From an uncultured Candidatus Actinomarina sp. (GTDB lineage Bacteria > Actinomycetota > Acidimicrobiia > Actinomarinales > Actinomarinaceae): a DNA stretch of 64,000 nt. The translations under genes and the position numbers were made by a program. Every line of letters begins with the position of its first letter. Positions within the stretch are counted from its first letter, which is position 1. Below, one piece after another: positions 1 through 64,000 of the stretch. Where the stretch lies: positions 238,844 to 302,843 of the forward strand of contig CACAND010000001.1 in NCBI GenBank assembly GCA_902533795.1, read 5' to 3'. Under the pieces are notes generated by a model. That model did not search any database and was not told the origin of the DNA. It saw only the letters and a list, made by a program, of their open reading frames with translations.

Positions 1-46
1 CTGTTTTTAATACGTCTGCACCAATTCTTTGATTAGGTTTTTTCAT
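1..46 (-). CDS. 5' end of an unidentified CDS running off the left edge (MKKPNQRIGADVLKT...)
   Basis: ATG at 46..44 on the minus strand, open to the window edge. Only 15 codons are visible, so no product call is possible. Confidence 0.2.
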   Translation of the reverse strand, partial: MKKPNQRIGADVLKT

Positions 47-81
47 AACAATCTCAAATTTTATAATAACAAAAAGTTAAA

Positions 82-1302
82 TTAATCTTTATTTAACAAA
101 CTATTTTGCATTAACCAATATTTATAAAGATGATTCTCAGCTATGTCTAGACTATTTATTTGAATAGGGTCACCTTTTTTTACATCTTGATTTAAAATAT
201 TATTTTCTGATAAGCCTAATGGTGCAAGGCCTTTGCTATTCGTAACTTTCATAGCTTTTCCATAAATATAATCTCCACCAATTGAACCAAGATTTGCTCC
301 TGCTTTTAAGTCTGTCTTCGCATGCGCTACAACATCAATATTCCATGATGTAGCACTTAGTTGAGTTTCTTTATCAACCATAAGCTTCATGATTGTTCTT
401 GGAATTTCAAGACTTGTTAAGTGATAAGGCCTATATAGAGTCCAGTAGGGCCCTTTACCCATTTTTAGATATTCCATTTCGTAATTAACATAATCATCTT
501 CAGAATATACAATTGCAAAAACTCCCGGAGCAACACCAAATGCGAAATCAACAACATTTATATTCTTAAGTAATCCGCCTGAAGATTCTGGAATAAAGAT
601 TGAATTTAAACTTTTATAATCAGAATCTGGCCCATGCATGCCATCAATATCCAAATTAAAATCCAGATAATTTCCTAATGCAGCCATTTCAATCATTGTT
701 TTACTTCCGTCAACAAAACTTGTTAACATATTTGGATTCATATTTTTTTTATGGGCTTCTTCTTCAAGATCTTTTGGTGTTGCATATTTGTTAAAAGGAT
801 TGTTTTTACCTTTTCCAATTGCAATTACATCCATAGAGATTTCTTTTGCGAAGTTATATAATTCAACAGCAGCTACTGGTTCATCTCCATCGCCAACTGT
901 TACAATGCAATTATTTTTCTTTGCTTCTTCATTGAGTGCTAAACCAATAGTTGCCTCAGTCTCAACATTTAAAAGTATTAAATGAATTTTTCTATTTAGC
1001 ACTTTTGAGGCGACCTCTGCTCCGGATGAAGGAGTCCCCGTTGCCTCAATAACAATATCTAAATCATGTTCATCTAACGCTTCGATATTACTTGATAGAG
1101 TAACTTTTGAATTGTTATACCTATTGTTTGCCTGTTGTAACTTTTCCTCATTTTTATCAATGACTAAAACTAAATCCGTGAAATCCATTTTATTTAGTTG
1201 GGCAACAATGCCTTGACCCATTTGGCCTGCACCAATTAAGCCCACTTTTGTATTTTTACCTCTGTCTGAGACAAAAGTTGAGTATCTGTCTAATAAACTC
1301 AT
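82..1302 (-). CDS. NAD(P)-binding oxidoreductase with C-terminal SAF-like domain (homoserine-dehydrogenase-like, COG4091-type)
   Basis: 406 aa ORF. N-terminal Rossmann motif VGLIGAGQMGQG. The start codon directly abuts the stop of the upstream cytidylyltransferase gene (1302/1303). Confidence 0.5.
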   Translation of the reverse strand: MSLLDRYSTFVSDRGKNTKVGLIGAGQMGQGIVAQLNKMDFTDLVLVIDKNEEKLQQANNRYNNSKVTLSSNIEALDEHDLDIVIEATGTPSSGAEVASKVLNRKIHLILLNVETEATIGLALNEEAKKNNCIVTVGDGDEPVAAVELYNFAKEISMDVIAIGKGKNNPFNKYATPKDLEEEAHKKNMNPNMLTSFVDGSKTMIEMAALGNYLDFNLDIDGMHGPDSDYKSLNSIFIPESSGGLLKNINVVDFAFGVAPGVFAIVYSEDDYVNYEMEYLKMGKGPYWTLYRPYHLTSLEIPRTIMKLMVDKETQLSATSWNIDVVAHAKTDLKAGANLGSIGGDYIYGKAMKVTNSKGLAPLGLSENNILNQDVKKGDPIQINSLDIAENHLYKYWLMQNSLLNKD

Positions 1303-1980
1303 TTATTTAATACTCCCACCAAGTCTAGATTTTAAGATCTCTAAATCTTCTTTATATGTTATTTTTAGATTTAAATTAGAACCATTTATCACCCTTGATT
1401 CTACACCTAAAATTTTTGATACTTGCTGAGTTGTGTCGTGTGAATCCATAATTTTTTCAACATTATTGAGATATGCTTTTTCTAAAATATCAAAAGTAAA
1501 TAATTGAGGAGTTTGTATTTCCATAATGTTTTCACTCACAATTTCATTTGAAGTTTTAGATATAAATTTAGCCTTCATTACTGGTGAACAAGATCCATAC
1601 TTTCTTGCTTCAATGATAAGATCTTCTAGTAAATCTGCTGGCAAGAAAGATCTTGCACAATCGTGAATTGCAATAAGATCATTTTTCTCAATGTCAAATT
1701 CATCCAAAGCTCTTAATCCAAGAACTTCACTTTCATGTCTAGTCTTTCCTCCCAAAATTGTTATTACTTCTTGTTCAAAATTCATGGAGTTTAAAATTTC
1801 ATTAATTCTTTTTATATTTTCTTTATTGCAAACGATTACAAGTAAAGATATATTTTTGTTTTTCAAAAAAGTTTCAATAGGAAACTGAATAAGTTCTCTG
1901 GCTTCATACTCTATGAAGAGTTTATCTGCCTCAAATCTTTTGCTAGATCCAGCAGCAAGTAATATTCCAATGACTTTCAA
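1303..1980 (-). CDS. IspD/TarI-family cytidylyltransferase (2-C-methyl-D-erythritol-4-P or alditol-phosphate cytidylyltransferase)
   Basis: 225 aa. Has LLAAGSSKRF (GxGxR-type loop), IHDCARSF (cf. VHDAARP), QTPQLF, and C-terminal NLKITYKEDL, all typical of IspD/TarI. Confidence 0.7.
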   Translation of the reverse strand: MKVIGILLAAGSSKRFEADKLFIEYEARELIQFPIETFLKNKNISLLVIVCNKENIKRINEILNSMNFEQEVITILGGKTRHESEVLGLRALDEFDIEKNDLIAIHDCARSFLPADLLEDLIIEARKYGSCSPVMKAKFISKTSNEIVSENIMEIQTPQLFTFDILEKAYLNNVEKIMDSHDTTQQVSKILGVESRVINGSNLNLKITYKEDLEILKSRLGGSIK

Positions 1981-1987
1981 TATATTT

Positions 1988-3601
1988 TTATGATATGAGT
2001 TTTCTTAAATTGTGAGAATCTAATGAAGAAAGTATTTGTTCTTTTGTAATGTGAGCTAAATTATTTTTTGCATAAACAAGAGAGTTTATAATATTTGGAC
2101 CTTGTGAGGGTGCAATGCTATATACTCTTAATCCTAGGAGATACAAAACAACAGCGGCATCTTTGTCCGATGCCATATCTCCACATACTGAAACTTCAAT
2201 ATTATTTTCAACACCAACTTGGATTACATTATTTATCAACTTCAATACTCCAGTATCAAGTGGGTCTTGGTATTTGTTTAATGAAGCTAGACCTCTATCT
2301 GCCGCGTAGGTATATTGAATCAAATCATTCGTACCAATTGAAAAGAAATTTACATAACCAACATATAATTCAGCATTTAATGCTGCAGAGGGTGTCTCGA
2401 CCATTATTCCAAGAGGAGGTGTTTTAATATTTAACTTCTCAGATTCTTCAATGACGATATTTTTAGCTTTTATAAAGTCATCTAAGATTGACACCATAGG
2501 AAACATAATTTTTACTTTATTATTTAATTTTGAGGTGAGTATAGAAACTATTTGCTCTCTAAAAAGTGCTTCTTCTTCAAGTGAATACCTTATCCCTCTT
2601 ACGCCTAAAAAAGGATTTTCTTCTTTTGGCAATTTTAAATAAGGGACTTGCTTGTCTCCACCAATATCTAGTGTTCTAAAAACAATTGTTTCACTAAACT
2701 TTGAATCTAATTCATTATTTATCTTTATCTGGTCCTCTAATGAAGGCTTAGTTGTCTTATCGATATAAATAAATTCAGATCTAAACAATCCTACGGATTT
2801 AATTAATTGATCATTAAAAGCTTGTATTTCATCATTGCTACCAATGTTCGCTCTCAATGTTAAATTAAGATCATCGATAGATTTCTGATTGTAAAATTCT
2901 TTTAACTTATCGGATCTATCCATACTTTCCTCAACTCTATTTAGGATCTTGTCATCAGGATTTATAAATATTTCACCTGAATCTCCATCAATAACAATTT
3001 GCTCTTCAGCGCTTAAATCCAAGATTGATATGTCAAAATTTATTACACAAGGTATACCCAAATTTTTAGCAACTATTACTGCGTGAGAAGTTGGACCAGA
3101 ATTTGTAACAACAAAACCTTTGACTTTTGTTAGATCTAAATAGGATGTATCGTTTGGAGTTAAATCAAAAGCAAATATAATCACATCTTCATCAAGTTTT
3201 TGGTCTAAAACAATATTCTGCATAGAGAAAATTATCTCTTTACCTATTGAGATGATGTCTTCAGCTCTTTGTTTAAAGTATTCATCTTCGAATTTCATCA
3301 TTTCATCAGAAGTATTTTTAAATATATCAAAAATTTCTTTAAGATCATGATCTTCATTGATCATATCTGATATCTCCGGATCGTTTATGAGCAATCGATA
3401 TGCATCTAAAACTTCGGCTTCATTGTTACGATTATCTTTTTTTAATTTTTCAATTAAGTTCGAATATTTTAAATCTAACTTCTGCTGGCTTGCTTTAAAA
3501 CTTATTTTACTGGGTATCGATAGGTCGATTTCATTATTAATAAAATGAAACTTGCCCAAACCTATTCCTGGAGATACCCCTGTTCCCTTGAAACTGTCCA
3601 T
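1988..3601 (-). CDS. ptsI: Phosphoenolpyruvate-protein phosphotransferase (PTS enzyme I-like)
   Basis: 537 aa. N-terminal GVSPGIGLGK, swivel-His motif SGPTSHAVIVAKNLGIPCV, and C-terminal FFSIGTNDLIQYT PEP-binding motif. Confidence 0.8.
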   Translation of the reverse strand: MDSFKGTGVSPGIGLGKFHFINNEIDLSIPSKISFKASQQKLDLKYSNLIEKLKKDNRNNEAEVLDAYRLLINDPEISDMINEDHDLKEIFDIFKNTSDEMMKFEDEYFKQRAEDIISIGKEIIFSMQNIVLDQKLDEDVIIFAFDLTPNDTSYLDLTKVKGFVVTNSGPTSHAVIVAKNLGIPCVINFDISILDLSAEEQIVIDGDSGEIFINPDDKILNRVEESMDRSDKLKEFYNQKSIDDLNLTLRANIGSNDEIQAFNDQLIKSVGLFRSEFIYIDKTTKPSLEDQIKINNELDSKFSETIVFRTLDIGGDKQVPYLKLPKEENPFLGVRGIRYSLEEEALFREQIVSILTSKLNNKVKIMFPMVSILDDFIKAKNIVIEESEKLNIKTPPLGIMVETPSAALNAELYVGYVNFFSIGTNDLIQYTYAADRGLASLNKYQDPLDTGVLKLINNVIQVGVENNIEVSVCGDMASDKDAAVVLYLLGLRVYSIAPSQGPNIINSLVYAKNNLAHITKEQILSSLDSHNLRKLIS

Positions 3602-3629
3602 AGAGTAAAGTTAGTGAAATATTTTTATA

Positions 3630-4016
3630 ATGCAATACTTCTTAGTTGTTAAAGAATGTATCTTTGTATTAATGGAAATAATAACAATAGATATTGAAAA
3701 AGATGATGCAGCTGATTTAGATTTAAGAGAATCTTTATATTTAAAACTTATTAATTCTGAAAATATAAAAGACAGTAGTCCAGATTTTGATGAGTTAGAA
3801 AAATTTGATTGTATTCCACATTTTAAGGAAGCTAGTAATGCTCTTAAAGAAATAGAGAACAATCGTATTACTGACCACAAGAACAGAAATAATTATAAAA
3901 AAGTTACTTACCCTTTATATTTGAAAACTGAAACTTATATAAATTTTCTAAAAATTAATGATTCAAAATGGGATCTTATCAAATTTTTAAATAGCCATTC
4001 ATTTAAAACTAAATAG
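3630..4016 (+). CDS. Hypothetical acidic small protein (alternative start at 3672)
   Basis: 128 aa ORF with plausible K/E/D/N-rich composition. The overlapping minus-strand ORF 3611..3880 looks like an antisense shadow. No recognisable domain. Confidence 0.35.
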   Translation: MQYFLVVKECIFVLMEIITIDIEKDDAADLDLRESLYLKLINSENIKDSSPDFDELEKFDCIPHFKEASNALKEIENNRITDHKNRNNYKKVTYPLYLKTETYINFLKINDSKWDLIKFLNSHSFKTK

Positions 4017-4851
4017 ATTTAATTTTTGAGTCATAAATTATTTGCGAAATTCCAACAAAAAGAATCAATGTAAAGCCTATTAGTTGATTTAAAGAAATTA
4101 TTTCGTCCAATATGATAATTCCTAAAATAACTCCCGATGTTGGCTCTAAATAAGTAATCGTACTTACAGAAAGTGGTTTTATTATTTTTACGACATACCA
4201 ATAAGTAGTTAGTCCTATAGCAGTTAAGAAAATTCCTAAAAATAGACTTACGAAAATATTCTCTATCATCCACGTAAATCCTGGAACAGTAAAGTAAAAC
4301 ATAACCAATCCTGCGGATAACAATTGTGCAAAGGCAATATTTAAACCCCCAAATTGATTTGTATAATGTTCACCTATCGTAATTAATAAAGACAAGCTTA
4401 CGGCGCTTATTATTCCCAATACAGCTCCACTTGCTGAATCTATGGTGCCAATATCCAATAAAACAATCAATCCTATAAATCCGATAATAATTATAAAAGT
4501 TTGAATAATTGTTAATCGTTTTCCTCGTAAACCTTCAATCAAAAGAACAAAAATTGGATATGAAAAAACTAATCCGATACCAACTGCAACACTATTTCTT
4601 TCTATTGACTCAAACATTGTTGCCCAGTGTAAAGCAAGTAACGGACCCAGAATTATCCCTGGCTTGACTAATGCTCTATAATCTACTTTTTTATTTATGA
4701 AAAAAAGAGACAGGAAAATTGATCCAATAAACGTTCTTATACCAACCAAACTTATAGGGCTAATCTCAGATGTTTTGATAATTATTGGGATCGTGCCCCA
4801 AGAGATAGCTAATACTGTGATTGCAGCATAAGCCCTAAGACTTTTTTTCAC
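4009..4851 (-). CDS. EamA/DMT-family transporter
   Basis: 280 aa with about 10 hydrophobic segments. N-terminal AAITVLAISWGTIPIIIK is typical of EamA repeats. The start overlaps the dnaB stop by 1 nt. Confidence 0.7.
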   Translation of the reverse strand: MKKSLRAYAAITVLAISWGTIPIIIKTSEISPISLVGIRTFIGSIFLSLFFINKKVDYRALVKPGIILGPLLALHWATMFESIERNSVAVGIGLVFSYPIFVLLIEGLRGKRLTIIQTFIIIIGFIGLIVLLDIGTIDSASGAVLGIISAVSLSLLITIGEHYTNQFGGLNIAFAQLLSAGLVMFYFTVPGFTWMIENIFVSLFLGIFLTAIGLTTYWYVVKIIKPLSVSTITYLEPTSGVILGIIILDEIISLNQLIGFTLILFVGISQIIYDSKIKSI

Positions 4852-6209
4852 TAATCTTGTTGTCTTGAATAGTTTGAGAACTGTGTATATTCTTTACTGA
4901 AATATAAATCTATTTTACCTGTTGACCCTGACCTATGTTTAACAATATTAACCTCGGCTACTCCAGGTGTTTCTGTAGCAGGGTTGTAATAGTCATCTCT
5001 ATAAAGCATCATTACAATGTCAGCGTCTTGTTCAATTGCACCAGATTCACGAAGATCTCCTAATCTTGGTCTTTTATCTTCTCTTGCCTCAGCAGCACGA
5101 TTTAACTGTGACAAAGCAATTATTGGAACTTTTAACTCTCTAGCAAGATTTTTTAAGTTTCTACTTATTTCTGCGATTTCTTGTTGTCTGTTGTCTCCAG
5201 ATAGTCCCTGCATTAGTTGTAGATAGTCGACAACAATTAAATCTAATCCCTTTGAGGCTTTTAGTCTTCTTGATTTTGCTCGAATATCTGTGACCGTAAT
5301 TACGGATGCGTCGTCAAAATATAATGGCATATTGTTTACTTTGGATGCTGCTTCAACTACTCTTGACCATTTCTCTGGACCAAGTTGACCTTTCCTTGCA
5401 TCACCTGAAGTAACTTTTGCCTCTGAAAACAAAACTCTTTGCACTAACTCTTCTTTTGTCATTTCAAGAGAAAAGAACGCAGTGATTTTATTGTCTTTAG
5501 ATACATTTGTTGCAATATTTAAAGCTAAAGAGGATTTACCCATGCTTGGTCTGGCAGCTATTACTACTAAATTACCTTCTTGTAATCCAGCAAGGATTGA
5601 ATCAAGATCGGCAAAATCTGTTGCAAGTCCAGAAAGCCCAGTTCCTATATTCTCTATTTCCTCAATTTTCTCAATTGCATCGTTGAGTACATCTGAAACG
5701 CCAATTAATCCATCGCCTATAGCATCATCGGATGCCGTAAATATAGACTGTTCGGCCTCATCCATAACGCTCGATATGTCTTTATCTAGGGCATAAGCTA
5801 AGAGTTCTATTCTTCCGCTAGCTTTCAAGAGTTTTCTTCTGTTTGAATGTTCAAGGACAATCTCAATATATCTTTCAAAGTTTGCAGAACTTGGAACATT
5901 CTCAATAAGTCTTGCAATTGATGAAGTTTTCAAGCTTGTTGTATTTTTCTTATCTTTAAATACTGTCTCGGAAACTGTAACACTATCAATTGGTCTTCCA
6001 GAATCAAATAACTCTTTCATTGCTTCAAATATTGTTTGGTTGGTAGGGCTATAAAAATCAGATGGTTTTACAGCTTCCATGAGCCTATTAGAAGCATCTC
6101 TAGATAGAAGAGCACTCCCTAATAAAGCTTCTTCAGCCTCAATACTATTTGGTGGAGACTTTTGTAAAATTTCTGAATCTCTACTAGATAATGCTTCAGG
6201 TCCGGCCAT
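4851..6209 (-). CDS. dnaB: Replicative DNA helicase DnaB
   Basis: 452 aa. Has PPNSIEAEEALLGSALL at the N-terminus, Walker A ARPSMGKSS, and SQLNR. No intein-sized insertion. Confidence 0.95.
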   Translation of the reverse strand: MAGPEALSSRDSEILQKSPPNSIEAEEALLGSALLSRDASNRLMEAVKPSDFYSPTNQTIFEAMKELFDSGRPIDSVTVSETVFKDKKNTTSLKTSSIARLIENVPSSANFERYIEIVLEHSNRRKLLKASGRIELLAYALDKDISSVMDEAEQSIFTASDDAIGDGLIGVSDVLNDAIEKIEEIENIGTGLSGLATDFADLDSILAGLQEGNLVVIAARPSMGKSSLALNIATNVSKDNKITAFFSLEMTKEELVQRVLFSEAKVTSGDARKGQLGPEKWSRVVEAASKVNNMPLYFDDASVITVTDIRAKSRRLKASKGLDLIVVDYLQLMQGLSGDNRQQEIAEISRNLKNLARELKVPIIALSQLNRAAEAREDKRPRLGDLRESGAIEQDADIVMMLYRDDYYNPATETPGVAEVNIVKHRSGSTGKIDLYFSKEYTQFSNYSRQQD

Positions 6210-6211
6210 TT

Positions 6212-6658
6212 TTATGTCTCTGGAACTATTTCTAATGTAACTTCAAAAGATACATCTCCACTTAGATTTATTGTGATATCGTGCAAACCTATCTCTTTAA
6301 TTGCATTATCTGAAATTTGACTTTCATTAATCTTGTAACCTGAAAATTTTTCAATTGCTTCAATAATTAACTCATTTGATATTGAGGCATAAAGCGTTCC
6401 TTCGTCAGTAGAATTTGCTGCAATTACGATTTTTGCATCAGCTAAGCCAGTTTTAATTGAGTTCGCAAGCTCTATGTTTTCCTCAATAGATGCTTGTCTT
6501 TTTTGCTGTATTTGTTCAGCAATTAAGATATTTTTTTCGGTTGCTTTTATGCCTAAATTTTTTGGTAATAGATAGTTTCTAGCATAACCTTTAGCAACTT
6601 CTACAACGTCGCCTTTTTTCCCAAGCTTTTTTATGTCTTGGTTTAAAATAACTTTCAT
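6212..6658 (-). CDS. rplI: 50S ribosomal protein L9
   Basis: 148 aa. MKVILNQDIKKLGKKGDVVEVAKGYARNYLLPKNLG is the canonical L9 N-terminus. Confidence 0.95.
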   Translation of the reverse strand: MKVILNQDIKKLGKKGDVVEVAKGYARNYLLPKNLGIKATEKNILIAEQIQQKRQASIEENIELANSIKTGLADAKIVIAANSTDEGTLYASISNELIIEAIEKFSGYKINESQISDNAIKEIGLHDITINLSGDVSFEVTLEIVPET

Positions 6659-6936
6659 CTTCGATTGTATGATTGCTTATAAGAACTTGTTGTTACATAA
6701 GGTAATAAAGCTAGCTCTCTACCAATTTTTACAAGTCTTGCTATTTTGGCTTGTTCTTGCTTTGTAATACCAGTAATTAAACTAGATCTAATTTTTCCAC
6801 GATCTGATAAAAATTTTTCCAAAAGCTTAACGTCTTTATAAGTAGCATTCTGAATTTGTTCTTTTGATACTCTTCTTTGCTTTGGAGCTTCGTATTTTGA
6901 AAGTTTTGGCTTACTTCTATTGTTTGATTTACCCAT
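6655..6936 (-). CDS. rpsR: 30S ribosomal protein S18
   Basis: 93 aa basic protein lying between ssb and rplI. Has the FLSDRGKI and TGITKQEQAKIARLVKIGRELALLP motifs. Confidence 0.9.
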   Translation of the reverse strand: MGKSNNRSKPKLSKYEAPKQRRVSKEQIQNATYKDVKLLEKFLSDRGKIRSSLITGITKQEQAKIARLVKIGRELALLPYVTTSSYKQSYNRR

Positions 6937-6945
6937 AATTAATCC

Positions 6946-7371
6946 TTAAAACGGTGCTTCATTTTCTTCAAAGTTATCTCTAACTTTTGGAGTTTCTGAA
7001 ACATTTCCTCCACCAGATGTGCGTTCTACATTAGCTTTAGCCCACCTTAAGCTTGGAGCAATTTCATCAATAGCTATATCTACTACAGATCGATTCTGTC
7101 CATCTTGAGTTTCCCATGATCGGTAATTTAACCTTCCAACTACAATTACTCTCATTCCTTTTTGTAATGTGGATGCAGCATTTTCAGCCATATCATTCCA
7201 AACTGTTCCTTGAAAAAACATTGGTTCACCCTCATCCCATGAACCATCACTATTTCTTTTTCTTTTATTTTGGGCCATTCTAATCTCAGCTAATGTTGCA
7301 CCAGAGTCTGTAACTCTTACTTCTGGATCAGCTGTTAAATTTCCAATTATTGTTACTGTGTTATCTACCAT
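6946..7371 (-). CDS. ssb: Single-stranded DNA-binding protein
   Basis: 141 aa. OB-fold N-terminus NTVTIIGNLTADPEVR and an acidic C-terminal tip ending EENEAPF. Confidence 0.9.
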   Translation of the reverse strand: MVDNTVTIIGNLTADPEVRVTDSGATLAEIRMAQNKRKRNSDGSWDEGEPMFFQGTVWNDMAENAASTLQKGMRVIVVGRLNYRSWETQDGQNRSVVDIAIDEIAPSLRWAKANVERTSGGGNVSETPKVRDNFEENEAPF

Positions 7372-7381
7372 TTGTCTACCT

Positions 7382-7669
7382 CTAGCTTTCCATCTTTAAT
7401 ACTTTGTGTCTAATGACATCATCAGATATTTTTAGCACTCTATCTAACTCTCCAGGTATGTTTCCAGCACCTTCAAATGAGGTAATCGTATAAATCCCTT
7501 CTTTAAAGGTATCGATTTGATAAGCAAGTTTTCTTTTTTGCCAGACACCTTGCTCGGAAACATTTCCACCGTTTGAAGTAATTAAATCAGTGACTGTTTT
7601 ATGTAGTTCTTCTACAACTGAATCTTCAGCAGTAGGTCTCACGATTGAGACTAAATCATATTTGTTCAT
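7382..7669 (-). CDS. rpsF: 30S ribosomal protein S6
   Basis: 95 aa. MNKYDLVSIVRP start, and it is the first gene of the rpsF-ssb-rpsR-rplI cluster. Confidence 0.9.
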   Translation of the reverse strand: MNKYDLVSIVRPTAEDSVVEELHKTVTDLITSNGGNVSEQGVWQKRKLAYQIDTFKEGIYTITSFEGAGNIPGELDRVLKISDDVIRHKVLKMES

Positions 7670-7688
7670 ATTTCTCCTATGGACACTT

Positions 7689-7715
7689 GTACGTGGCTTC
7701 TTTTGAAGCAGGTAC
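7689..7715 (-). promoter_or_regulatory. Hairpin in the rpsF 5' leader (candidate S6:S18 autoregulatory element)
   Basis: Minus-strand GTACCTGCTTCAAAAGAAGCCACGTAC. It has a 4-bp outer stem, an internal mismatch/bulge, a 5-bp inner stem GCTTC/GAAGC and an AAAA loop. It ends about 20 nt upstream of the AGGAG SD and the rpsF ATG. Confidence 0.4.
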
Positions 7716-7740
7716 TTATTAATTTAATACTAGATAGAGG

Positions 7741-8604
7741 TTATGACAGAATTTTTTTAACTTCTTTTTTCCACTCTTTTAAGCTTTCAGGTAAAGAGTC
7801 ACCTGAATCGTAGGAATGATCATCTGTTGGAAAATCTTTATTTTCAATATCTTTTTTGAATTTTTTCATTACTTCTACAACTTTTTCATATTGATTGTCA
7901 TATCTTTTTACAAATTTCGCATCAATATATTCTTTCGATTTCATGCCTAGTAGATCATGGTAAACAAGAACTTGTCCATCTACGTGAACTCCTGCACCTA
8001 TTCCAATAGTAGGAATTGAAACTTTCTCTGTTATTGTTTGAGCGACTACTTTTGGTACACCTTCAAGAACAAAAGAAAAACACCCTAAGGAATCTAATAA
8101 AATTGCATCTTCTAATAATTCTTTTGCAAGCTCTAGTGTTTTTCCTTGAACTTTATATCCACCCATAATATTTTTTGATTGTGGTGTTAATCCTAAGTGA
8201 CCCATTACAGGAATTTCAGCATTGATTAATGCTTTTATCATTTTTTCTCTTTTTTTTCCACCTTCAATTTTTACTGCGTCGGCTTTACCTTCTTGAATAA
8301 ATCTTGCAGCATTTTTTACTGTTTCCTCTTTAGAGACGTGATAGCTCATATATGGCATATCTGCTACAACAAGTGAGTTTGGATTTGCTCTTGTAACTGC
8401 TTTTACATGGTGAAGCATTTCATCAACAGTAACTGAGAGTGTATCATCATAACCTAAAACTACTTGAGCAAGTGAATCTCCAACAAGAATAATGTCTATA
8501 TCCGCATCAGATATTGCTCTTGATGAAGGATAATCATACGCAGTCATCATCGATATGACGCGTTCGTCTTTTAATTTAATTACTTTAGGTACTGTTATTT
8601 TCAT
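7741..8604 (-). CDS. panB: 3-methyl-2-oxobutanoate hydroxymethyltransferase
   Basis: 287 aa. Has MMTAYDYPSS, ILVGDSLAQVVLGYDDTL and GHLGLTPQS motifs. Confidence 0.9.
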   Translation of the reverse strand: MKITVPKVIKLKDERVISMMTAYDYPSSRAISDADIDIILVGDSLAQVVLGYDDTLSVTVDEMLHHVKAVTRANPNSLVVADMPYMSYHVSKEETVKNAARFIQEGKADAVKIEGGKKREKMIKALINAEIPVMGHLGLTPQSKNIMGGYKVQGKTLELAKELLEDAILLDSLGCFSFVLEGVPKVVAQTITEKVSIPTIGIGAGVHVDGQVLVYHDLLGMKSKEYIDAKFVKRYDNQYEKVVEVMKKFKKDIENKDFPTDDHSYDSGDSLPESLKEWKKEVKKILS

Positions 8605-8754
8605 TTTTCTCTCCGCCTTTTGGTCGAAGGATTAATTTAATTTTAAACAAAAAATTCTTTAATACAACTCATTTCCCGTTAACAAATAATTTACAATTTA
8701 TTTCGACATGAACAGGACCAATTTCTTAAGATTGATGATATAAGAAAGGAAATT

Positions 8755-9390
8755 ATGTATTTTAGAATAACAATCCCAGCTCTACAGGATGGAAAAAAAG
8801 ATGAGGCTGTGTCTTTTGTAAAAGATAAAGTTATGCCTGAATTTGATGGTACACCTGGCTTGCTTTCAATGACAGCAGCCATAACAGGTGAGACATCTGG
8901 AATAAATATGTCGGCTTATGAAAATAAAGAAGCAAGTGACGCTATTGCGGAAAAAGTTCAAGCAACTCTAGCTGAGGCTGCATCATTTATGTCGGCACCT
9001 CCAGTAATTTATGAAGGTGAAGCTGTTTTTGGAAAGGTATACCAAAGCATTAGCAAGGAAGAGAAAAAACCTGGTTATATGAGATTGGTAGTGGGCGTAG
9101 CAAAAGAAACAGATGCTGTATTAAATTTCCTAAAAGAAAAAGTTGAACCTATTTATGAAGACTCTGAAGGCCTTCAGATAACTGGAGCATTGTTTGATGG
9201 CAATAGTGCTATCAGTTGGAATATATGGGACAGCCAGGAAGCTATGGAAAAAGCCGTAGAGAAATTACAAGCTGCTCTTGATAGCGAATCAGAAAGCGAT
9301 TTGTTTGATGGAGATACATTGGCCTACATGGGTCCTGTATATGCAGGTAAAGTATTCGTAGATTTTAATGAGGGTGAAAGCCCAAATTAA
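8755..9390 (+). CDS. Tandem dimeric alpha/beta-barrel (ABM/Dabb/NIPSNAP-like) protein of unknown function, family 'S'
   Basis: 211 aa made of two ~100-aa halves. The second half carries the ABM-like motif (ISWNIWDSQEAMEKA). Paralogous to 36972..37616, 38227..38880 and 38900..39541, with a shared C-terminal VDF.xGES. Confidence 0.55.
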   Translation: MYFRITIPALQDGKKDEAVSFVKDKVMPEFDGTPGLLSMTAAITGETSGINMSAYENKEASDAIAEKVQATLAEAASFMSAPPVIYEGEAVFGKVYQSISKEEKKPGYMRLVVGVAKETDAVLNFLKEKVEPIYEDSEGLQITGALFDGNSAISWNIWDSQEAMEKAVEKLQAALDSESESDLFDGDTLAYMGPVYAGKVFVDFNEGESPN

Positions 9391-9438
9391 GGCGTCTTTT
9401 TTTGTAAAATAAAAAAGAGTAATAACATAGGAGGAATT

Positions 9439-10056
9439 TTGTTAACAACAAAAGAAGCTCAACTTGGAAGTTTAATGGCAAAAATTGCAGCTTTAGGAAC
9501 AGTAGTTATATTTGCTGTTCAAGCTTTATTAATTGGACCAGATCAAGTTGGCTATAGTGAACAATATGGGGCAATCGTAGATATAGTTTCATTTATTCAA
9601 AGTTTTGGAATTTTATTTACTATATCTTTAACGCAAAAATTATTCGGAGATAACAATCCTTATTTTAGAATTGTTAGTGCAATTCTATTTGTAGCAGCTG
9701 TAATCCAATTAACTGGATCACTTTCCTCTACAGGGAATGCCAATAGTGTTTTCGAAAGCGTTTTGTCAACTGATCAGGTAAACTCTGTAGCTAATGTAGG
9801 GCAACTTGTTACATTTATACTTTTTGGTATTTGGGCATTATGTCTTATTAGTGCTGATGAAAATAATCTTGTGCCTTCATGGGGTAGGTTATCTGGTCAA
9901 GGTGCAGCATACTTGGTAATACTTGTTCAGATTGGTGCTTTATTTGGCTTGGTGCCGATCAATGCATTTGTGCCTGTATTTATACTTGGTGGAGTGATAT
10001 TGTTTCCAATTTTTGTATATGGAATCAGTGTTGCTTTTAATTCAACCGGAAGTTAA
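9439..10056 (+). CDS. Polytopic membrane protein of unknown function, family 'M1'
   Basis: 205 aa with a TTG start preceded by AGGAGG. About 6 hydrophobic segments. Shares LGSLMA, (D/N)xPYFR(I/V)V, (L/V)P(S/T)(W/Y)G and GGVILFP motifs with 39599..40213, and more weakly with 37616..38224. Confidence 0.55.
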   Translation: MLTTKEAQLGSLMAKIAALGTVVIFAVQALLIGPDQVGYSEQYGAIVDIVSFIQSFGILFTISLTQKLFGDNNPYFRIVSAILFVAAVIQLTGSLSSTGNANSVFESVLSTDQVNSVANVGQLVTFILFGIWALCLISADENNLVPSWGRLSGQGAAYLVILVQIGALFGLVPINAFVPVFILGGVILFPIFVYGISVAFNSTGS

Positions 10057-10064
10057 ATAAGATT

Positions 10065-10094
10065 AAAAATGGGCAGATTCCTGCCCATTTTTTT
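10065..10094 (+). terminator. Intrinsic terminator after the S/M1 gene pair
   Basis: AAAAATGGGCAG-ATTC-CTGCCCATTTTTTT: a perfect 8-12 bp stem followed by a T-tract. Confidence 0.8.
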
Positions 10095-10145
10095 AGTAAT
10101 TAAACATATTCGTAGTAAGTCACTAAATTTCTATACTTAGATGTT

Positions 10146-10745
10146 ATGAAAAATTTAAAATTAATTTTTCTAGTACTATTGTTTTCATGTATAAACGTAG
10201 GAACATCAAACGTGTCTGAAAATACTGAAAAAGCTTATTTTGGTGGAGGCTGTTTCTGGTGTATGGAACCGCCTTTTGAAGTTCTCGATGGTGTATTAGA
10301 GGCAACCTCTGGCTATATGGGAGGAGAAACAGAAAATCCAACTTATGAAGAAGTAAGTATGGGAAATACAGGCCATGTAGAAGTCGTAGAAATAGAATTT
10401 GACCCAAATATAATTACGTATTCAGAATTACTAGAGGTTTTTTGGAGAAATATTGATCCGACTGCCTTAAACTATCAGTTTGCAGATGTTGGGTCACAGT
10501 ATAGAACAGAAATTTTTACAGTTGGATCCCAGCAAATGGAAGAAGCACTTCAATCAAAAACTGATCTTGAAAATTCTGGAAAATTTGATAAACCAATAGT
10601 TACAGCAATTACAGAAGCGCCAACATTTTATATTGCGGAAGAATATCATCAGGATTTTTATAAAAAACAAAGTGCTCGCTACCAAATTTATGCTGAAGCA
10701 AGTGGCAGAAAAGGCTTTCTAAAGGAAACTTGGGGAGACGAGTAA
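10146..10745 (+). CDS. msrA: Peptide-methionine (S)-S-oxide reductase MsrA with N-terminal signal/lipoprotein-like peptide
   Basis: 199 aa. Catalytic motif GGGCFWCMEPPFE, preceded by the hydrophobic leader MKNLKLIFLVLLFSC. Confidence 0.88.
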   Translation: MKNLKLIFLVLLFSCINVGTSNVSENTEKAYFGGGCFWCMEPPFEVLDGVLEATSGYMGGETENPTYEEVSMGNTGHVEVVEIEFDPNIITYSELLEVFWRNIDPTALNYQFADVGSQYRTEIFTVGSQQMEEALQSKTDLENSGKFDKPIVTAITEAPTFYIAEEYHQDFYKKQSARYQIYAEASGRKGFLKETWGDE

Positions 10746-10752
10746 TTCTTTA

Positions 10753-11631
10753 ATGGGGGAAAAAATTTGCGTAATTGGCAGCTCTAACATTGACCAATTT
10801 TCATACGTTAATAAATTTCCTCAAGAGGGTGAAACTATAATTGGTAAATCTTTTAAAACTGGATTTGGTGGAAAAGGAGCCAACCAAGCCGTAATGGCAG
10901 GAATCCTTGGTTCTGATGTATACATTATTTCATGTTTAGGGAATGATATGTTTGCAGAATCAACAATTGATAACTTTAAAAAAAATAAAGTTAACACAGA
11001 ATATATACAAAGAGCTGATGTATCAAGTGGTGTCGCACCTATCTGGGTAGATTCAGACGGTGAAAATAAAATTGTTGTCATCCCAGGAGCAAATAATGAA
11101 ATCAATGCTGAAGATGCGATAAATTCAATAAAGAAAATTAAAAATATTTCTTATGTCGTTGGTCAAGCGGAGATACCAATGAAAGTAAATGATAAGGTAT
11201 TTCAGTATTCAAAAAGCAACAACATATTAACAATATTTAATCCAGCACCAGGAATGGAATTAGAAGATAAGTTCCTAGATAATGTAGATTGGCTTATACC
11301 AAACGAATATGAATTTGAAATTATCAGTGGGTTAAAACTGTCAGAAGAAAATATTTTAGATTTCTCTTCTAAAATTTATTCAAATTTAATTGTTACCCTT
11401 GGAAAACGGGGAGCTTTTCTAGTCGAAGATAATAATCTAATAGAATTTGGAGCACCTACTGTAAAAGTGGCAGATACGACTGGTGCTGGTGATGCTTTCG
11501 TTGGTGCATTCGTACATGGATTATCAGAGAATTTAACTCCAAAGGAATCAATAAAGCTAGCAATTGAAAAAGCGAGTTCTTCAGTGCAGAGAAAAGGTAC
11601 TCAGTCTTCTTATTCGTCCTCTTCAGAATAA
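10753..11631 (+). CDS. rbsK: Ribokinase (PfkB family)
   Basis: 292 aa. Has GFGGKGANQAV and C-terminal DTTGAGDAFVGAF motifs. Confidence 0.82.
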   Translation: MGEKICVIGSSNIDQFSYVNKFPQEGETIIGKSFKTGFGGKGANQAVMAGILGSDVYIISCLGNDMFAESTIDNFKKNKVNTEYIQRADVSSGVAPIWVDSDGENKIVVIPGANNEINAEDAINSIKKIKNISYVVGQAEIPMKVNDKVFQYSKSNNILTIFNPAPGMELEDKFLDNVDWLIPNEYEFEIISGLKLSEENILDFSSKIYSNLIVTLGKRGAFLVEDNNLIEFGAPTVKVADTTGAGDAFVGAFVHGLSENLTPKESIKLAIEKASSSVQRKGTQSSYSSSSE

Positions 11632-11828
11632 CTCTTGTTAAACATCCAAAAAATTGTATAAGCTAGTGCGATTGCAAAGATAAAGATATTAAAGTTCGGT
11701 GTTTCATTTATTTCTAATCCAAAAACACCATCAACAATTGCAACTGCGATCCTAAGTAAAATTCCAGAAGCAATTAATCTTCCAAAACTAAATTTTTTAA
11801 TAAATGCGATTAAATTTCCTGTATCCAT
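11610..11828 (-). CDS. Small hypothetical membrane protein
   Basis: 72 aa with two hydrophobic segments, directly downstream of the nucleoside phosphorylase gene. Its tail overlaps the convergent rbsK end. Confidence 0.35.
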   Translation of the reverse strand: MDTGNLIAFIKKFSFGRLIASGILLRIAVAIVDGVFGLEINETPNFNIFIFAIALAYTIFWMFNKSYSEEDE

Positions 11829-11835
11829 GAAATAA

Positions 11836-12600
11836 TTATATCTTCAAACTTGATTCAAGAATGATACTTGTAGCTTTATTAACTGACTCTAAGTAACTTT
11901 CTTTAGTCAAAGCTTCTTCTCTTTTTTGATCACCATAGATTACAAGTAAAGCTCCCGTCCTTACTCTTCGATAACTACCAACAACAAATAAAGTTGAAAC
12001 TTCCATTTCAGAACACAAAACTCCACCTTTTACCCAGGCATCCCATTTTTGATTTAGGTCATAAGAAACAGGCATTGAGTTTGGGTCGTGCTGACCGTAA
12101 AAAGAGTCTTTAGATTGAACAACTCCGATATGATATTTTGATTTGCTTTCAATAGCGGCAGATTCTAACGCAGAAACCATATCTGAAGATGGAACAGCAG
12201 GAAATTCTATTGGCATATACTGTAAAGATGTTCCTTCTTGTCGAACGGCACCGTTTGCAATCACTAAATCACCAATCCTTGTGTGATCCTGCATAGCTCC
12301 AGAAGTACCAAGTCTTACTAAAGTTTTAGCACCAATATTTGCCAGCTCTTCAATCGCAATAGCAGCAGAAGGGCAACCTATTCCCGTTGATGTAACGCTT
12401 ACAGGTTTACCTTTATAGGTACCAGTAACAGTTTTGTATTCTCTATTAAATGCTATTTCTTTTGCATCATCAAAATGTTCTGCGATAAAATCAACTCTAC
12501 CTGGATCACCAGGAAGAATAACAAAATCAGCTATATCGCCTTCTTTTAACTGTATGTGATATTGCTTTTCACCATCAAGCATTGATTTCTTTTCTGTCAT
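11836..12600 (-). CDS. Uridine phosphorylase-like nucleoside phosphorylase (PNP_UDP_1 family)
   Basis: 254 aa. LPGDPGRVDFI, STGIGCPSAAIAIEEL, RLGTSGA and SEMEVSTLF align with E. coli Udp motifs. Confidence 0.75.
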   Translation of the reverse strand: MTEKKSMLDGEKQYHIQLKEGDIADFVILPGDPGRVDFIAEHFDDAKEIAFNREYKTVTGTYKGKPVSVTSTGIGCPSAAIAIEELANIGAKTLVRLGTSGAMQDHTRIGDLVIANGAVRQEGTSLQYMPIEFPAVPSSDMVSALESAAIESKSKYHIGVVQSKDSFYGQHDPNSMPVSYDLNQKWDAWVKGGVLCSEMEVSTLFVVGSYRRVRTGALLVIYGDQKREEALTKESYLESVNKATSIILESSLKI

Positions 12601-12690
12601 GATTTTATGTTATCAATGTATTTGAAGATGGTCACTAAATATTTTTTATAAATCTATAGAAAAATTGGCTAAAACTGATACTTTATTGTT

Positions 12691-13896
12691 ATGGGTATTC
12701 CAGAAATTAAGTTTCCAAATGAAGACATTGAGTTTATTAAAGATCCTTACCCTTATTTGAAAGACTTGCGAGATGAATCACCAATTCATTATGACAAATC
12801 ATCGGGATTAAATTTAGTAACACATTTTGAAGATGTAAAAGATATACAAAAAAGTAAAAATTTTTCTTCTTCTGAACCAACAGACTATGTAAAGGATTCA
12901 GATGAATTATTAATTAACCCGAAAAATTATGATTATTTTTGGAAGACTGAAGAATTTAATTTATTAAATCTTGAGGGCAATATTCATGATGAACTCAGAG
13001 GTTTAGTTGCTAAAGCTTTTTTAAATAGGCAAGTACAAGAACTAAAACCATTCATGAAAAAAAAGTCAAGCGAGCTTCTTAATGGTGTTAATAATGATAA
13101 GTTTGATCTCTTGGCTGATTATGCACAGCCATATTCAATAGCTGTAATTGGAGAGCTTTTAGGTGTGCCTCAAATAGATTATGATAAGTTTCTTTACTGG
13201 TCACATGCCATAGTAAAAATGTATGACCTAAAAGTTTCTGATGAAAGTGCATCAGAGGCAGAAGCAGCTGCAAAAGAATTCTATATTTATATGAATAATT
13301 TAATTGATGAGAAAAACAAGAATCCTCAAAATGACATGATCTCAAGATTATCCCAAGTTACAGAAAATGATCAGAAACTAACTAAAAACCAGATAATTTG
13401 TACAGTGATATTACTTTTAAATGCTGGCCACGAAGCGACTGTAAATACAATAGGAAATTCGATAGTTGCATTATTACAAAATAATATTCCTACCAAGAAT
13501 TTAGACAAGGATCACGATATTAAAAATATTATTGAAGAGCTCATACGTTGGGATAGCCCTCTGCAATTTTTTCAAAGATGGGTATTAGAGGAAACGGAGA
13601 TCTCTGGAATCAAATTACCTAAATTTTCAAAAATTGCAATCCTTTTAGGATCAGCAAACAGAGATGGGGAAGCTTTTGAAGATCCAGAAGAAATAAATTT
13701 CCAAAGAAGTAATTTGAATCATACAAGTTTTGGAGGTGGAGTACATTATTGCTTAGGTGCTCATCTAGCAAGATTAGAATTAGAGGTGTCATTTAAAAAT
13801 TTATTTCAAAATAATATTAGTTTGAATGAAGAGCCTGAAAGAACTGGGGCTTTTGGTATTAGGGGTTTTAAAGAAATTAACGTATCAATTAATTAA
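12691..13896 (+). CDS. Cytochrome P450
   Basis: 401 aa. Has the I-helix NAGHEAT, ELIRW (ExxR) and the heme loop FGGGVHYCLGAHLA. Confidence 0.9.
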   Translation: MGIPEIKFPNEDIEFIKDPYPYLKDLRDESPIHYDKSSGLNLVTHFEDVKDIQKSKNFSSSEPTDYVKDSDELLINPKNYDYFWKTEEFNLLNLEGNIHDELRGLVAKAFLNRQVQELKPFMKKKSSELLNGVNNDKFDLLADYAQPYSIAVIGELLGVPQIDYDKFLYWSHAIVKMYDLKVSDESASEAEAAAKEFYIYMNNLIDEKNKNPQNDMISRLSQVTENDQKLTKNQIICTVILLLNAGHEATVNTIGNSIVALLQNNIPTKNLDKDHDIKNIIEELIRWDSPLQFFQRWVLEETEISGIKLPKFSKIAILLGSANRDGEAFEDPEEINFQRSNLNHTSFGGGVHYCLGAHLARLELEVSFKNLFQNNISLNEEPERTGAFGIRGFKEINVSIN

Positions 13897-13948
13897 AAAA
13901 CAAATAATTATTAGTGCACTGATTTTAAATCATATCTAAAATTTGAAC

Positions 13949-15136
13949 ATGGCTGATTCAAAAAAATATGGAATAAATACAAGAGCTATCCACACTCAAA
14001 AGAAATTTGAACTACCAACTGGAGATGTTATGCCTCCACTGCACATGTCAACAACGTTTGAAAATACTGAGCCTGGTGAATCAGAATATTTTTATGGAAG
14101 AATGGGTAATCCAACTCGAGAGATCTTTGAAAGAACAATTGCTTCTTTGGAAGGTATTGAAGACTACGAAAATATGCATGGATTTGCAATGGCTTCTGGT
14201 ATGGCTGCGGTAACAATGATTGCCGAACTTATTGAACCAGGAGAAAATGTTGTGATTACAGATGAAGTGTACGGGGGAACAACTAGATTTTTTTCAAAAA
14301 TTGCGCCAAAACGCGGAATAGAAGTAAATTTTTGTAATTTTTATGACACAGATAAGTTAGAAAGTTTAATTAATGAAAAAACAAAATTAGTTTGGATAGA
14401 ATCTCCATCTAATCCAAACATTAATCTTTATGATCTTTCCTCAATTGCTGAGGTAGTGCATCGAAATAATTCGATACTTGTCGCTGACAGTACTTTCTCT
14501 ACCCCATTTATAACAAGACCTTTTGAACACGGAGTTGACATTATTATGCATTCAACTACAAAATATATTGGTGGCCATAGTGATACTCTTGGAGGAGTCG
14601 TAGTAACTAATGATCCTGAATTACATGAGAACCTCTATTTTGTTCAAAAATCAAGTGGCGGTGTAATGTCTCCTTTTGATGCGTATCTTGCTCAAAGAGG
14701 ACTGTATACACTTGGACCACGTATTCAGATACATTCAAAAAATGCCCATGAACTTGCTGAATATTTATCAAGTTCTAAGCATATAAAAGAAGTGAAATAT
14801 CCAGGCTTAACAGATTTTAAAAATCATGAAATTGCTGTCAAGCAAATGGATTATTTTGGTGGAATGCTTAGCTTTTATACAGAGGACCATATTGATAAAC
14901 AAAAATTATTTGATAATTTAGATTTATATAAATTAGCTGTAAGTTTAGGTGGAGTAGAGTCTTTAATTGAAGTTCCTTCATTAATGACGCATGATTCAGC
15001 TGCTGGAACAGATGCAGAAGCTCCTGATGACCTAATTAGAATATCAGTAGGTCTTGAGAATATAGAAGATCTTATTTCAGACATGGATAGATCATTAAAT
15101 GCGTCCATTAAATCTCTTGATGAATCAAAAAAATAA
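13949..15136 (+). CDS. Cys/Met-metabolism PLP-dependent enzyme (cystathionine gamma-synthase/lyase family)
   Basis: Has the PLP-lysine motif HSTTKYIGGHSD plus YGRMGNPT. The ORF track starts at TTG 13943; the ATG at 13949 is preferred. Confidence 0.85.
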   Translation: MADSKKYGINTRAIHTQKKFELPTGDVMPPLHMSTTFENTEPGESEYFYGRMGNPTREIFERTIASLEGIEDYENMHGFAMASGMAAVTMIAELIEPGENVVITDEVYGGTTRFFSKIAPKRGIEVNFCNFYDTDKLESLINEKTKLVWIESPSNPNINLYDLSSIAEVVHRNNSILVADSTFSTPFITRPFEHGVDIIMHSTTKYIGGHSDTLGGVVVTNDPELHENLYFVQKSSGGVMSPFDAYLAQRGLYTLGPRIQIHSKNAHELAEYLSSSKHIKEVKYPGLTDFKNHEIAVKQMDYFGGMLSFYTEDHIDKQKLFDNLDLYKLAVSLGGVESLIEVPSLMTHDSAAGTDAEAPDDLIRISVGLENIEDLISDMDRSLNASIKSLDESKK

Positions 15137-16088
15137 CTTAAATAATTTTTTCCCTCTAAAAGTTGCTATCTATTCCGTCTTAGGATTTTTTACTATTTAT
15201 ATTCTGTTTGGTTTAGATGGCTGGGGTGATAGAGCTTCAAACGAAAATGCTGTTGGTCAGGTTTCTAGATGGTGCGAAAGAGTAAGTGATGGATTATTAC
15301 GGGAGCCTTCAAACACACTAGGTAACTTGGGTTTTATATTTGTAGGTCTTTATATGTTTTATAAACTGTCTCAAGATGCAACGTCTGAAAAAGGAATTAC
15401 TATGTTTGGTTCTTCTAGTATTGCGGTGATCTATGCCGGAGCCTCCACTTTTCTAGGTCCAGGTTCGATGGCAATGCATGGGACTAACACCGAATTTGGG
15501 GCATGGCTCGATAACTTATCAATGATTATGTACATAATTATTTTATGGATTTATAACTTAAAAAAACTAATTGGTTTTTCAACAAGAATATACCTAACCC
15601 TCTATTTCTTACTAGTAACGTTATACGCCCTTGACTCATGGTTTTTAGGTGGTGGGTTTGGTGTTGGAATTAGTTTGTTTGAATTGAGCATTGGGCTTTG
15701 GATTGCAACAGAGATTGTTGTAAAATTTCCAAACATTTATGGAAGAATCAGTTCAGGTATTTCTGTATTAATTATTCAACAACTATTTGGAAGTCCAGTA
15801 TTAGATTCTTTTCAAGACTTCCAAAATAATTGGGAGATGCTTCTATACTTTTCTCCTGCATTAATTCCAAACTTAAGAAAGCCATCAGAGATAAATTACT
15901 CTCCTTGGTTTTTCCTTGGATTTCTCTCATTCTTTGGTGCGTTGCTTATTTGGGAAACAGGCGTTCCAGATCATCCTTGGTGTAACCCCGACTCATGGTT
16001 GCAAGCTCATATGATATGGCATTTATTATGCTCAGCTGCTACGTTTTCATTTTTCAAACTTTACAGAACTGAAAAATATTTAACTTAA
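15099..16088 (+). CDS. Ceramidase/PAQR-like polytopic membrane hydrolase (tentative)
   Basis: 329 aa, about 7 TM. LREPSNTLGNLGF resembles the (E)PxNxxSN motif of alkaline ceramidase-family proteins, and conserved His are present (MAMHG, HMIWH). An alternative ATG lies at 15120. Overlaps the upstream gene's end. Confidence 0.4.
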   Translation: MRPLNLLMNQKNNLNNFFPLKVAIYSVLGFFTIYILFGLDGWGDRASNENAVGQVSRWCERVSDGLLREPSNTLGNLGFIFVGLYMFYKLSQDATSEKGITMFGSSSIAVIYAGASTFLGPGSMAMHGTNTEFGAWLDNLSMIMYIIILWIYNLKKLIGFSTRIYLTLYFLLVTLYALDSWFLGGGFGVGISLFELSIGLWIATEIVVKFPNIYGRISSGISVLIIQQLFGSPVLDSFQDFQNNWEMLLYFSPALIPNLRKPSEINYSPWFFLGFLSFFGALLIWETGVPDHPWCNPDSWLQAHMIWHLLCSAATFSFFKLYRTEKYLT

Positions 16089-16489
16089 AAATCTAATTGA
16101 TTAATCCAAGTACTTATATCTTTAACCGTTTGATTGTAGATGTCCATGGCGTGTGTATCTGATTCATATGATTCTTTGCTCGGATCTTCAAAAGAGTTAT
16201 GTATCTTATTTTTTGCATTATGGAATGTTGGACAAATTTCATTTGCAGAATCACAAACTGTTAAAACATAATCAAAATCTTGATCAACAAAGTCATCTAC
16301 TAATTTTGGATAATTGTTTGATATATCAATATTTATTTCCTTCATTGCTCTTATTGCATAAGGATTTACATTGATTTCCGGTTTTGTTCCTGCGGAGTGT
16401 ATCTCATAAGCTGGAAATTTTGATCTGAGCAATCCTTCAGCGATTTGAGACCTACATGAATTCCCTGTACACAAGACAATAATTTTCAT
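16085..16489 (-). CDS. arsC: Arsenate reductase, thioredoxin-coupled LMW-PTP type
   Basis: 134 aa. P-loop LCTGNSCRSQIAEG plus the downstream Cys pair in TVCDSANEICP. Confidence 0.78.
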   Translation of the reverse strand: MKIIVLCTGNSCRSQIAEGLLRSKFPAYEIHSAGTKPEINVNPYAIRAMKEINIDISNNYPKLVDDFVDQDFDYVLTVCDSANEICPTFHNAKNKIHNSFEDPSKESYESDTHAMDIYNQTVKDISTWINQLDF

Positions 16490-16522
16490 GATTCTATATT
16501 AAATCATGAGTATTCTTTAAGT

Positions 16523-16822
16523 ATGAGTTCTGAACAAACAAAAGAAGAAAAAGTTACTAGAACGTTAGAAAGAGTAATCATGACATTTATGTATTTACTT
16601 TTTGGATTTATGTTTTTAGGTGTAGCGTTTAGTCGTGAACTTTCTGGTCTGTTTGTTGTAGTCCCACTTGGTGCTTTTAGTATTGGTCTAACTAAATGGG
16701 GTTTAAAGTGGCAAAATGATCGATATTTAAGGTCTGCAAAGAATGTTGATGACATTCAAGAACTTTCCAAAAAAATAGATGATATTCACACAAGATTAAA
16801 TAGACTTGAGTCAGAAGAATGA
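16523..16822 (+). CDS. Small membrane protein with C-terminal coiled-coil tail
   Basis: 99 aa with two hydrophobic segments. Its stop overlaps the start of the next gene (ATGA). The opposite-strand ORF 16504..16755 looks like a shadow. Confidence 0.4.
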   Translation: MSSEQTKEEKVTRTLERVIMTFMYLLFGFMFLGVAFSRELSGLFVVVPLGAFSIGLTKWGLKWQNDRYLRSAKNVDDIQELSKKIDDIHTRLNRLESEE

Positions 16823-17301
16823 TATCCCTTGAACTTTTAACAAAACACATGGCATGGGCAAATCAAGAAATTTACAAAGAAGTAAAAAAACTTGACCCTG
16901 AAGTCCTTGACTATTTCGTTGTTGATAAAGAATGGACAGTTAGAACAATAATGGTTCATATAGTTGCTGCTTCTTATCTTTATAGTCAGAGACTCATGGG
17001 TAAACCATTTTCAAAATTTGAATTTGACTTAGATAGTCCCAACTTAATTGATGACCTGATGTCAGAACTTGAAAAAATTGATAAAAGTTTAATTGATCAA
17101 GTTTATAGAGAAGATGAAGAGGTTACGTTTGAGACGTCAAAAGGAGAAAGTTCTGCAAAAGTCTCAGTTATATTATCTATGATGATATTTCACGCCACAG
17201 AACATAGAGCTCAAATAGTTGCTGCTTTGGATAAAAATAACGAGAGAAGTATAAATCTCGATGAATATAGTATTTTTGGATATCTTCGAGACAATAATTA
17301 A
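16819..17301 (+). CDS. DinB-family (DinB_2) protein
   Basis: 160 aa with a four-helix pattern and spaced His residues (MVHIVAAS, HATEHRAQI) typical of DinB/YfiT-like proteins. Confidence 0.55.
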   Translation: MISLELLTKHMAWANQEIYKEVKKLDPEVLDYFVVDKEWTVRTIMVHIVAASYLYSQRLMGKPFSKFEFDLDSPNLIDDLMSELEKIDKSLIDQVYREDEEVTFETSKGESSAKVSVILSMMIFHATEHRAQIVAALDKNNERSINLDEYSIFGYLRDNN

Positions 17302-17603
17302 ATAGTTTCTTTATTTACCCAATCATCATATTCAGGCAAAGTATAAGTGGGTTTTATCGTAGTAATCTTTGGAAGTTCATAAGTGTGCTTTTCTTGTAAT
17401 GTTTCAATCAACTGATCATGTAGTGACTCTTTTGAGTAAAGATTAATTTCATATTCAGATTCTTGTTGTATTTTCCCTTCCCATTTGTAAATGGATTGAA
17501 TTTTGGTAAAGGTCCCACATGCAATAAGTTGTTTGTTGACAAGATAATTTGTTAACTCTCTTGCGTCTTCTTCGGATCCAATTGTTGTTTGAATTATTAT
17601 CAC
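17298..17603 (-). CDS. cutA: Divalent-cation tolerance protein CutA
   Basis: 101 aa. IIQTTIGSEEDARELTNYLVNKQLIACG...IYKWEGKI matches the CutA1 pattern. Confidence 0.78.
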   Translation of the reverse strand: MIIIQTTIGSEEDARELTNYLVNKQLIACGTFTKIQSIYKWEGKIQQESEYEINLYSKESLHDQLIETLQEKHTYELPKITTIKPTYTLPEYDDWVNKETI

Positions 17604-18445
17604 AAGATATCTTTCATCCCAATTTTATCTAAAGTATAGTTCCATAATATTTCTCTCTCTTGAAGGTTATAGGCAAGTTTGTTTGCCTTATAGGTTGAAG
17701 GTTTTCCATATTGATGGATTATTCTTGGTGCATAAACTCTTTCTTTTTTTAGTGAAATAGTTGTACTTGCTTCAATAACAGGAGCTACACCGGTTGACAC
17801 ATTAGTTTTAAATTTATCAATAATCCTATAACCTAATGTTGGTTTACTTCGTCTGTAAAGTCTTGATCTGGTAACACCAGGGTGTACAACTGCAACGTCT
17901 GTTTTGAGTTTATTTATTTTTCTATCAAGCTCAAATGAAAACATTGTTCTATAAAGATTTGAGATGTTGTACCAAGTCCATGGACTATATATGGTTTCGT
18001 CTTCTAACCCTTCGTATCTCATCTCTTTTATAAAATACATCGCGATGCTTGAAATTTGAATAATTCTTGAATTATCTACATCTTTCATAAGATCTAGCAT
18101 TTTAAGGGTTAGATATGAAGAGCCAAAATAATTTGTACCAAGGGTTGATTCATGTCCTTCTTTAGTTACTGAAAAAGGAACATACATGATTCCTGCATTG
18201 CTATAAAAAATATCTACTTTATCGAATTCTGCTTTCAGATTGTCATAAAAGTTGTTGATGCTTTCATAGTCAGTCATATCTATTTTTAAAAATTTTGATT
18301 TTTTTCCAATTTCTTTCTCTGTTGATAAACCTTTTTTTTCATCTCTACAACCAAGAACAACAAAATAACCATTGCTCTCATATAGTTTTGCAGCTGCAAG
18401 TCCAATCCCTGAATTTGCACCCGTGATAACAACAACCTTACTCAT
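17600..18445 (-). CDS. Short-chain dehydrogenase/reductase
   Basis: 281 aa. Has TGANSGIGLAAAK and NAG motifs. Confidence 0.8.
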   Translation of the reverse strand: MSKVVVITGANSGIGLAAAKLYESNGYFVVLGCRDEKKGLSTEKEIGKKSKFLKIDMTDYESINNFYDNLKAEFDKVDIFYSNAGIMYVPFSVTKEGHESTLGTNYFGSSYLTLKMLDLMKDVDNSRIIQISSIAMYFIKEMRYEGLEDETIYSPWTWYNISNLYRTMFSFELDRKINKLKTDVAVVHPGVTRSRLYRRSKPTLGYRIIDKFKTNVSTGVAPVIEASTTISLKKERVYAPRIIHQYGKPSTYKANKLAYNLQEREILWNYTLDKIGMKDIL

Positions 18446-18485
18446 GTAACTTGATTGTAATTCGTGAAGTGCTTTAATTTATAAT

Positions 18486-18707
18486 ATGTATTATCTAATA
18501 GTTGCTGTTTCGATAATTCTTGTATTAAGGACATTTAATCTTATTCCGAAATTATCTAAAAAATTTTGGAGGTATGTTGATTACGCAATTGCAGGTATCG
18601 CCTTTCTTTTATTTCTTGTGAGAATCCCCCCATTTTTTTCTGGAATAATTCTGAGTGCAGCAGCATTCTATGCTTACAAAAAAGGCTTTTTTGACAAATA
18701 TCGTTAA
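18486..18707 (+). CDS. Small hypothetical membrane protein
   Basis: 73 aa with two to three hydrophobic segments. No recognisable domain. Confidence 0.3.
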   Translation: MYYLIVAVSIILVLRTFNLIPKLSKKFWRYVDYAIAGIAFLLFLVRIPPFFSGIILSAAAFYAYKKGFFDKYR

Positions 18708-19768
18708 GGTATGATTTTTAATAATTCATCTACAGGTTGCTTAATCCATTCGTCAAATTCACTGATTAATTGATCGCTTCCCATACCAAAATGTTTTTTA
18801 AATGATTCTTCGAATCCAAGGCCATCAAGATCTCTGTAAAAATTAACCCTAAACGTTTCTTCTCCAACTTTATCCACTATATATGCAACTAGCCAAGTAC
18901 CTATATCATAGGTTTGTACTGGATCACTATAAATAAGGTCTTTTAAAGGTTTTCCATAATCAAGATACTCTCCAATACTGTAAGCTTTTCTATCCATAAT
19001 TTCTTTTAAATAGTTGGACCTGACATTAGGTTGCCTTGAATATAAAAGTTGTGCCATGTACTCTGCTCCACCTTCTGCGAACCATGGTTTGTCAGCACCA
19101 CCCATTTTTTCGTCACGTATAGCACTACTAGGGCCCTCATCGTCAATATTTGATATATGTGCATGTTGATAAATGTGAAAATACTCATGCATAGTAACAA
19201 CTTTGTAATCATCTTCGTCTGGAGAAGGATATTTTGGACCCATAGTTACAAGAAAGAAGTGATAATCAATATAGTCTCGATAATATGTTGAAACAGCTGC
19301 TCCTCCATCATCAACATATCTAGCAAATGGTGACCAATACTCATTTGCACAATCCCATTCTTTGTTCCATTTTGTATCTTTTTCTGTTCTAATATCACAC
19401 CAAAGATCTTCTAAGTCTGATACTGTCTCTTTACTGTTCCCAACAATCCATATTTCGGCTGGGCCAAATTCTCCCCATGCTGAAGAAGCTATCTGGTACC
19501 ACTTTAAAGTTTTATCAATAGTTGATTGAGAAACATCCGAAGCTGCGTAGATCATTGGAGGGCCTTTAACATTTGCCCAGGATCCAAATGTGCTTGTGTC
19601 TTGAGCTTCTGTGGTTGTAGTTGTGTCTTGAGCTTCTGTGGTTGTAGTTGTGTCTTGAGCTTCTTCTACGGTTTCAGAAGTCTCGGATCCTCCTCCACAA
19701 AAAGAGAAAATTAAAAGAAATATTATTAATTTATTTATTCGTAATATTTGCTGTTTTTTATTAACCAA
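18704..19768 (-). CDS. Secreted lipoprotein, putative zinc metalloprotease (HEYFH)
   Basis: 354 aa. Lipobox IFSFCGGG, T/E/Q/D-rich repeat linker (TTTTEAQDT x3) and an HExxH motif within MHEYFHIYQHAH. Paralogous to 21856..23031. Confidence 0.5.
   Translation of the reverse strand: MVNKKQQILRINKLIIFLLIFSFCGGGSETSETVEEAQDTTTTTEAQDTTTTTEAQDTSTFGSWANVKGPPMIYAASDVSQSTIDKTLKWYQIASSAWGEFGPAEIWIVGNSKETVSDLEDLWCDIRTEKDTKWNKEWDCANEYWSPFARYVDDGGAAVSTYYRDYIDYHFFLVTMGPKYPSPDEDDYKVVTMHEYFHIYQHAHISNIDDEGPSSAIRDEKMGGADKPWFAEGGAEYMAQLLYSRQPNVRSNYLKEIMDRKAYSIGEYLDYGKPLKDLIYSDPVQTYDIGTWLVAYIVDKVGEETFRVNFYRDLDGLGFEESFKKHFGMGSDQLISEFDEWIKQPVDELLKIIP
19595..19664. repeat. 27-nt tandem repeat (about 2.6 copies) encoding the TTTTEAQDT linker
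   Basis: TGTGTCTTGAGCTTCTGTGGTTGTAGT is repeated head-to-tail at 19595, 19622 and (partially) 19649. Confidence 0.9.
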
Positions 19769-19872
19769 TTAACTCCTAAAACTACACCAATAATACCAAT
19801 AAAAATCGAAAAATCTGGAAAATTTCCTATAAGGAAAATAGAAGCAATGATTACAAGAAATATAACTAACAA
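19735..19872 (-). CDS. Small two-TM membrane protein (probable TTG start)
   Basis: The ORF track gives 19735..19917. The TTG at 19872 lies 1 nt after the upstream acyltransferase stop and 9 nt after GGGAG, which would give a 45-aa hydrophobic protein. Confidence 0.3.
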   Translation of the reverse strand: MLVIFLVIIASIFLIGNFPDFSIFIGIIGVVLGVNWLIKNSKYYE

Positions 19873-19873
19873 T

Positions 19874-20539
19874 TTACTTACTCCCTGGTTTGTAAAATAT
19901 TTTATTTCTACCTTCAACCATATGATATATTTCCATTAATGCATTTTTGTCATTTTCTAACGAGTCTGTGAGGTTATATTCTTCCATCAGTTCAAATCTT
20001 CTATTTTTGTAGTCAATTTTTGTTGGAACAACAATTGCATCCAGCTCTTTACCAATATAATAAAAACCACTTTTAATTGTTTTATTAGTATGCATTAAAC
20101 CTTCAACGGTTAAATATAAAATAAATTTATCTTTTGTCTTTAATTCCTCAATCACTTGTTGAGTTACTCCTGTAGATTTTGTTCTCCAGACAGGTATACC
20201 ACCAAAATTTATCATAATTTTTTTCTGTATTAAGCCAAAAGGATGTGGAATTCCTAATTTATCTGGATTCTTTTTAAATGGGATTGGAACAACAATTCTT
20301 GTAAACATAGATATCGACCCTAAAAAGTAAAACTTTAGATCAGATGCCAAGCAAGCAAAAAATGCGTAAATACTATCAAAAGAAGATGAGTGTGGCGCCG
20401 AGGCAATAATTATTTTTTTGTTGTCTGGAAGATCACCAACAATATCCCAATTAATTAGTTTTAAAATTACCCTTCCTAAAGGTCCTAATAAAAACCTTCT
20501 TTTTACAGGATGATTTTCCGTTACACTTATGTCTTTCAC
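19874..20539 (-). CDS. PlsC-like acyltransferase
   Basis: 221 aa. HX4D motif (APHSSSFD). Clear paralog of 30894..31562, with shared VIEELK, EG and IDYKN blocks. Confidence 0.6.
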   Translation of the reverse strand: MKDISVTENHPVKRRFLLGPLGRVILKLINWDIVGDLPDNKKIIIASAPHSSSFDSIYAFFACLASDLKFYFLGSISMFTRIVVPIPFKKNPDKLGIPHPFGLIQKKIMINFGGIPVWRTKSTGVTQQVIEELKTKDKFILYLTVEGLMHTNKTIKSGFYYIGKELDAIVVPTKIDYKNRRFELMEEYNLTDSLENDKNALMEIYHMVEGRNKIFYKPGSK

Positions 20540-20577
20540 AAATTGATTAAAATTATAATATTCTAAGCAAATATATT

Positions 20578-21852
20578 TTAAGTGTCACAATATGTCCAAG
20601 GTTCGGTTGGATAATACATAGACATAAGTTCATATAATGCTGGATTATTTTTTGCTATATTTTCTCTAGTTCCATATTTAGTATCAGGTTGATCGTTTTG
20701 AAACCATCGCTCTGTACTAATTGCAAAAAATTCTCCAATCATATCATCTTTTGAAACACCTTCTTGAAGAGCAAAATTACCAGTTTCCCAATCTCCACTT
20801 TCAAGACCATCCACTGCCAATTTAAAGATATTTTCATAAAAATATAATTCGCCAATTTGTTCAAAAACTATATGGTTTAACGTGTGTGCCATCTCATGAA
20901 TGACTGGGTCTCCACCCATGTCCATGTTCCCTTCATAACAAAGCCAACTTGCGTTTGCAGTATAAGAAACATCAGTATTCATCATTGCGAATCCTGCTGG
21001 TTCACAATGATCTGTGTATTCAGGTAAAACACATGAGTCTTCGTTGGGATCTCCTCCGAATAAAGAAACTCTTACATTGCTTTCTTCAAGAATTGGGTGA
21101 AAGTCTGGTCTAGCTGATAATTGAAATTCGAGAGCCCTCCTAGCTGCCAACATAGCTTTGTCGGGTACATTTTCACCACCGACTATGATTACTCCAGATG
21201 TGGATGTGTATTTCGTATAATATTCAAGTCCACTTGGGCTTGGGGATTGAATAACCTCTTGACCAGTTTCAATATAAGGAAAACGGTCCCAATTTCCAGC
21301 AAATGCTTTAAGTTCTGTGTGTCCAACTAATGAGGCGCCTGTAATTGTTACGTTTCTAATATTTTTTCCAGTTGTATAAGTTTCGCATAAAGCATCCGTA
21401 AAGTTTTGATACTTTTCCCAAGTAATTTCATTTCCAAATTCATTTAGAGTTCTGAAATTATCCTCTGGGACTATCTCTTTTAGAAGTTCAACAGCAGCTT
21501 CATATTGCCAAAGGATAAATGGGCCATTTCTAACTTCAAAATTATAGTTGTATATTGAATTCTCTTCTAAGTCTCTAAAATTGTCATGTAGTTCACTAAA
21601 AAAATCATTTGGATCAATCTGTTTAGAGTTTGTAAATATATCACATTTTATGTTTTCTTCTTTTGTACTAGGTTTTTCATTTGTTTCTACATTAGATGAA
21701 TTATCATTTGATTCATTTTCACTGACTGATGAGTTGTCTTCAGTAGCTTGTGGTTGTTCGTCTACTACTTCATTTATTTGATTGCTTGAACCTTCTCCTC
21801 CACAAACTGAGACGAGTAATGATAAAGTAATTAAAATTACTATTCTTTTCAT
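20578..21852 (-). CDS. Secreted lipoprotein, putative zinc metalloprotease (HEMAH)
   Basis: 424 aa. Lipobox LVSVCGGE, S/N/E-rich linker, and an HExxH motif within VIHEMAHTLNH. Confidence 0.45.
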   Translation of the reverse strand: MKRIVILITLSLLVSVCGGEGSSNQINEVVDEQPQATEDNSSVSENESNDNSSNVETNEKPSTKEENIKCDIFTNSKQIDPNDFFSELHDNFRDLEENSIYNYNFEVRNGPFILWQYEAAVELLKEIVPEDNFRTLNEFGNEITWEKYQNFTDALCETYTTGKNIRNVTITGASLVGHTELKAFAGNWDRFPYIETGQEVIQSPSPSGLEYYTKYTSTSGVIIVGGENVPDKAMLAARRALEFQLSARPDFHPILEESNVRVSLFGGDPNEDSCVLPEYTDHCEPAGFAMMNTDVSYTANASWLCYEGNMDMGGDPVIHEMAHTLNHIVFEQIGELYFYENIFKLAVDGLESGDWETGNFALQEGVSKDDMIGEFFAISTERWFQNDQPDTKYGTRENIAKNNPALYELMSMYYPTEPWTYCDT

Positions 21853-21855
21853 GTT

Positions 21856-23031
21856 TTAAGGGTAGTACAGCTTGCCTGTGTTTTCTTCCACAACAGGGAT
21901 TACAATTTTTCTTTCCTCTTCTGAAAGATAAATCCATGAGTCAAAATCAGCAAAAAATTCATCTCTTGTCATTCCAAATGTATTAGCAAATACAAGTTCT
22001 GGATCACCTAATTTTTTTAATTCTGGATAATAAACATTTTCAAAAATATAAGGATCATTTACTTTATGAGTTAGATAAGCAGCTGCCCAAGCTCCCCATC
22101 CATAAACAGCCCGTCTGCATGGATCACTATAGGTTATATCTCTTATTGACATTCCTGGACACTGCTCCATTACTCTTTGTCCATCAAAATATTGATTATT
22201 AAATTCTTGAAGTATGTCTACTTGAATATTGTTTAAATTGCCGATCTTTATCTGCTCTTGTAAAATCGTTATTTCTTTAAATACTGCCGTTCCTTCTTGG
22301 AGCCACGTACCCCCAATAAGATAGTCAGGTGGATCAAAATTATATTCGCATGTTGATCGAACATCTTTATCAGAACAATCATAAAAATCCATATGAGCAA
22401 TTTGAAATACATGCCAATATTCATGGAATACCCCTCTAAGTTCTATCTGGTATCCCTCACCATTTTCTACTTCGAACCCAATTGGTTTTGACCAAACAAG
22501 TAAGTGGTATCTCTGGTGTGCTTGACCATTATGACCTTTATTACCACTGGCTTGAAATCCTCTTTGTTCGGTTTCAAGACTACTTCGAAGATACTCTGAA
22601 AAATATCTTTCATCGATAAAGTTCATACAATCGTCAAAATCTCGAAAATTTAGACGAAGGTCATTCGGGTCAAAATTTCCAGCTTTTTCACGATTAGTAC
22701 AAAAAAGATTAGATAGATTGTCTTTTTCATTTTCATCAGTTCCTACAAAGTAAACTTCAACTGGATATTTTCCAAGCTTTTCTTGAATTATTGAAAAGGC
22801 AAATTCTGCTCGACCATGTACCTCGGTTGGGATATCTCCTGCAAAATAAAGTTTTGCTGGGTAGTCAACTAAAGTCATATGATCTATTATTTCTTCTTCA
22901 TTTTGTGTAGCTTCATTGCTTTCTGATTGCTTTGTAGCTTCATTGCTTTCTGATTGTTCTGAGGTTTGCTGCGAATTTGAGTCTCCTCCACAGAAAGATA
23001 AAAATAGTATAAAAATTACAAATTTTTTCAT
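21856..23031 (-). CDS. Secreted lipoprotein, putative zinc metalloprotease (HEYWH)
   Basis: 391 aa. Lipobox FLSFCGGD, repeated QSESNEAT linker, and an HExxH motif within FHEYWHVFQIAH. Paralog of 18704..19768. Confidence 0.5.
   Translation of the reverse strand: MKKFVIFILFLSFCGGDSNSQQTSEQSESNEATKQSESNEATQNEEEIIDHMTLVDYPAKLYFAGDIPTEVHGRAEFAFSIIQEKLGKYPVEVYFVGTDENEKDNLSNLFCTNREKAGNFDPNDLRLNFRDFDDCMNFIDERYFSEYLRSSLETEQRGFQASGNKGHNGQAHQRYHLLVWSKPIGFEVENGEGYQIELRGVFHEYWHVFQIAHMDFYDCSDKDVRSTCEYNFDPPDYLIGGTWLQEGTAVFKEITILQEQIKIGNLNNIQVDILQEFNNQYFDGQRVMEQCPGMSIRDITYSDPCRRAVYGWGAWAAAYLTHKVNDPYIFENVYYPELKKLGDPELVFANTFGMTRDEFFADFDSWIYLSEEERKIVIPVVEENTGKLYYP
22906..22959. repeat. 27-nt tandem repeat (2 copies) encoding the QSESNEAT linker
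   Basis: TGTAGCTTCATTGCTTTCTGATTG(CTT/TTC) occurs at 22906 and 22933. Confidence 0.9.
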
Positions 23032-23157
23032 AAATTAATTATAGACCCAATAAGTATTGGGTTTTCGATTAATAAACCAATAAGCAAGGATCTTTACAAA
23101 AAATTAATATTCTAAAAGTTTTAGTAAATTCATCTAAATGCTATTATTTTTAAAACA

Positions 23158-23343
23158 ATGAGTGAAAAAGTTACAAAATTTTTAGAGTTTGAAGATAGGG
23201 TTTTTAGAGCCCCTTATAACTATTTAAAGAAAATTGGACTTATTGACAAAGTTAAAGAAATCAAACAACGCTTCGTAGAAATCTATTCAAAAGATGAAGA
23301 AATTCCATATGGTGGAAATCAGATGTTTTTTGGTGACGATTAA
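23158..23343 (+). CDS. Hypothetical small protein
   Basis: 61 aa ORF with plausible composition. No motif recognised. Confidence 0.3.
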   Translation: MSEKVTKFLEFEDRVFRAPYNYLKKIGLIDKVKEIKQRFVEIYSKDEEIPYGGNQMFFGDD

Positions 23344-23349
23344 AAAATT

Positions 23350-23613
23350 TTAATATCTATCTTTACTATCGTTCTTTAATCTCTCTACTTCCTTTTCAAC
23401 TGAAAAAAGGCTATTGCTAGTTATACCAACAAAGTGTGAGAGCAGTCCAATGCCCCATCCGCTGACAACAAAATACCACCAGTTTGAACCGGTAGAATCA
23501 ATAAAAATATCGAATAAAGTTAGGGCTAGACAAACAACAATATAAATTACACTATGAACTCTAAATCCGATCCGAGCTTTGGCTTTTCTAATTAGCTTTT
23601 CATCATTATCCAT
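23350..23613 (-). CDS. 2TM-domain small membrane protein
   Basis: 87 aa. Basic N-terminus (KAKARIGFRVH) followed by two hydrophobic helices with WWYF...GWGIGLLSHF, resembling the 2TM domain family. Confidence 0.45.
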   Translation of the reverse strand: MDNDEKLIRKAKARIGFRVHSVIYIVVCLALTLFDIFIDSTGSNWWYFVVSGWGIGLLSHFVGITSNSLFSVEKEVERLKNDSKDRY

Positions 23614-23628
23614 ATTTAGAATGATAAT

Positions 23629-24621
23629 ATGACTCGTGCATTAATAACTGGTGGTTCTGGACATGTTGGTGCAAATCTTACAAGAGAACTACTTGATCAG
23701 GGTTATGAAGTTCGATGCATTGATTTTGACAATGATCATAGAGCCTTTGAAGGTCTTAACGTCGAACTAATAAAAGGAGATATTACCGATAAAGGTTCGC
23801 TCAACAAAATATTTCAAAATATAGATCTTGTATTTCATACTGCGGCATTCATAAGTCTTGACAGAAGATATAAAAAATTAATCAGAAAAATTAATGTTGA
23901 AGGAACTAGAAATGTTTGTGAAGCATCAGTAGATGCAAACATTAAAAAGTTGATACACTTTTCATCAATTGATGCATTTATAAGGGATCCTATTGATGAG
24001 CCTTTGTATGAGTCAAGAGCTTTAGTGACAGGTCCAAAATCAGTACCATATGATTTATCTAAAGCAGATGGTCAAAGAATTGTTTTGGAATATTCTAAAA
24101 GCAGTTTAGATGCAAGCATAATACACCCTACTTCGATAATGGGGCCAAATGATTTTAAACCAGGATTAAACTGCCAATCTATGATTGATATTGCAAATAG
24201 AAAAAGGTTAATAAACATTGATTTTGGTTACAACTATGTTGACGTTAGAGATCTTTCGAAAACTTCAATCACGTGTGCAAAACTTGGAAAGAATGGACAA
24301 AATTATTTAGTTGGTGGTGAGTATCTGATGTTTCCTGACATTGCAAAGATGATAGGAAACATATTAGACAGAAGAACTTTGCTTGCAGTCCTTCCAATAT
24401 TTTCAATGTATTTCAATGTCCCCTATGAAAATATAAAATCATACTTTACAAAACAACCAAGGCTAATGACGATTGATACCATTCATACAATAAAAACAGG
24501 ACATAAGTTAATTCCAAGCACATTGGCTAAAGAAGAACTTAAACACAAACCAAGACCTTTCCAAGATACAATCAATGACACAATAAAATTTTTTATTGAT
24601 AGAGGATTAATTAATATTTAA
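23629..24621 (+). CDS. NAD-dependent epimerase/dehydratase (extended SDR)
   Basis: 330 aa. Has ALITGGSGHVGANL and the catalytic YxxxK (YDLSK). Confidence 0.78.
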   Translation: MTRALITGGSGHVGANLTRELLDQGYEVRCIDFDNDHRAFEGLNVELIKGDITDKGSLNKIFQNIDLVFHTAAFISLDRRYKKLIRKINVEGTRNVCEASVDANIKKLIHFSSIDAFIRDPIDEPLYESRALVTGPKSVPYDLSKADGQRIVLEYSKSSLDASIIHPTSIMGPNDFKPGLNCQSMIDIANRKRLINIDFGYNYVDVRDLSKTSITCAKLGKNGQNYLVGGEYLMFPDIAKMIGNILDRRTLLAVLPIFSMYFNVPYENIKSYFTKQPRLMTIDTIHTIKTGHKLIPSTLAKEELKHKPRPFQDTINDTIKFFIDRGLINI

Positions 24622-25910
24622 ATATCTTGAGCTATTGTGTCTTCAAATGATTGTCTTTTAATTAAATCAATTACTTTAGATTCAGAGATTCCAATTACTT
24701 TTGATTTTGGAACACGGTTATAGTTACTGGCCATAGAATATGTATACGCTCCCGCTGAAGTTGACATTAATATATCACCTGTATTTGTGTCATCAGGTAA
24801 ACTTGCTTCTTTAACTAGTAGATCACCAGATTCACAATGTCTTCCAGAGACGGCAAACAACTTTTCTTTACTATTCTTATTTTGAGAGATATTAAATAAT
24901 TTATGTTCGCTTCCATATAAAGCTGGCCTTGGATTGTCAGACATCCCTCCATCTACAAGAATATATGGCTTTTCACCCCTATCTTCTTTAATAGCCCCTG
25001 CTGTATAAAGAATAATCCCGGCATTATTAACAACTGCTCGTCCTGGTTCGATCATGATTTTATATTCAGAATCCCAATTCTCTTCAATACCAGATTTGAT
25101 CGAAGCTGCATATATTGCAAGATCTTCATTATTTTCATCACCTTCATAAGGAGAGAAAAATCCACCTCCTGCATCGAAAACAATCTCTCTTTCAACACTT
25201 GCTTTATTGTTAGCTAAAAACAAAGAGCATTCCTGCATTGCTTTTTTAAATCTTTCAGGATCTTTTATTTGACTTCCAATATGAACATGTACTCCAGAAA
25301 AAAATAAAGAATCAGAGTTGTAAATGTCTTTTAATGCTGACTCAGCAATATCAATTGAAACTCCAAATTGTTGGTCGTATCCAGAAGTTAAAACCATTGG
25401 GTGAGTCTCTGCTCCAACATCTAAATTAATTCTTAATATTACTGGTTGCTTTACATTGTTTTTAGACGCTCTATCTTGCAATTTTGATATTTCGTCGACA
25501 TTATCTATTGAAATATGGCCACCTTTGTTCTCCATAAAAAAATCAATTTCTCTCACTGTCTTAAAAGTCCCGTTAAAGAGAGAATTTTCTAAAGTTCCTA
25601 GAGATGAAAGTACCGTTGCCATCTCTCCACCAGATACAACATCTATACCCCAATTTTTTTGATCAAGTAAATTTACCAACTCTTTACAAATAAAAGCTTT
25701 TGCTGCGTACCTATACAAAGTTTCATCTCCAAAAGCTTTTGTGAAATCTGATATATTTTCCTTTATATGATCCCAGTCATAAACGTATAAAGGAGTTCCA
25801 TGTTCCGTCGAGACTTCATTTAAAGAAAGATCACCAATAAATGCGACACCATCATTAAACGTTAAATTTTTTGGTAAATAATTCATTTTTTTAAGCGCCT
25901 TTTTATCCAT
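24618..25910 (-). CDS. lysA: Diaminopimelate decarboxylase
   Basis: 430 aa. Has GTPLYVYD, AAKAF (PLP Lys), DAGGGF, and the CESGD motif near the C-terminus. Confidence 0.85.
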   Translation of the reverse strand: MDKKALKKMNYLPKNLTFNDGVAFIGDLSLNEVSTEHGTPLYVYDWDHIKENISDFTKAFGDETLYRYAAKAFICKELVNLLDQKNWGIDVVSGGEMATVLSSLGTLENSLFNGTFKTVREIDFFMENKGGHISIDNVDEISKLQDRASKNNVKQPVILRINLDVGAETHPMVLTSGYDQQFGVSIDIAESALKDIYNSDSLFFSGVHVHIGSQIKDPERFKKAMQECSLFLANNKASVEREIVFDAGGGFFSPYEGDENNEDLAIYAASIKSGIEENWDSEYKIMIEPGRAVVNNAGIILYTAGAIKEDRGEKPYILVDGGMSDNPRPALYGSEHKLFNISQNKNSKEKLFAVSGRHCESGDLLVKEASLPDDTNTGDILMSTSAGAYTYSMASNYNRVPKSKVIGISESKVIDLIKRQSFEDTIAQDI

Positions 25911-26659
25911 GCAATATCTTTCTTTTGAGCATCTGGTCCATTTGGAGTCTCAACAATAATATCGGTTTTTGCATTTTTAATTACATATTCCAATTCTTCT
26001 TTTGGGATTTGTCCTTTACCAAGATTTTCATGCCTGTCTCTACTACTTTCAAATCCATCTTTTGAATCATTAAAATGAATCAAATCAATTTTTTTTACTA
26101 GTTTTTTAAATCCTTTTACTGCCTCAATAGTAGGGATGCCACCTGCCCAGGTATGACATGTATCTAAACATAATCCAACATTTAAATGACCAATTACTTC
26201 CCAAAGCCTTTCAATTGAGTCCATATACCTTGCTACAGAATTTTTTCCTCCAGCTGTGTTCTCTACAAGAACTTTTACACCTATGTCTTCTACTTCTTTT
26301 ATTGCTTTACCCCAGTTTTCATATCCTTGTCCGATATCACCACCTTCTCCAACCGAACCACCATGAACAATAACGCCTTTTGCTCCAAAAGTAGCGGCCA
26401 CCTTGCATGTGTCTTTTAATAGCTTTCTACTTGGATGACGAACTTTATTGTTAGGAGTAGCTACATTTATAAGATACGGCGCATGAACATATATGTTTCC
26501 TTTGAAATCTTGCAAAATCTCGATATCCTCTCTAGGTTTTGGACTTTTCCACATCTGAGGACTTGATATAAATATCTGAAAAGTTTCTCCTTTTCTATAA
26601 GAAATTTCATCAATTGCATTTTTTGAAGGTATATGTGCCCCAATATTCATGTTTTTCAT
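25883..26659 (-). CDS. nfo: Endonuclease IV-like AP endonuclease (xylose-isomerase-like TIM barrel)
   Basis: 258 aa. Has metal-ligand blocks HAPYLIN, VHGGS, ENTAGG, LDTCH and HFNDSK. Confidence 0.75.
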   Translation of the reverse strand: MKNMNIGAHIPSKNAIDEISYRKGETFQIFISSPQMWKSPKPREDIEILQDFKGNIYVHAPYLINVATPNNKVRHPSRKLLKDTCKVAATFGAKGVIVHGGSVGEGGDIGQGYENWGKAIKEVEDIGVKVLVENTAGGKNSVARYMDSIERLWEVIGHLNVGLCLDTCHTWAGGIPTIEAVKGFKKLVKKIDLIHFNDSKDGFESSRDRHENLGKGQIPKEELEYVIKNAKTDIIVETPNGPDAQKKDIAWIKRRLKK

Positions 26660-26803
26660 TATAAAACATATAAATTGTTTGAAAATAGAAGAAATACCTC
26701 AAATCAATTAAAATAGTATTAGGACTTCCTTTCGTGCTTTGAGCCACTGCTAAAAGTGTGATAAAACAAAAATAACAGCCACAGGGGAGTCTTTTTACTT
26801 TTT

Positions 26804-28027
26804 TTACGGTAGTTTTAGTATTTTTTTATACAAAACATAGTCACGATCTCCTAATTCATTAGGCGCAACAGCAGAAATAATTAAATAATCACCATTATTT
26901 AGCAAAATGCCAGTCGGATCTAAATAACTTACATCTAATGGCGATATAGGTACTCCTGTAAAGCTCCAGTCAAGACCATCATTTGAAGTAGCTACAAATA
27001 AACTCTGTGGGATTTTTGGTAATCCCTCTGGTGAAAATGAAAATATTGCTTTCCAATTGTTTTCTTCAGCTGTAAGTACTTCAAAGTCTACATATCCATT
27101 TTCAAATCGATATCCAGGATCTTTTGTAAAAGAAATTCCATCTGTAGTATTTGAAGTTGCACTAACTATTTTCTCACCCCTCATGCCAGAAGACTCATCA
27201 ACCCAGTAAATTCTTATTCGTCCGTCTGGTATAACTACAGCATCTGGCACACCCCAGGCAATACTGCCTCCATCAGATATTCCTAGTGAAATTTGATTTG
27301 TATAAGACAAACCATCTTTACTAAAAACAGCTGTCATAATTTCTTTTGATTTAGTGTTTGGGTTAAATTCAACAAAATACCCTCTTCTTACACCATCAGT
27401 CGTTTCAATAATAGTTAAGTCCTGAATTCTTTCAATTGCACCTTGGCGGATACAATTTAAATCATAATCGCATAAATCAACAGCTAAGCCATTCGCCGAC
27501 AAGCTTGAATAAAATAATCTAAGTGTTGTGTTATCTACAATTTCAAGATGTGGACTAACACCATCTTGATCAAGACTTTTTATATCTACTAACTTGGCAT
27601 TTTCTTCTACATTTTTTGGAGCATTCCCCTCAGGAAATGCTTGTACATTTGATTCACCTTCACCTGGCAATGGAGGTGGAGGAATATTACACTTATCAAA
27701 ATACTCTATTGCATCTTGTGAAAACGGTCTTCCTCCAAGTAAATCCAATTCTATTTGCCTCAGCATATCAAAAGTTGCGTTTTCATTGAGACATTTTTTT
27801 TCTTTCGTAGATAAGAAAGATAGAATTCCATCAGGAAACTCTTTTATAATATCTTCAACAGATCCCTCTTGATTTTCCTTATTCATAGGCTGATCATTTA
27901 ATATTGGTTCTTCAGTTGAAATTGTTTCGGTTAGTTGATCCGAAGATGTTGTTTCAACAGGGCTAGGGCTATTTCCGCATGCTACAAAAAAAATTGTTAT
28001 TAGTGATAGGTAGACATGCTGCTTCAC
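26804..28027 (-). CDS. Lipoprotein with Asp-box (BNR-like) beta-propeller-type C-terminal domain
   Basis: A GTG start at 28027 gives MKQHVYLSLITIFFVACGNS (lipobox). The ORF-track start at 28051 (TTG) would lie at the edge of the upstream terminator hairpin. Three SxDGxx(W/F/Y) Asp-boxes are present (SKDGLSY, TTDGISF, SNDGLDW). Confidence 0.45.
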   Translation of the reverse strand: MKQHVYLSLITIFFVACGNSPSPVETTSSDQLTETISTEEPILNDQPMNKENQEGSVEDIIKEFPDGILSFLSTKEKKCLNENATFDMLRQIELDLLGGRPFSQDAIEYFDKCNIPPPPLPGEGESNVQAFPEGNAPKNVEENAKLVDIKSLDQDGVSPHLEIVDNTTLRLFYSSLSANGLAVDLCDYDLNCIRQGAIERIQDLTIIETTDGVRRGYFVEFNPNTKSKEIMTAVFSKDGLSYTNQISLGISDGGSIAWGVPDAVVIPDGRIRIYWVDESSGMRGEKIVSATSNTTDGISFTKDPGYRFENGYVDFEVLTAEENNWKAIFSFSPEGLPKIPQSLFVATSNDGLDWSFTGVPISPLDVSYLDPTGILLNNGDYLIISAVAPNELGDRDYVLYKKILKLP

Positions 28028-28049
28028 AAGAAAAGTATACCAATAAAGC

Positions 28050-28086
28050 AAAAATCCCGATTGATCTTGCGACCCTTCGGGATTTT
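28050..28086 (-). terminator. Intrinsic terminator/attenuator hairpin of module copy A
   Basis: Minus-strand AAAAUCCCGA-AGGGUCGCAAGAUCAA-UCGGGAUUUUU. It ends ~23 nt upstream of the lipoprotein GTG. Confidence 0.6.
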
Positions 28087-28138
28087 CTGTTCTATCTCTT
28101 TTTCGGTCTTGCGACTTCTTTTTTGATAGTGTGTATTA

Positions 28139-28167
28139 AATTTACATACAAATCTATATTTTGGCAA
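28139..28167 (-). promoter_or_regulatory. Sigma70/SigA-like promoter of module copy A
   Basis: Minus-strand TTGCCA, a 17-nt spacer, then TAAATT. This is the same position as the promoter of copy B. Confidence 0.5.
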
Positions 28168-28211
28168 AAATTTTTAGATTGTTTTTTTCGCGAACTTTTA
28201 GCATTGAAACC

Positions 28212-29480
28212 CTATAAAACTTGAATTTTCACATCTTTTCTTGGATTTGGTATAGGCGCAGGATTTATTTTTAGGTCTTCATCTGTTGTAATTTGCTCGA
28301 AATTATCAACAAGTTTGTAAATTACGTTCTTAAACAAATAACTAGCAAAAAACTTTCCAAGACATGTGTGAGCACCGCCAGCAAAAGGAAAATAAGCTTC
28401 ATGCGTTACGTTTGGATCTTCAAATCTTGCAGGATTAAAGTTTATTGGATCATCCCAATATCTTTTATCATTGTGTAATACCAGAGGACCAGCAGCGATG
28501 TATGTATCTTTGGGTATTTCATAACCCTCAAGTTCTGTGTCATTAACAACCAGTCTTGGAGAGAAAGGAACTGGGGGATATTTTCTTATTGCCTCGTTAA
28601 ATAACGCTTCTCCAATAATTCCATTTTTCAGATCAGATATATCTATTTTTGACAAGTTAGAAGACTCTAGTTTGACTTTATTTTGATAATCTATATCACG
28701 AGCAAGAAAATGGATTGATGAAGTTAAAGTGCTTGTTGTTGTGTCGTGTGCAGCAAGAAGTAAAAATATCATATGTTCAGCAATTTCAAAATTTGTTAGT
28801 CCTGCCTCCTCCTTATTTGTTTTTACTAAATCAGAAAACAATGTTTCCTTTGAGAGGTCAATGCTACTTGATTTATCTTGAAAATATTCCAGCAACTCTT
28901 CTCGGGCCTTTAAACCTTTTTTCATTCTTGTAAGTGGATAAGGATTCCTTACAATTGTTGTCGCAGGTTTGATTGAATTTATAAATAGCTGATTTAGATA
29001 ACTCAATTTTGAATCGTCAACTTCATCAAAAAATAATTCGACAGCAACATTGAACATAAGTTGTTTTATTGATTTGTAAAGATAAAATTCTTTCTTTTGT
29101 TTTACTTCTTCTATCCAAGAATTTATTCTTGGCTGAATAATATGCAAATATTTTTCTAATGCATCTCTTCTAAATGAATTCTGTAACAGTGATCTGTGAT
29201 ACTTATGATCGTCAAAATCTCTGAGCATTAAACCATTTTCAAAAGTTGGACCAATAGAAAACTCCCACCCATGTTTCGATGAAAAATTGTCGTCAGGATC
29301 CAAAAAGATTTTTTTTGTGGCAGAGGGCGTCAAAAACAAAAGTACATCTTCATTTAATATATTTAGCTCAAATACATCTCCTTTTGATTCCTGAAGCCTT
29401 TGTATTAAGGAAAGTGCATCATAATTAAATTGTATTGAGTGACCTACTATTGGTGGGCTTCCAGCCACTGGTGCTTTCAT
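28212..29480 (-). CDS. Cytochrome P450
   Basis: 422 aa. Has LLAAHDTT (I-helix), EAIR (ExxR) and the heme loop FPFAGGAHTCLGKFFA. Confidence 0.88.
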   Translation of the reverse strand: MKAPVAGSPPIVGHSIQFNYDALSLIQRLQESKGDVFELNILNEDVLLFLTPSATKKIFLDPDDNFSSKHGWEFSIGPTFENGLMLRDFDDHKYHRSLLQNSFRRDALEKYLHIIQPRINSWIEEVKQKKEFYLYKSIKQLMFNVAVELFFDEVDDSKLSYLNQLFINSIKPATTIVRNPYPLTRMKKGLKAREELLEYFQDKSSSIDLSKETLFSDLVKTNKEEAGLTNFEIAEHMIFLLLAAHDTTTSTLTSSIHFLARDIDYQNKVKLESSNLSKIDISDLKNGIIGEALFNEAIRKYPPVPFSPRLVVNDTELEGYEIPKDTYIAAGPLVLHNDKRYWDDPINFNPARFEDPNVTHEAYFPFAGGAHTCLGKFFASYLFKNVIYKLVDNFEQITTDEDLKINPAPIPNPRKDVKIQVL

Positions 29481-29517
29481 AGTTTAATTTTAGATTGATA
29501 AATTGAAGGTACAAAGC

Positions 29518-29554
29518 AAAAATCCCGATTGATCTTGCGACCCTTCGGGATTTT
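29518..29554 (-). terminator. Intrinsic terminator/attenuator hairpin of module copy B
   Basis: Identical hairpin to copy A plus a U-tract. It ends ~37 nt upstream of the P450 ATG. Confidence 0.6.
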
Positions 29555-29606
29555 CTGTTCTATCTTCTTTTCCATCTTGCGATTTCTTTTCCGATAGTGT
29601 TCTATA

Positions 29607-29635
29607 AATATACGGCAGTTTTGGTTTATACGCAA
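29607..29635 (-). promoter_or_regulatory. Sigma70/SigA-like promoter of module copy B
   Basis: Minus-strand TTGCGT, a 17-nt spacer, then TATATT. Confidence 0.5.
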
Positions 29636-29664
29636 GAAAATTACTAATGTATTTTTCGCGAACT

Positions 29665-30120
29665 TTATGGGCTATTTTCTCTTCTTATTTCACTCAAAAT
29701 AAGATTTAGTTCGTTATTTTCCAAATGTTTTGAAATGACATTATAAGAACTATCTTGGAATACGAAGGTAAGAGTGAAGTCTTCACTTTCTGTTATTTCG
29801 ATAATCTCATTGATGGGTTTGATTACAGATAATATTTTTTGTTTAGTTTTTATCGCAATTTTCCCATTTTTAACTTCAATAACGGGTTGAAAAAGATTTT
29901 GCAGGGAAATAACTATTTGAAATATCCCAAAAAATAAAATTATAAAATATAAGCTTTCTTCTCTTGCATTGGAACCAAACTCCTCAAGATCAAAATATTG
30001 TTTTAATAGCTCCCTTAATGGCCCTTCAAGAATATTGTCTAATGCTGAATATGACAGGAATACTCCACTCAAAAATTGTGGTACGAAGATTTTTTTATAC
30101 CTAAAAAGTTTTTTTTCCAT
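29665..30120 (-). CDS. Hypothetical membrane protein
   Basis: 151 aa with two hydrophobic segments. No recognisable domain. Confidence 0.35.
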   Translation of the reverse strand: MEKKLFRYKKIFVPQFLSGVFLSYSALDNILEGPLRELLKQYFDLEEFGSNAREESLYFIILFFGIFQIVISLQNLFQPVIEVKNGKIAIKTKQKILSVIKPINEIIEITESEDFTLTFVFQDSSYNVISKHLENNELNLILSEIRRENSP

Positions 30121-30169
30121 AAATTAATCTTATTACTACAAGAATACTCAAGTATAGTTATTGTTTAAT

Positions 30170-30868
30170 ATGGAAATTGTACTTATCAGACATGGTCAAC
30201 CAGACTGGGGAAGTGGAGTTAACGCTTACACTGCCAATCCAGAATTAACTGAGCTTGGAAAAATTCAATCAGAAAAATCATCAGCTGTTTTTAATAAAAG
30301 TAGCGTTGATGAACTTTGGGTATCTCCCCTTACACGAGCACAAGAAACACATAATCCGTTTAAAGATAAAAGTATTTCTAAAGACATTCATGTCTTTGAG
30401 TGGCTTAAAGAAATGGAAGATGAAGAAGAAAAAGCATTATTTGGTAAGAGCCAAGAAGAAGTTATGGATTTTTTCGAAAAACGAAATACTCAATCTTTCG
30501 AAGAATGGATTGGTGGTAATCATGGCCAATATATGGAAAAATTTAGAGACAATATAATTTTAAATCTTGAATCCGAATTAAAAAAAAGAAGTATTAACCC
30601 TTTAGGTAATCAATACGATAGGCTCTTTGAATTAAATAATTCGGAATTACAGAAAATTATAATTATCTCCCATGCAGGAACCATGTCGGTTCTAATTTCA
30701 TATTTCTTAAATATGCCCCTTTACCCTTGGACTTGGAGAAAATTTCTACCAAGACACGCTGGTCATACTAGATTAAAATCTACAGAAATTTCTTCGGGAC
30801 ATTTTTTTCGACTAAAGGAATTCAATAATGTCTCGTTTTTAAATTCTGAAGAAGAAAAAACATATTAA
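30170..30868 (+). CDS. Histidine phosphatase (phosphoglycerate-mutase-like) family protein
   Basis: LIRHGQP (RHG motif), SPLTRAQET, and a second His in ISHAGT. ATG at 30170 is preferred over TTG at 30161. Confidence 0.72.
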   Translation: MEIVLIRHGQPDWGSGVNAYTANPELTELGKIQSEKSSAVFNKSSVDELWVSPLTRAQETHNPFKDKSISKDIHVFEWLKEMEDEEEKALFGKSQEEVMDFFEKRNTQSFEEWIGGNHGQYMEKFRDNIILNLESELKKRSINPLGNQYDRLFELNNSELQKIIIISHAGTMSVLISYFLNMPLYPWTWRKFLPRHAGHTRLKSTEISSGHFFRLKEFNNVSFLNSEEEKTY

Positions 30869-30893
30869 AAATTTAAGTAATAAAATTCTTTAT

Positions 30894-31562
30894 ATGCCGT
30901 ATACAAAAATACTCCCTGAGGTAGTGATACCCTCAAATACTCCGAGAAAAAGACGATTTTTCCTTCAGAAACTAGCATATTTTTTACTACTTTTTGAGGA
31001 CATTAGAGCGGTTGGTAGTTTTTTAGATAATAAAAGAGTCATAGTTGTTGCGGCACCCCATCAGTCAGCAAAAGACGAATACCTTATGATTCTCATGATT
31101 CTAGCTATGGATATTAAGGTAAGTTATTTGTCAGCTAAATGGACAATGCGCAAACTACCAAATCCATTTATTAAATCGAGTGATATTGATAAACAAGGTC
31201 TTAGATGGCCACTTGGTTGGCTTCAAGAAAAGCTATTTAGAAGATTTGGTGCAATCCCTGTTGATAGAAAAGAAGGGTCTGGTCAATATGATTCAGTAAT
31301 TGAAGAACTAAAAAAAATTGATAATTTTTTATTAATTATAACCCCGGAAGGTAGGTTTGATGCTGATAGATTCAGATCGAGTTTCGTATATCTTGCAAAA
31401 GAGCTTGAAGCAGAGGTTATGCCTGTTCAAATTGATTACAAAAATAAACAATTAAAATTTTTGCCCTCGTTTAATATGGCTGGAAAAAAGGAAGAAATCA
31501 TCAAAAGAATCCGATTAGAATTTGATGGTATAAAGGGTAGAAAAAAAATATTTAGAGCTTGA
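30894..31562 (+). CDS. PlsC-like acyltransferase
   Basis: 222 aa. HX4D motif (APHQSAKD). Paralog of 19874..20539. Confidence 0.6.
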   Translation: MPYTKILPEVVIPSNTPRKRRFFLQKLAYFLLLFEDIRAVGSFLDNKRVIVVAAPHQSAKDEYLMILMILAMDIKVSYLSAKWTMRKLPNPFIKSSDIDKQGLRWPLGWLQEKLFRRFGAIPVDRKEGSGQYDSVIEELKKIDNFLLIITPEGRFDADRFRSSFVYLAKELEAEVMPVQIDYKNKQLKFLPSFNMAGKKEEIIKRIRLEFDGIKGRKKIFRA

Positions 31563-32365
31563 TGGAAGAAAAAATCTTCAACCTTATTAAAAGTAGAGGA
31601 CCATGGTTCTTGAAAAACAATATTTTGTCTCAAGCAATATTCAATTTTTTATCAAAGTATTTGAGAATAAAAGAATCAATTTATGTTGGTGATCATATTC
31701 AAAGTATGTCGGGACCAGAAGCTTTTACATGGCTAGGAGAAACATACACAAAAAAGTGTGAGATTGATGGATTGGATAATATTCCAAAAAAAGGGAAGTG
31801 TTTAATAGTATCAAATCATCCAATGGGCCCAGCAGATGCAGTTGCTCTGTATTATTCTGTTTCTAAAGTAAGGAAAGATGCTTTCTTTTTTGCTAATGAA
31901 ATATTCGTTTATCTACTTGGAGCTTTTGATAATATGATGGCTCCTGTTGTATGGGATCAAGAGACTCAACTTCACACAGCTACAAAAAAAACTATTGAAA
32001 GGATGCGGACTTTTTTCTCTGAAGAAAGAATAGGAATTTTATTTCCATCTGGAAGATTATCAAAATTTACACTATTTGGACTGAAAGAAAGAGCTTGGCA
32101 AAAAACTCCGTTGAGCATCGCCGAGAGGCATGAGTGTTTATTAGTTCCAGCGTACATAGTTGGTCGAAATTCATGGTTTTTTTATTTTGCTTCATTAATA
32201 AATAAACAGTTAAGAGATGTCACACAATTAAATGAATTATTAAATAAAAAGAATAAAAAAATAAAGATAATTATTGGAAAACCGGTCTCTAGAAATCAGC
32301 TATATGAAAATGATGATGATGCAATTAAACAATTAAAGAAATTATCTGATTCTTTAAAAAAGTAA
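31559..32365 (+). CDS. Acyltransferase-domain protein (NHPxGxxD-type, 'putative hemolysin'/lyso-lipid acyltransferase-like)
   Basis: 268 aa. Has VSNHPMGPADAVA and FPSGR motifs. Its start overlaps the upstream stop (ATGA). Confidence 0.5.
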   Translation: MMEEKIFNLIKSRGPWFLKNNILSQAIFNFLSKYLRIKESIYVGDHIQSMSGPEAFTWLGETYTKKCEIDGLDNIPKKGKCLIVSNHPMGPADAVALYYSVSKVRKDAFFFANEIFVYLLGAFDNMMAPVVWDQETQLHTATKKTIERMRTFFSEERIGILFPSGRLSKFTLFGLKERAWQKTPLSIAERHECLLVPAYIVGRNSWFFYFASLINKQLRDVTQLNELLNKKNKKIKIIIGKPVSRNQLYENDDDAIKQLKKLSDSLKK

Positions 32366-32367
32366 CT

Positions 32368-33357
32368 TTAGGAGACTGTTTCACCTGTTGTCGGACTAAC
32401 ACCTAAATTGCCAACCATGTATCCAAATAGCAGGGGAGTTGTTATCAATCCTCCTAATCCATAAAATCTCCAAGAAAGATCATATCCCCCATTAGTCGCA
32501 ATAAGTAATATGTACAAAACAACTGTTAAGCCATACATTGCACCTACTAAGGCAGTAGATATTTGGATTTTTCTATCATGATTAGTCCTGTAATACCATG
32601 ATGATATTTGATAGATAAGTAAAGAAACAAATCCGCCAGCGATAAGAGTTCCAAATAAAAGTTGAGAGTCTCCTAATAGAAAAATTAGAGATTGGTACAT
32701 AAAAGAAATAAGATAAATTAATGCCATATTTCTTGGTAAGACGTTAAATCTTATAGCGTATACAAAAACAACCGAACTCAACATTGCTTGAAAAAAAACA
32801 GAAGATGCAGAAAACGCCTGATAAATAAATTCATTATTTTGAAAAAACATATATGGCTCAAAAAATGGGTTTACAAACTGTGTTATGTAAACGATCAGTG
32901 CGTAGCTCGATGCTAGCGCAAACAATGATGCAGTATCTAGGATCTCTTTATTTGGTCTTGATGCAAAAACATGGTCAAGCATTAAGAAAGCTCCTAAGAA
33001 TAGCATTAAATGAGAGGGTGTAATTAGTGGTTCAATCCCAACTTCTATTCCTAAAAGTGAATGCCATATTGCGTCTGATCCACCTCCAACTGCAAAAATA
33101 CAAGCGCCAAGTATTCCAACGTCAAAATTAAAATCTCTCATTTTGTTTTTGACATAGAGAGCCGATAAAACAACGACACCAAACCCAGAGTATAAAATTC
33201 CATGCCATGGCGTAAAGAAAGACTCAAGTTCATCAATAATATATCTATGAGCACTTGCGTCAACCCATGCTCCAATAAACATCCAAAGCATAGCAAAGAT
33301 CATTAGCCTGCGATATTTTGGTTCAGTGATAGGAAGAGGAGCCAGTTTATTGAACAT
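32368..33357 (-). CDS. Hypothetical polytopic membrane protein with conserved His residues
   Basis: 329 aa, about 9 TM. His-containing motifs DASAH, TPWH, DAIWH and PSH. No family recognised. Confidence 0.4.
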   Translation of the reverse strand: MFNKLAPLPITEPKYRRLMIFAMLWMFIGAWVDASAHRYIIDELESFFTPWHGILYSGFGVVVLSALYVKNKMRDFNFDVGILGACIFAVGGGSDAIWHSLLGIEVGIEPLITPSHLMLFLGAFLMLDHVFASRPNKEILDTASLFALASSYALIVYITQFVNPFFEPYMFFQNNEFIYQAFSASSVFFQAMLSSVVFVYAIRFNVLPRNMALIYLISFMYQSLIFLLGDSQLLFGTLIAGGFVSLLIYQISSWYYRTNHDRKIQISTALVGAMYGLTVVLYILLIATNGGYDLSWRFYGLGGLITTPLLFGYMVGNLGVSPTTGETVS

Positions 33358-33424
33358 AAAAATATCTTATCATGAAAGAATTTAAATTTTGGTTTGTATT
33401 TTTTGTCTTTAATAAAATAAAAGG

Positions 33425-34588
33425 ATGGATAAATTTAAAAGAACCTTAACCCTCAAAAATTCAATTTTGTTAGGTTTAAGCTCCATGATTGGTGCTGGTC
33501 TGTTTTTCAACATATCACCAACATCAAAAATTGCTTCTTACTCATCAATATTAGGGTTGCTATTTGCTGGTACGGTGGCTTATGCCAATGCTAGTTCATC
33601 CGCGCAACTTGCAAGAATTTACCCTCAAACTGGAGGAACTTATCTTTACGCAAAGAATGTTCTTGGAAACTTTCCATCCTTAGTTGCAGGATATGCATTT
33701 ATAATCGGAAAATTAATTAGTTGTGTTGCCGTTTCTCTGACTCTTGGCAATTATTTATATCCAGAGAATCCAAAAATAATCGCGTTGTTGTTTATTTTTT
33801 CAGTTACATTAATTAATTATTTTGGAATTTCAAAAACTGTAGATATTGCTAAATGGTTCACATACACAATCATTCTCATAATTATCTTTTATTTAATATC
33901 GGTGACAAGTTCTGAAAACTTTTCAATGAATATACAAATAACAAAAGGTCTATCTCTAAAGAATTTAATTTTGAGTGCAAGCATATGGTTTTTTGCATTT
34001 ACAGGATACTCAAGACTTGCAACATTTGGTGAGGAGGTCAGCAATCCAGAAAAGATCATTCCAAAAGCAATACTTACCGGTTTAGGGATAACATTATTTA
34101 TATATGTTGCTACATCTTATGCAACACTCGGGATCGTTAGTCCAAGTATCATTGAAAATTCTTCTACTCCTTTAAAAGTGGCCTTCGACTTGAGTCGTTT
34201 TTCTGAATTTTCATATCTAATAGTGATTGCTTCCACAATCGCAACAGGTTCTGTGTTGCTCGCTCTATTGCCTGGAATAAGTAGAGTGTTAGTTGCAATG
34301 TCTAGGGATAAAAAAATTCCAGATTATTTCAAGACAATTCATCCAAAGCAAAATTCTGCCTATATCTCCGATATTTTTGGTGGCTTATTGGTTGCAGCAG
34401 GTGTTTTGACTTTTGATCTTCTACCAGCAGTAAAGTTAAGTGCGATATTTATTTTGATATACTATTCAATCACAAATTTATGTGTTATTAAGCTTGAAAA
34501 GTCTGAAAGAATATTCTCAGTTATGATCTCAATTTACGGATTAGTCTTTTGCGGGACGCTTGGAATCTTTCTTATAATTTATTTTTAA
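33425..34588 (+). CDS. APC-superfamily amino-acid permease
   Basis: 387 aa, about 11 TM. N-terminal LSSMIGAGLF motif. Confidence 0.68.
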   Translation: MDKFKRTLTLKNSILLGLSSMIGAGLFFNISPTSKIASYSSILGLLFAGTVAYANASSSAQLARIYPQTGGTYLYAKNVLGNFPSLVAGYAFIIGKLISCVAVSLTLGNYLYPENPKIIALLFIFSVTLINYFGISKTVDIAKWFTYTIILIIIFYLISVTSSENFSMNIQITKGLSLKNLILSASIWFFAFTGYSRLATFGEEVSNPEKIIPKAILTGLGITLFIYVATSYATLGIVSPSIIENSSTPLKVAFDLSRFSEFSYLIVIASTIATGSVLLALLPGISRVLVAMSRDKKIPDYFKTIHPKQNSAYISDIFGGLLVAAGVLTFDLLPAVKLSAIFILIYYSITNLCVIKLEKSERIFSVMISIYGLVFCGTLGIFLIIYF

Positions 34589-34614
34589 ATCGGATCGTAG
34601 TTAATCTTATTATA

Positions 34615-34695
34615 TGGATGTAAAAAGAATCGTCGCACTTGCCTTCACATTACTAATACCAATGTTTGTTGGATTTCTTTATTTAATGCTCTAAT
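34615..34695 (+). CDS. Possible 26-aa hydrophobic micropeptide (MDVKRIVALAFTLLIPMFVGFLYLML)
   Basis: An ATG..TAA ORF read by hand in the 263-nt spacer. It has one TM-like segment and no convincing SD. Confidence 0.15.
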
Positions 34696-34851
34696 TTCAC
34701 ATTTATTGTTAATTTGTGAAAAAATTATCACAATCTTGCAGGCTTGTGAATCCAAATCTATACTTATTTTATAGGCTAACTGCAAGTATGCGTTATTGAG
34801 TCACTCAAACACTCTTCCAAAAGTAGTTAGCCTGTGCTCTAATATAATCTT

Positions 34852-35352
34852 ATGAATAAAATTTTATCTGTAAAAAAAAGTAAGAAAATGAACTTCTCAA
34901 AGGATGAAGTTTGGGATGTTATTACAACTCCAAATTATTTAAATGAAACCCATCCCTTTTGTAAGGTTAACAATGCTATCTCTTGGCCAGGTGTCGGTTC
35001 AAAAGATACATTGGAGTATTTAAGCGGATTGACCTTCGAAAGAGAATTTACACACTGGGATGAAAATGGATATGATTTAATAATTGGTACGGCAAATGGA
35101 AGAAAGTCTAAGGTTCGATGGAGATTGACTGGGAATGATCAAGAATCTGAATTATCAATTCAAATAAACACATACCCTCTAAAAAATTTTCCCGGTCCAC
35201 TGTACGTGATACCGTTTGTGTTCCAAGTAAATCCTCAATTAAGAAAATATTTAGACTCTGTACTTGGAGGAATTGAGTATTTCTTAATAAACAAGAATCC
35301 AGTTCCAAGAAATCATTTTGGAACCCATAAGTGGTTTTCTGAGATTAAGTAA
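34852..35352 (+). CDS. SRPBCC (START/polyketide-cyclase-like) family protein (tentative)
   Basis: 166 aa. The N-terminal block (KMNFSKDEVWDVITTP) and the size fit SRPBCC proteins. Motif-level evidence only. Confidence 0.4.
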   Translation: MNKILSVKKSKKMNFSKDEVWDVITTPNYLNETHPFCKVNNAISWPGVGSKDTLEYLSGLTFEREFTHWDENGYDLIIGTANGRKSKVRWRLTGNDQESELSIQINTYPLKNFPGPLYVIPFVFQVNPQLRKYLDSVLGGIEYFLINKNPVPRNHFGTHKWFSEIK

Positions 35353-35716
35353 CTATCTCATCAATTTTAATAATTGATCTATTTTCGTTTGAGCCCCTTA
35401 TAAACATCTTTGACATTGAACCATATTTTTTGATTATTTTATTTAATGCTTCTTGTTTAATGTCCTCATCTTCAATTAATGATGCTTTTACATTAACTGG
35501 CTCTGATAAAGTACTACTTCCCATTTGATCTGTAATATAAATTGTTGCTTTGCCATTATTTTTAATTCTTTTTACTTTCCCTCCGGATTTACTGGATGTG
35601 ATCACTAGATAATTATCATATTTAGCAACCCATACGGGAGTTTTTACTGATGTATTGTCTTTTTTATAGGTAACAAGATTTATATATTCATGATCAGCAA
35701 AATCTAATAGTTCCAT
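35345..35716 (-). CDS. PPOX-class (pyridoxamine-5'-phosphate-oxidase-like), probably F420-dependent, small protein
   Basis: 123 aa. INLVTYKKDNTSVKTPVWV...GGKVKRIKNNGKATI matches the split-barrel PPOX pattern common in Actinobacteria. Confidence 0.55.
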   Translation of the reverse strand: MELLDFADHEYINLVTYKKDNTSVKTPVWVAKYDNYLVITSSKSGGKVKRIKNNGKATIYITDQMGSSTLSEPVNVKASLIEDEDIKQEALNKIIKKYGSMSKMFIRGSNENRSIIKIDEIVT

Positions 35717-35833
35717 AATTAAAAATAGTTTAACAAAAGTGAGGGTAGTTGAATTAATCTTTTTGCAATATAAGAATCAGAAAATACTAGAAAAAGTATA
35801 AATATCAGAATCAAAATGAGTCTGTAAGGTACT

Positions 35834-36949
35834 TTATTTAGATTCATTATTTTTTTTGTTTGTTAATCCAAACAGCGGTCGAAGAAATCTGAAATTTTTG
35901 ACAGCATGGTAAATTGTAAGACTTACGAAGCAGATTAAAAATAATATTAAAGGAAATTTTATTAAAAAGGGAATATTGAGATCTGAGAAAAGATACATAA
36001 TTCCCATTTGGACTGGCATGTGGACTATATAAACAGGAAATACCGCCTGTTTATAATATTGCAATTGAGAAGAATCTTTGTTTAAATATTTTGCTCCAAT
36101 CCCAAGTATTAAAAATATAAAATTAAATGATTCGAAAGCTATCAACGTATTTGCAACCTCAAACTCATTTACAAACCTGTTAATAAGAAGTGGTACACCA
36201 ATAAGTGCATGTGTGTTTATATTTTTTATGTTGTATTCCCAAAAAGTATCCCCTTGAGAGGTCAGAACTATTCCAATAAGAAACCATATGAAACCAAGTA
36301 ACAGGCCATGGTCTGTTCCATAGTATTCTGAATAACTATTGCCATAACCTATATCTTCTTTATAAGCTGTAAGATCTAAAAGGTATCCTTCTAAAATTAT
36401 TGGAATTGAAAATAAGAGAACTCCCCCTCGTATTTTCAAAATTGAATCAACAAATTTATATCCTCTTTTTTTGTTTGATATGAAACCAATTATTGGAATA
36501 AAAAGTAAACAATAAATTAATATATTTATCAAAAACCATAAATGTCCCCCAGTAAATATGGAAGTGATCAACACCCCTATGCTGTCATCTAAGCTCATGT
36601 CTCCATAAATGAATTGAGCAGAAATTATTATATATAAAGGAACAAATGTAACTGCTCCAAAAAGGTAAGGAATTCCTAATCTTTTAAATCTTTCTTTAAA
36701 AAGTTTGTCAACACCTCTATTTTGGTAGGAAAATCTTAGTGCAATGCCAGCAATTATAAAAAGTAGCGGGATCCTCCATATGTTGAATATGCTAAGCAAG
36801 CTCCATATATTATCTATTGGCTTATTGTTCGGAACAAAAAGAATCCACTTAGCTACAGATGTGAAAGATACAGCCAAATGATAAAAAATTAAGAGAAAAA
36901 GAGCAATAGATCTAAGTGCATCTATATCGTGTCTTCTTTCGTCGAACAT
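35834..36949 (-). CDS. Acyltransferase-3 family membrane O-acyltransferase
   Basis: 371 aa, about 10 TM. The N-terminal HDIDALRSIALFLLIFYH motif is typical of the family. Lies 22 nt downstream of the seven-gene operon. Confidence 0.6.
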   Translation of the reverse strand: MFDERRHDIDALRSIALFLLIFYHLAVSFTSVAKWILFVPNNKPIDNIWSLLSIFNIWRIPLLFIIAGIALRFSYQNRGVDKLFKERFKRLGIPYLFGAVTFVPLYIIISAQFIYGDMSLDDSIGVLITSIFTGGHLWFLINILIYCLLFIPIIGFISNKKRGYKFVDSILKIRGGVLLFSIPIILEGYLLDLTAYKEDIGYGNSYSEYYGTDHGLLLGFIWFLIGIVLTSQGDTFWEYNIKNINTHALIGVPLLINRFVNEFEVANTLIAFESFNFIFLILGIGAKYLNKDSSQLQYYKQAVFPVYIVHMPVQMGIMYLFSDLNIPFLIKFPLILFLICFVSLTIYHAVKNFRFLRPLFGLTNKKNNESK

Positions 36950-36971
36950 AGAATTGATTTTAAAAGACTAT

Positions 36972-37616
36972 TTAATTTATTGATTCACCGGACTTAAAGT
37001 CAACAAATTGCTTTATTGCGTAAGGATTTCCATAATAATCATCAAACCCATTCATCAATGGCATAAATTGTTCGTACACATTTCCATCAGCATTAAGTTT
37101 TTCGTCGAAATCATGCTTTGCGTCATGAGAAGTCCAAAATTCAAATAACACTAAATTGTTTTCATCAGATTTGAAAGCTCCGTAAGAGATAATACCTTCA
37201 TCCTCTTCAAGTTTTGGTATGTAGATTTCCTTTTGAAGATTCATGTACTCATCAGCATCTTTGACATCTAATTTTGCAAATGCTAAAAACATTGTCTCTT
37301 TTGAATCTTCAATTAATGAATCTTTCAAAGTCTTACCAGTAATCAATTCACCTTCATAGACTCTTGGAAAACTATCAAGAATATCTTGAATTTGCATTAA
37401 GTTTTCGTTTCTAATTTCTGCAAATTTATCTGCAGTCTCTTTGTCCTTCATGAATGCAATACCAAGATTTACATTATCTTTTGGGTTAAAGAATGCAATT
37501 GAATACATGTCATCTCTAAGAGCCTCTAAAGCCGGGAACCCTGAGGTTTCAAAAAAGTCTTTGAGCTCTTCAAGCTTCCCGTCTTTAAATAAAATGGTTA
37601 CTGCAACTGCATACAT
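36972..37616 (-). CDS. Tandem alpha/beta-barrel protein, family 'S' (copy 4)
   Basis: The ATG at 37616 overlaps the upstream stop (TAATG), giving 214 aa MYAVAVTILFKDGK.... Has the VLFEFWTSHDAKHDF motif and a C-terminal VDFKSGESIN like 8755..9390. Confidence 0.55.
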   Translation of the reverse strand: MYAVAVTILFKDGKLEELKDFFETSGFPALEALRDDMYSIAFFNPKDNVNLGIAFMKDKETADKFAEIRNENLMQIQDILDSFPRVYEGELITGKTLKDSLIEDSKETMFLAFAKLDVKDADEYMNLQKEIYIPKLEEDEGIISYGAFKSDENNLVLFEFWTSHDAKHDFDEKLNADGNVYEQFMPLMNGFDDYYGNPYAIKQFVDFKSGESIN

Positions 37617-38224
37617 TAGCTTGCGTAAGCTTTTGATATTGCAAAAAACCAAGCAGGCGTCAAAACTACTCCAAGAATTACATTTAATGGTATAAATGCT
37701 GCATCAGGAAATAATCCAGCAAGAAAAACTATAGTTACTAATCCAATTCCATAACCAACTGTATTTCCTACTGCTGGTCCCCAGGATGGCAAAATATCTT
37801 TTCCATATTTTGCAAATTGTATATTCCACGGTGCTATAAAAAGAAATACAGCAGGAGTTACGTAGAAAACAAAATCAGCAGCCATATCAGCTGTTAAAGT
37901 AGTTTCGTTAAATGCATTATGAACTGCAGAAGGAACAAGTGCAGTTACCACACCTACAGCAGAGACTGTGTAGGCTAACCCAATTGATCCTGTCAGTAAT
38001 GGTTTATCTTTATCGTCAAGAAGCTTTCCCGATAATCTAACAACTCCCATTCCAGCCATAAGCTGAAGGGCGCTAGATATTCCAATTATCGGTCCCCAAG
38101 TTTCATTGTAACCTGATGCATCTGGTCCTAATACAAATACTTGAATAAGAAAATTTGCAAGCAATAAAGTTAATGCTCCTAATGCAAATCTTCTACCAAG
38201 ATTTTTTTCTTCTGTTGTTATCAT
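37616..38224 (-). CDS. Polytopic membrane protein, family 'M1'
   Basis: 202 aa. Shares LG...A..L, GPD.SGY, LPSWG and the C-terminal pattern with 9439..10056 and 39599..40213. Confidence 0.55.
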   Translation of the reverse strand: MITTEEKNLGRRFALGALTLLLANFLIQVFVLGPDASGYNETWGPIIGISSALQLMAGMGVVRLSGKLLDDKDKPLLTGSIGLAYTVSAVGVVTALVPSAVHNAFNETTLTADMAADFVFYVTPAVFLFIAPWNIQFAKYGKDILPSWGPAVGNTVGYGIGLVTIVFLAGLFPDAAFIPLNVILGVVLTPAWFFAISKAYAS

Positions 38225-38226
38225 TA

Positions 38227-38880
38227 TTATTTACTCCATTCTGATAGTTTCCCCGCAGGGAAGCTAGCCATATTTCTCCAGATACTACATTCGCCAGTAA
38301 CGATTGTTGGGGGACTCTTAATGTAGTTTTGTGCATCAGCCATAATTTGTTGAAATGACTCTAACGACGCGTCAAGTGCTTCTTGGCTGTCCCAGTTACT
38401 TAAAGTAACGAACTTTCCTCCAACGTCAACTGCGAATGCACCAAGCAAACCTTCGGTTCCTTCATATCCTGCATAAACAGTATTTTGTAGCCAATCCATG
38501 CCCTCATCATATTTTTCTTCAATATATTCTGAACCATATCCAATTCGAACAACAAAAGATTGCCCTTCTCTATCGCCTTTCATAATATTTACATATTGCT
38601 GACCAGCAGTCATTGGTCCAAACGAAATCTCAGGTGGTCCCGTGACAAAGTCTTTTAAACCTCCAAGAGCTTCTGCTAATTGTTCACTTGATCCGTTCAT
38701 TGAATCTTCGCTCAACCAGGTTGACCAAGACATAAGCTGACCATCGCTATTTTCACACAATGCAACTTGCAATAATCCAGGTATTCCTATAAATTCGTCG
38801 ACTTTTTCTTCTGCGAAAGACATCGCATCATCCATTTTTCCTTCTTGAATAGGTACAAGTGTTAATCTAAAAAATAACAT
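38227..38880 (-). CDS. Tandem alpha/beta-barrel protein, family 'S' (copy 3)
   Basis: 217 aa. Has MLFFRLTLVPIQEGK..., LMSWSTWLSEDS and VTLSNWDSQEALDAS motifs. Confidence 0.55.
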   Translation of the reverse strand: MLFFRLTLVPIQEGKMDDAMSFAEEKVDEFIGIPGLLQVALCENSDGQLMSWSTWLSEDSMNGSSEQLAEALGGLKDFVTGPPEISFGPMTAGQQYVNIMKGDREGQSFVVRIGYGSEYIEEKYDEGMDWLQNTVYAGYEGTEGLLGAFAVDVGGKFVTLSNWDSQEALDASLESFQQIMADAQNYIKSPPTIVTGECSIWRNMASFPAGKLSEWSK

Positions 38881-38899
38881 TTATACTCCTTTCTTTTTT

Positions 38900-39541
38900 T
38901 TATAATTTTCCTACAGGAAAGTCAACATAATTTTTCCATACATTACACTCTCCGGTTAATTCTTGGGGTGCTTCTTTAATCAAATTTGCAACTGCGTCTT
39001 TTACAACTTCTGTAATCACACCAGATGCTGCATGTGCAGCGTCGTGATCAGTCCAGAAGTTAAAACTAAAGCCCGTGTCATTATCTACTTTGCAAGCAGC
39101 AGATGCATAAATTCCATTAACATTTTCATATGCTGGATAAACAGTGCTTGTCATAAAAGCGCCAGCATCATCATATGTTTTACCATCCTGCATGCCACCT
39201 CCCATGACAAATCTTGCGAAGAAAGAATCTCCTCCATCTTTTGGAACCATAATGTACTGTTGAGCTGCAATCATTGGTCCTTCGAGAATTGTTGGCGGCT
39301 CTGTTATTAAGTCTGCCAAACCTGAAAGGTTTTGTTGAAATTCATCCATTGCAGCTTCCTTCGCCTCATTGTTAGCCCACATAGTCCAAGCCATGAGTTG
39401 TCCCTCATTGTTTATACAAGCTCCAGCTGAAAGTATTCCACTTACCTGATCGTAAACTGGAATTGCTACATCTCTAAAATAATTTAAAGCATCTTCAGTC
39501 ATGCCTTCTTTAGGGTTTGCTAACCCAAGTCTTACATACAT
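38900..39541 (-). CDS. Tandem alpha/beta-barrel protein, family 'S' (copy 2)
   Basis: 213 aa. Has MYVRLGLANPKEG..., LMAWTMWANNEAKEAA and FSFNFWTDHDAAHAA motifs. AGGAG SD present. Confidence 0.55.
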   Translation of the reverse strand: MYVRLGLANPKEGMTEDALNYFRDVAIPVYDQVSGILSAGACINNEGQLMAWTMWANNEAKEAAMDEFQQNLSGLADLITEPPTILEGPMIAAQQYIMVPKDGGDSFFARFVMGGGMQDGKTYDDAGAFMTSTVYPAYENVNGIYASAACKVDNDTGFSFNFWTDHDAAHAASGVITEVVKDAVANLIKEAPQELTGECNVWKNYVDFPVGKL

Positions 39542-39598
39542 TTTTCTCCTAACGTAATTTTTGCATTAGTAAAGTATGTTACAAAGCCCTGTTTCTGT

Positions 39599-40213
39599 TT
39601 ACGCCTTTGAAAATGCTGAGGAAAATGAGAATATAAATGCTGGAAACAAAATTACTCCTCCTAATACAGCTATCAAAATAAAGGCTCCTTCTGGTAAAAG
39701 TCCAAATATACTTCCAAGAGAAAACACCAATATTAAAATAGAACCGCCCCAGCCAGAATAAACTCCATAGGTTGGAAGCTCACCATTATTAACTGTAAGT
39801 ACACAAATTACTGCTATTCCAGCTAATAAATTCCAACCCCATGCATTAATATTTTGTAGTATCTGTATTTGATCAACTGTAAAGAGTGTTCCATCGTTAT
39901 TAAAGTACCCAGTTGCGTTAAAGCTATTTACCATATTTATAGCTATTACTGCAAAAAAGGCTTGAATAACCACTCTAAAGTATGGTTTATCTTCAGCATT
40001 GAAGAGCTTTAGTGAGAATGCAAGTACAAACAAAAAAGAAAATGCTTGTGCGTAATTTAAAATTGCGACTATTCCTCCCGTTGCTGAATCAAAACCAGGA
40101 CTACCTGGATCACCCAATGCAACCTGCACTGCAAATGATAAAAAGATACATGCCGCAGAAACGCGAGCCATTAAGCTTCCTATTCTTTTTTCACTATCAG
40201 ATAATGTATTCAT
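39599..40213 (-). CDS. Polytopic membrane protein, family 'M1'
   Basis: 204 aa. IGSLMARVSA, EDKPYFRVV, LPTYG and LGGVILFP motifs match 9439..10056. Confidence 0.55.
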   Translation of the reverse strand: MNTLSDSEKRIGSLMARVSAACIFLSFAVQVALGDPGSPGFDSATGGIVAILNYAQAFSFLFVLAFSLKLFNAEDKPYFRVVIQAFFAVIAINMVNSFNATGYFNNDGTLFTVDQIQILQNINAWGWNLLAGIAVICVLTVNNGELPTYGVYSGWGGSILILVFSLGSIFGLLPEGAFILIAVLGGVILFPAFIFSFSSAFSKA

Positions 40214-40223
40214 TTTTTTCTTT

Positions 40224-40772
40224 CTATTCTCTATTTCTCCAAGCCAACAATGGCCCTACTCCCAAACCTAAGATAAATGTTATCCAAAGAACTAATTGAA
40301 GAGGCATTAGAGCTTCGGGTGCTTCATATCCAAAAAACACTCCAGCTCCTGAAAAAATGACTCCCATTAATCCTCCAACTAAAAGATTGTATCGGTAGAA
40401 ATTTCGAATAACTCCTTCTGAGACCGCAAATAAAGAAACCATACTAAAACAGATAATGAAAAAAAATGGACCAAATTCATTTCCATCAGCTCTATCTCCT
40501 ATTGTTAAACAACTACCAGCAAGAACTGCTGCGCCAAGAAAGGTTGTACCTTCTTTCCAGTTTTCCGGTACGTTATCTCCCAGTAAAGGCTTCATTGTCA
40601 GAAAAATACTTGCAACACTAAACCCCCATAAAAAATCTAATAATAATTCTCCAGGAGGAGACTCCATTCCCATGATACCCGAAGTTACAAACCCAAATAG
40701 ATTGACTATTAAGAATAAGTAACCTGCTTGCAATCCATTTTCTTTATCTGTTGATGTAAAAAATGTTTTCAC
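40224..40772 (-). CDS. Polytopic membrane protein, family 'M2'
   Basis: 182 aa. MKTFFT start, DNVPENWK, and C-terminal LGLGVGPLLAW. Paralog of 40790..41362. Confidence 0.5.
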   Translation of the reverse strand: MKTFFTSTDKENGLQAGYLFLIVNLFGFVTSGIMGMESPPGELLLDFLWGFSVASIFLTMKPLLGDNVPENWKEGTTFLGAAVLAGSCLTIGDRADGNEFGPFFFIICFSMVSLFAVSEGVIRNFYRYNLLVGGLMGVIFSGAGVFFGYEAPEALMPLQLVLWITFILGLGVGPLLAWRNRE

Positions 40773-40789
40773 AATTTTTTTCCTTTCTT

Positions 40790-41362
40790 CTATTCCGTGC
40801 CCAATGACATTTTGTCACCCCAAGCAACATAGCTACCAACGCCTAGTCCAATAATCATTGCAATCCACCCAATTCCAAATAATGGTTGAAATGACTCTGG
40901 TAGTGTATAGTCAAAGAACAGCTGTGCTCCTGAACCAATTAAAATAAATGTAAAAGCAAAAATGCTTAGATATTCATAAACTGGTCTAAACACTCCAGTA
41001 CCTCTAGTCGTGAGAGCGAAAGTTAACGTGTTAAATGCCCATAAAAAATACATTCCAGCAAATCCATTTTCTCTAAATTCTGGAAATGATATTTCAATTA
41101 GCGTCCCAAGAATTATCACAGCACCTAAAATACCTGTAGCCATTTTCCAATAATCGGGAACTTGATCTTCTATTAAATAATATCCTCCAAGAATTATTCC
41201 TAAAAGTGTAAATGCCCAAGCAAAGTTGAATATTCTATTGATCCCTTCTGGCCCCTCATATAGACCGAATCCATTACCAATAAGATATAAATTACAACCA
41301 ATAAATCCAATACAATTTTGTCTTGCCAGTTGCCCTACCGGCTGTGTAAAAAATTTTTTCAT
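40790..41362 (-). CDS. Polytopic membrane protein, family 'M2'
   Basis: 190 aa. MKKFFT start, DQVPDYWK, and C-terminal IGLGVGSYVAW. First gene of the operon, preceded by an AGGAAGG SD. Confidence 0.5.
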   Translation of the reverse strand: MKKFFTQPVGQLARQNCIGFIGCNLYLIGNGFGLYEGPEGINRIFNFAWAFTLLGIILGGYYLIEDQVPDYWKMATGILGAVIILGTLIEISFPEFRENGFAGMYFLWAFNTLTFALTTRGTGVFRPVYEYLSIFAFTFILIGSGAQLFFDYTLPESFQPLFGIGWIAMIIGLGVGSYVAWGDKMSLGTE

Positions 41363-41489
41363 AAAACTTCCTTCCTAAAGTTTTTTTTAAAACTAAAAAT
41401 ATGAGCTTCCCCCATACTCAATCCGAGTATATAAACAAAATAAAGAGCGTGTTGGTTATTTCTAAATTTTAAGTAGATTTAACAATTTG

Positions 41490-42782
41490 TTAATAATTTG
41501 AAATAGCGTCCGTAAGACTATCAATAAGTCTTTGAATATCACTAATATTTACGCTTTCATTAGGGGCATGAGCATTTCCTTCTTCATCACCGGCACCTAC
41601 TAAAACTATCTCAGAGTTAGGGAACTCGTTAATAAAAACATTTGCAAAAGGAATTGAACCTCCTACACCCATATATGCAACTTCATTTTCCCAGTGTTTA
41701 TTAAATGACTCTATTAGTTTTGAACTAAATTCATTTTTGGGATCAACTAATATTCCTTTTCCTTTTGCTTCAGGTATGAATTCAACATTTGCATTAAAAG
41801 GAGTGTTTTCTTTTATATGTTTTTCAAGCATATTCATTGCATGATCAGGATCTTCAGTTGGAGGAAGCCTTAAGCTAACTTTTGCTTTTGCTTTAGGAAT
41901 GAGTAAATTGACAGATTCAGCTACAGGAGGAGCATCAATGGCCAATATACTTAATGCGGGTTCCAACCATAATCTTTTTGAGTAACTATCCATTTCAAAC
42001 AAGTTAACACCAGTAGAAGAAAGTGAGCTTTTTACAAATTCATCAGTTAGTTCAAATACATCTTGTTCGGTTGGTGTAAGGCCTTCTATAAGTAATTCTC
42101 CTTTATCATTATGAAAAGAAGAAATGATTCGACTTAAAATCATAAATGCATCTGGAACAACTCCTCCACCTAATCCAGAATGTACAGGTTCCATTTGTTG
42201 ATCAACAACTATGACACCGTCAACTAGTCCTCTTAGGGATGTCGTTATCGTTGGAACGCCTGACTTAATATTTCCTGAATCTGCAATAACAATTACATCT
42301 GCTTCAAGATCTTCTCTGTTTTCTGCAATAAATTCAGTCATGTAAGGCGAACCTATTTCTTCCTCGCCTTCAATAAAAATTTTTAAATTCACCGGTTGGG
42401 TTTCAAGTAGATTTTTAACCACTTCATAATGTGTCACTACTCCCGCTTTGTTATCACCAGAACCTCTAGCAAATAATCTTCCATCGATAATCTCGGGCTT
42501 AAATGGATCTGTGTTCCATTTATTTATATCACCTACTGGTTGTACATCGTGATGGGCGTAAAGTAATACTGTTTTTTTTGAAGGGTCAATTTCAGTTTGG
42601 GCGAGGACAGCAGGTTTACTGTTTTTGCTAGATACAACTTTTGAAATTAATCCTAAATCATCAAAAAGATCTGAGATAAAATTTGCAGATTCAATTACAT
42701 CTTTTTGATTTTCTTCAATTGAACTAATCGAGGGTATTTTCACTAAATTTGACAATAATTCAACAATATTAAGGTCTTTCAT
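41490..42782 (-). CDS. M20-family metallopeptidase (dipeptidase/ArgE/DapE-like)
   Basis: 430 aa. Has LLYAHHDVQPVG, W.TDPF, ARGSGDNKAG and EGEEEIGS motifs. Confidence 0.8.
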   Translation of the reverse strand: MKDLNIVELLSNLVKIPSISSIEENQKDVIESANFISDLFDDLGLISKVVSSKNSKPAVLAQTEIDPSKKTVLLYAHHDVQPVGDINKWNTDPFKPEIIDGRLFARGSGDNKAGVVTHYEVVKNLLETQPVNLKIFIEGEEEIGSPYMTEFIAENREDLEADVIVIADSGNIKSGVPTITTSLRGLVDGVIVVDQQMEPVHSGLGGGVVPDAFMILSRIISSFHNDKGELLIEGLTPTEQDVFELTDEFVKSSLSSTGVNLFEMDSYSKRLWLEPALSILAIDAPPVAESVNLLIPKAKAKVSLRLPPTEDPDHAMNMLEKHIKENTPFNANVEFIPEAKGKGILVDPKNEFSSKLIESFNKHWENEVAYMGVGGSIPFANVFINEFPNSEIVLVGAGDEEGNAHAPNESVNISDIQRLIDSLTDAISNY

Positions 42783-42809
42783 ATCTAAATATTGTAAAAG
42801 GTATATAAA

Positions 42810-45461
42810 TTATTCGTAAGAAATAGCTTCTAAAATATTTTGTCTCGATGCTCTTATTGCTGGAATAATCGCTGCTATAACACCGGATAGTATGGCTATA
42901 CCAATCCAAAGAAGTGTCTGTCGGGTTGAAACTACAAATTCTGTAAAGCCCTGGTCTTCCAGAGCTTGAATTAAGCTCCAAGCAAAAAAGATCCCTAATA
43001 CAGTTCCAAGTAATGCACCAAAGATTGAGATAATCGAAGACTCTATAAACACCATATTTCTAATTTGTTTTCTAAGGGTTCCTATAGCCCTCATTAGTCC
43101 TATTTCTCTAGTTCTTTCATAAACAGACAGTGAAAGAGTATTTGTGATCCCAAAAAGTGCAACAAAAATTGAAATAGATAAGAATCCATAAATAACATTC
43201 AACAATAATTGAATTTGACTATTCGCCTCCTCAATTAAAGCATCTTGATCACGTAAAGTAACACCTGGATAGTGATCTACTATATCATCAAGTTTATTTT
43301 TAGTTGCTTCATCTTTATTTACGACATTAAAGTAGAGCTCTGTATCCAGTGATTCATTTGAGAAAAATTCATGATTTTCTAGAAGAAGAAAGAATTCAGC
43401 TGGAGGTTGGGTTGTCCAATCAAAAATATACTTTACTACGAATTCTTTTTTCCCGACTTCTGGAATTGTCAATGTCACTTTGTCGTTTAATGAGATATCA
43501 TCATTTTCAGCTTTAAAATTAAGAACTCCAATTGCATCTTGTTGATAAAAATCTTCTCTTGATCCAGCAATGTCCACAGTTTTAATTAGATCAAAAACCT
43601 CTTTATCAACAGCACCTAAAATTAATGGTCTATTGTTATATCCAACGACTGTTGCTCTAGTACGAGAAAGTTCTGTAACCTCGTCAAGAGCAATAAGTTC
43701 TTCTGATAGACCAGTTGGAATACCAGGTGATGCAAAAATTTGAGCTGCACTTACTTGATAATCAGCAAGAACAACTTCTTTGACAACTTTTTCTGCCTGC
43801 GCCTTAAATGAAGTGGTAAGAACATTTGCAAGAGAAATTAAGGTTAATCCAATCATTAATGCTGAAGCTGTTGAAGCTGTTCTTCTTGGAGTTCTTTTTG
43901 AATTTTCCGTTGCCAGCTTTCCGAGAATCCCAAATATGGATTTATATATTGAATCAAAGATAGACACAAAAGGTTTTGTAATAGATGGGGTGATGACAGA
44001 TATTCCAATAAAAATTACACTGGCACCTAAACCAACTTGTTGTAAAACAGATAAAGTTGGAAGTCTCAAGAAGGAATATAGGACTCCAAATAGAACCCCT
44101 AGACCAGTTAATGAAACTAAGGATCCAATGAGTAGTCTTATCAGGAGGGATTTTCTTTTAGGTGTAGATTGACTATCTCTTATCGCTTCAAGAGGACTAA
44201 CTTGAGATGCTTTTCTTGCTGGCAATAATGAAGAAAATATTGTAACAACAACGCCGATGACAATTCCAGTGATTGCAGCACTAGGGGTTAGTACTAAAGG
44301 GCCTTCTGGTAAGCCAAAGTCAAAATATTTTAGCCCCTCTTTAACAAGTACTGATAAACCAATTCCTAAAGCCACACCCAAGCCTGAACCAATCACTGCC
44401 ATATATAATGATTCAGAAACAACAAGTCTATAGATTTGTCGTTTCGAAGTACCAAGTGCTCTCAATAAAGAAAGTTCTTTAGTTCTTTGCAGCAGAAGAA
44501 TTCTGAAAGTATTTTGTATGATAAAGGCTCCAACAAATATTGCTATACCTGCAAAAACATTCAATATTGTATTGAAAAAATCTAAGCCTTGTTTAATTGA
44601 GTCTGCTTGTTCAGCTGCTGCTTCTTGAGCATTTATGACTTCCAAGCCTTGGTCGTCAATATTAGCTATAGCATTACGAACTGAATTTATATCAGCATTT
44701 TCGTCAACAACAACATTTATAAAATCAACTTCTCCGATTGAGTCCAGAAGAATTTGAGCTGTTCTAAAGTCAAAAAGAGCAAATGAAGCACCTCCTGGGG
44801 ATCCTGTATTAGCAAATTCTGCAATACCAACAATTGTAAATGTAGCTGGAATAGCTCCTGCAAGAACCGTAACTCTATCCCCAACACTAAAACCATTTCC
44901 TTCCGCAGTGGTTGAGTCCATGACTACTTCTTTATTGTTTGTAGGTGGCTGACCATCAATAATCTCCCACTGAGAGGCATAAGGGGATGTATCCCATGCT
45001 GCTCCAAAAGTAGGCGCAAAACCATTTTGTATTAATATAGTTTCTCTTTCACACTCTGGGTTGAAAGCATGGCAATCTTTTCTAGGCCCAAATTTTATAA
45101 ATTGAGCAAATCCCAAAACATCACCCCAAGCATCTTTTACGCCGTCAATACTCTTTATTTCATTTATTTTTTTGTCTGAAATCTTTCTAAATTCAAAAGA
45201 GATAGGACCTTGGCCACCATCATCCCCAAACCCTTCTGCGAAATCTTCTTGTACGGGTTGTACGACTAAATCAATTCCTTCAAATACTCCAGAAAATAAA
45301 TTATCAAAGGCGTTTTTGTTACTTTCAGAAAAAATATTTGCTGCGATGATTACGGAAACTCCAAGGATAATTGAAGAAGTTGTTAGGAAAATTCTTACTG
45401 GATAGGTCTTGAGGTTCTTCCAAGCTATTAGTAAAAGTGGTCTTTTAGTAAATCCAAACAT
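42810..45461 (-). CDS. ABC transporter permease with two FtsX domains (MacB/DevC-like)
   Basis: 883 aa with two TM bundles, each preceded by a large extracytoplasmic domain. Has repeated TKELSLLRALGTSKRQI / TREIGLMRAIGTLRKQI FtsX motifs. Confidence 0.8.
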   Translation of the reverse strand: MFGFTKRPLLLIAWKNLKTYPVRIFLTTSSIILGVSVIIAANIFSESNKNAFDNLFSGVFEGIDLVVQPVQEDFAEGFGDDGGQGPISFEFRKISDKKINEIKSIDGVKDAWGDVLGFAQFIKFGPRKDCHAFNPECERETILIQNGFAPTFGAAWDTSPYASQWEIIDGQPPTNNKEVVMDSTTAEGNGFSVGDRVTVLAGAIPATFTIVGIAEFANTGSPGGASFALFDFRTAQILLDSIGEVDFINVVVDENADINSVRNAIANIDDQGLEVINAQEAAAEQADSIKQGLDFFNTILNVFAGIAIFVGAFIIQNTFRILLLQRTKELSLLRALGTSKRQIYRLVVSESLYMAVIGSGLGVALGIGLSVLVKEGLKYFDFGLPEGPLVLTPSAAITGIVIGVVVTIFSSLLPARKASQVSPLEAIRDSQSTPKRKSLLIRLLIGSLVSLTGLGVLFGVLYSFLRLPTLSVLQQVGLGASVIFIGISVITPSITKPFVSIFDSIYKSIFGILGKLATENSKRTPRRTASTASALMIGLTLISLANVLTTSFKAQAEKVVKEVVLADYQVSAAQIFASPGIPTGLSEELIALDEVTELSRTRATVVGYNNRPLILGAVDKEVFDLIKTVDIAGSREDFYQQDAIGVLNFKAENDDISLNDKVTLTIPEVGKKEFVVKYIFDWTTQPPAEFFLLLENHEFFSNESLDTELYFNVVNKDEATKNKLDDIVDHYPGVTLRDQDALIEEANSQIQLLLNVIYGFLSISIFVALFGITNTLSLSVYERTREIGLMRAIGTLRKQIRNMVFIESSIISIFGALLGTVLGIFFAWSLIQALEDQGFTEFVVSTRQTLLWIGIAILSGVIAAIIPAIRASRQNILEAISYE

Positions 45462-46189
45462 TAAATATCGCTTAAAGAAGTAACTCTTGAAATAATCTCT
45501 TCTTGAGAAGGTTCCTCCATGTCGCTAGCTACTTCTCCATCTTTGAGCATTATTACTCTTTCAGCAAAAGAAGCTGCGTATGGATCATGAGTAACCATTA
45601 CAATCGTCTGATTCAATTCACTAACTACTGACTTCATAAAAGTTAGTAGTTCTTTACTTGACTTTGAATCTAAGTTTCCAGATGGTTCATCTGCAAAAAT
45701 TACTTCAGGCTTAGTTGCCATTGCTCGAGCTGCAGCAACTCTTTGTTGTTGTCCACCTGAAAGTTCATTAGGTCGATGATTTAATCTATCTCCAATATCA
45801 ACAGCATTGACAATTTGATTAATCCAATCCTCATCTGGTTTCTTGCCAGCAATTGAAGATGGGAGTGTGATATTTTCTTCTGCAGTCAATGTTGGAATTA
45901 AATTGAATGCCTGGAAAACAAAACCAAATGAATCTCTCCTCATTTTTGTTAACTCTTTATCGTTAAGATTGCCTAGATCAGTACCTTTAATAAATATCGA
46001 CCCAGAAGTTACTTTGTCCAGACCAGCAAGACAATGAAGCAAGGTAGATTTACCTGACCCAGATTGACCCATGATTGCTGTAAATTTATTCTCATAAAAA
46101 TCAAGATTTACATTATTTAAAGCTGTAACAGAGGTTCCTTCTTCTCCATAAATTTTTGTCAAATCTTTGGCAACTATTATCTTTTCCAT
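45461..46189 (-). CDS. ABC transporter ATP-binding protein (MacB/LolD-type)
   Basis: 242 aa. Has Walker A GQSGSGKST, signature LSGGQQQRV and Walker B IFADEP. Its stop overlaps the permease start. Confidence 0.9.
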   Translation of the reverse strand: MEKIIVAKDLTKIYGEEGTSVTALNNVNLDFYENKFTAIMGQSGSGKSTLLHCLAGLDKVTSGSIFIKGTDLGNLNDKELTKMRRDSFGFVFQAFNLIPTLTAEENITLPSSIAGKKPDEDWINQIVNAVDIGDRLNHRPNELSGGQQQRVAAARAMATKPEVIFADEPSGNLDSKSSKELLTFMKSVVSELNQTIVMVTHDPYAASFAERVIMLKDGEVASDMEEPSQEEIISRVTSLSDI

Positions 46190-46232
46190 TTAATAAAGAA
46201 TAGAAGAAATAAAGAATTTACTTAAATGAATT

Positions 46233-46260
46233 TTGCAACTTCAAGGTTATTTGGTACATT
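46233..46260 (+). promoter_or_regulatory. Candidate promoter of the trp leader / trpB2 operon
   Basis: TTGCAA, 16 nt, then TACATT. The -10 ends 7 nt before the leader-peptide ATG, which has no SD, so the transcript may be leaderless. Confidence 0.4.
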
Positions 46261-46267
46261 ATTAAAT

Positions 46268-46309
46268 ATGAAAAATATAACTAGCTGGAATTGGTGGACA
46301 ACTACATAG
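46268..46309 (+). CDS. Trp-rich leader peptide MKNITSWNWWTTT
   Basis: A 13-codon ORF read by hand, with three TGG codons at 46286, 46292 and 46295. It is followed by alternative pairings and a terminator upstream of trpB2. Confidence 0.7.
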   Translation: MKNITSWNWWTTT

Positions 46310-46335
46310 GTAGCTGCCCCACTAGTTAGTTCTTA

Positions 46336-46358
46336 ACCGGGCACAGCCCGGTTTTTTT
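46336..46358 (+). terminator. Attenuator terminator of the trp leader
   Basis: ACCGGGC-ACA-GCCCGGT (7 bp, GC-rich) followed by TTTTTTT. It lies 54 nt upstream of the trpB2 ATG. Confidence 0.8.
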
Positions 46359-46411
46359 ATTACTGTCACTGAAATTAAATCTCCGGGCTCAACCCAAAAG
46401 AAGGAGCAAAA

Positions 46412-47767
46412 ATGAAAGAACAGTATAAATATCTACTAAATGAGGATGATTTGCCAAAGCAGTGGTATAACATTGTTCCGGATTTACCAAATCCGTTACC
46501 ACCTCAGCTAAATCCTCAAACAATGGAGCCAATTGGTCCCGAAGATTTAGCCCCATTATTTCCAATGGGATTAATACTACAAGAGGTTTCTGATCAAAAT
46601 TATATTGATATTCCAGAACCAGTTTTAGAACTTTATAAGCTTTATAGGCCTTCGCCGATGTATAGAGCTCTAAGACTTGAAAGAGCTATAGGTACAAACT
46701 CAAGAATATATTACAAGTATGAAGGTGGATCACCTTCAGGATCTCATAAGCCTAACACAGCTATTCCACAAGCTTTTTTTAATGCTGAGGAAGGAATTAA
46801 AAAAATGGTCACAGAGACTGGAGCGGGTCAATGGGGTTCCGCTTTATCATTTGCTTGCCAGGCATTTGGTATTGAGCTTGAGGTATTTCAAGTAGCAGCA
46901 TCTTACGAATCAAAACCTTACAGGAAGACAATGATGGAGATCTACGGAGCGAAAGTTTATCCAAGTCCATCTGATAAAACAGATATTGGTAAGAAATTTT
47001 TAACAGAAGATCCGAATACGCCTGGAAGTTTAGGGATAGCTATTTCAGAAGCAATTGAAGTTGCTCGGAAAGAAGAAGGTACAAGATATGCGCTTGGAAG
47101 TGTTTTAAATCATGTACTTATGCATCAATCTGTAATTGGTCTTGAGGCATTGAAGCAAATGGAAATGGCTGAAGATTACCCAGATGTTATTGTTGGCTGT
47201 ACAGGAGGTGGATCAAACTTTACTGGTTTATTTTCACCATTTTTAAGAAATAATATATTAACGGATCAAAAAGCAACAATCCGCGCTGTTGAGCCAGAGG
47301 CTTGTCCTTCGTTAACTAAAGGCGTGTATACATACGACTTTGGCGATTCAGTTGGTTTGGCTCCTGTTGTAAAAATGCACACTTTAGGATCTAGTTTTGT
47401 TCCAGACCCAATACATGCTGGAGGATTGCGATATCACGGTATGGCACCACTGGTAAGCGCAATGTATGAAGAGAATCTAATAGAAGCAGAAGCAATTGGT
47501 CAAAAAGAATGTTTTGAGGCTGGTCAGCTTTTTGCTAAAACTGAAGGTATTGTACCGGCCCCAGAAGCCACTCACGCAATTGCCTCCGCAATAAGAGCAG
47601 CCAAAGATGCTGACCAAAATTCAAAAGAAATTGCTGTGTTAACTGCTATGTGTGGACATGGACATTTTGATATGAAGGCATACGAGAACTTTTTAAGTGG
47701 TGAAATGATTGACTATGAATTTCCTGCTGACAAAGTGAAAGTTGCTTTGGAGTCAGTTAAGAAATAG
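46412..47767 (+). CDS. trpB: Tryptophan synthase beta chain, TrpB2 (stand-alone, long-form) type
   Basis: 451 aa. The N-terminal extension with LPKQWYNIVPDLPNPLPP is typical of TrpB2. PLP-Lys motif YEGGSPSGSHKPNTA and GCTGGGSNF are present. AAGGAG SD. Confidence 0.85.
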   Translation: MKEQYKYLLNEDDLPKQWYNIVPDLPNPLPPQLNPQTMEPIGPEDLAPLFPMGLILQEVSDQNYIDIPEPVLELYKLYRPSPMYRALRLERAIGTNSRIYYKYEGGSPSGSHKPNTAIPQAFFNAEEGIKKMVTETGAGQWGSALSFACQAFGIELEVFQVAASYESKPYRKTMMEIYGAKVYPSPSDKTDIGKKFLTEDPNTPGSLGIAISEAIEVARKEEGTRYALGSVLNHVLMHQSVIGLEALKQMEMAEDYPDVIVGCTGGGSNFTGLFSPFLRNNILTDQKATIRAVEPEACPSLTKGVYTYDFGDSVGLAPVVKMHTLGSSFVPDPIHAGGLRYHGMAPLVSAMYEENLIEAEAIGQKECFEAGQLFAKTEGIVPAPEATHAIASAIRAAKDADQNSKEIAVLTAMCGHGHFDMKAYENFLSGEMIDYEFPADKVKVALESVKK

Positions 47768-47771
47768 AGTT

Positions 47772-50009
47772 ATGACTGAAAATCAATTGACTTATGGAAA
47801 TAAAGCTAAAAATTTAGAATTTGTAGCTAGAAATACAGATATTGAAATTCCATACTTTAAACAAATTTATTTAGAAGATTTAGAACATATTGAAAAAATT
47901 CTTGTTAATTTTTCTAAAAAAATAATGATAAGAAGTAATAGTTCTGAGGAGGACGAAGAAAGGTTTTCAAGTGCAGGAAAATATCTATCTTTAGGTCCGA
48001 TAGATAAACAAAATATCGTAGCTATTAAGAAATCATTTACGATGGTGCTTGATAGCTACGGTGAAAAAGTTAATCAGTCAGTAATTTTTCAAAATTATGT
48101 AGACAACGCTAAAAGCGTCTCAGTAATAACTTCATATAAAGTAGGAACTGACTCTGCATATAGATCATTTTCTACTTATTTTGGGTCTGAAACTGAAGCC
48201 GTCACATCAGGCAAATATGGTGAAATAGAGAATTTCTTTATGCACAGATCTGTTGACTATCTGCCAAATAAATATGAGAAAAATAACGTTTATCTAAAAG
48301 TAATGACACAACTTGAAGACTTATTTAAAAATAAACAACTAGATATTGAAATGGTTCTTGATAAAAATAATTCCCCACAGCTGCTCCAAGTAAGACCATT
48401 GATGGGCAAAAAGCTCAATAAAGATTCTATATTTGATGAAAAAAAAGTTATCGATAAAAATTTAGAAAAATATAACAAGCTAAGCGAAACAACTTCAGAT
48501 CGATTTGGCTCAAATAAAATTTACAGCAATATGTCAGATATGAATCCAGCTGAAATGATAGGTAAAAAACCTGACAATATTGCTTTTGGTTTATATAAGT
48601 TCATGTTCACTGATACAACATGGAATATACAACGTGGAGAGTTTGGTTATCGCGAATATTCTGGTGGAAAATTGATGGAAATGTTTAATAATGTGGCATA
48701 TATAAATGTAAATCACAGTCTTAATAGTTTTCTTACAAGAAACTTACAAAAAGAAAGCTGTGAAAAAATAATTAATTATCAGCTAAGTAAATTAAAAGAA
48801 AACCCGCACTTGCATGACTCTATAGAGTTTGATATTTCTAGGTCGTCATATATTTTTGATACAGTTGAAGAATTTTCTAAAGAATATAAAAATATAATTG
48901 ATAAAAATGAAATTATTCAATGGCATAGTGATTTAGTTCAAATTGATTCACAAAATAAAACTACTTTAGAAAAAAATAAAGAAATTATTTTAAGAACTTT
49001 CTCAAAATTGGATAAGAGCTTTGAGTATTTAAAAAAAGAAAATATAACACTAATAAGAGATACCATGGCCCTTCCTTTTACCCATCATTCGAGATTAGGA
49101 TTTGTATACTTTGCTCAACTTAATAGCCTTCTTGAAAAGGGAGTTATTACAGAAGATCAAAAAAAATTATTGCTTTTATCAGTTAATTCCATAAGTACAA
49201 AAATGAAAGCTGATGCGTATGAAGTCAAAATTGGAAAAAAAACATTGAACGACTTTTTTGATGTTTATGGTCATATAAGAGCTGGAAATTATAATCTTTC
49301 ATCATCAAACTTAAAAAACAATTTAAGTTTTACTGAATCACTGATTAACAATAGTGGGCAACCTTTGGAAGACAATATTTTACCAAAGGATATATTTACG
49401 AATATTGAAAAATATTTCATAGTAAACAATATTCCCTTAAAGGCGTCTGCTTGGATAGATATGTTTCAAGACGGAATTTCAACAAGAGAAAACTCTAAAT
49501 TTTATTACACCAAAGGTATAGATGGAATTTTAAATGAAATAAGTGAAAAAAATACCAGCGATAGAGAATTGTTTGATTTACTAGATATTGAATTTAATGA
49601 AGAAAATACTAGTGATATGAGATTAAAGAATGTATTAATGCCCGATTTAATTACTTCTAACGAAGACTTTTATTTTTACGAAGAAATGAGTAAAAATGGA
49701 AATTATATAGGTCAGGGAACAATAAATGGGGACGTTTTATTGATAGATAATGAAGCTAATCGTCCTGAAAATCTTGACAATAAAATAGTCGTTATTCCGG
49801 CTGCAGACCCAGGTTGGGATTGGATCTTCAACTACAAAATAAAATCGCTAATTACAAAGTATGGAGGACCAAACTCTCATATGGCCATTAGATGTGCTGA
49901 ACATAATATCCCAGCAATTCTTGGTGTTGGAGAAAACAATTTTACAGTTATAGCAAACTCAAAAAGTTTAGAAATAGATTTTTCCAATGAAAGCTTTTCA
50001 AATGTATAA
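47772..50009 (+). CDS. PEP-utilising-family phosphotransferase: N-terminal ATP-grasp (PPDK_N-like) plus C-terminal phosphohistidine swivel domain, no PEP/pyruvate TIM barrel
   Basis: YGNKAKNLEF and IRSNSSEEDEERFSSAGKYLS (cf. GGKxxNL / VRSSAxxED...SFAG). C-terminal KYGGPNSHMAIRCAEHNIPAILGVG swivel-His motif. The ATG at 47772 lies 4 nt after the trpB2 stop; the ORF-track start at 47742 is TTG. Confidence 0.65.
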   Translation: MTENQLTYGNKAKNLEFVARNTDIEIPYFKQIYLEDLEHIEKILVNFSKKIMIRSNSSEEDEERFSSAGKYLSLGPIDKQNIVAIKKSFTMVLDSYGEKVNQSVIFQNYVDNAKSVSVITSYKVGTDSAYRSFSTYFGSETEAVTSGKYGEIENFFMHRSVDYLPNKYEKNNVYLKVMTQLEDLFKNKQLDIEMVLDKNNSPQLLQVRPLMGKKLNKDSIFDEKKVIDKNLEKYNKLSETTSDRFGSNKIYSNMSDMNPAEMIGKKPDNIAFGLYKFMFTDTTWNIQRGEFGYREYSGGKLMEMFNNVAYINVNHSLNSFLTRNLQKESCEKIINYQLSKLKENPHLHDSIEFDISRSSYIFDTVEEFSKEYKNIIDKNEIIQWHSDLVQIDSQNKTTLEKNKEIILRTFSKLDKSFEYLKKENITLIRDTMALPFTHHSRLGFVYFAQLNSLLEKGVITEDQKKLLLLSVNSISTKMKADAYEVKIGKKTLNDFFDVYGHIRAGNYNLSSSNLKNNLSFTESLINNSGQPLEDNILPKDIFTNIEKYFIVNNIPLKASAWIDMFQDGISTRENSKFYYTKGIDGILNEISEKNTSDRELFDLLDIEFNEENTSDMRLKNVLMPDLITSNEDFYFYEEMSKNGNYIGQGTINGDVLLIDNEANRPENLDNKIVVIPAADPGWDWIFNYKIKSLITKYGGPNSHMAIRCAEHNIPAILGVGENNFTVIANSKSLEIDFSNESFSNV

Positions 50010-50038
50010 ATATTTTAGAAATACCTCTTGCTTAGTAG

Positions 50039-50521
50039 TCAGCCTAAAGACAGAGTGGTTATCTCCTTCCACTCAGATACTGTGGGGCCAGTTTTATAAA
50101 GCTCTAAAGTATCAAATGTAATAGTTGTGGGGATGAGATTATCAAAATTTGTAGAATTATAAGATTTCGGTAACTCATTCCCATAATAAAGAGAAAGGTG
50201 GGGGACCCATAAACTTGGCCAACTTTCAAGATTTATTACTAAATTGTTGAATGGAATATTATCAGATGCTGTTAAGTAAAGTCTTTGAAAGTAGCTTTCG
50301 CCTTCGCAGATTCTATCAAAGGTCACTGTAATTTTTTCTTTTTTAATCTGATCTAGAATATCATTTGCTTTTTCTTGTGAATTAATTTTTGTAACAAGAG
50401 TGACGTGGGGATCAAATGAAACTTTGTTCTCTTCTTTAGCAAAAGAATCAATTTGATTTTTAATATTTCCTACATCATCAGAAGAAGACTTCACCCATAT
50501 TGAAAATGTCTGTTCTTCCAA
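50039..50521 (-). CDS. 2H phosphoesterase superfamily protein (cyclic phosphodiesterase/LigT-like)
   Basis: 160 aa with two HxT/S motifs about 70 aa apart (PHVTLV, PHLSLY). Confidence 0.5.
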   Translation of the reverse strand: MEEQTFSIWVKSSSDDVGNIKNQIDSFAKEENKVSFDPHVTLVTKINSQEKANDILDQIKKEKITVTFDRICEGESYFQRLYLTASDNIPFNNLVINLESWPSLWVPHLSLYYGNELPKSYNSTNFDNLIPTTITFDTLELYKTGPTVSEWKEITTLSLG

Positions 50522-50527
50522 AATATC

Positions 50528-51385
50528 TTATCTATTTTTGATTTTTGATTTACTTGAAATATATGACAATAGAAAAACTGTTGAAGCCACTAATGACATA
50601 GAAGGACCAGTAGGTAAATCAAGATGATATGAAATGATTAAACCAGCTACAGATGAAATAATACCAAAAGCTATGCTGACTTTAATTGAGTCTATGAATG
50701 TATTTGTAATTAGCTTTGCTGATGCAGCAGGAATTATCAACATACTCAAAACTAAAATTATCCCTACTGTTTGAAGAGCGCTTACAACAGCTAAAGACAA
50801 TGTTATTAAAAATAGATAATTAAGAAAGTTGGTATTTAAACCTTTTACTTCAGCTCCTATTGGGTCAAATGAATAAAATAAAAGCTGTTTGAAGAAAATT
50901 ACAATAGTTCCAATCACTATTAAAAATAAAGCTGTGATGATATAAATATCACTTCTATTCACAGCTAATATTTGACCAAACAGAAGATCTTCCAAGTTGA
51001 TTGTTACATTGAGGAGCTTTATCAATATAAAACCTAAAGCAAAAAAAGTCGAAAAGATTATACCTATTGAGGTGTCTTCCCCAATTTTTGTATTTTTAAC
51101 TATAAAGCCAAGGAATATAGCCACGACAATAGCTGCTGGTGCTCCTAGTTCTGAAATACTAAACCCAAAGAAAACACCTACTGCAATTATAGGAAGAGTT
51201 GCGTGAGCCATAGCATCAGCCATAAAACCCATATTTCTGTTGATTGTAAATGTTCCTAGTGTTGAAAGAGTTGCCCCACAAAAAACTGCTGCGATAAGTG
51301 CTCTTATCATAAAATCATATTGGAAAGGGTCTATTAAAAGTTCAGATAACATATTAAGAGCCGTGACTACCTGGTTTGTGATCAA
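50528..51385 (-). CDS. znuB: Metal (Zn/Mn) ABC transporter permease, ABC-3 family
   Basis: 285 aa, about 8 TM, lying in an operon after the ATPase and the cluster-9 binding protein. Confidence 0.8.
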   Translation of the reverse strand: MITNQVVTALNMLSELLIDPFQYDFMIRALIAAVFCGATLSTLGTFTINRNMGFMADAMAHATLPIIAVGVFFGFSISELGAPAAIVVAIFLGFIVKNTKIGEDTSIGIIFSTFFALGFILIKLLNVTINLEDLLFGQILAVNRSDIYIITALFLIVIGTIVIFFKQLLFYSFDPIGAEVKGLNTNFLNYLFLITLSLAVVSALQTVGIILVLSMLIIPAASAKLITNTFIDSIKVSIAFGIISSVAGLIISYHLDLPTGPSMSLVASTVFLLSYISSKSKIKNR

Positions 51386-52133
51386 GAAACATATTTTCGT
51401 GTGAGCCGTACATTTCTTCTATCACTTCTTCTGTAAGAACTTCCAACGGGTCTCCAAAAGCACAACAATGCCTATTTAAACATAAAACTTCATCAAATTT
51501 ATCTTCTAGATTGTTGATGTCGTGTGTAGCAACTAATATCGTTTTTTCTTTAAGATCACTTCCATTGATTATTTTCATTATGTCTTCTTGAGCTCCAACA
51601 TCGATAGCGCTGAACGCTTCATCAAGTAACAAAATAATAGAATCTTGTATCAAAGCTTTTGCTAACAGAACTCGCTGTTGTTGTCCTCCTGATAGGTTGT
51701 TTATATTTTCTTCACTTTTATCCAAGATTCCAACTTGATCAAGAGATTCATTTATCATCTCTGCATTTTTTTTCTGATTAAAACTTAATAAAGTACTTTT
51801 ATCTGTCAATCCCATCTCTACAACCTGTTTTACAGAAAGTTGAAAATTCCAATTTAAAGAATCTTTTTGTGGAATGTAGCTAATCATTCCTTTTGCCTTA
51901 AGCGGATCCAAACCATCTATCTTTAATGAACCGCTAGACAGTGGAATTAATCCGGCTAATGCTTTGAATAAGGTCGATTTTCCACCACCATTTGGACCAA
52001 CTACTGCAATTTTTTTACCTTTTGTAATTGAGAAAGTTACATCATCAATAGCAAGAGCTTCTCCATACTGAACACAGCAACCATCTGAGACAATTAACCA
52101 TTCTGATTCGTAAATGTTTTCTTTTGTAGTCAT
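51354..52133 (-). CDS. znuC: Metal ABC transporter ATP-binding protein
   Basis: 259 aa. Has Walker A GPNGGGKST, LSGGQQQRV and LLLDEA. Confidence 0.85.
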   Translation of the reverse strand: MTTKENIYESEWLIVSDGCCVQYGEALAIDDVTFSITKGKKIAVVGPNGGGKSTLFKALAGLIPLSSGSLKIDGLDPLKAKGMISYIPQKDSLNWNFQLSVKQVVEMGLTDKSTLLSFNQKKNAEMINESLDQVGILDKSEENINNLSGGQQQRVLLAKALIQDSIILLLDEAFSAIDVGAQEDIMKIINGSDLKEKTILVATHDINNLEDKFDEVLCLNRHCCAFGDPLEVLTEEVIEEMYGSHENMFLDHKPGSHGS

Positions 52134-52193
52134 AAAGACCTCTTAGAAGTCCTTGAAACTATCTTAAATTATAATTAATCAAGATCCTTCTTG

Positions 52194-53219
52194 TTATTTC
52201 AAGTTATTTACAATCAACTCTACATTGCTTATTAAGAACTCGCTATAAGATTGATTTGGTTTTAATGTCTCAACATATAAACCTGTCACAAGCGTTATAC
52301 CAGTTTCTTGAGAAAGAGTTTCTGCGTAAACCGAAGGTGTTTCTGACTCAACAAACATGACTTTTACACCTTCTTTTTCTATAACTTCAATAACTTCAAC
52401 CAAATCTGATGGAGAAACCTCATCTGATGAATCTAAACTTGGAATAATAGTTGCAAGAACTTCTAATCCAAATTTTGCTTCAAGGTAACCAAGTGACTCA
52501 TGAGTTGTAATAAGTTTTCTGTTTCCAGATGGAATCATTCCAATTAACTCAATAACTTCATTTACTAATCCTTTTAGCTCAGTAGTAAAAGTATCTGTCA
52601 AAGATTTATAGCTTTCCTCATTTGTTGGATCATATTGTATTAACTTTCCTTCAATGTATTCAGCAGCATAAGAAACTCTGTTTGGATCAAACCAGAAATG
52701 AGGGTCGTATGCGCCATGACCATGTCCTTCATGCTCATCATGACCCTCTTCTTCATCATCATGACCTTCTTCTTCATCGTCATGACCTTCTTCACCGTGA
52801 TCATCATGATCGTCATGACCACCTTCTTTAAATTCTATAGGGAAAACGCTTTCACCTACTTCAGCTAAAACCTCTGGACTGCATGCTGAACTTTCTAATA
52901 GCTTCAAAAGTGGTGCAGGTTCATACTTCAATCCAGTGAAAAATATAAGATCTGCTTCAGCTATGGTTGTAGCGTCTTGAGGTGATGGATCATAAGTATG
53001 CGGGTTTGCTTCAGGGGGCATTAAAACTGTAAGACTAATATTGTCTCCACCTACCTGGCTAACAAATTCACCCATCATAGGTGTTGTAGCTAGTACGTTT
53101 AAAGTATCTCCATCTTCTCTTTCACGGCAACTAGACTCATCAGTGCCGCTACCAGTACAAGCAACAAGAACCAATGAAAGTGCTAATACTGCGTATTTAA
53201 ACATAGGTTTATTGTTCAT
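52194..53219 (-). CDS. znuA: Zinc ABC transporter substrate-binding lipoprotein with His/Asp/Glu-rich loop
   Basis: 341 aa. Lipobox LVACTGS, metal ligands (NPHTYD, DPHFW, THESLGY), and a long HDDHDDHGEEGHDDEEEGHDDEEEGHDEHEGHGHG loop typical of ZnuA. Confidence 0.82.
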   Translation of the reverse strand: MNNKPMFKYAVLALSLVLVACTGSGTDESSCREREDGDTLNVLATTPMMGEFVSQVGGDNISLTVLMPPEANPHTYDPSPQDATTIAEADLIFFTGLKYEPAPLLKLLESSACSPEVLAEVGESVFPIEFKEGGHDDHDDHGEEGHDDEEEGHDDEEEGHDEHEGHGHGAYDPHFWFDPNRVSYAAEYIEGKLIQYDPTNEESYKSLTDTFTTELKGLVNEVIELIGMIPSGNRKLITTHESLGYLEAKFGLEVLATIIPSLDSSDEVSPSDLVEVIEVIEKEGVKVMFVESETPSVYAETLSQETGITLVTGLYVETLKPNQSYSEFLISNVELIVNNLK

Positions 53220-53251
53220 TTATTTTCCTTATCTAAATTTTAAAATACAAT

Positions 53252-53272
53252 AAATGAGATTAAGTCTCATTT
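53252..53272. promoter_or_regulatory. Candidate Zur/Fur-family operator
   Basis: AAATGAGAT-TAA-GTCTCATTT, a 9-3-9 AT-rich inverted repeat (8/9 arm matches). It lies 33 nt upstream of the znuA start, in the znuA/zur divergent spacer. Confidence 0.45.
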
Positions 53273-53325
53273 TTCTTTTTGTCAAGCCCGTATTCATTGA
53301 ATTTCATATTTTTTTATTGTTGAAA

Positions 53326-53781
53326 ATGAACTATGATTATTTAGTCATGGATAATTCAAGAAAAATTTTAACTGAACACAAAGTATCTATTACGAATCCA
53401 AGAATTGTTGTACTAGAAGCTTTACTAGAACTTAAAAGTCCAATTACGGTTGATGAACTTTTAGAACAACTTAAAAATAAAGTAGCTAAATCAACATTGT
53501 ATAGAGTGTTAAACGATTTAAAAGATATAAACATTTTGCATGAATTTTCGACACCTGAAAATCAGACTGTGGTTGAACTTATATTGGAAGATCACTCACA
53601 TCATCATCATTTATTTTGTAGTGATTGTGGTGAAATAATAGATGTAGAGATGGCTACAGAATTTGAAAATAGACTATTAAAAGAGATAAAAAGAATTGAG
53701 AAAAAATTTAATTTTGTAATTGACGATCACAGGCTTGAATTGTTTGGTAAATGTACAGATCTGTGTGTGAATTGTAAATAA
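53326..53781 (+). CDS. zur: Fur-family metalloregulator, probably Zur
   Basis: The ATG at 53326 gives 151 aa, whereas the ORF-track start at 53254 adds an implausible hydrophobic extension. Has a winged-helix N-terminus, HSHHHHLFCSDCG and a C-terminal CxxxCxxC. Divergent from znuABC. Confidence 0.72.
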   Translation: MNYDYLVMDNSRKILTEHKVSITNPRIVVLEALLELKSPITVDELLEQLKNKVAKSTLYRVLNDLKDINILHEFSTPENQTVVELILEDHSHHHHLFCSDCGEIIDVEMATEFENRLLKEIKRIEKKFNFVIDDHRLELFGKCTDLCVNCK

Positions 53782-53786
53782 GTTCT

Positions 53787-53963
53787 TTAAAGTATTATTC
53801 CAATTAAAGATGCCTGAATTAGCATAGAATCTATTATCTGATAGCTGTGGAGTTCTAATAATCTGTTAACTACCGGAACTATAACTGTATCTGCGCTTTC
53901 ATTCTTAACAGCAAGATAAGCTGTCTCATATCCTTGATTTGTTAGGTTACATATAACACACAT
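53787..53963 (-). CDS. Possible 58-aa protein MCVICNLTNQGYETAYLAVKNESADTVIVPVVNRLLELHSYQIIDSMLIQASLIGIIL
   Basis: Translated by hand (below the ORF-track length cutoff). It is the only open frame filling the 239-nt gap after zur. N-terminal CxxC. No SD checked convincingly. Confidence 0.25.
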   Translation of the reverse strand: MCVICNLTNQGYETAYLAVKNESADTVIVPVVNRLLELHSYQIIDSMLIQASLIGIIL

Positions 53964-54020
53964 AATTTTTTCCCTGTTAAGTACAATTTTAAAAAACTAT
54001 ATATATATTGTAAACAGCAA

Positions 54021-55262
54021 ATGAAAATTAAAACTACTGAGTTCATTAATCATGGAGTAGTAAATGTAGGAGATCTTCCTATACCATTTGATATGGTATT
54101 AAATGCTTCGGCTCTTGTTGTTGTAGTTACATTTGTTTATTTAAAAATTTCTTGGAAAGAGTCAATTGTTGTTCCATCGAAAGAAATTTTTGAAGAAAGG
54201 CCAAATATTGTTGGGAAAATATTTGGAGCCACAATTTTATTTTTTCTAATAGCTCCAGGCATCGTAGGAAATGAGTCGTCAAAAACCTCCGTTACTCCAC
54301 TAATTTTGTGGGTTTTTCTGTGGATAGGCATTCCCACTCTTGGACTATTGTTTGGTGATGTATACGCAAAATTCAATCCTCTAAATCTTATAAAAATTTC
54401 TTCAAATAAACCAAAGTCAGTTTATATTTCATGCTTTTTATTTCTTAGCCTTACATGGTTTGAGCTTGTTTGGAGAGATCCCGGGAATCCTTTGAATATT
54501 GCATCTGTTTTCATAATTCTTTTTATAAGCGTAAATTTAATTAGATACTTTTTTAAAAAATCAATTATTGAAGTGGATCCCTTGCTTGTTTTACATTATT
54601 TATACAGCAAACTTAGATTATTAAATTCCAAACCATATTTTCGTTCACTGATAAACAACATAGGAAATTTAGCAAAATTAAATGGAATTGAGTATTTCAT
54701 ACTGCTGATGATAGGAACGGTTACTTATGATGGTTTGAGAGAAACTACTTTTTGGTACAACCAATTTGGTGAACAAATAAACAATATGTGGTTTTCAACA
54801 ATAATGTTTCTTTCAATGAATTTAGGAACAATTATTTTTTATCGTTTTGCATGTTATTTTGCCATAAAAGTTGGAGGGTCGGAACTTAAGCTTAATGAAG
54901 TCTCAAAGCTTTTTGGACATACGATGCTTCCAATAGCCTTTGCATATCACATAACACATTATTTGACTCTCTTACTTTTTGAAACACAAACTTTTATTTA
55001 TAGGTTGAATGATCCAATAGGAACTGGATTAAATCTATTTAATGTACAGGAGCCAGAAATAAATTACTTCATAGAGCCAATAATTATTTGGGGTATACAA
55101 GTAGCCGTTACCTTACTGGGTCATATGTTAAGTGTTGTTTTGGCACACGACTTAGCTGTTAAGCTTTTTGGCCATCAACAAAGTGACAAAACTCAATATA
55201 TTTTTCTTTTTATAACTGTTGCTTTAACACTTCAGGCTTTGTTTGTGTTAAGTGTTGGCTAG
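54021..55262 (+). CDS. Hypothetical polytopic membrane protein
   Basis: 413 aa, about 10 TM. No family recognised. Confidence 0.4.
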   Translation: MKIKTTEFINHGVVNVGDLPIPFDMVLNASALVVVVTFVYLKISWKESIVVPSKEIFEERPNIVGKIFGATILFFLIAPGIVGNESSKTSVTPLILWVFLWIGIPTLGLLFGDVYAKFNPLNLIKISSNKPKSVYISCFLFLSLTWFELVWRDPGNPLNIASVFIILFISVNLIRYFFKKSIIEVDPLLVLHYLYSKLRLLNSKPYFRSLINNIGNLAKLNGIEYFILLMIGTVTYDGLRETTFWYNQFGEQINNMWFSTIMFLSMNLGTIIFYRFACYFAIKVGGSELKLNEVSKLFGHTMLPIAFAYHITHYLTLLLFETQTFIYRLNDPIGTGLNLFNVQEPEINYFIEPIIIWGIQVAVTLLGHMLSVVLAHDLAVKLFGHQQSDKTQYIFLFITVALTLQALFVLSVG

Positions 55263-56531
55263 CTTCTTCTCAATGCTTGCAATTCGTTCAGCAATGGGAG
55301 GATGGGAGTAATAATAAGAACTGTAAAGAGGGTCTGGAGTTAAATTGCTGGCATTATCTTTTGTAAGCTTTAAAAGTCCTGAAACCATATATTTTCCATC
55401 TGTAAATTTAAAAGAAAAATCATCAGCTGCAAATTCTCTTTGTCTTGATAAATAAGATGTTATTGGTCTCGTAAAAAAAGTATACGTCCCTGCGACAAGA
55501 TAGAACATTAAAAATTTTGAATATAACGTAATCTCATCCAGCCCATGCGAAGTAAAGAAATTTTCAGACTTTAAAACTTCACTCAAAATATAAAAACCTA
55601 TAAATCCAAAAATTAAAGAGCTTATAAGTGATTTTCTTATATGTCCAAGCTTATAATGACCTAGTTCATGTCCTAATATTGCTTCCATTTCATCAGGTGT
55701 AATTGTCTCAAGTAATGTATCGTAAAAAACGATCCTTTTATTTTTACCAAAACCAGTAAAAAATGCATTACCGTGCGAACTCCTTAGGCTTGCATTCATT
55801 ACAAAAAGACCTTTTGCTTTAAAATTAATTTTTTCAAGCAATTTCTCAACTGGCTTTTTATATTCCTCGTCGTCAAGTGGTTCGAATTTATTAAATAAAG
55901 GCATAATCAAAACGGGGTAAAGGAAGAAGATTATTAGCTGAATAAAGAAAACTGCACCAAAGGCAAAGACCCACCAATTGTTTCCTAAATTTTCAATTAT
56001 TCCAATTACAACTGCATAAATTAGACATGAAATCACAGAAGATATAAGTAGGTTTTTAACAATATCCATTACAAATGTTTTTTTAGTAGTTTTATTAAAT
56101 CCATACTTTTCTTCAATTACGAATGTTGAATATATTGCTAAAGGTATTTCAAGGATTTCTGAAATTAGAATAATTAAAAGACCTAAAAAAATAGCACCTA
56201 AAATGTTTGAAGACGTATAGCTTGAAACAATAAACGTAAGAGTATTTAGTAGCCCACCAATCGTAAGCAATAGAAGAATAAAAATACTTACAAAGGAAAC
56301 TATTATTTGAAACTTTAGACGATCAAGATTGTAATCTGTAGATTTGTTGTATTCTTCTGCTGTTACAAGATTTTCAAATCTTTCAGGAACCTTAGACGCA
56401 TTAACTCTTAAAGAATTAATATTTCGAACTTTTAGGTAAGTTTCTATTGTGAACTTTAACCCTATAAATATCAGAAATAGAAATGTAAAGTTAGTCGAGT
56501 TTAGAGTGTCTTGAATTTCCATATCAGTCAA
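55248..56531 (-). CDS. M48-family zinc metalloprotease (Ste24/HtpX-like)
   Basis: 427 aa with a multi-TM N-terminal half. Has an HExxH motif within ILGHELGHYKLGH and the downstream HPPIAERI. Confidence 0.82.
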   Translation of the reverse strand: MTDMEIQDTLNSTNFTFLFLIFIGLKFTIETYLKVRNINSLRVNASKVPERFENLVTAEEYNKSTDYNLDRLKFQIIVSFVSIFILLLLTIGGLLNTLTFIVSSYTSSNILGAIFLGLLIILISEILEIPLAIYSTFVIEEKYGFNKTTKKTFVMDIVKNLLISSVISCLIYAVVIGIIENLGNNWWVFAFGAVFFIQLIIFFLYPVLIMPLFNKFEPLDDEEYKKPVEKLLEKINFKAKGLFVMNASLRSSHGNAFFTGFGKNKRIVFYDTLLETITPDEMEAILGHELGHYKLGHIRKSLISSLIFGFIGFYILSEVLKSENFFTSHGLDEITLYSKFLMFYLVAGTYTFFTRPITSYLSRQREFAADDFSFKFTDGKYMVSGLLKLTKDNASNLTPDPLYSSYYYSHPPIAERIASIEKKLANT

Positions 56532-56602
56532 TATTAACGCTTTTCAAATACTCTAAAGAAAAAATAGGCCAACTTTAATCAAAGGGTCAAATTCATTTAT
56601 TT

Positions 56603-57367
56603 TCATTTACCAAATCTACGATCTCTTTGAACGTACTCCCTTAAGCATCTTAAAAAGTCAATCTTTCTGAACTCTGGCCAATAAACATCTTGAAAAACTA
56701 CTTCCGAATAAGCACTTTGCCACAATAAAAATCCTGAGAGTCTTGACTCACCACTTGTTCTAATAATTAGATCGATGTCAGGTGAATCTGGTGAATAAAG
56801 ATGGTCTCTAATTTGTTCGTCGTTAATGCTTTTTATTAAGTCTTGGATTTCTAATTCTTGATTTTCTTGTAGTAAGCTTTTCATTGCGTCAACAATTTCT
56901 TGCCTTCCTCCATAACCAAGCGCAACAGTTAATAGCTTTTCTCCACCACCCCTGACTTCCTTGAGTTTTTTAATTGAATTTTGCAAATAATCAGGAAGAA
57001 GATCTATGCTACCTACAAAATTAATTTTAAAATTATCAACAAGATCATCAATTAAAAGTTCTTCAAACAATTCATTTAGGACAAGGTAGTAAGAGTTCAA
57101 TTCTTCTTCAGGTCTAGATAAGTTCTCTTTAGATAAAAGCCAGCTTGTTATATTGTCAATGCCTAACTCGTCGCACCAAGCCAGACATTCTTTAAATCGG
57201 ACCATTCCAATTCTGTAAGAAACTTCGTAACTTAATAAATTTTCTCTTCTTGCATACCTTCTGTGTCCGTCATGGATGATCCCTATATGTTTTGGAAGAG
57301 TCTCGTTTTTTAAATTATTTTGAAGCCTTGTTTCATATAACGAATAAACAAACTTTGGTGTCACCAT
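56603..57367 (-). CDS. uppS: cis-Isoprenyl diphosphate synthase (undecaprenyl/Z-prenyl diphosphate synthase family)
   Basis: 254 aa. Has HIGIIHDGHRRYA (cf. DGNxRWA), IRTSGESRLSGFLLWQSAYSE, and C-terminal RDRRFG. Confidence 0.82.
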   Translation of the reverse strand: MVTPKFVYSLYETRLQNNLKNETLPKHIGIIHDGHRRYARRENLLSYEVSYRIGMVRFKECLAWCDELGIDNITSWLLSKENLSRPEEELNSYYLVLNELFEELLIDDLVDNFKINFVGSIDLLPDYLQNSIKKLKEVRGGGEKLLTVALGYGGRQEIVDAMKSLLQENQELEIQDLIKSINDEQIRDHLYSPDSPDIDLIIRTSGESRLSGFLLWQSAYSEVVFQDVYWPEFRKIDFLRCLREYVQRDRRFGK

Positions 57368-57369
57368 TA

Positions 57370-58794
57370 TTAACTACAAATTGCTTCAACATCGTCAATT
57401 GTTTTTGGTGCCCCTATGGTTAGATTTATTGGGTCATTTTCTGTACAAACAATATCATCTTCAATTCTTATTCCAATACCTAGAAGGTCTTTAGGTATCT
57501 TGTGCTTAATACTTTTAGCGTCTTTCATTTCTTCACTTTCAAGTTTTGTTGCTTTCTCCATCCCAAGTGATTTTCTTCTTTCTCTAATTTTTTTAGGATC
57601 TCTTTCAAGTAATTTAAACTCAATTTCAGGTTTGTTTGGGCGAATATAAATTCCTGGTTCAATAGTTGTAACCATTCCGGGCTTTAATTTTCTTGGTTTG
57701 TTTTTTTCTTCTGTGGTTCCTGCATCATGCACATCCAATCCAAGCCAATGACCTGTACCGTGCATAAAAAATTCGAAATAATGCATCATTGAAATTGTTT
57801 CTTCTGCTCCCATTGGTACTAAACCAAGGTCAACCAGTGATTGTGATATTGAAGCTACGGTTGAGGTATGAATGTCTGACATCGTTTTTTTAGTTGTAAC
57901 ATTCTTTATGCCGATTTCTTGAGCTTTTAAAACTTCTGTATAAACATCTTGTTGGACTTTCGTAAATTTTCCGTTTACAGGAAAAGTTCTTGTCACATCA
58001 GATGAATACATTTTAAACTCTGCTGCTGCATCTATTAATATAAGACCATTGTTGTCAACTTTTTCTCTATTGGTTGAGTAATGTAATATGCAAGCATTAT
58101 CTCCGGAGGCAACAATAGATGGGTATCCTAACCTTTCAGCTCCTAAATCGTAAAAAGTTTTTTCCATCTCAGCCTCTATTTGGTACTCATACATATCTTT
58201 CTTTGTAAACTCCATTGCAGATTTATGTCCTTCAACGGTAATATCGCAAGCTCTTTTAAGATTCTCGATTTCTTCGGAGCTTTTAATCAAACGGAGTTCA
58301 GAAAGTAAAGGTGAAAGAGAGTTTAGTGTAGCCTTGCTAAAGCTTGACCCTCTTTGATCGTATGGAATTGCTGTGTTGATTAGTTTCTTGTCATATTTTT
58401 CAAACGCAGCATTTGTATAATCACAATAAATATCTTCAATTCCAGATAATAATTTTGGCGCTAAGCTCTCATATTCTTCATATAGAAATGCTTCTTCTGC
58501 TCCAAACTGTTGTTTTGCTCCTTCTGGCCCAAGTCTTTTGCCCTCCCAGGTTTCCATTTCTTCATTTCTTCCTTGTACAAAAAGGTATAAAGCTGCTTTG
58601 TTGTCTTGCACGATGATAATTGCGTGAGCGCTAGGTTCTGGCCATTCGGTTAGATAATGAAAATTAGAATCCTGTCGAAAATCATAAGCAACATCATTAT
58701 TTCTGTAAACAGTATTGCCCCCATGAAGAAGAACTGCCCCGTGGCCAATTTTTTTCGCAATATTATCTCTATTTAATTTTGACAATTCCATCAT
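57370..58794 (-). CDS. pepP: Xaa-Pro aminopeptidase (M24B)
   Basis: 474 aa. Has FMHGTGHWLGLDVHD, TIEPGIY and GIRIEDD motifs, with a K/E-rich insertion between the last two. Confidence 0.85.
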   Translation of the reverse strand: MMELSKLNRDNIAKKIGHGAVLLHGGNTVYRNNDVAYDFRQDSNFHYLTEWPEPSAHAIIIVQDNKAALYLFVQGRNEEMETWEGKRLGPEGAKQQFGAEEAFLYEEYESLAPKLLSGIEDIYCDYTNAAFEKYDKKLINTAIPYDQRGSSFSKATLNSLSPLLSELRLIKSSEEIENLKRACDITVEGHKSAMEFTKKDMYEYQIEAEMEKTFYDLGAERLGYPSIVASGDNACILHYSTNREKVDNNGLILIDAAAEFKMYSSDVTRTFPVNGKFTKVQQDVYTEVLKAQEIGIKNVTTKKTMSDIHTSTVASISQSLVDLGLVPMGAEETISMMHYFEFFMHGTGHWLGLDVHDAGTTEEKNKPRKLKPGMVTTIEPGIYIRPNKPEIEFKLLERDPKKIRERRKSLGMEKATKLESEEMKDAKSIKHKIPKDLLGIGIRIEDDIVCTENDPINLTIGAPKTIDDVEAICS

Positions 58795-58839
58795 CCAAAT
58801 AAGAATAATCTAGGTTTATATAAAATAGCTAATTTATTT

Positions 58840-59301
58840 TTAGTTCAAATAAGAATCTATAAGTTTTGATATTCCTAAAGCTTCCTTGTTTCCGTAAGAA
58901 ATAATTAAAACAACGTTATCACCTGCAATTGATGCAGCAATTCCCTCAAAGAATAGATTATCTATTGATTCAGCAACTACTTGGGCAGCAGCTGTTGTAG
59001 TTTTTACAATTATTTGGTTAGAGACAACTTCTACACTTAACACAAAATCTTTTAACGCTTTTCTTGATATAGATTTTTGAGCATTATTAATATCATCTTT
59101 GGGCAATATATATTTAAGATCATTATTTGAATTTCTTTTTTTAGTTGCTCCAATTTCTGATAAATCTCTAGAGAGGGTGGCTTGTGTTATTGGAATTCCT
59201 TTTTTATTTAATATGCCTTTTAGTTGATTTTGAGAGGTTATTTTCCCTTCGTCTATTAAATCAGCAATGATTTTTTGTCTTTGAATTGTAGATTTTCCCA
59301 T
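58840..59301 (-). CDS. argR: Arginine repressor
   Basis: QRQKIIADLIDEGKITSQNQL...ITQATLSRDLSEIG winged-helix region, plus a C-terminal oligomerisation/Arg-binding domain (GIAASIAGDNVVLI). The ATG at 59301 (MGKST) is preferred over 59316 because palindromic ARG-box-like sites cover 59300..59337. Confidence 0.82.
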   Translation of the reverse strand: MGKSTIQRQKIIADLIDEGKITSQNQLKGILNKKGIPITQATLSRDLSEIGATKKRNSNNDLKYILPKDDINNAQKSISRKALKDFVLSVEVVSNQIIVKTTTAAAQVVAESIDNLFFEGIAASIAGDNVVLIISYGNKEALGISKLIDSYLN

Positions 59302-59337
59302 TGTATAAATATACATTAATTTGTATTTTTATACAAT
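59300..59337. promoter_or_regulatory. Two tandem 18-bp ARG-box-like palindromes
   Basis: ATTGTATAAATATACATT (59300-59317) and TTTGTATTTTTATACAAT (59320-59337) are separated by 2 bp. Cores are TGTATA-AA-TATACA and TTGTAT-TTTT-ATACAA. Confidence 0.55.
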
Positions 59338-60710
59338 TAGAGATCTTTGTAAACTTTCTTAGCTAGCTCTATAGCTTCCTCTTTAGAAACTTCCCCGTCA
59401 TTTATCCTTTGGTTGTATAGAGATTCCATAATTTTTCCTAATATTGGTCCGGGCTCAATATTTAGAATTTCCATAATTTCATTACCGTTTACTGGAGGCC
59501 TTAATTTATTTAGCTCTTCATTTGCTTTAACTTCTTCTATTCTTTTCTCTAGGTCGTCCAAGTATTCATATATTTTTTCTGCTTTTTCATTATTTTTTGT
59601 TGTAACATCAGCTCGAACAAGCTCATTTAGCTCATCAAGTGTGTTTCCTGCATCAATTATGTACCTTCTAACAGCAGAATCTGTCCATCCCATTTTGTAA
59701 GTATGTGGTCTTAAGTGGTTTTCAACCAGTAAAGCAACGTCAGCTATCACGTTCTTTGGATATTTTAATTGTGAAAGAATTTCTTTGGTCATTCTTGCAC
59801 CAACGACTTCGTGGTGCCTGAAATGAACTTTACCGTTGTCTATTCCTTTAGTTGCTGGTTTTCCAATATCATGAAGTATTGCTGCAAGACGCAATATAAG
59901 ATCTTGTGATACATTCGTTGTGACCTGTAATGTGTGTTCATAAACATCTTTATGGTGATGGTGTGGATCCACCTCCATTTTTAATTCTCTGATCTCTGGA
60001 ATAATAAAATCAATTAAATTACTTTCAACCAAAGATCTAATTCCCATTGAGACATTTTCGCCAACTACTAATTTTGAAAATTCGTCTCTTATTCTTTCTT
60101 TGCTAACAATTTCTACTCTATGTATATTTTCTTGAATTGATTTAAAAGTATCCTTGTCTGGTGCAAAACCATGAGAACTAATAAAGCGACATAACCTTAT
60201 CATTCTTAACGGATCTTCTGAAAATGATATGTTTGGGTCCGCCGGAGTTTTTAATAATCCATCTGATAGATCTTTTAGTCCATTACATGGATCTATAAGT
60301 TCTTTTTGTTTTATGTCAAAAGCTATGGAATTTAAGGTAAAATCTCTACGAATTAAATCTTGTTCTATGTCTTCAGTTTTATCAATATTTGGCTTTCTAG
60401 AGTCTTTGTCATATGTATCACTTCTAAACTGTGTTATGTGTGCTGTGTGTTTACCTATTAAAGCCTCAATTGTTCCATATTTTATTCCTATTTTTGTTGT
60501 CTTAAAACCATTTTCGTCAAGAAGCTTTAATGACTCTTCGGGAGATGCGTTAGTTGTAAAATCAAAATCTGTAGTATCGATATCTAAAATAAAATCTCTA
60601 ACAGCTCCTCCAACAAGAAAAAACTCAAAGTCTTTTTCTTCATAAATTGAAGACAGATGGTCCAAAAATGGATATTCATTTATACGGTTTAATAGTGTTG
60701 TTGGTACCAT
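59337..60710 (-). CDS. cca: CCA-adding tRNA nucleotidyltransferase / poly(A) polymerase family with HD domain
   Basis: 457 aa. Has FLVGGAVRDFILD, RRDFTLNS and the HD motif ILHDIGKP. Confidence 0.8.
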   Translation of the reverse strand: MVPTTLLNRINEYPFLDHLSSIYEEKDFEFFLVGGAVRDFILDIDTTDFDFTTNASPEESLKLLDENGFKTTKIGIKYGTIEALIGKHTAHITQFRSDTYDKDSRKPNIDKTEDIEQDLIRRDFTLNSIAFDIKQKELIDPCNGLKDLSDGLLKTPADPNISFSEDPLRMIRLCRFISSHGFAPDKDTFKSIQENIHRVEIVSKERIRDEFSKLVVGENVSMGIRSLVESNLIDFIIPEIRELKMEVDPHHHHKDVYEHTLQVTTNVSQDLILRLAAILHDIGKPATKGIDNGKVHFRHHEVVGARMTKEILSQLKYPKNVIADVALLVENHLRPHTYKMGWTDSAVRRYIIDAGNTLDELNELVRADVTTKNNEKAEKIYEYLDDLEKRIEEVKANEELNKLRPPVNGNEIMEILNIEPGPILGKIMESLYNQRINDGEVSKEEAIELAKKVYKDL

Positions 60711-60746
60711 ATTGTTAGCTTAGAATAACTAAAAAAACAATAAAGT

Positions 60747-61181
60747 ATGAATTCAGAAGTTGATTTTGCAGCAGGTGGGATTGTTTTAATAAACAACAAA
60801 ATTCTATTGGTAAAAAATAAATTAAGTGACGAATATAAAGACGATTACAGTTCAGGTTTTTGGGGGTATCCAAAGGGTCATCTAGATGAAAAAGAACCTC
60901 CAATCAAGGCAGCTGAAAGAGAGGTTTTTGAAGAAACAGGTTTTAAAGTTACATCAATTGGAGCAAAACCGATAGCAGAATCAAGATATGAAATAAAGAA
61001 AGATGGTAAAGCTATCCAAAAAACAGTTTGGTTCTATGAAATGAAGGTAGTTGAAAGTTATAACAAAGAGCCAGATCAAGAAATTGAAGAAATTGCAATA
61101 GTTCCCTATGAGGAAGCACTCAACCTTTTGACTTATGAGGAAGATAAAAAAGTTTTAAAATATGTATTCAACAGAACATAA
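60747..61181 (+). CDS. NUDIX hydrolase
   Basis: 144 aa. Nudix box GYPKGHLDEKEPPIKAAEREVFEETG. Divergent from cca, as in actinobacterial pcnA/mutT4. Confidence 0.82.
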   Translation: MNSEVDFAAGGIVLINNKILLVKNKLSDEYKDDYSSGFWGYPKGHLDEKEPPIKAAEREVFEETGFKVTSIGAKPIAESRYEIKKDGKAIQKTVWFYEMKVVESYNKEPDQEIEEIAIVPYEEALNLLTYEEDKKVLKYVFNRT

Positions 61182-61869
61182 AAAAGTTCATTATTTCTAT
61201 AACGGTGTTTTTTATACAAGGAAATTGAACGGCTTTGTTGATGATGTATTGTTTGAAAAAATTTACGGTGGAGCAGGCTTATTAAAGAAAATAAAAAAAA
61301 TAGCTAAAAATAAAAATATCAATTTTAGCTCTTCAATGATAAACGAAAACCTCTCAAGATCTTGGTTAAATTCTGGGTGGGAAAAAAATCATACGTTGAA
61401 CATTTGTGTTTTGAATTTAAAAAATCTAGCTGCAAAAACACAAGTGATTGAGAAAAGAGTAGAAATTAAAAAGTTTCACCATGACGATATAGAGAATTTA
61501 CTTAAGTTAGACCATAAGATATTTGACCCTTATTGGAGAAATTCTTTAAGTAGTTTTATAGAGACAATGAAAAGCTGTAATAATAACTATCTTTTTAAAA
61601 TAGGAGCGAATGAATCTCCAAGTGGTTATGCAATACTTGGTGAAACAAGAAAATTTACTTATCTTCAGCGTATAGGTGTGAAAAAAGACTTTCAGGGACT
61701 TGGTCTTGGGGACATGCTACTAAAAGCTGTTATAAACTTTTCAATAGATAAAAAATTTATAAATATAAAACTCAATACTCAAAAAGATAACAATGTAGCT
61801 TTGAGTCTTTATAAAAAAAATAATTTTGAGGTTTCTCCAAGGAAGCTTGTAATCATGAAAACTTCATGA
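61162..61869 (+). CDS. GNAT-family N-acetyltransferase
   Basis: 235 aa. The C-terminal half has the acetyl-CoA motif LQRIGVKKDFQGLGLGDMLL. Confidence 0.62.
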   Translation: MYSTEHKKVHYFYNGVFYTRKLNGFVDDVLFEKIYGGAGLLKKIKKIAKNKNINFSSSMINENLSRSWLNSGWEKNHTLNICVLNLKNLAAKTQVIEKRVEIKKFHHDDIENLLKLDHKIFDPYWRNSLSSFIETMKSCNNNYLFKIGANESPSGYAILGETRKFTYLQRIGVKKDFQGLGLGDMLLKAVINFSIDKKFINIKLNTQKDNNVALSLYKKNNFEVSPRKLVIMKTS

Positions 61870-61897
61870 ATAGATTTACATAGCTTATGATTAACTT

Positions 61898-62182
61898 ATG
61901 GAAGAAGACAGCTTTATAGAATCAGTTGAAAGCCTTATAAAAAGTGTTAAAGACTTGATTGTTCGTCCAGTAAAGAGGTTAACTGGTTTTGCTTCTTTGG
62001 GTTTACTTCTTGTTGTATTATTAATAACTGCAGTAATATTTTTATTTTCAGGAATATTAAAAATTATGCAAGGCCTTGGTCTTTTGTTAGGTGTTAACCC
62101 GACTGGGTTTGCAATGGGTGCATTAGGATTAGTATTTATAATATTGTCACTAAATAGTTACAGAAAGAAAAAGAATGGATGA
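61898..62182 (+). CDS. Small hypothetical membrane protein
   Basis: 94 aa with two hydrophobic helices. Its stop overlaps the trxB start. Confidence 0.35.
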   Translation: MEEDSFIESVESLIKSVKDLIVRPVKRLTGFASLGLLLVVLLITAVIFLFSGILKIMQGLGLLLGVNPTGFAMGALGLVFIILSLNSYRKKKNG

Positions 62183-63089
62183 TCTAGCAATAATTGGTTC
62201 GGGTCCTGCTGGTTATACGGCAGGAATTTACGCTGGGAGGGCCAACCTTAAACCAGTGCTTTTTGAAGGCTTAGAATCAGGTGGTCAATTGATGTTGACA
62301 ACTGATGTTGAGAACTATCCAGGTTTTGATGAAGGCATTATGGGTCCTGAAATGATGCAGGTTTTTAAAAAACAGGCCGAAAGGTTTGGAACAAAAATTT
62401 TAACTGAAACAGTCAATAAAATTGAAAAAATTGAAGAAGGTTTTAAATTAACAACATCAAAAGGTACCTATGAGTTTAAGTCAGTAATAATATCTTCAGG
62501 AGCTTCGGCAAATTGGCTCGGGGTTAAGGGTGAAAAAGAATTACAAGGTTATGGGGTTTCAGCTTGCGCAACTTGTGATGGTTTTTTCTTTAAAGATAAA
62601 AATGTAATTGTGGTTGGAGGGGGCGACTCTGCGATGGAAGAATCTCTATTTCTAACAAAATTTGCGAAAAAAGTTACAGTAGTTCACCGTAGAGATGAGT
62701 TTAGAGCAAGCAAAATAATGCAAGAAAGAGTTTTGAACCACGAACAAATTGAAGTTGCCTGGAATAAAGAAGTAATTGAAATTAAAGGTGATAAACAAGT
62801 ATCTTCAGTGATTCTAAAAGACAGTACCTCAAATGAGGAGGAAGAAAAAGAGATTGATGGTGTTTTCGTAGCTATAGGTCACACACCAAATGTTGAGTTT
62901 CTTAATGGTTTTGTTGAACTAGACGAAAAAGGATACATTAAGACTGGATTCACAAGCTCTACAAGTACAAGTATGTCTGGGGTGTTTGCTTCAGGTGATG
63001 TCGCTGATTCTATCTACAGGCAAGCAGTAACTGCAGCTGGCACTGGATGCCAAGCAGCAATTGATGCTGAGAGATGGCTTGAAAATTAA
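62175..63089 (+). CDS. trxB: Thioredoxin-disulfide reductase
   Basis: 304 aa. Has IIGSGPAGYTAGIYA, the redox motif CATCDG, GGGDSAMEE and GDVAD. Confidence 0.93.
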   Translation: MDDLAIIGSGPAGYTAGIYAGRANLKPVLFEGLESGGQLMLTTDVENYPGFDEGIMGPEMMQVFKKQAERFGTKILTETVNKIEKIEEGFKLTTSKGTYEFKSVIISSGASANWLGVKGEKELQGYGVSACATCDGFFFKDKNVIVVGGGDSAMEESLFLTKFAKKVTVVHRRDEFRASKIMQERVLNHEQIEVAWNKEVIEIKGDKQVSSVILKDSTSNEEEEKEIDGVFVAIGHTPNVEFLNGFVELDEKGYIKTGFTSSTSTSMSGVFASGDVADSIYRQAVTAAGTGCQAAIDAERWLEN

Positions 63090-64000
63090 TTTTGATTTTT
63101 CAACTTTTGTAGATAATTTATCAACAGATGAGGTTGAAGATTTAAAAACAAAACTAAATTATGTTGGCTACTCAACCAATGAGAACATCAATGAACTAAA
63201 GGCTGTAGTAGGAGTTTTTATCGAGGACAATGGTCTTGAAAATATAAATAGTAAAGAAGATTTTTGGGCTGAATTAATAAATTTTGGATACAAACTTGGA
63301 GATAGAATTCTTAGTTTTAATAATAAAATTTTGTATGGATCAGACGTTGAAGAATTACAAGAACTTCTTTCAAGAATGGGTTTTTATTCTGAGCCAATAA
63401 ACGGAAAATATTCAAGATCTGTAGTTGAGAGTGTTACAAGGTTTCAGGAAAATAGAGGTATAACAATTGATGGCGTGGTTGGTCTTAATACTGTTTACGA
63501 AATTAAAAAACTAATTAGACCAGGAAGAGATATTTCTCTGAACGAGGCAATAAAATCTATTTCTCCAGGATTAGATACTGGGATCATTGGTTTCAATATA
63601 TGTTTCGATATCCCAAATTCTGGAAGTTACAAAGAACAAATTAAATTTTATGACCAAGTTAAGAAAAATTCTATTGGAAAAGGTGTTGTAGCAGTTTTTG
63701 CTTCAGAAGTTAATGAGGAATTGGATCTAAATAATAAAATTGAATATATAAATAACCTACAACCGACTTTGTTTATATCTTTTAACCCCGAAGTTGATGA
63801 TTCAATTAATTACTTCCAAGGAACTTTTTCTGAAAGCCTTTTAGGTAAAAAACTAGCTGAAAACCTGGCATCAACTCTGAAAGTAAAATCAATCGGAAAG
63901 TCGTCGATTATTTTGAAACAAACAAAATCAGTAGGAATAATAATTAATGGTAAATTTTACCAAAAAAATTATATTGAATTAATTCTAGAGAGTGTTGTTA
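63064..64000 (+). CDS. CwlM-like protein: peptidoglycan-binding domain plus degenerate amidase_3-like domain (3' partial)
   Basis: A frame read by hand from the ATG at 63064 (overlapping the trxB end), open to the window edge. Has the PG_binding_1 motif GKYSRSVVESVTRFQENRGITIDGVVGLNT. Downstream, FDIPNSG and LFISFNPE stand where amidase_3 has DxGHGG and SxHxN. Confidence 0.55.
   Translation, partial: MLRDGLKINFDFSTFVDNLSTDEVEDLKTKLNYVGYSTNENINELKAVVGVFIEDNGLENINSKEDFWAELINFGYKLGDRILSFNNKILYGSDVEELQELLSRMGFYSEPINGKYSRSVVESVTRFQENRGITIDGVVGLNTVYEIKKLIRPGRDISLNEAIKSISPGLDTGIIGFNICFDIPNSGSYKEQIKFYDQVKKNSIGKGVVAVFASEVNEELDLNNKIEYINNLQPTLFISFNPEVDDSINYFQGTFSESLLGKKLAENLASTLKVKSIGKSSIILKQTKSVGIIINGKFYQKNYIELILESVV

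What the first reader, a model, noticed from the sequence alone, without database searches (positions are those of the whole stretch)
28045..29666. Duplicated palindrome-promoter-structured leader-terminator module upstream of a cytochrome P450 and an Asp-box lipoprotein: candidate new cis-regulatory RNA or sRNA
Two direct copies of a ~154-nt element lie on the coding (minus) strand, at 28045-28198 and 29513-29666. Each sits immediately upstream of a gene: the lipoprotein 26804..28027 and the P450 28212..29480.

Read 5' to 3' on the minus strand, both copies contain, at matching positions:
1. AAAGTTCGCGAAAAA, with the perfect palindrome TTCGCGAA.
2. About 20 nt later, a good sigma70-type promoter: TTGCCA-17-TAAATT in copy A and TTGCGT-17-TATATT in copy B.
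3. An ~88-nt transcript that folds into two hairpins.

Hairpin 1 is closed by CUAUC/GAUAG and has A-rich internal loops. Its apical mini-stem carries a GNRA tetraloop: GUC-GCAA-GAC in copy A and AUC-GCAA-GAU in copy B. That difference is a compensatory G-C to A-U change.

Hairpin 2 is AAAAUCCCGA...UCGGGAUUUUU, i.e. an intrinsic terminator. Its apex carries the same UCGCAAGA mini-hairpin.

The terminator half (53 nt) is 100% identical between copies, while the promoter-proximal half has diverged. Neither downstream gene has a recognisable Shine-Dalgarno sequence, although most other genes here have AGGAG-like sites. A conserved promoter followed by a structured leader ending in a terminator 23-37 nt before the start codon is the layout of a riboswitch, attenuator or protein-binding leader, or of a ~90-nt sRNA. 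I do not recognise the fold as any named riboswitch class.
Basis: partly seen in the sequence, partly recalled or inferred. Interest (0 to 1): 0.8.

Follow-up and report, generated by a model that had tools for sequence, protein, structure and literature searches.

The report
Sibling small-RNA genes flanking a P450
The two repeats are paralogous copies of an apparently undescribed ~85-nt small-RNA gene (own promoter, two hairpins, terminator) found 2-5 times in every Candidatus Actinomarina genome examined; it does not look like a leader of the neighbouring genes, and its target is unknown.

Summary
The duplication is real: 28045-28198 and 29513-29666 (minus strand), 1468 nt apart, with the 3' 53 nt identical. 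It is not private to this locus. A pattern scan and a covariance model found about 100 copies in about 60 Ca. Actinomarina/OCS155 genome loci, 2-5 per genome, at a few syntenic positions.

Each copy has a promoter-like footprint: an invariant TCGCGAAAAA box, CTTGC, a variable 17-nt spacer, then TANNNT. A conserved 83-88-nt two-hairpin RNA follows and ends in a bidirectional terminator. Structure is supported by five compensatory pairs, GNRA loops (GCAA/GAAA/GUAA) and sense-strand-only G.U changes.

The leader/riboswitch reading fails on four counts:
- Copy A follows the P450 whether or not the lipoprotein is present.
- Downstream genes differ between loci (P450, lipoprotein, 5'-3' exonuclease, endonuclease IV, convergent GNAT).
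- These genes carry their own -10 box 6-7 nt before the start codon, so they are leaderless, which explains the missing SD.
- No antiterminator exists.

No Rfam family matches. A 2026 preprint only notes uncharacterised repeats of median 152 bp.

Best reading: a new family of sibling small-RNA genes. Expression and function are untested.

The parts
28184..28193 (-). Copy A: invariant upstream box TCGCGAAAAA (about -61 to -52 from the predicted start)
   Evidence: Read. The box occurs 132 times in 693 kb of Actinomarina DNA; 131 lie upstream of an element and 1 belongs to a truncated element. Invariant in the footprint.
28162..28167 (-). Copy A: -35-like TTGCCA
   Evidence: (C)TTGC is conserved in all copies.
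28139..28144 (-). Copy A: -10 box TAAATT (TANNNT)
   Evidence: Every variant in relatives keeps TANNNT, while the 17-nt spacer varies.
28045..28132 (-). Copy A: predicted small RNA, start about 28132, end 28050-28045 (83-88 nt)
   Evidence: Conservation begins about 7 nt after the -10 box and stops at the end of the T-tract. CM score 114.7 bits.
28092..28129 (-). Copy A hairpin 1: CUAUC/GAUAG base, purine-rich middle, GUC-GCAA-GAC tip
   Evidence: Fold. Compensatory changes at the base and tip pairs, and a GNRA loop seen as GCAA/GAAA/GUAA.
28050..28087 (-). Copy A hairpin 2: intrinsic terminator with A-tract and U-tract (bidirectional) and GGUC-GCAA-GAUC tip
   Evidence: Fold. Compensatory changes in pattern-independent copies. 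Abuts the stop of a convergent GNAT gene in other genomes.
29652..29661 (-). Copy B: TCGCGAAAAA box
29630..29635 (-). Copy B: -35-like TTGCGT
29607..29612 (-). Copy B: -10 box TATATT
29513..29600 (-). Copy B: predicted small RNA, start about 29600
   Evidence: CM score 116.5 bits; fold.
29560..29597 (-). Copy B hairpin 1 (AUC-GCAA-GAU tip)
29518..29555 (-). Copy B hairpin 2 / terminator
29487..29492 (-). Own -10 box (TAAAAT) of the leaderless P450 gene, 6 nt before ATG 29480. Not part of the RNA; it delimits the unit.
   Evidence: conserved in P450 orthologues.
28034..28042 (-). Own extended -10 box (TGGTATACT) of the leaderless lipoprotein gene, 6 nt before GTG 28027
   Evidence: present in 9 of 9 orthologous arrangements.
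28212..29480 (-). Cytochrome P450 gene lying between the two RNA genes
   Evidence: Pfam PF00067, E = 1.6e-53. Absent in some genomes, where the two RNA genes are in tandem 183-215 nt apart.

Best explanation
Each copy is a self-contained gene for a small non-coding RNA, one member of a sibling family of 2-5 paralogues per Ca. Actinomarina genome.

How it works:
1. An element-specific box (TCGCGAAAAA, about -61 to -52) and an A/T-rich stretch precede a housekeeping-type promoter (CTTGC, 17 nt, TANNNT).
2. Transcription starts about 7 nt after the -10 box, 1-4 nt before hairpin 1.
3. It stops at hairpin 2, an intrinsic terminator flanked by A- and U-tracts. This terminator also ends the upstream gene's transcript and, in other loci, that of a convergent gene.
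4. The 83-88-nt product has two hairpins that both end in the same UCGNAAGA tip (a GNRA tetraloop). Hairpin 1 is a long irregular, purine-rich helix.

The P450 and the lipoprotein are separate leaderless transcripts, started from their own -10 boxes squeezed between the terminator and the start codon.

Shown here: the family, its copy number, the conservation footprint, the structure support, and the independence from any one downstream gene.
Inferred: that the promoter fires and that the RNA acts in trans.

My committed guess for the mode of action is that the RNA binds or titrates a protein through its duplicated GNRA-capped tips. The reason is that almost every nucleotide is conserved, stems included, and no conserved seed or target was found. 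Base-pairing through the purine-rich single strands is nearly as likely. The TCGCGAAAAA box would be the site of a dedicated regulator or an UP-like element.
For: - Family and copy number: 93 pattern hits, of which about 62 loci are low-GC Actinomarina/OCS155. The CM finds 97 copies in 60 sources, including about 10 that lack the search pattern. Several loci come from the same genome.
- Promoter-shaped footprint, with conservation ending at the T-tract.
- The box is exclusive to the elements, 132 of 132 occurrences.
- Autonomy: type-C copies sit 37-135 nt from a divergent GNAT gene, so no co-oriented upstream transcript can supply them.
- Structure: 99.5% of cells paired versus 31-53% in slid registers; 5 pairs with compensatory changes (0 of 500 shuffles reach this); all one-sided changes give G.U. 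The MAFFT-based count agrees. GNRA variants are seen. The sense strand folds better than the antisense strand.
- Not a leader: the lipoprotein is absent behind copy A in relatives; neighbours are diverse; downstream genes have leaderless -10 boxes (15 of 15 exonuclease, 9 of 9 lipoprotein, most P450, 8 of 8 endonuclease IV), against a 28% background in the window; there is no antiterminator.
- No Rfam family and no conserved ORF on either strand.
- Context from papers: 97% coding density, 2-3 bp median spacer and 2 sigma factors (PMC7771536); repeats of median 152 bp reported but uncharacterised (bioRxiv 10.64898/2026.04.03.716425).
Against: - There are no expression data of any kind. The promoter and the RNA ends are inferred from conservation only.
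- Covariation rests on few pairs and few independent events. Hairpin 2 is almost invariant, partly because the genome scan required its apex, and possibly because paralogues homogenise by gene conversion.
- Hairpin 1 is thermodynamically weak. Without the terminator the fold is only -9 to -12 kcal/mol, z = -1.1 to -1.9.
- The tight, conserved spacing (18-36 nt) to co-oriented downstream genes such as the 5'-3' exonuclease could still reflect a cis effect, for example promoter occlusion, read-through, or hand-over of polymerase.
- No seed, target or partner protein was identified.
Confidence: 0.65

Rival explanations
1. Cis-acting 5' leader (riboswitch, attenuator or protein-dependent antitermination). 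The element's promoter drives the downstream gene, and hairpin 2 is a conditional terminator.
For: - A promoter followed by a structured RNA and a terminator lies 18-36 nt before co-oriented genes in many loci: P450, lipoprotein, 5'-3' exonuclease.
- The linkage to the exonuclease survives changes of the upstream gene.
Against: - Copy A stays put when the lipoprotein is absent or replaced.
- Downstream partners are functionally unrelated and include a convergent gene.
- Tandem copies each keep their own promoter.
- Downstream genes have their own -10 box at leaderless distance.
- No antiterminator pairing exists in any subtype.
- No riboswitch family matches.
Confidence: 0.12
2. A structured terminator or insulator module whose RNA product has no function of its own. 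It ends upstream transcripts, works in both directions, and perhaps feeds or blocks RNA polymerase at the weak leaderless promoter just downstream.
For: - The element starts between 24 nt before and 14 nt after the stop of a co-oriented gene in nearly all loci.
- Hairpin 2 is symmetric (A-tract and U-tract) and abuts convergent genes at 0 nt.
- Termination occurs inside the downstream promoter region.
Against: - A terminator needs neither a conserved promoter with an exclusive upstream box nor hairpin 1 with its covarying stem and GNRA loop.
- Spending 150 nt on this is costly in a genome with 2-3 bp median spacers, where other genes manage without it.
Confidence: 0.12
3. A DNA-level repeat: a REP/MITE-like element, or a recombination site that brackets the P450 as a mobile cassette.
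For: - Direct repeats flank a gene that is present in some genomes and absent in others.
- Assemblies break at the repeats.
- A linker polymorphism is mostly concordant between the two copies, which hints at gene conversion.
- Synteny changes occur at element borders.
Against: - Where the P450 is absent, both copies remain, in tandem.
- Copies sit at conserved syntenic positions and in low number.
- There are no terminal inverted repeats. G.U-only one-sided changes and GNRA loops point to selection on one RNA strand.
- Nothing was found in viral contigs.
Confidence: 0.05
4. A type I toxin-antitoxin-like pair, or a small protein gene, encoded on either strand of the element.
For: - An 81-aa ORF (27979-28224, + strand) overlaps copy A.
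- A 21-22-aa hydrophobic antisense ORF recurs in many copies.
Against: - The ORFs change frame and length between subtypes.
- They start with TTG inside a hairpin and lack a promoter.
- The T-rich antisense strand is stop-poor by composition.
Confidence: 0.02

Closest known systems
Sibling (multi-copy) trans-acting sRNAs with a dedicated upstream regulator site: Qrr1-5 (Vibrio, LuxO/sigma-54), csRNAs (Streptococcus, CiaR repeat), LhrC1-5 (Listeria, LisR). Comparison from my own knowledge.
   Same: Several paralogous ~80-150-nt RNA genes per genome. Each has its own promoter preceded by a conserved family-specific box and ends in an intrinsic terminator. The RNA bodies are highly similar and the promoter spacers are more diverged.
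   Different: There is no sequence or Rfam relationship. The regulator is unknown. No C/U-rich seed or anti-SD region exists; the RNA is purine-rich with GNRA-capped hairpins. The host is an actinobacterium, a phylum that generally lacks Hfq (general knowledge, not checked for Actinomarina).
6C RNA (Rfam RF01066), the widespread actinobacterial two-hairpin sRNA linked to DNA-damage and cell-division phenotypes. Comparison from my own knowledge.
   Same: Actinobacterial, about 80-100 nt, two hairpins plus a terminator. Here several copies neighbour DNA-repair genes: 5'-3' exonuclease, endonuclease IV, AlkD-like.
   Different: 6C is defined by C-rich loops, whereas these loops are GNRA tetraloops. 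cmscan does not match RF01066 even at E <= 10. As far as I know 6C is usually a single-copy gene.
Protein-titrating sRNAs with repeated hairpin motifs (CsrB/RsmZ)
   Same: A short hairpin-tip motif (UCGNAAGA) is repeated within the RNA and multiplied further by gene copies. Sequence conservation extends into the stems.
   Different: There are no GGA motifs, only two tips per RNA, and no known partner. This is an analogy of mechanism only.
Riboswitches and transcription attenuators
   Same: Linear order of promoter, structured RNA and terminator close to a start codon.
   Different: There is no antiterminator, no common downstream gene or pathway, the downstream genes have their own promoters, and no Rfam match exists.
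REP/BIME extragenic palindromes
   Same: A ~36-nt imperfect palindrome at gene ends that can terminate or stabilise transcripts; it is repeated in the genome.
   Different: Only 2-5 copies at syntenic sites, always with a promoter and a second hairpin. The changes seen are strand-specific at RNA level.

Membership tests
Any Rfam 15 family (riboswitches, leaders, sRNAs including 6C, 6S, SRP) | Covariance-model score at or above the family's gathering threshold | tested here: not met
   There are 0 hits at gathering in the 64-kb window. The best sub-threshold hits (rimP leader at 24.6-25 bits versus 47 needed) align only to the generic terminator stem.
Riboswitch / transcription attenuator | Lies in the 5' UTR of the regulated mRNA, so the downstream gene has no promoter of its own | tested here: not met
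   TANNNT sits 6-7 nt before the start codon of the P450, lipoprotein, exonuclease and endonuclease IV genes. The window background is 28%. This is sequence inference, not TSS mapping.
Riboswitch / transcription attenuator | Mutually exclusive terminator and antiterminator structures | tested here: not met
   When the 3' half of the terminator is removed, its 5' half stays unpaired in all three subtypes.
Riboswitch / transcription attenuator | Consistent association with one gene family or pathway | tested here: not met
   Downstream partners are P450, lipoprotein, 5'-3' exonuclease, endonuclease IV, ADH and a convergent GNAT. Copy A persists without the lipoprotein.
Sibling trans-acting sRNA genes | Own promoter and own intrinsic terminator | tested here: met
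   Promoter-shaped conservation footprint. Some copies lie behind a divergent gene. The terminator hairpin with U-tract folds at about -25 to -30 kcal/mol for the whole RNA. Expression itself was not tested.
Sibling trans-acting sRNA genes | Several paralogous copies per genome | tested here: met
   There are 2-5 copies per assembly. Example: SD4487 has L049 x1, L091 x2 and L102 x2.
Sibling trans-acting sRNA genes | Family-specific regulator site upstream of the promoter | tested here: inconclusive
   TCGCGAAAAA is invariant and exclusive to the elements. Whether it binds a regulator or acts as an UP-like element is unknown.
Sibling trans-acting sRNA genes | Conserved single-stranded seed complementary to target mRNAs | tested here: inconclusive
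   Only chance-level 13-15-nt complementarity was found in about 690 kb of available DNA. Whole genomes were not available.
Sibling trans-acting sRNA genes | Detectable discrete transcript | not testable with these tools
   No transcriptome data could be reached. The one marine dRNA-seq paper found says nothing on Actinomarina RNAs.
6C RNA | Two hairpins with C-rich loops | tested here: not met
   The loops are GCAA, GAAA or GUAA.
REP / MITE-like repeat | Many dispersed copies, terminal inverted repeats or an associated transposase, no fixed synteny | tested here: not met
   Low copy number at recurrent syntenic positions. An associated transposase was not searched for genome-wide.

The most novel reading that the evidence does not exclude
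The family is the output arm of a dedicated regulator-to-sibling-sRNA circuit. The TCGCGAAAAA box would be used only by these genes. The circuit would serve as a main global switch in an organism with two sigma factors and almost no non-coding DNA. It may be tied to DNA damage or UV exposure at the sea surface, given the recurrent neighbours 5'-3' exonuclease, endonuclease IV and an AlkD-like gene. The same repeats would also act as the recombination substrates behind P450 gain or loss and local gene-order shuffling.
Probability: 0.2. Interest if true: 0.7.

Novelty: new member of a known kind. Interest (0 to 1): 0.45.

Why it matters
Ca. Actinomarina is among the smallest and most abundant free-living marine bacteria. 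Its genome is about 1.1 Mb, 97% coding, with a median intergenic spacer of 2-3 bp and two sigma factors (PMC7771536). In that setting, a 150-nt non-coding unit kept in 2-5 copies across the genus is a large investment, and it is probably one of the organism's few dedicated regulators.

- It gives a concrete, mappable candidate for metatranscriptome work.
- It plausibly accounts for the ~152-bp intragenomic repeats reported without explanation in complete genomes, and for why short-read assemblies break around the P450.
- The leaderless-promoter result also corrects how genes in this lineage should be annotated: absence of an SD is normal here.

Tried and rejected
- **Rfam at gathering and at E <= 10**, on both window copies and on a tandem class-1/type-C pair: only terminator-driven noise.
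- **Generic promoter/terminator scan:** uninformative in AT-rich DNA. There were fewer promoter-like hits than in shuffles, and the terminator was missed because of its 2x2 internal loop.
- **TTCGCGAA as an operator palindrome:** rejected, since only TCGCGA plus A5 is conserved. By recollection it does not fit the actinobacterial LexA box or the RecA-NDp motif; I did not test this.
- **Reading the A-rich 'internal loops' of hairpin 1 as covarying pairs:** U-for-G changes do create A-U pairs. I discount this, because in a column that is nearly all A, any U will pair by chance.
- **Small ORFs, sense or antisense (type I TA idea):** not conserved.
- **Viral contigs:** one GC-rich chance hit with no CM match.
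- **Complementary target sites in about 690 kb of Actinomarina DNA:** nothing above chance.
- **Literature:** no description of an Actinomarina sRNA.
- **Second conserved motif upstream of endonuclease IV:** no Rfam hit and no convincing consensus fold.
- **Metagenome scan:** not used. Any usable pattern would return near-identical abundant sequences or thousands of chance hits.
Full report
**1. The observation**

Reading 26700-29900 on the minus strand and running the repeat finder confirm two direct copies, A at 28045-28198 and B at 29513-29666, exactly 1468 nt apart. They share 101 nt at 88% identity plus 35 nt at 77%. Pairwise alignment shows an unbroken identical run of 53 nt at the 3' end. 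The 36-nt core of the second hairpin occurs only at these two sites in 64 kb, with none expected by chance.

The energies are -26.1 and -26.5 kcal/mol, z = -4.6 and -4.2, and the sense strand folds better than the antisense strand.

**2. Organism and the same locus elsewhere**

The DNA is about 33% G+C. The P450 (Pfam PF00067) has hundreds of 89-99% identical relatives in marine metagenomes and single-cell genomes annotated as Acidimicrobiaceae or Ca. Actinomarina. Most contigs carrying it are 1.4-1.6 kb long, about the repeat spacing, which is what an assembler produces when it breaks at both repeats.

On the long contigs (L002-L021) both copies again flank the P450. Orthologous A copies group with A, and B copies with B, so the duplication predates these lineages. 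In most of these relatives the 'lipoprotein' is absent. Copy A is followed by about 170 nt and then the AP-endonuclease-2 (endonuclease IV-like) gene, and L013 has other genes there. Copy A therefore belongs to the position after the P450, not to the lipoprotein.

**3. A genus-wide, multi-copy family**

One scan of the species-representative genome collection used a pattern fixing only the tip of hairpin 2 and 3 bp of its stem. It gave 93 loci.
- About 62 loci are low-GC Ca. Actinomarina, OCS155 or Actinomarinales genomes and carry the whole element.
- The remainder are GC-rich chance hits without it.

A covariance model built from 38 diverse copies finds only the two known copies in the window. 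Across 60 sources it finds 97 copies, including about 10 that do not match the search pattern.

Individual assemblies hold 2-5 copies. Examples: SD4487 has L049 x1, L091 x2 and L102 x2; BS30m-G3 has L034 x1 and L070 x3; AGTU_105_bin_18 has L027 x2, L063 and L092. Single-cell genomes are incomplete, so these are lower bounds.

**4. Where the copies sit**

| Locus | Arrangement |
|---|---|
| I | 150-aa hypothetical gene -> copy -> P450 -> copy -> lipoprotein or endonuclease IV |
| I' (no P450) | the two copies in tandem, 183-215 nt apart; the second is a third subtype ('C') |
| II | metK, a metX-like gene or a Cys/Met PLP enzyme -> copy -> 5'-3' exonuclease, 21-36 nt downstream (15 genomes) |
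| III | small membrane protein -> copy, abutting a convergent GNAT acetyltransferase at 0 nt |

In some genomes a type-C copy lies 37-135 nt from a divergent GNAT start. No co-oriented upstream transcript could supply that copy.

**5. Anatomy of the unit**

I aligned 113 unique units anchored on the upstream box. The conservation profile is:

| Segment | Conservation |
|---|---|
| Upstream of the box | none |
| TCGCGAAAAA | invariant |
| (C)TTGC | conserved |
| 17-nt spacer | variable |
| TANNNT (TATATT, TAAATT, TAGATT, TACATT, TATTTT) | conserved |
| From about 7 nt after the -10 box to the last T of the terminator | strongly conserved |
| Beyond the T-tract | abrupt fall to background |

This is the footprint of a promoter followed by an RNA gene. 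TCGCGAAAAA, however, occurs 132 times in 693 kb of Actinomarina DNA. All occurrences belong to elements, one of them an element cut by a locus end. The predicted RNA is 83-88 nt (A: about 28132 to 28050-28045; B: about 29600 to 29518-29513).

**6. Structure support**

*MAFFT alignment, 38 sequences.* The tip pair of hairpin 1 is A-U in 22 sequences and G-C in 16. The innermost pair of its base stem is C-G in 26 and U-A in 5.

*Model-fitted alignment, 66 distinct sequences.*

| Measure | Proposed register | Controls |
|---|---|---|
| Cells paired | 99.5% | 31-53% in slid registers |
| Pairs with compensatory changes | 5 | matched by 0 of 500 shuffles |
| Covariation score | 0.101 | at most 0.041 in slid registers |

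The compensatory changes include two in hairpin 2, and both come from copies found independently of the search pattern:
- L108: CCCGG...CUGGG
- L102: AGUC-GAAA-GAUU

Both tetraloops vary only at position 2 (GCAA, GAAA, GUAA), the GNRA signature. All one-sided changes give G.U pairs, which would be A.C mismatches on the other strand. This points to an RNA transcribed from the strand that reads as minus in the window.

Caveats:
- The number of independent events is small.
- Hairpin 2 is almost invariant.
- The second alignment leans towards the model.
- The apparent A.G to A-U 'covariation' inside the purine-rich middle of hairpin 1 is not compelling statistically.

**7. Why it is not a leader**

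Four results argue against a leader, beyond the variable and unrelated downstream genes.
- **Own promoters.** The genes behind the element have a TANNNT box ending 6 nt (sometimes 7) before the start codon and no SD. This holds for 15 of 15 exonuclease genes, 9 of 9 lipoproteins at 18 nt (TGGTATACT, an extended -10 box), most P450s, and 8 of 8 endonuclease IV genes. In the window these are TAAAAT (29492-29487) before ATG 29480, and TGGTATACT (28042-28034) before GTG 28027. From established work on mycobacteria (PMC3898074 and PMC4633059, listed; content from my own knowledge), this is the layout of actinobacterial leaderless mRNAs.
- **Window background.** In the window, 18 of 65 ORFs have this layout and only 14 of 65 have an SD-like site. 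The missing SD is therefore ordinary here.
- **No antiterminator.** With the 3' half of the terminator removed, its 5' half pairs with nothing in any subtype.
- **Tandem copies.** Tandem copies each keep a full promoter.

**8. Other readings tested**
- No Rfam family matches.
- There are no conserved ORFs on either strand. The recurring 21-22-aa antisense ORF changes frame and length between subtypes.
- There are no copies in viral contigs.
- No conserved complementary site exists in the DNA available.
- A polymorphic linker base is the same in both P450-flanking copies in most genomes: U/U in 24 loci, C/C in 3, mixed C/U in 1. This hints at gene conversion and would help explain the identical 3' halves, but it amounts to one clade-level event.

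**9. Literature**

Full-text searches found no description of an Actinomarina sRNA.
- The 2020 genome paper gives the context: 97% coding density, a median spacer of 2-3 bp, two sigma factors (PMC7771536).
- The 2026 preprint on 84 complete genomes reports that intragenomic repeats are scarce, 'most genomes have only 2', with median length 152 bp. It does not characterise them (bioRxiv 10.64898/2026.04.03.716425). That length matches this unit. The identity of those repeats with this element is my inference.

**10. Verdict**

The two copies are paralogous, autonomous small-RNA genes of a genus-wide sibling family, and they happen to bracket the P450. I put about 0.65 on this, about 0.12 on a cis leader, about 0.12 on a terminator or insulator module without RNA function, and the remaining ~0.1 on DNA-level, coding or unforeseen explanations.

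The mode of action is not established. I lean towards protein binding through the duplicated GNRA tips. That part, and the role of the TCGCGAAAAA box, are inferences. Nothing here shows expression.

In kind it resembles Qrr, csRNA or LhrC-type sibling sRNAs, but it belongs to no known family. It is a new member of a known kind, of moderate interest, raised somewhat by the extreme streamlining and ecological abundance of the host.

Noticed in passing
window 26715-26800 (minus strand), between the lipoprotein stop (26804) and the endonuclease IV-like gene start (26659); also L002 about 11457-11540, and L045, L030, L102 and others: There is a second conserved non-coding stretch of about 60-70 nt (..AAAAGACUCCCYUGUGGCUGU..UUUUGUUUUAUC..AGUGGCUCAAAGCACGAAAGGAAGUC..). 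It always lies shortly downstream of the class A/C RNA gene and upstream of the endonuclease IV gene or a lipoprotein gene. It has no Rfam hit and only a weak consensus fold.
   Followed up: partly
whole window: Leaderless gene starts are common. 18 of 65 ORFs have TANNNT 6-7 nt before the start codon, and only 14 of 65 have an SD-like site, mostly in the ribosomal-protein operon at about 37.6-41.4 kb.
   Followed up: partly
window 26804-28027 versus L002-L012, L013, L036: The lipoprotein gene behind copy A is a strain-variable insert. It is absent in many close relatives, is replaced by other genes in L013, and related lipoproteins of 400-860 aa sit at a different offset (about 168 nt) in others. 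Pfam and PDB sequence searches give it no family.
   Followed up: partly
L023, L050, L083, L088, L109, L113 versus the window: The P450 is present in some genomes and absent in others. Where it is missing, the two RNA genes are in tandem 183-215 nt apart. Most public contigs with this P450 are 1.4-1.6 kb, i.e. assemblies break at the two repeats.
   Followed up: partly
L022, L028, L033, L049, L086, L104 and others (exonuclease locus); L027, L030, L045, L070 (GNAT locus): Gene-order changes between species fall at the borders of the RNA genes. The exonuclease-linked copy is preceded by metK, a metX-like gene or a Cys/Met PLP enzyme. The GNAT-abutting copy is preceded by either of two different small membrane-protein genes. 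These copies could be recombination substrates, contrary to the view that internal repeats play no part in rearrangement.
   Followed up: no
L024, L065, L074, L078, L085, L103, L112 (upstream of the B-type copy): In one clade an AlkD-like DNA-alkylation-repair gene replaces the 150-aa hypothetical gene upstream of the copy. Its last 24 nt overlap the TCGCGAAAAA box (protein ends ..KSSRKIN), so the box is conserved even inside coding sequence.
   Followed up: no
window 29665-30120 (minus strand): The 151-aa gene that always precedes a class-1 copy has no Pfam family, one predicted hydrophobic segment (by eye) and a leaderless-type start. Its stop codon abuts or overlaps the first bases of the element.
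   Followed up: no

Follow-up and report, generated by a model that had tools for sequence, protein, structure and literature searches.

The closest described systems for the soluble proteins encoded at this locus are the ABM-type proteins (PF03992), such as ActVA-Orf6, YgiN and IsdG/MhuD, and the single-chain tandem forms 3F44, 3MCS, 5F9P and 9KDP. These have a pseudo-dimeric two-lobed barrel in common with the protein family hereafter abbreviated as S, which we identified in a 64,000-nt stretch of DNA (the window) from Candidatus Actinomarina, a marine actinobacterium with a tiny genome. The likeness extends to the motif 'EG...W.s.eA' carried by the second lobe of S, and to its size of ~210 aa without a cofactor-binding motif. 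However, sequence identity is only 10-13%, the Asn/Trp/His triad of IsdG is not conserved in S, and the S genes are systematically tied to a private membrane-protein family, a situation not known for ABM enzymes.

The membrane proteins, M1 and M2, recall the S components of ECF transporters, in possible working only: both are small six-helix membrane proteins of ~180-210 aa with many divergent specificity types per genome or lineage. Yet no solved S component matches M1 in fold, EcfT/EcfA genes are absent near the array, and the partner of M is a barrel protein instead of an ATPase module. The gene downstream of the array resembles OpgC/MdoC in consisting of an AT3 domain alone, with PF01757 above threshold, but is a distant relative (70 bits vs cut-off 338); its partner genes, M1 and S, are unknown in described AT3 systems, and AT3 is dispensable in many clusters. 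The flanking PPOX-class gene resembles the FDOR/split-barrel PPOX proteins, with PNPOx_N above threshold and TIGR03666 (Rv2061_F420) as its best model, at a score that lies below the TIGR03666 cut-off (74 vs 84.9 bits); its cofactor and substrate are putative.

In its genomic behavior the locus is comparable to flexible genomic islands, such as those of SAR11 and fGI1 of Actinomarinales, with which it shares a fixed site, content differing between close relatives and cassette-like replacement. In contrast to those islands, which are built from imported glycosyltransferase cassettes, it consists of paralogues of two superfamilies generated in situ, and it is not bounded by tRNA genes. The array is described neither in the published survey of the order (PMC7771536) nor in a complete-genome preprint of 2026.

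Gene array, leader and flanking genes

Seven tightly packed minus-strand genes, belonging to the three paralogous families S, M1 and M2, occupy positions 36972-41362. They are listed below in transcription order with their flanking features and a further S-M1 pair.

41466-41493, minus strand: promoter-like motif, TTAACA-16-TAAAAT, where the upstream M20 gene ends (consensus scan, 10/12 matches, a pattern match only)
41363-41489, minus strand: 5' leader of 127 nt, read directly, terminating in the RBS AGGAAGGAAG
41397-41419, minus strand: hairpin in the leader, with a stem of 9 bp and a GGAAG loop resembling a Shine-Dalgarno sequence
40790-41362, minus strand: M2a (subtype M2.1), 190 aa, multi-helix membrane protein
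40224-40772, minus strand: M2b (subtype M2.3), 182 aa, GTG start, membrane protein paralogous to M2a
39599-40213, minus strand: M1a (subtype M1.4), 204 aa, six-helix membrane protein
38900-39541, minus strand: Sa (subtype S.1), 213 aa, predicted cytoplasmic tandem ABM-like barrel
38227-38880, minus strand: Sb (subtype S.4), 217 aa, predicted tandem barrel
37616-38224, minus strand: M1b (subtype M1.5), 202 aa, six-helix membrane protein
36972-37616, minus strand: Sc (subtype S.3), 214 aa, predicted tandem barrel, start overlapping the M1b stop
35834-36949, minus strand: AT3-family membrane acyltransferase (PF01757, 59.6 bits vs cut-off 31), 22 nt after Sc
35345-35716, minus strand: PPOX-class (PNPOx_N) protein, 123 aa (PF01243, 30.7 bits vs cut-off 28.1)
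8755-9390, plus strand: Sd (subtype S.2), 211 aa, predicted tandem barrel, the most conserved S type
9439-10056, plus strand: M1c (subtype M1.1), 205 aa, six-helix membrane protein, TTG start, RBS TAGGAGGAA

From M2a to Sc the intergenic gaps are, in order, 17, 10, 57, 19, 2 and -1 nt, the last being the TAATG at 37616 in which the M1b stop and the Sc start overlap. The ORF finder prolongs Sc to a TTG at 37652; the length of 214 aa is nevertheless correct, because every S orthologue starts with MY(A/F/V) at an ATG. The genes are real and not chance ORFs, having orthologues in more than 40 species-level genomes, and each subtype is under purifying selection (dN/dS 0.06-0.23 in every subfamily). 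The GC content of the cluster is core-like, and in nearly all genomes the operon begins with M2a.

A covariance model of the leader recognizes each of 34 related loci exactly once, the match invariably running up to the first M2 start codon, and gives a single scoring site in the window (84.7 bits; next best 17.9). All cells of the hairpin are paired in 17 sequences and in 5 of its 9 pairs both bases differ between genera, a covariation reached by none of 500 shuffles; slid controls are 27-57% paired. By this comparative evidence the conserved hairpin marks the start of the operon, and the single conserved leader that contains it, together with gaps of -1 to 57 nt, argues for one transcription unit. 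AT3, a protein of 371 aa with at least eight hydrophobic segments and no domain other than AT3, is probably the last gene of the operon: its 22-nt spacing from Sc is exact wherever both genes are present (14 loci). The PPOX gene flanks the cluster in every locus, and in lineage L134 it neighbors an S-M1 pair in other genomic surroundings. A sequence search found no solved relative of its product, which on its model match is probably F420-dependent and a candidate accessory component; the order makes F420 (PMC7771536), and second-genus loci also hold luciferase-like and Pyridox_ox_2 genes.

The earlier note on this DNA had described seven minus-strand genes with short gaps and the TAATG overlap, an AT3 gene 22 nt downstream and an extra S-M1 pair at 8755-10056. 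The ORF list and re-translation bear out the gene calls, the AT3 spacing proves to be conserved, and the extra pair, outside the array and counted as the fourth of its kind, is confirmed on the plus strand. The paralogy that it claimed within families is also real, as judged from BLASTP comparisons of M2a/M2b (33% identity, E 3e-23), M1a/M1c (35%, E 2e-38), M1a/M1b (26%, E 2e-11), M1b/M1c (E 2e-21), Sa/Sb (33%, E 7e-39), Sa/Sd (E 2e-21), Sc/Sd (E 2e-16) and Sa/Sc (E 1e-9). The motifs given there for S and M2 are present, while those compared for M1 (LGSLMA, PYFR(I/V)V and GGVILFP) are found in M1a and M1c, with M1b matching them only loosely.

Tandem barrels and orphan membrane proteins

The AF2 model of Sa (pLDDT 94.4) has two beta-alpha-beta-beta-alpha-beta (ferredoxin-like) halves and matches 3F44 and 3MCS, both tandem 'putative monooxygenases', with Foldseek probability 1.0 and TM 0.71-0.74. 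Further matches include 5F9P, PenE and an anthrone-oxidase-like protein, with weaker ones to coproheme decarboxylase and chlorite dismutase. The two halves of S are homologous to each other (hhalign E 1e-23), and Pfam ABM is a recurrent weak match in 8 of 10 S subtypes; no member reaches its gathering score (Sb, 22.6 bits vs cut-off 23.1), and a PDB sequence search with S gave no match. S contains neither a signal peptide nor a hydrophobic segment. As modeled, S is a cytoplasmic protein with two ferredoxin-like lobes in tandem, forming an ABM-type barrel in which each chain is a fused pseudo-dimer, in agreement with the alpha/beta barrel first proposed for it. The positions that stay the same in all S subtypes are occupied mostly by Gly and Pro, with a single Glu and a single Trp in addition; none of them is a His, Cys or Asn, and Sb and Sd lack the His residues seen in Sa and Sc. 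The heme-related role that had been suggested is unsupported, given this lack of conserved His or Cys.

The AF2 model of M1a shows six helices (pLDDT 78), and M1b has six hydrophobic segments. M1 and M2 have no match in Pfam, NCBIfam or PDB, and M2a none in PADLOC or PHROG either, while a PDB fold search with M1a returned nothing at E <0.1 and no transporter fold. No internal repeat was detected in M1; both families have almost no conserved polar residues within the membrane and no conserved His. They are thus uncharacterised membrane families, as originally thought. With deep profiles M1 and M2 align to each other (hhalign E 1.9e-6 over 180 columns; best of 30 column shuffles 0.024), a relation invisible with shallower profiles, and they are probably distant relatives within a private six-helix membrane superfamily. 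Of the three families originally distinguished, S stands apart, whereas M1 and M2 probably form one superfamily, making two in all.

Distribution and variable architecture

All records in which S, M1 or M2 turned up belong to Candidatus Actinomarina and close marine relatives or resemble them, a distribution that defines an Actinomarinales-restricted operon. An M20 peptidase gene on one side and the F420-type PPOX gene on the other invariably border the main cluster, which comprises 1-4 S, 0-2 M1 and 0-3 M2 genes, with 32 subtype architectures in 42 loci and S and M copy numbers that are not 1:1. M1 lies within 150 nt of an S gene in 52 of 56 cases, and S-M1 pairs recur in distant lineages, namely L134 (S-M1) and L136/L137 (S-M1-M1-AT3-PPOX); the adjacency claimed from the source genome thus holds well beyond it. 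The minimal form is M1-S.2-AT3-PPOX, and there are loci without S (M1-AT3-PPOX and one triple-M1 locus). AT3 is missing from most second-genus clusters, where M and S persist. Related clusters also contain barrel proteins of a single domain that match DUF1428 and NIPSNAP weakly and whose genes join the same arrays, as well as extra membrane proteins; among the latter, M3 can be weakly aligned with M1, whereas M4 gives an ambiguous result.

In 35 species-level genomes Sd is conserved at 70% identity or more. Its M1.1/S.2 pair sits within the main cluster in other genera, occupying two chromosomal sites across genomes and both gene orders (Sd before M1c here, M1 before S.2 in-cluster elsewhere), while two genomes have Sd without M1c. 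The latter cases, together with the S-less M1 loci, refute S-M1 as an obligatory unit.

Near-identical genomes differ by whole cassettes. Locus L001, otherwise 92-98% identical, lacks M1a and holds a 39%-identical subtype in the M2b slot; in L029 M1a is 98% identical and the adjoining Sa 62%. On these comparisons adjacent M and S subtypes recombine freely, which argues against tight pair-specific contacts. Conservation is ~0.9 or higher within subtypes and low between them, a pattern that, with the low dN/dS, indicates specialised paralogues and not an arms race. What the earlier note took for an unusual local amplification is instead an order-wide, variable-copy cluster of old, discrete subtypes.

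Candidate functions

Our preferred reading, to which we assign a probability of about 0.35, is a membrane-plus-barrel module handling a hydrophobic small molecule, with the F420-type reductase and AT3 as accessory steps. In this scheme a hydrophobic or amphipathic small molecule, possibly a lipid-, quinone-, pigment- or aromatic-like compound, would be kept in the membrane or moved through it by the M proteins, and the S barrels, presumably in physical contact with them, would bind or alter it without a cofactor, by analogy with ABM-type oxygenases/isomerases. The PPOX-class reductase, probably F420H2-dependent, may supply an accessory tailoring step and the AT3 O-acyltransferase, where present, a further one; the many old M and S subtypes would then be specificity variants that are gained, lost and swapped cassette-like between species. 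This reading is favored by the S fold, the six-helix M proteins, the S-M1 linkage, the position of PPOX beside S-M1 in two contexts, the further barrel and membrane proteins of related clusters, the evidence for one transcription unit and the specialised nature of the paralogues. It is weakened because S is not needed in cis, the S:M ratio is not 1:1, neighboring M and S subtypes recombine freely, M1 has no transporter fold or repeat, the invariant S residues point to no ligand, cofactor site or catalytic residue, conserved polar M residues in the membrane are almost lacking, and the F420 score of PPOX lies under the cut-off.

A less probable alternative is a variable envelope-tailoring island, in which the O-acylation target of AT3 would be a glycan or lipid of the envelope, with M taking care of the lipid-linked acceptor and S in an assisting role, cassette variation between species altering surface chemistry, for instance in phage evasion. 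AT3 is a genuine family member that adjoins M1 even without S, and the fixed site, manifold architectures and cassette differences between near-identical genomes recall the envelope islands that are the known flexible islands of the order (PMC7771536). The absence of AT3 from most second-genus clusters and of glycosyltransferases and flippases nearby, the cytoplasmic nature of S, the core-like GC content and the low dN/dS speak against it, as do M loops that are not hypervariable within subtypes and searches yielding neither a defence or phage family match (PADLOC, PHROG) nor viral homologues.

Streamlined marine bacteria typically vary between strains in their transporter content. Nutrient-scavenging modules, with each M type as a facilitator or secondary transporter for a different dissolved organic compound and the neighboring barrel as the first, cofactor-free catabolic enzyme, would fit this trait, the pattern of a variable membrane part with a conserved soluble part, and the transporter-bearing islands noted in the order (PMC7771536); we regard them as unlikely, however, since M resembles no transporter fold or family, has no internal repeat and shows few conserved polar positions within the membrane, and downstream catabolic genes are absent.

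It is more doubtful that S and M have no functional coupling, the locus being a duplication and recombination hot spot that gathers two unrelated useful families, and S-M adjacency arising incidentally when a two-gene segment is duplicated in tandem. M1-only arrays, isolated Sd, independent recombination of neighboring subtypes and variable stoichiometry would be expected from this; against it stand the retention of the M1.1/S.2 pair in both gene orders and at two sites, that of S-M1 pairs in distant lineages, the single leader with translational coupling, and the single-domain barrel genes that join the same arrays.

Heme or tetrapyrrole handling, in which S would act like IsdG/MhuD, PPOX reduce or degrade the product and M move the tetrapyrrole, seems very improbable. 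The ABM and split-barrel superfamilies both contain heme-degrading members (PMC11602992) and the weaker fold matches of S point the same way, but its best matches are to non-heme proteins, and no His is conserved across the S subtypes or in M1 and M2, nor any Cys or Asn across the S subtypes. An immunity or defence array, in which orphan immunity-like membrane proteins are kept against toxins or phages, is scarcely credible: variable-copy arrays of small membrane proteins would suit it, but there is no toxin gene and no PADLOC or PHROG match, purifying selection is strong, and the published survey detected neither toxin-antitoxin nor CRISPR systems in the order (PMC7771536).

Operon anatomy and the two protein partners

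The seven genes that the earlier note had described as an operon are present as minus-strand ORFs in 36972-41362, in the order M2a, M2b, M1a, Sa, Sb, M1b and Sc, where S designates a soluble tandem-barrel family and M1 and M2 two six-helix membrane families. Their products measure 190, 182, 204, 213, 217, 202 and 214 aa, respectively, and the reported tight packing is borne out by intergenic gaps of 17, 10, 57, 19, 2 and -1 nt. Shine-Dalgarno-like sequences are found at most genes; Sc instead depends on the TAATG stop/start overlap at 37616, which is indeed present in the sequence. An acyltransferase gene, hereafter abbreviated as AT3 (35834-36949, minus strand), follows 22 nt downstream of the operon and a separate S-M1 pair, Sd-M1c, lies on the plus strand at 8755-10056, both as previously noted; the 64-kb window contains nine genes of these families and has a G+C content of ~33%. 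BLASTP confirms three paralogous groups, with matches of M2a to M2b (E 3e-23), of M1a to M1c (E 2e-38) and M1b (E 2e-11), of Sa to Sb (E 7e-39) and Sd (E 2e-21), and of Sc to Sd (E 2e-16).

The AlphaFold2 model of Sa (pLDDT 94.4, pTM 0.89) consists of two beta-alpha-beta-beta-alpha-beta lobes, ferredoxin-like and paired as in the superfamily of dimeric alpha/beta-barrels, which is the fold that had been proposed from sequence patterns. Foldseek comparison of this model with the PDB gave a probability of 1.0 and TM scores of 0.71-0.74 to the single-chain 'putative monooxygenases' 3F44 and 3MCS, with further matches to the anthrone-oxidase-like 5F9P, PenE, sulfur oxygenase reductases and the marine-metagenome protein 2PGC. 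The two halves of S are homologous to each other (hhalign E 1e-23). Pfam ABM (PF03992; gathering cut-off 23.1 bits) is a recurrent sub-threshold match in eight of ten S subtypes (best E 6.5e-5), and no S member reaches the cut-off; within the window, Sb scores best at 22.6 bits, the others score 15.9-17.8 and Sd has no match. Such sub-threshold ABM matches are all that Pfam, NCBIfam, PADLOC and PHROGs return for S, and a PDB sequence search with the S profile retrieved no relative, only spurious TPR matches. S proteins contain neither a hydrophobic segment nor a signal peptide. Within a known superfamily, the S half represents a new and remote branch.

The model of M1a has six long helices (pLDDT 78), and M1b and M1c have six hydrophobic segments each. 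The description of M1 and M2 as uncharacterised membrane families holds, no described family being matched in profile-library and fold searches: Foldseek comparison of the M1 model with the PDB gave nothing at E < 0.1 (best E 0.16), NCBIfam, PADLOC and PHROGs contained no match to M1 or M2, and Pfam searches with 27 diverse M1/M2 members produced singleton matches only, at E 0.0026 or weaker. HlyIII, DUF2871, GtrA and similar candidates were dismissed as singleton chance matches. An exhaustive M1 profile search of 1.84 billion representative proteins yielded only 79 matches, ~15 of them full length and all of 212 aa or less; the named members are all 'hypothetical protein' from marine samples. 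The M half is without known relatives, and has none outside the order. Most of its conserved positions are Gly or Pro; a cytoplasmic N-terminal segment is conserved as well, polar residues within the membrane are few, and no internal repeat (including a 3+3 arrangement) was detected in M1 or M2. Broad profiles of M1 and M2 align over 180 columns with an hhalign E of 1.9e-6, whereas a reversed profile gave 0.054 and the best among 30 column-shuffled ones 0.024; this gives moderate support to their being distant homologues. Because shallow profiles of the two families fail to detect the relationship, we regard this profile-based homology as probable only.

Linkage and cassette turnover in related genomes

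Among species-representative genomes, the closest relative of the window's S lies in L001, the locus of the Candidatus Actinomarina single-cell genome AG-349-C02 (99% protein identity), and all further relatives likewise come from records of Actinomarina or Actinomarinales. Only Actinomarina-type records came out of the genome scans and of the exhaustive M1 search, with no homologue outside Actinomarinales, and IMG/VR contained no phage-borne copy of M1 or S.2 (the subtype of Sd). By label, exceptions are L005, L055, L111 and L133, the titles of which read Cryomorphaceae, Chloroflexi, Marine group II euryarchaeote and Wenyingzhuangia; these contigs with Actinomarina-type cluster genes are probably binning or labelling errors, and the GC of the Chloroflexi-labelled contigs, the only ones measured, is 33-34%.

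The earlier note had argued for a functional unit of S and M1 on the basis of their adjacency, which is conserved well beyond the window's genome: for 52 of 56 M1 genes an S gene is found no more than 150 nt away, and 79 of 97 S genes are adjacent to an M gene. The core pair S.2/M1.1 (the subtypes of Sd and M1c) occurs in either gene order and occupies two sites, namely panB-msrA in the window's genus and inside the main cluster in the other genus. A minimal form, M1-S.2-AT3-PPOX, is found among further lineages, PPOX being the PNPOx_N gene that in the window lies at 35345-35716 (minus strand); loci L136 and L137 have S-M1-M1-AT3-PPOX, and L134 has an S-M1 pair beside PPOX and msrA. Apparent gaps of 350-900 nt in related clusters are not decayed genes, as tblastn found no remnants; they hold intact genes of four further families that are not in the window, for example at L001:9315-9721, L016:6517-6863, L003:9316-9862 and L037:6779-7340. 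Related clusters encode two single-domain soluble proteins, one of ~118 aa with a weak match to DUF1428 and one of ~106 aa with a weak match to NIPSNAP, both Pfam families being members of the dimeric alpha/beta-barrel clan, as well as the membrane proteins M3 and M4 (175-180 aa), of which M3 shows a weak alignment to M1 (hhalign E 1.6e-5), the relationship of M4 being ambiguous. Hence the theme of barrel plus membrane protein is wider than the window shows. A conserved functional link of cytoplasmic ABM-like barrels to a private family of six-helix membrane proteins is supported by the data.

The cluster occupies a single site in 37 species-level genomes, with an M20 peptidase gene, itself preceded by a MacB/FtsX-type permease, on one side and the PNPOx_N gene on the other. 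Each locus contains one to four S, up to two M1 and up to three M2 genes, which clustering at 55% identity divides into 5, 10 and 9 subtypes, respectively. The usual order begins with one to three M2, an optional M1, S.1 (the subtype of Sa) and an optional S.4 (that of Sb), followed by at most two M1, an optional S.3 (that of Sc) or S.5, an optional S.2 and an optional AT3; 32 distinct subtype architectures are present among 42 loci. Genomes whose flanks are 92-98% identical differ by whole cassettes. Compared with the window, L001 lacks M1a and its M2b is 39% identical, whereas in locus L029 M2a and M1a are 98-100% identical and Sa and Sb only ~62%. Conservation within a subtype is ~0.9 or higher and dN/dS is 0.06-0.23, a range that rejects diversifying selection. 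The pattern is one of cassette turnover among specialised, old and constrained paralogues, not an arms race.

Other insertions occur near this site. L001 has 3.2 kb inserted between the FtsX-type permease and M20 genes (L001:2154-5303), encoding a secreted protein of 1049 aa that contains PPPGG repeats and is rich in Pro, Gly, Cys and acidic residues; the insertion is also present in L002, L003, L030, L032 and L034 and absent from the window, where the equivalent site is 42783-42809. In the second genus, insertions between M20 and the cluster vary (L009:5084-6727, L014:2378-6762, L059:6088-7799); among their products are a luciferase-like oxidoreductase that probably depends on F420, a Pyridox_ox_2 protein and, in certain genomes, an enzyme of 1104 aa resembling PutA. 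At the other end, PPOX converges with a 166-aa gene (34852-35352, plus strand), their 3' ends overlapping by 8 nt; this gene has no Pfam or NCBIfam match, is conserved and travels with the cluster in most loci.

A conserved hairpin in the leader

M2a is preceded by a leader of 127 nt (41363-41489, minus strand), long for these compact genomes (PMC7771536), which contains a predicted promoter-like site and the following element:

41397-41419, minus strand: leader hairpin with a 9-bp stem and a Shine-Dalgarno-like GGAAG loop, ~35 nt upstream of the real RBS

All stem positions pair across 17 loci of two genera, the stem sequences of which differ between the genera; five of the nine pairs are altered on both sides, a level of covariation reached by none of 500 shuffles. 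When searched with a covariance model, 34 loci each show the element exactly once, in every case directly adjoining the start codon of the first M2 gene, and the window has it at a single site. No known riboswitch or cis-regulatory RNA was recognised, Rfam having no match at gathering score across the window and none at E up to 5 in 35700-41600. The hairpin may serve for ribosome standby or for the binding of a regulator.

Readings of function

What the data show is the anatomy of the locus, the fold of S, the lack of known relatives for M, and the linkage, turnover and constraint. The reading that we prefer, with a probability of roughly one in three, is that of a membrane-associated module for handling a hydrophobic small molecule, its chemistry being putative. 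M would hold or pass the molecule, S would bind or tailor it without a cofactor, PPOX would add reduction and AT3 acylation, and the M and S subtypes would represent specificity variants. The PPOX-class protein repeatedly accompanies the S-M pair; it scores 30.7 bits with Pfam PNPOx_N (cut-off 28.1), its best-scoring model is TIGR03666 Rv2061_F420 (74.1 bits, below the curated cut-off of 84.9), and it has no match among PDB sequences. We regard it as rather unlikely, and propose only tentatively, that M1, M2, M3 and M4 form a new membrane superfamily physically paired with cofactor-free barrels, that is, a new two-component machine the specificity subunits of which are reshuffled between Actinomarina species.

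Envelope tailoring centred on AT3 is unlikely. AT3 belongs to the Acyl_transf_3 family (PF01757; 59.6 bits against a cut-off of 31, residues 7-347), has at least eight hydrophobic segments and accompanies the S-M pair in many lineages, and it is an optional component of the cluster. Nutrient modules combining a transporter with an enzyme appear quite unlikely. ECF transporters have an S-component fold and an EcfT/EcfA module; Foldseek gave no match of M1 to solved S components, and the cluster neighbourhood contains no ECF genes. It is improbable that S and M are not coupled at all. The linkage of S to M1 extends to distant lineages but is not absolute: L058-L061 carry M1-AT3-PPOX without S, L055-L057 only three tandem M1 genes, and two genomes have Sd without M1c.

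Heme or tetrapyrrole handling is very improbable, even if ABM-type barrels of the IsdG/MhuD type degrade heme. These have a conserved catalytic Asn/Trp/His set and a heme-ligating His, whereas the five S subtypes share as invariant residues only G, L, P, G, E, G, W and G, which constitute the second lobe's structural ABM motif; because no His, Cys or Asn is conserved among them, nothing points to heme or metal chemistry in S. Anti-phage defence or toxin immunity has a negligible chance, with no PADLOC match at E < 0.02 and dN/dS of 0.06-0.23.

Few free-living bacteria of the surface ocean are as small and as abundant as Candidatus Actinomarina. Nine S/M genes in 64 kb, under purifying selection and reshuffled, indicate a function worth paying for despite extreme streamlining, given that Actinomarinales genomes have only ~40 paralogues each in total (PMC7771536). 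The cluster is unmentioned in the 2020 Actinomarinales paper (PMC7771536) and in the 2026 complete-genome preprint (bioRxiv 10.64898/2026.04.03.716425), so that the S and M combination is not described in these genomic studies of the order; a search for literature on ABM-plus-membrane operons in general found nothing relevant. If the barrel and membrane proteins do cooperate, they would constitute a new membrane-associated small-molecule system, and a two-component machine could explain niche or substrate partitioning in one of the smallest free-living cells. The locus gives a way to approach niche differences between strains in an as yet uncultured group and, were its genes uncoupled, it would still illustrate clearly how paralogues turn over in situ within a minimal genome.

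MsrA, encoded beside Sd-M1c (10146-10745, plus strand), begins with MKNLKLIFLVLLFSC, which resembles a lipoprotein signal with a lipobox, so this methionine sulfoxide reductase is probably exported. The S-M1 pair of L134 is surrounded by msrA, PPOX and a gene for an AhpC-type peroxiredoxin, which hints at an oxidative-stress neighbourhood.

Follow-up and report, generated by a model that had tools for sequence, protein, structure and literature searches.

A tryptophan attenuator ahead of trpB2 and, in many species, of a putative glutamine-kinase offshoot in Candidatus Actinomarina

Introduction

In attenuation of the E. coli trpL type, Trp codons cluster within a short leader, the RNA can adopt mutually exclusive pairings (1:2, 2:3 and 3:4), and a T-run comes directly after a GC stem; leader-peptide trp attenuation is also known in Corynebacterium and Streptomyces. 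TrpB2-type tryptophan synthase beta enzymes have been reported to prefer, or to depend on, O-phosphoserine (Busch 2014, as cited in PMC11917138). In the genus Actinomarina, the Trp pathway is reported to be missing (PMC7771536; bioRxiv 10.64898/2026.04.03.716425).

Enzymes that pair an ATP-grasp domain with a His-bearing swivel domain include the L-glutamine kinase Cj1418 of Campylobacter jejuni (EC 2.7.3.13), a reaction whose stoichiometry includes the release of AMP and Pi; the rifampin phosphotransferase RPH-Lm (PDB 5HV1, 5FBS, 5FBT), with the order ATP-grasp, substrate domain, His-swivel; and PEP synthase and pyruvate phosphate dikinase, which have a PPDK_N-type ATP-grasp and a PEP-utiliser swivel. 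Here we describe an Actinomarina locus in which a Trp-codon leader precedes trpB2 and a gene for a relative of the Cj1418-type kinases.

Results

The window, a 64-kb stretch of Candidatus Actinomarina DNA to which all coordinates refer, carries the two genes in the following arrangement:

46412..47767, + strand: trpB2, 451 aa, TrpB2-type tryptophan synthase beta enzyme (family and structure matches)
47768..47771, + strand: spacer AGTT, 4 nt, between the trpB2 stop and the second-gene start codon
47772..48491, + strand: second gene, ATP-grasp nucleotide-binding domain, residues ~1-240 (AlphaFold model, Foldseek, PPDK_N in homologues)
48492..49673, + strand: second gene, helical central (acceptor) domain, residues ~241-634 (full-length glutamine-kinase-family homology; remodelled in Actinomarina)
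49674..50009, + strand: second gene, PEP-utiliser swivel domain, residues ~635-745 (PF00391; His703 codon at 49878-49880)

The sequence confirmed the coordinates and spacing given in a preliminary description of this DNA: the trpB2 stop codon, TAG, is followed by AGTT and then by the ATG at 47772 that opens a second ORF of 745 aa (47772-50009). A mechanical ORF list gives this ORF an upstream TTG start at 47742; ATG 47772 is the start common to orthologues. A search for trp genes over ~5 kb on either side of the locus found none, so that trpB2 indeed has no trp neighbours there.

Seawater metatranscriptome contigs from four runs (46699-48901, 46374-48745, 47066-48074 and 47099-47907) span the junction between the two genes, and a scan of the + strand from 46100 to 50150 revealed no terminator-like site between them; the sole such site in that interval lies at 46335-46358, upstream of trpB2. 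Some RNA contigs end short of this terminator and others cross it, with contigs 46284-47128 and 46313-46756 running across. The contigs of a divergent ABC gene, among those listed, end at 46019-46168, and none of the listed contigs bridges them to the leader contigs. Taken as assembled contigs, possibly with some DNA, the junction-spanning sequences are consistent with co-transcription of trpB2 and the kinase homologue, which together with the 4-nt spacer bears out the tight, co-transcribed pair proposed earlier.

Upstream of trpB2 lies a region with the features of a Trp attenuator:

46268..46309, + strand: leader peptide ORF MKNITSWNWWTTT plus stop, 13 aa, three Trp codons within four positions (sequence read)
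46279..46331, + strand: hairpin 1:2, Trp-codon region paired with a downstream segment (in the MFE fold)
46314..46344, + strand: antiterminator 2:3, CTGCCC (46314-46319) pairing with GGGCAC (46339-46344) in the terminator 5' arm and loop
46335..46358, + strand: intrinsic terminator AACCGGGC-ACA-GCCCGGTT, then a T7 run (terminator scan and pairing in 19 leaders)
46359..46400, + strand: nearly invariant element beginning ATTACTGTCACTGAAATTAAATCTCCGGGCTCAACCC, the stretch from terminator to RBS (alignment of intergenic regions)

Besides clustered Trp codons, this region thus has a terminator and an antiterminator that cannot form together with it and that overlaps the segment paired with the Trp codons. 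The fold of 46262-46414 has a minimum free energy of -40.3 kcal/mol (z = -2.9) and contains hairpin 1:2. These alternative pairings are conserved across species: among 19 distinct leaders, the terminator stem was 100% paired in all 19, hairpin 1:2 was paired in 79.5-95% of cells (slid controls for the whole structure with hairpin 1:2, 32-50%) and the antiterminator in 98.2% (slid controls for the whole structure, 24-42%). One compensatory switch from GC to CG (three sequences) and two wobble variants were seen in the antiterminator; in the window, its outermost position is occupied by a C-C mismatch. Each Actinomarina assembly has a single occurrence of the leader pattern, and the peptides fall into two types that both keep the Trp core; in the leaders recovered this core reads W-N/H/S-W-W, with the exception of one locus (L109) that has L-N-W-W. 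Divergence is far lower in the intergenic region than at synonymous sites; loci L002 and L004, for example, differ at 3 of 220 positions at a dS of 0.225. The leader ORF, the intrinsic terminator and the conserved alternative pairings therefore substantiate the Trp attenuation that had been proposed. The arrangement shares the leader, pairing and stem features of the E. coli trpL type, from which it differs in controlling a salvage gene in an auxotroph rather than a biosynthetic operon and in having an extra conserved element after the terminator; no Rfam family matched the attenuator.

The trpB2 product scored 700.7 bits against NF009057 (cut-off 366) and 613 bits against TIGR01415 (cut-off 518.85), as compared with 146.9 bits against the canonical trpB model, below its cut-off of 392.45. 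Its closest solved chains were 6HUL_B, 4QYS_B and 6HTE_B (385-431 bits), which we take to be TrpB2-type structures and two of which were deposited as 'beta chain 2'; the next TrpB chains reached at most 127 bits. Scores above the curated cut-offs and greater proximity to the presumed TrpB2 structures than to TrpB1 uphold its earlier assignment as a stand-alone TrpB2 type. The PLP lysine is predicted to be K113, within a GSHKPNT motif, and dN/dS for trpB2 is 0.005-0.063 in Actinomarina. Like the enzymes of these structures, the Actinomarina protein stands alone, with no trpA; unlike them, it would be the sole Trp-pathway enzyme of its organism according to the literature (PMC7771536; bioRxiv 10.64898/2026.04.03.716425), and its gene lies under its own Trp-codon leader.

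The second protein shows the three domains of a glutamine kinase, namely an ATP-grasp, a helical middle and a swivel with the catalytic His. It contains the motif GGPNSHMAIRCAEHNIPAILGVG, and PF00391 covers residues 670-736, placing at the C-terminus the swivel domain that had been described, with His703 in it. Pfam and NCBIfam gave no match to a PEP/pyruvate TIM barrel, the swivel region alone being matched, which agrees with the barrel's reported lack; both this lack and the C-terminal swivel set the protein apart from PEP synthase and pyruvate phosphate dikinase, whose family models scored 14-26 bits against cut-offs of 456-976. The proposed PPDK_N-like ATP-grasp domain fared less simply. 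Pfam did not detect PPDK_N in the protein itself, but did so in homologues across the aligned region, and in the AlphaFold model (pLDDT 88, pTM 0.86) the N-terminal ~200 residues matched Ddl, RimK, LysX and the ATP-binding domain of rifampin phosphotransferase by Foldseek. Family-conserved ATP-grasp residues are kept (K11, R54, E60, D61, Q107, E193, Q206, R208), and His703 is invariant in 39 diverse homologues and at 76 of 76 genome loci.

As anticipated from its rifampicin-phosphotransferase-like build, the best whole-chain Foldseek match was rifampin phosphotransferase (E 6e-19 to 1e-14), with the same domain order as RPH-Lm; the swivel and last helices also align in sequence (E 1.3e-6). Identity to RPH-Lm is nevertheless 13-15%, the TM-score is ~0.4, with a different domain orientation, and the central domains have no recognisable sequence similarity. 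The RPH equivalog model (NF041857) scored 20.1 bits against a cut-off of 999, in the swivel region alone, although the fold resemblance is real. With an enzyme that inactivates an antibiotic as its closest structural counterpart, the protein could be an inducible phosphotransferase that, by analogy with RPH, detoxifies a Trp antimetabolite or an inhibitor of tryptophanyl-tRNA synthetase. Such a compound would itself stall the ribosome at the Trp codons and thereby switch the gene on, control of resistance genes by leader peptides being a known principle, and the acceptor domain shows a loss of charged residues together with a gain of Met, Tyr and Leu. We consider this highly improbable, given the RPH score and the absence of the gene, or its uncoupling from the leader, in many species.

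The middle region, earlier regarded as unassignable, could be placed, as the homology to Cj1418-type L-glutamine kinases (NF004508 / PRK05849) extends along the whole protein. Its full-length NF004508 match reached 488.1 bits, under the equivalog cut-off of 501, which four other Actinomarina copies also missed (489-496 bits); nine family members from outside Actinomarina scored 566-980 bits, those with partner genes at 811-980 and the nearest outgroup at 566. Relatives formed 2352 representative clusters, and the protein is 30% identical, full length, to a JGI-named glutamine kinase (E 7e-79); no solved glutamine kinase structure was found among deposited structures. It shares with Cj1418 the three-domain order and full-length alignment, and with the family the swivel His in an invariant GGxNSHMAIR motif and, presumably, the chemistry from ATP to His to acceptor. 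Of 118 family-conserved columns, 89 are kept; in the other 29, all 22 Actinomarina copies carry a fixed change. Clade-fixed replacements in the central domain comprise W257M, G307N, D312N, R314N, P322T, K350S and G432M as well as A440S, A446Y, P504A, T506N, Y514L and F579Y, those at W257, D312, R314, P322, K350, G432, A440, P504, T506 and Y514 marking the contrast with the Cj1418 family. Outside Actinomarina, the residues lost through R314N, P322T, A440S and P504A are found in 76 of 76 members, those lost through W257M, K350S, G432M and Y514L in 75 of 76, and the one lost through D312N in 74 of 76. Judged by its sequence, the second protein is a heavily remodelled relative of the Cj1418-type L-glutamine kinases, and purifying selection continues on its gene (dN/dS 0.10-0.20 in all three genomic contexts).

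The genomic context of the Actinomarina gene differs as well. The usual partners of this family, encoded by glutamine-amidotransferase-like (Cj1417-like, class-I) and cytidylyltransferase-like (Cj1416-like) genes, are associated with phosphoramidate decoration of sugars. An amidotransferase-like and/or NTP-transferase gene lay within 6 kb at 65 of 76 distant family loci, and both were present at 47, mostly at +1 and +2. In the nearest outgroup (L175) the genes are arranged likewise, surrounded by glycosyltransferase genes. Neither the 64-kb window nor the flanks of ~45 Actinomarina loci yielded a partner homologue. Conversely, position behind trpB2 under a Trp attenuator was seen in no other lineage, and trpB never followed a kinase-family gene outside Actinomarina. 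These observations bear on whether the protein has remained an L-glutamine kinase that provides N5-phospho-L-glutamine for phosphoramidate surface decoration with partners elsewhere and an incidental position behind trpB2. The full-length homology and the retention of 89 columns, including His703 and the ATP-grasp residues, would favour this, as would the polysaccharide cluster around the nearest outgroup gene and the flexible envelope-glycosylation island described for Actinomarina in the literature. We regard it as unlikely all the same, because replacements affect residues that 75-76 of the 76 other members share, the equivalog cut-off is missed, the partners are lacking in the window and flanks, and the gene sits in the conserved core rather than a variable island.

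A survey of 28 resolved Actinomarina species loci revealed four states. The leader is followed by trpB2 and the kinase gene in 11, by the kinase gene without trpB2 in three (L002-L004) and by trpB2 alone in 13; in six of these 13 the kinase gene lies elsewhere without a leader, and in seven it was undetected in the assembly. The remaining locus (L191) has an orphan leader with no gene behind it, and there too the post-terminator element is conserved. Leader and trpB2 are the conserved unit, and the trpB2-kinase pairing is facultative among the resolved species loci. The adjacency noted in the preliminary description is therefore not conserved, being found at 11 of 28 loci and nowhere outside the genus. 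L002-L004 have one leader copy and no trpB2 at the locus or detected in the assembly, and their kinase gene, which after trpB2 loss was joined to an intact attenuator and ribosome-binding site, is under purifying selection (dN/dS 0.15-0.18). Because an orphan leader exists, a leader before the kinase gene in these three species is no proof of selection. In seven species the kinase gene is unlinked, behind a DUF417-like membrane-protein gene and leaderless, with a dN/dS of 0.10-0.14 in this clade.

The preliminary description had suggested that the partner, as an L-serine kinase or similar enzyme, supplies O-phospho-L-serine to TrpB2 for indole salvage. Co-transcription and co-regulation with TrpB2 in 11 species, the remodelled acceptor domain, phosphorylation of a free amino acid by the characterised family member and the reported O-phosphoserine dependence of TrpB2 enzymes (Busch 2014, cited in PMC11917138) agree with this proposal. 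In addition, a preprint reports that 84 complete Actinomarina genomes lack serC (bioRxiv 10.64898/2026.04.03.716425), which may deprive them of the usual source of phosphoserine. The proposal is nonetheless weakened, in that each gene is kept without the other: three species retain the kinase gene under selection with trpB2 undetected, 13 have leader and trpB2 without an adjacent kinase gene, and seven have it unlinked and leaderless. Facultative pairing therefore makes a dedicated serine kinase feeding TrpB2 improbable. Moreover, D312, R314 and K350, which would be expected to hold the charged backbone of an amino acid, are lost, and a serine kinase would still need residues of this type. The family's known, different substrate class also counts in part against the proposal.

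Alternatively, the kinase homologue could be a pure passenger, with a new function unrelated to Trp and co-transcribed with trpB2 as a by-product of genome streamlining. Streamlined genomes fuse unrelated genes into operons. Leader, trpB2 and kinase gene each occur without the others in the four locus states, the leaderless clade has an equally low dN/dS at its other site, and enlarged operons and minimal spacers have been noted in the literature for the order of Actinomarina. Set against this, 14 of the 21 kinase-carrying species have the gene under the leader, with spacers of no more than ~15 nt after trpB2; the arrangement persists across lineages with saturated synonymous sites; and after trpB2 loss the gene was joined to the attenuator. 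The passenger explanation, which retains some weight, therefore seems doubtful.

Discussion

The explanation we favour, with a probability of roughly 0.5, is an attenuator-driven two-gene mRNA encoding TrpB2 and a diverged glutamine-kinase offshoot, an accessory passenger whose acceptor is probably not L-glutamine. When charged tRNA-Trp is scarce, the ribosome would stall on the W-N-W-W codons of the leader, leaving CUGCCC free to pair with the terminator 5' arm and allowing transcription to read through; full translation of the leader would let hairpin 1:2 sequester the antiterminator strand. TrpB2 could then convert scavenged indole and serine or O-phosphoserine to tryptophan. By analogy with the Cj1418 family, the kinase homologue may bind ATP in its ATP-grasp domain, take up phosphate on His703 of the swivel and pass it to an acceptor in the helical central domain, yielding AMP, phosphate and a phosphorylated small molecule.

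Since the partner genes are lost from the neighbourhood and family-invariant charged and aromatic residues replaced, we infer from the sequences that the acceptor has changed and is probably no longer L-glutamine. As either gene can be found in the absence of the other, the pairing of the kinase homologue with TrpB2 is not obligatory. A physiological link to tryptophan is presumptive and may be accidental, given the seven species in which the kinase gene is unlinked and leaderless and the seven trpB2 species without a detected kinase gene. A neofunctionalised phosphotransferase, expressed from the Trp attenuator in most lineages that have the gene, fits the evidence best.

Taken together, these results point to a tryptophan-sensing leader that, in a genus auxotrophic for Trp, controls an indole-salvage enzyme and also, in many species though not in all, a kinase homologue.

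A TrpB2-type tryptophan synthase under a predicted tryptophan attenuator

The preliminary description had reported a trpB2 gene under tryptophan-leader attenuation, followed after 4 nt by the gene for a 745-aa protein; the ORF positions and the spacing were borne out, as was, at the level of sequence, the attenuator.

Features of the trpB2 locus
46268-46309 (+): leader ORF encoding MKNITSWNWWTTT, read from the sequence
46314-46319 with 46339-46344 (+): 6-bp antiterminator, an alternative pairing (98% of cells paired in 19 leaders)
46335-46358 (+): intrinsic terminator found by terminator scan, a GC-rich hairpin followed by seven T
46412-47767 (+): trpB2; its stop codon is followed by AGTT and then the ATG of the second gene
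47772-50009 (+): second gene, here the kinase gene; ATG start, 745 aa
Flank of the pair: a MacB-type ABC exporter, divergent, and an M20 peptidase

The trpB2 product scored 700.7 bits against the TrpB2-type model NF009057 (cut-off 366) and 613 bits against TIGR01415, and the canonical trpB model gave 147 bits, below its cut-off of 392. Its closest solved structures were 6HUL_B, 4QYS_B and 6HTE_B, which we take to be TrpB2-type; the protein is an ordinary member of the TrpB2 family. GC content was ~32% over the whole window, which is most closely related to single-cell genomes of Candidatus Actinomarina (marine actinobacteria, OCS155), and the genes flanking the trpB2/kinase pair on either side have no relation to tryptophan. 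A 160-aa 2H/cyclic-phosphodiesterase (CPDase)-like phosphoesterase gene at 50039-50521 (-) converges on the kinase gene across a gap of 29 nt. At 50528-53781 lies a zinc/manganese-type uptake operon, comprising an ABC ATPase (ABC_tran), an ABC-3 permease and a ZnuA-like binding protein, whose long loop is rich in His/Asp/Glu, adjoined by a divergent Fur-family regulator. Elsewhere in the window, at 36972-41362 (-) and 8755-10056 (+), we observed tandem paralogous pairs. In each pair, one protein is soluble (~210 aa) and weakly matches ABM (dimeric alpha/beta barrel), and the other is a membrane protein (~200 aa) that had no Pfam match. There are several copies of these pairs, in a genome type said to hold very few paralogues.

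In the minimum-free-energy fold of the leader, the Trp-codon region pairs with the next segment and the terminator forms (-40.3 kcal/mol, z = -2.9). When 19 distinct leaders from Actinomarina were aligned, pairing was seen in 100% of cells for the terminator and in 79.5-95% for the 1:2 helix. The antiterminator varied by a single compensatory change, GC to CG, and by two wobble variants, and slid controls for this structure were paired in 24-42%. Two very unlike leader peptides, MKN[IV]TSWNWW... and MYKVTNWNWWTLHM, share a W-x-W-W core, and the leader region diverges far less than the synonymous sites of the adjoining genes. No other terminator-like site was found on the + strand between 46100 and 50150. 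Rfam returned no family at the gathering threshold across the whole window, a permissive search of the leader gave chance-level matches only, and a promoter consensus scan found 17 sites against 18 expected in DNA of 32% GC. At the level of sequence, ribosome-mediated Trp attenuation is well supported. The Actinomarina attenuator appears to be of the same type as the classic trp-leader attenuators, but unlike them it governs a salvage gene, and does so in an auxotroph.

Between the T-run and the trpB2 ribosome-binding site lies a ~42-nt element, ATTACTGTCACTGAAATTAAATCTCCGGGCTCAACCC (46359-46400), which is near-invariant among type-1 leaders, absent from type-2 leaders, and repeats the terminator arm CCGGGC. 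In addition, an Actinomarina-type leader, MIHSNNWSWWTLHM, occurs on a 2.7-kb contig binned as Polynucleobacter (L115, CAYVBV010000187.1), together with a trpB2 that shares 83% identity with that of the window; this contig is probably mis-binned.

The second protein and the glutamine kinase family

The second protein had been read as an ATP-grasp domain, a middle region and a swivel domain. This reading is right, because PPDK_N matches its homologues over the region aligned to its N-terminus, a PEP-utiliser swivel domain spans residues 670-736, the swivel His703 in GGxNSHMAIR is invariant among homologues, an AlphaFold model from 39 diverse homologues is confident (pLDDT 88, pTM 0.86), and Foldseek placed rifampin phosphotransferase from Listeria at the top, with a match along the whole chain (E 6e-19), and after it ATP-grasp enzymes over the first ~200 residues. 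Pfam did not detect PPDK_N in the second protein itself. Neither Pfam nor NCBIfam found a PEP/pyruvate TIM barrel in it, and PEP synthase and PPDK were therefore ruled out as its identity. Membership of the rifampin phosphotransferase family was likewise ruled out (20 bits against a cut-off of 999).

The matches listed in a first protein search were near-identical Actinomarina sequences; an exhaustive search of cluster representatives gave 2352 related clusters, in two forms of ~775 and ~1000 aa. The full-length NCBIfam match was NF004508 (PRK05849, 'hypothetical protein') at 488 bits, with a cut-off of 501. Several homologues are named 'glutamine kinase' by JGI, and one of these can be aligned with the second protein over the whole length at 30% identity (E 7e-79). 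Within 6 kb of the family gene, 65 of 76 loci from other phyla hold an amidotransferase (class-I/Peptidase_C26) gene, a MobA-like NTP-transferase gene, or both; in 47 of the 76 both are present, as a rule in the two positions directly after the family gene, and an APS-kinase-like gene also occurs in some. We take this gene set (family gene, amidotransferase, NTP-transferase, APS-kinase-like) to be that of Cj1418, Cj1417, Cj1416 and Cj1415. The family is taken to be that of the Campylobacter Cj1418-type L-glutamine kinase, the link to characterised Cj1418 being drawn from homologue names, gene context and secondary citations. Secondary sources place the Cj1418-Cj1415 gene set in the O-methyl-phosphoramidate pathway. 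By analogy with Cj1418 and rifampin phosphotransferase, the second protein would work in like manner, as a His703-dependent, ATP-driven phosphotransferase on a glutamine-kinase scaffold.

In the family members of ~1000 aa, the N-terminus is extended by 200-280 aa (locus L028, 5314-6000; proteins P0122-P0124, residues 1-205). This extension contains the motif 'ILAGG' and weakly matches a MobA-like NTP-transferase (E 2.4e-4). It may represent a cytidylyltransferase-like domain, either fused or degenerate, although these genes are usually followed by a separate gene for an NTP-transferase.

Linkage of trpB2 and the kinase gene

The adjacency of the two genes is conserved in part of Actinomarina (11 species representatives) but was found nowhere outside the genus: no TrpB homologue lay within 6 kb of the family gene in the 76 distant loci, and no kinase homologue within 5 kb of trpB2 in 51 non-Actinomarina loci. 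Within the genus, the site bounded by the genes for the ABC ATPase and the 160-aa phosphoesterase occurs in four states.

States of the locus among Actinomarina species representatives
State A: leader, trpB2 and kinase gene; 11 representatives
State B: leader and kinase gene; 3 representatives (loci L002-L004)
State C: leader and trpB2 alone; 13 representatives
State D: leader alone; 1 representative (locus L191, AG-390-B19)

Because of these four states, we regard the leader and trpB2 as the conserved unit and the kinase gene as an accessory. In state B, trpB2 is cleanly missing from the site and was not detected in these assemblies, each of which has one leader copy. Six state C species have the kinase gene ~50 kb from the site, where it follows a DUF417-like membrane-protein gene after 2 nt and has no leader; in the other seven no kinase gene was detected, and in one of these (L117) leader and trpB2 sit in different flanks. 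Fourteen of the 21 kinase-carrying species place the kinase gene under the leader. Four natural configurations among close relatives thus offer ready-made 'knock-outs' for testing whether both genes cooperate.

The 160-aa gene keeps its position in all four states, and is missing in AG-447-G15. The unlinked arrangement was seen in one clade (loci L014-L019 and L021, ~5513-5956), where the DUF417-like gene encodes 145 aa, the kinase gene begins 2 nt later and converges with genes resembling metX and metY, an assignment made by eye on the translations, and no Trp leader was found upstream. State D (L191, 1790-1960) is an orphan attenuator with its leader ORF MYKVNNWNWWTLHM, terminator and post-terminator element (1870-1925) intact; the convergent 160-aa gene follows directly, and neither trpB2 nor the kinase gene is present there.

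Remodelling of the Actinomarina copy

No partner genes were found in the 64-kb window or the flanks of ~45 Actinomarina loci. The nearest relatives outside the genus, P0122-P0124, are 37-41% identical, and the one metagenomic locus of this type recovered in a scan for the nearest outgroup (L175) has amidotransferase and NTP-transferase genes directly downstream, in a glycosyltransferase cluster. Of 118 columns with conservation of 90% or more in 47 partner-context proteins, Actinomarina keeps 89, including the ATP-grasp residues and swivel motif, and has changed 29. The major replacements do not differ among the five lineages sampled, and over the 22 copies they are fixed or almost fixed; W257M, D312N, R314N, P322T, K350S, G432M, A440S, P504A, T506N and Y514L affect positions invariant or nearly so in the 76 other loci. 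W257, D312, R314 and K350 are kept in the sister group, and their loss therefore coincides with that of the partner genes. NF004508 scores fall from 811-980 bits in partner-context members to 566 in the outgroup and 488-496 in five Actinomarina copies. On three of the four testable points that define the glutamine-kinase equivalog (cut-off score, partner genes, invariant residues) the second protein departs from it, and we do not file it as a member.

The dN/dS of the kinase gene is 0.10-0.20 in all genomic contexts, which argues against decay, and that of trpB2 is 0.005-0.06. The second gene is a clean natural case of an enzyme leaving its pathway, sharing scaffold and catalytic His with the glutamine kinases; with partners gone, otherwise invariant acceptor-domain residues replaced and selection persisting, it is a good candidate for a new phosphotransfer reaction. 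The acceptor has probably changed, and we put the probability that it is no longer L-glutamine at roughly 0.6.

The preliminary description had offered, as one hypothesis, that the second enzyme supplies TrpB2 with a phosphorylated co-substrate, for example by phosphorylating serine, or else modifies an indole-derived compound. O-phosphoserine is reported to be preferred by TrpB2 enzymes (Busch 2014, as cited in PMC11917138), and serC is reported absent from the genus (bioRxiv 10.64898/2026.04.03.716425). However, we consider a supply of O-phosphoserine by this enzyme improbable, since trpB2 and the kinase gene each persist under selection without the other; moreover, the lost Asp, Arg and Lys are of the kind that would be expected to hold an amino-acid backbone.

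Transcription and a possible role in tryptophan starvation

In four seawater metatranscriptomes, contigs 95-99% identical to the window crossed the trpB2/kinase junction (46699-48901, 46374-48745, 47066-48074 and 47099-47907). The terminator was traversed by two RNA contigs, 46284-47128 and 46313-46756. For the divergent ABC gene, the contigs in the set shown ended at 46019-46168 and were not connected to the leader contigs. These data, which are assembled contigs rather than raw reads, fit a single mRNA transcribed from an intergenic promoter, with read-through in part. For the trpB2-less arrangement, RNA contigs were sparse and some crossed the divergent promoter region. In a single metatranscriptome run (X29), one RNA contig (depth 20) joined the leader region to sequence 3' of the kinase gene, which suggests that the leader-only form is present in the RNA of that sample.

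In most lineages, the kinase gene would be induced along with TrpB2 when charged tRNA-Trp is short. That the remodelled enzyme has any physiological role in tryptophan economy seems to us a little short of an even bet. It is rather unlikely, though a degree less so than phosphoserine supply, that a glutamine kinase has given rise here to a hitherto unknown small-molecule kinase with a part in the tryptophan-starvation response; the substrate of such a kinase might be serine, giving O-phosphoserine for TrpB2, or else a compound related to indole or mimicking Trp. If true, this would be a regulated two-enzyme indole-to-tryptophan salvage in one of the ocean's most abundant 'Trp auxotrophs'.

Finally, the tryptophan pathway has been described as absent from all Actinomarinales (PMC7771536) and from 84 complete genomes (2026 preprint, bioRxiv 10.64898/2026.04.03.716425); a text search of these two sources, which call Trp biosynthesis absent, found no mention of trpB or indole. 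Of 28 resolved Actinomarina species loci, 24 have a trpB2 under the control of a Trp leader, and purifying selection on this gene is very strong. With the pathway reported absent, indole salvage is a sensible role for a TrpB2 that is highly constrained and Trp-attenuated; such salvage seems to have been overlooked by KEGG-module scoring. Taken together, the very strong conservation of trpB2 (dN/dS ~0.02) and its textbook Trp attenuator imply that indole can stand in for tryptophan, and the nutritional dependence of Actinomarina, described as a strict Trp auxotroph, and its ties to indole-producing neighbours need rereading.
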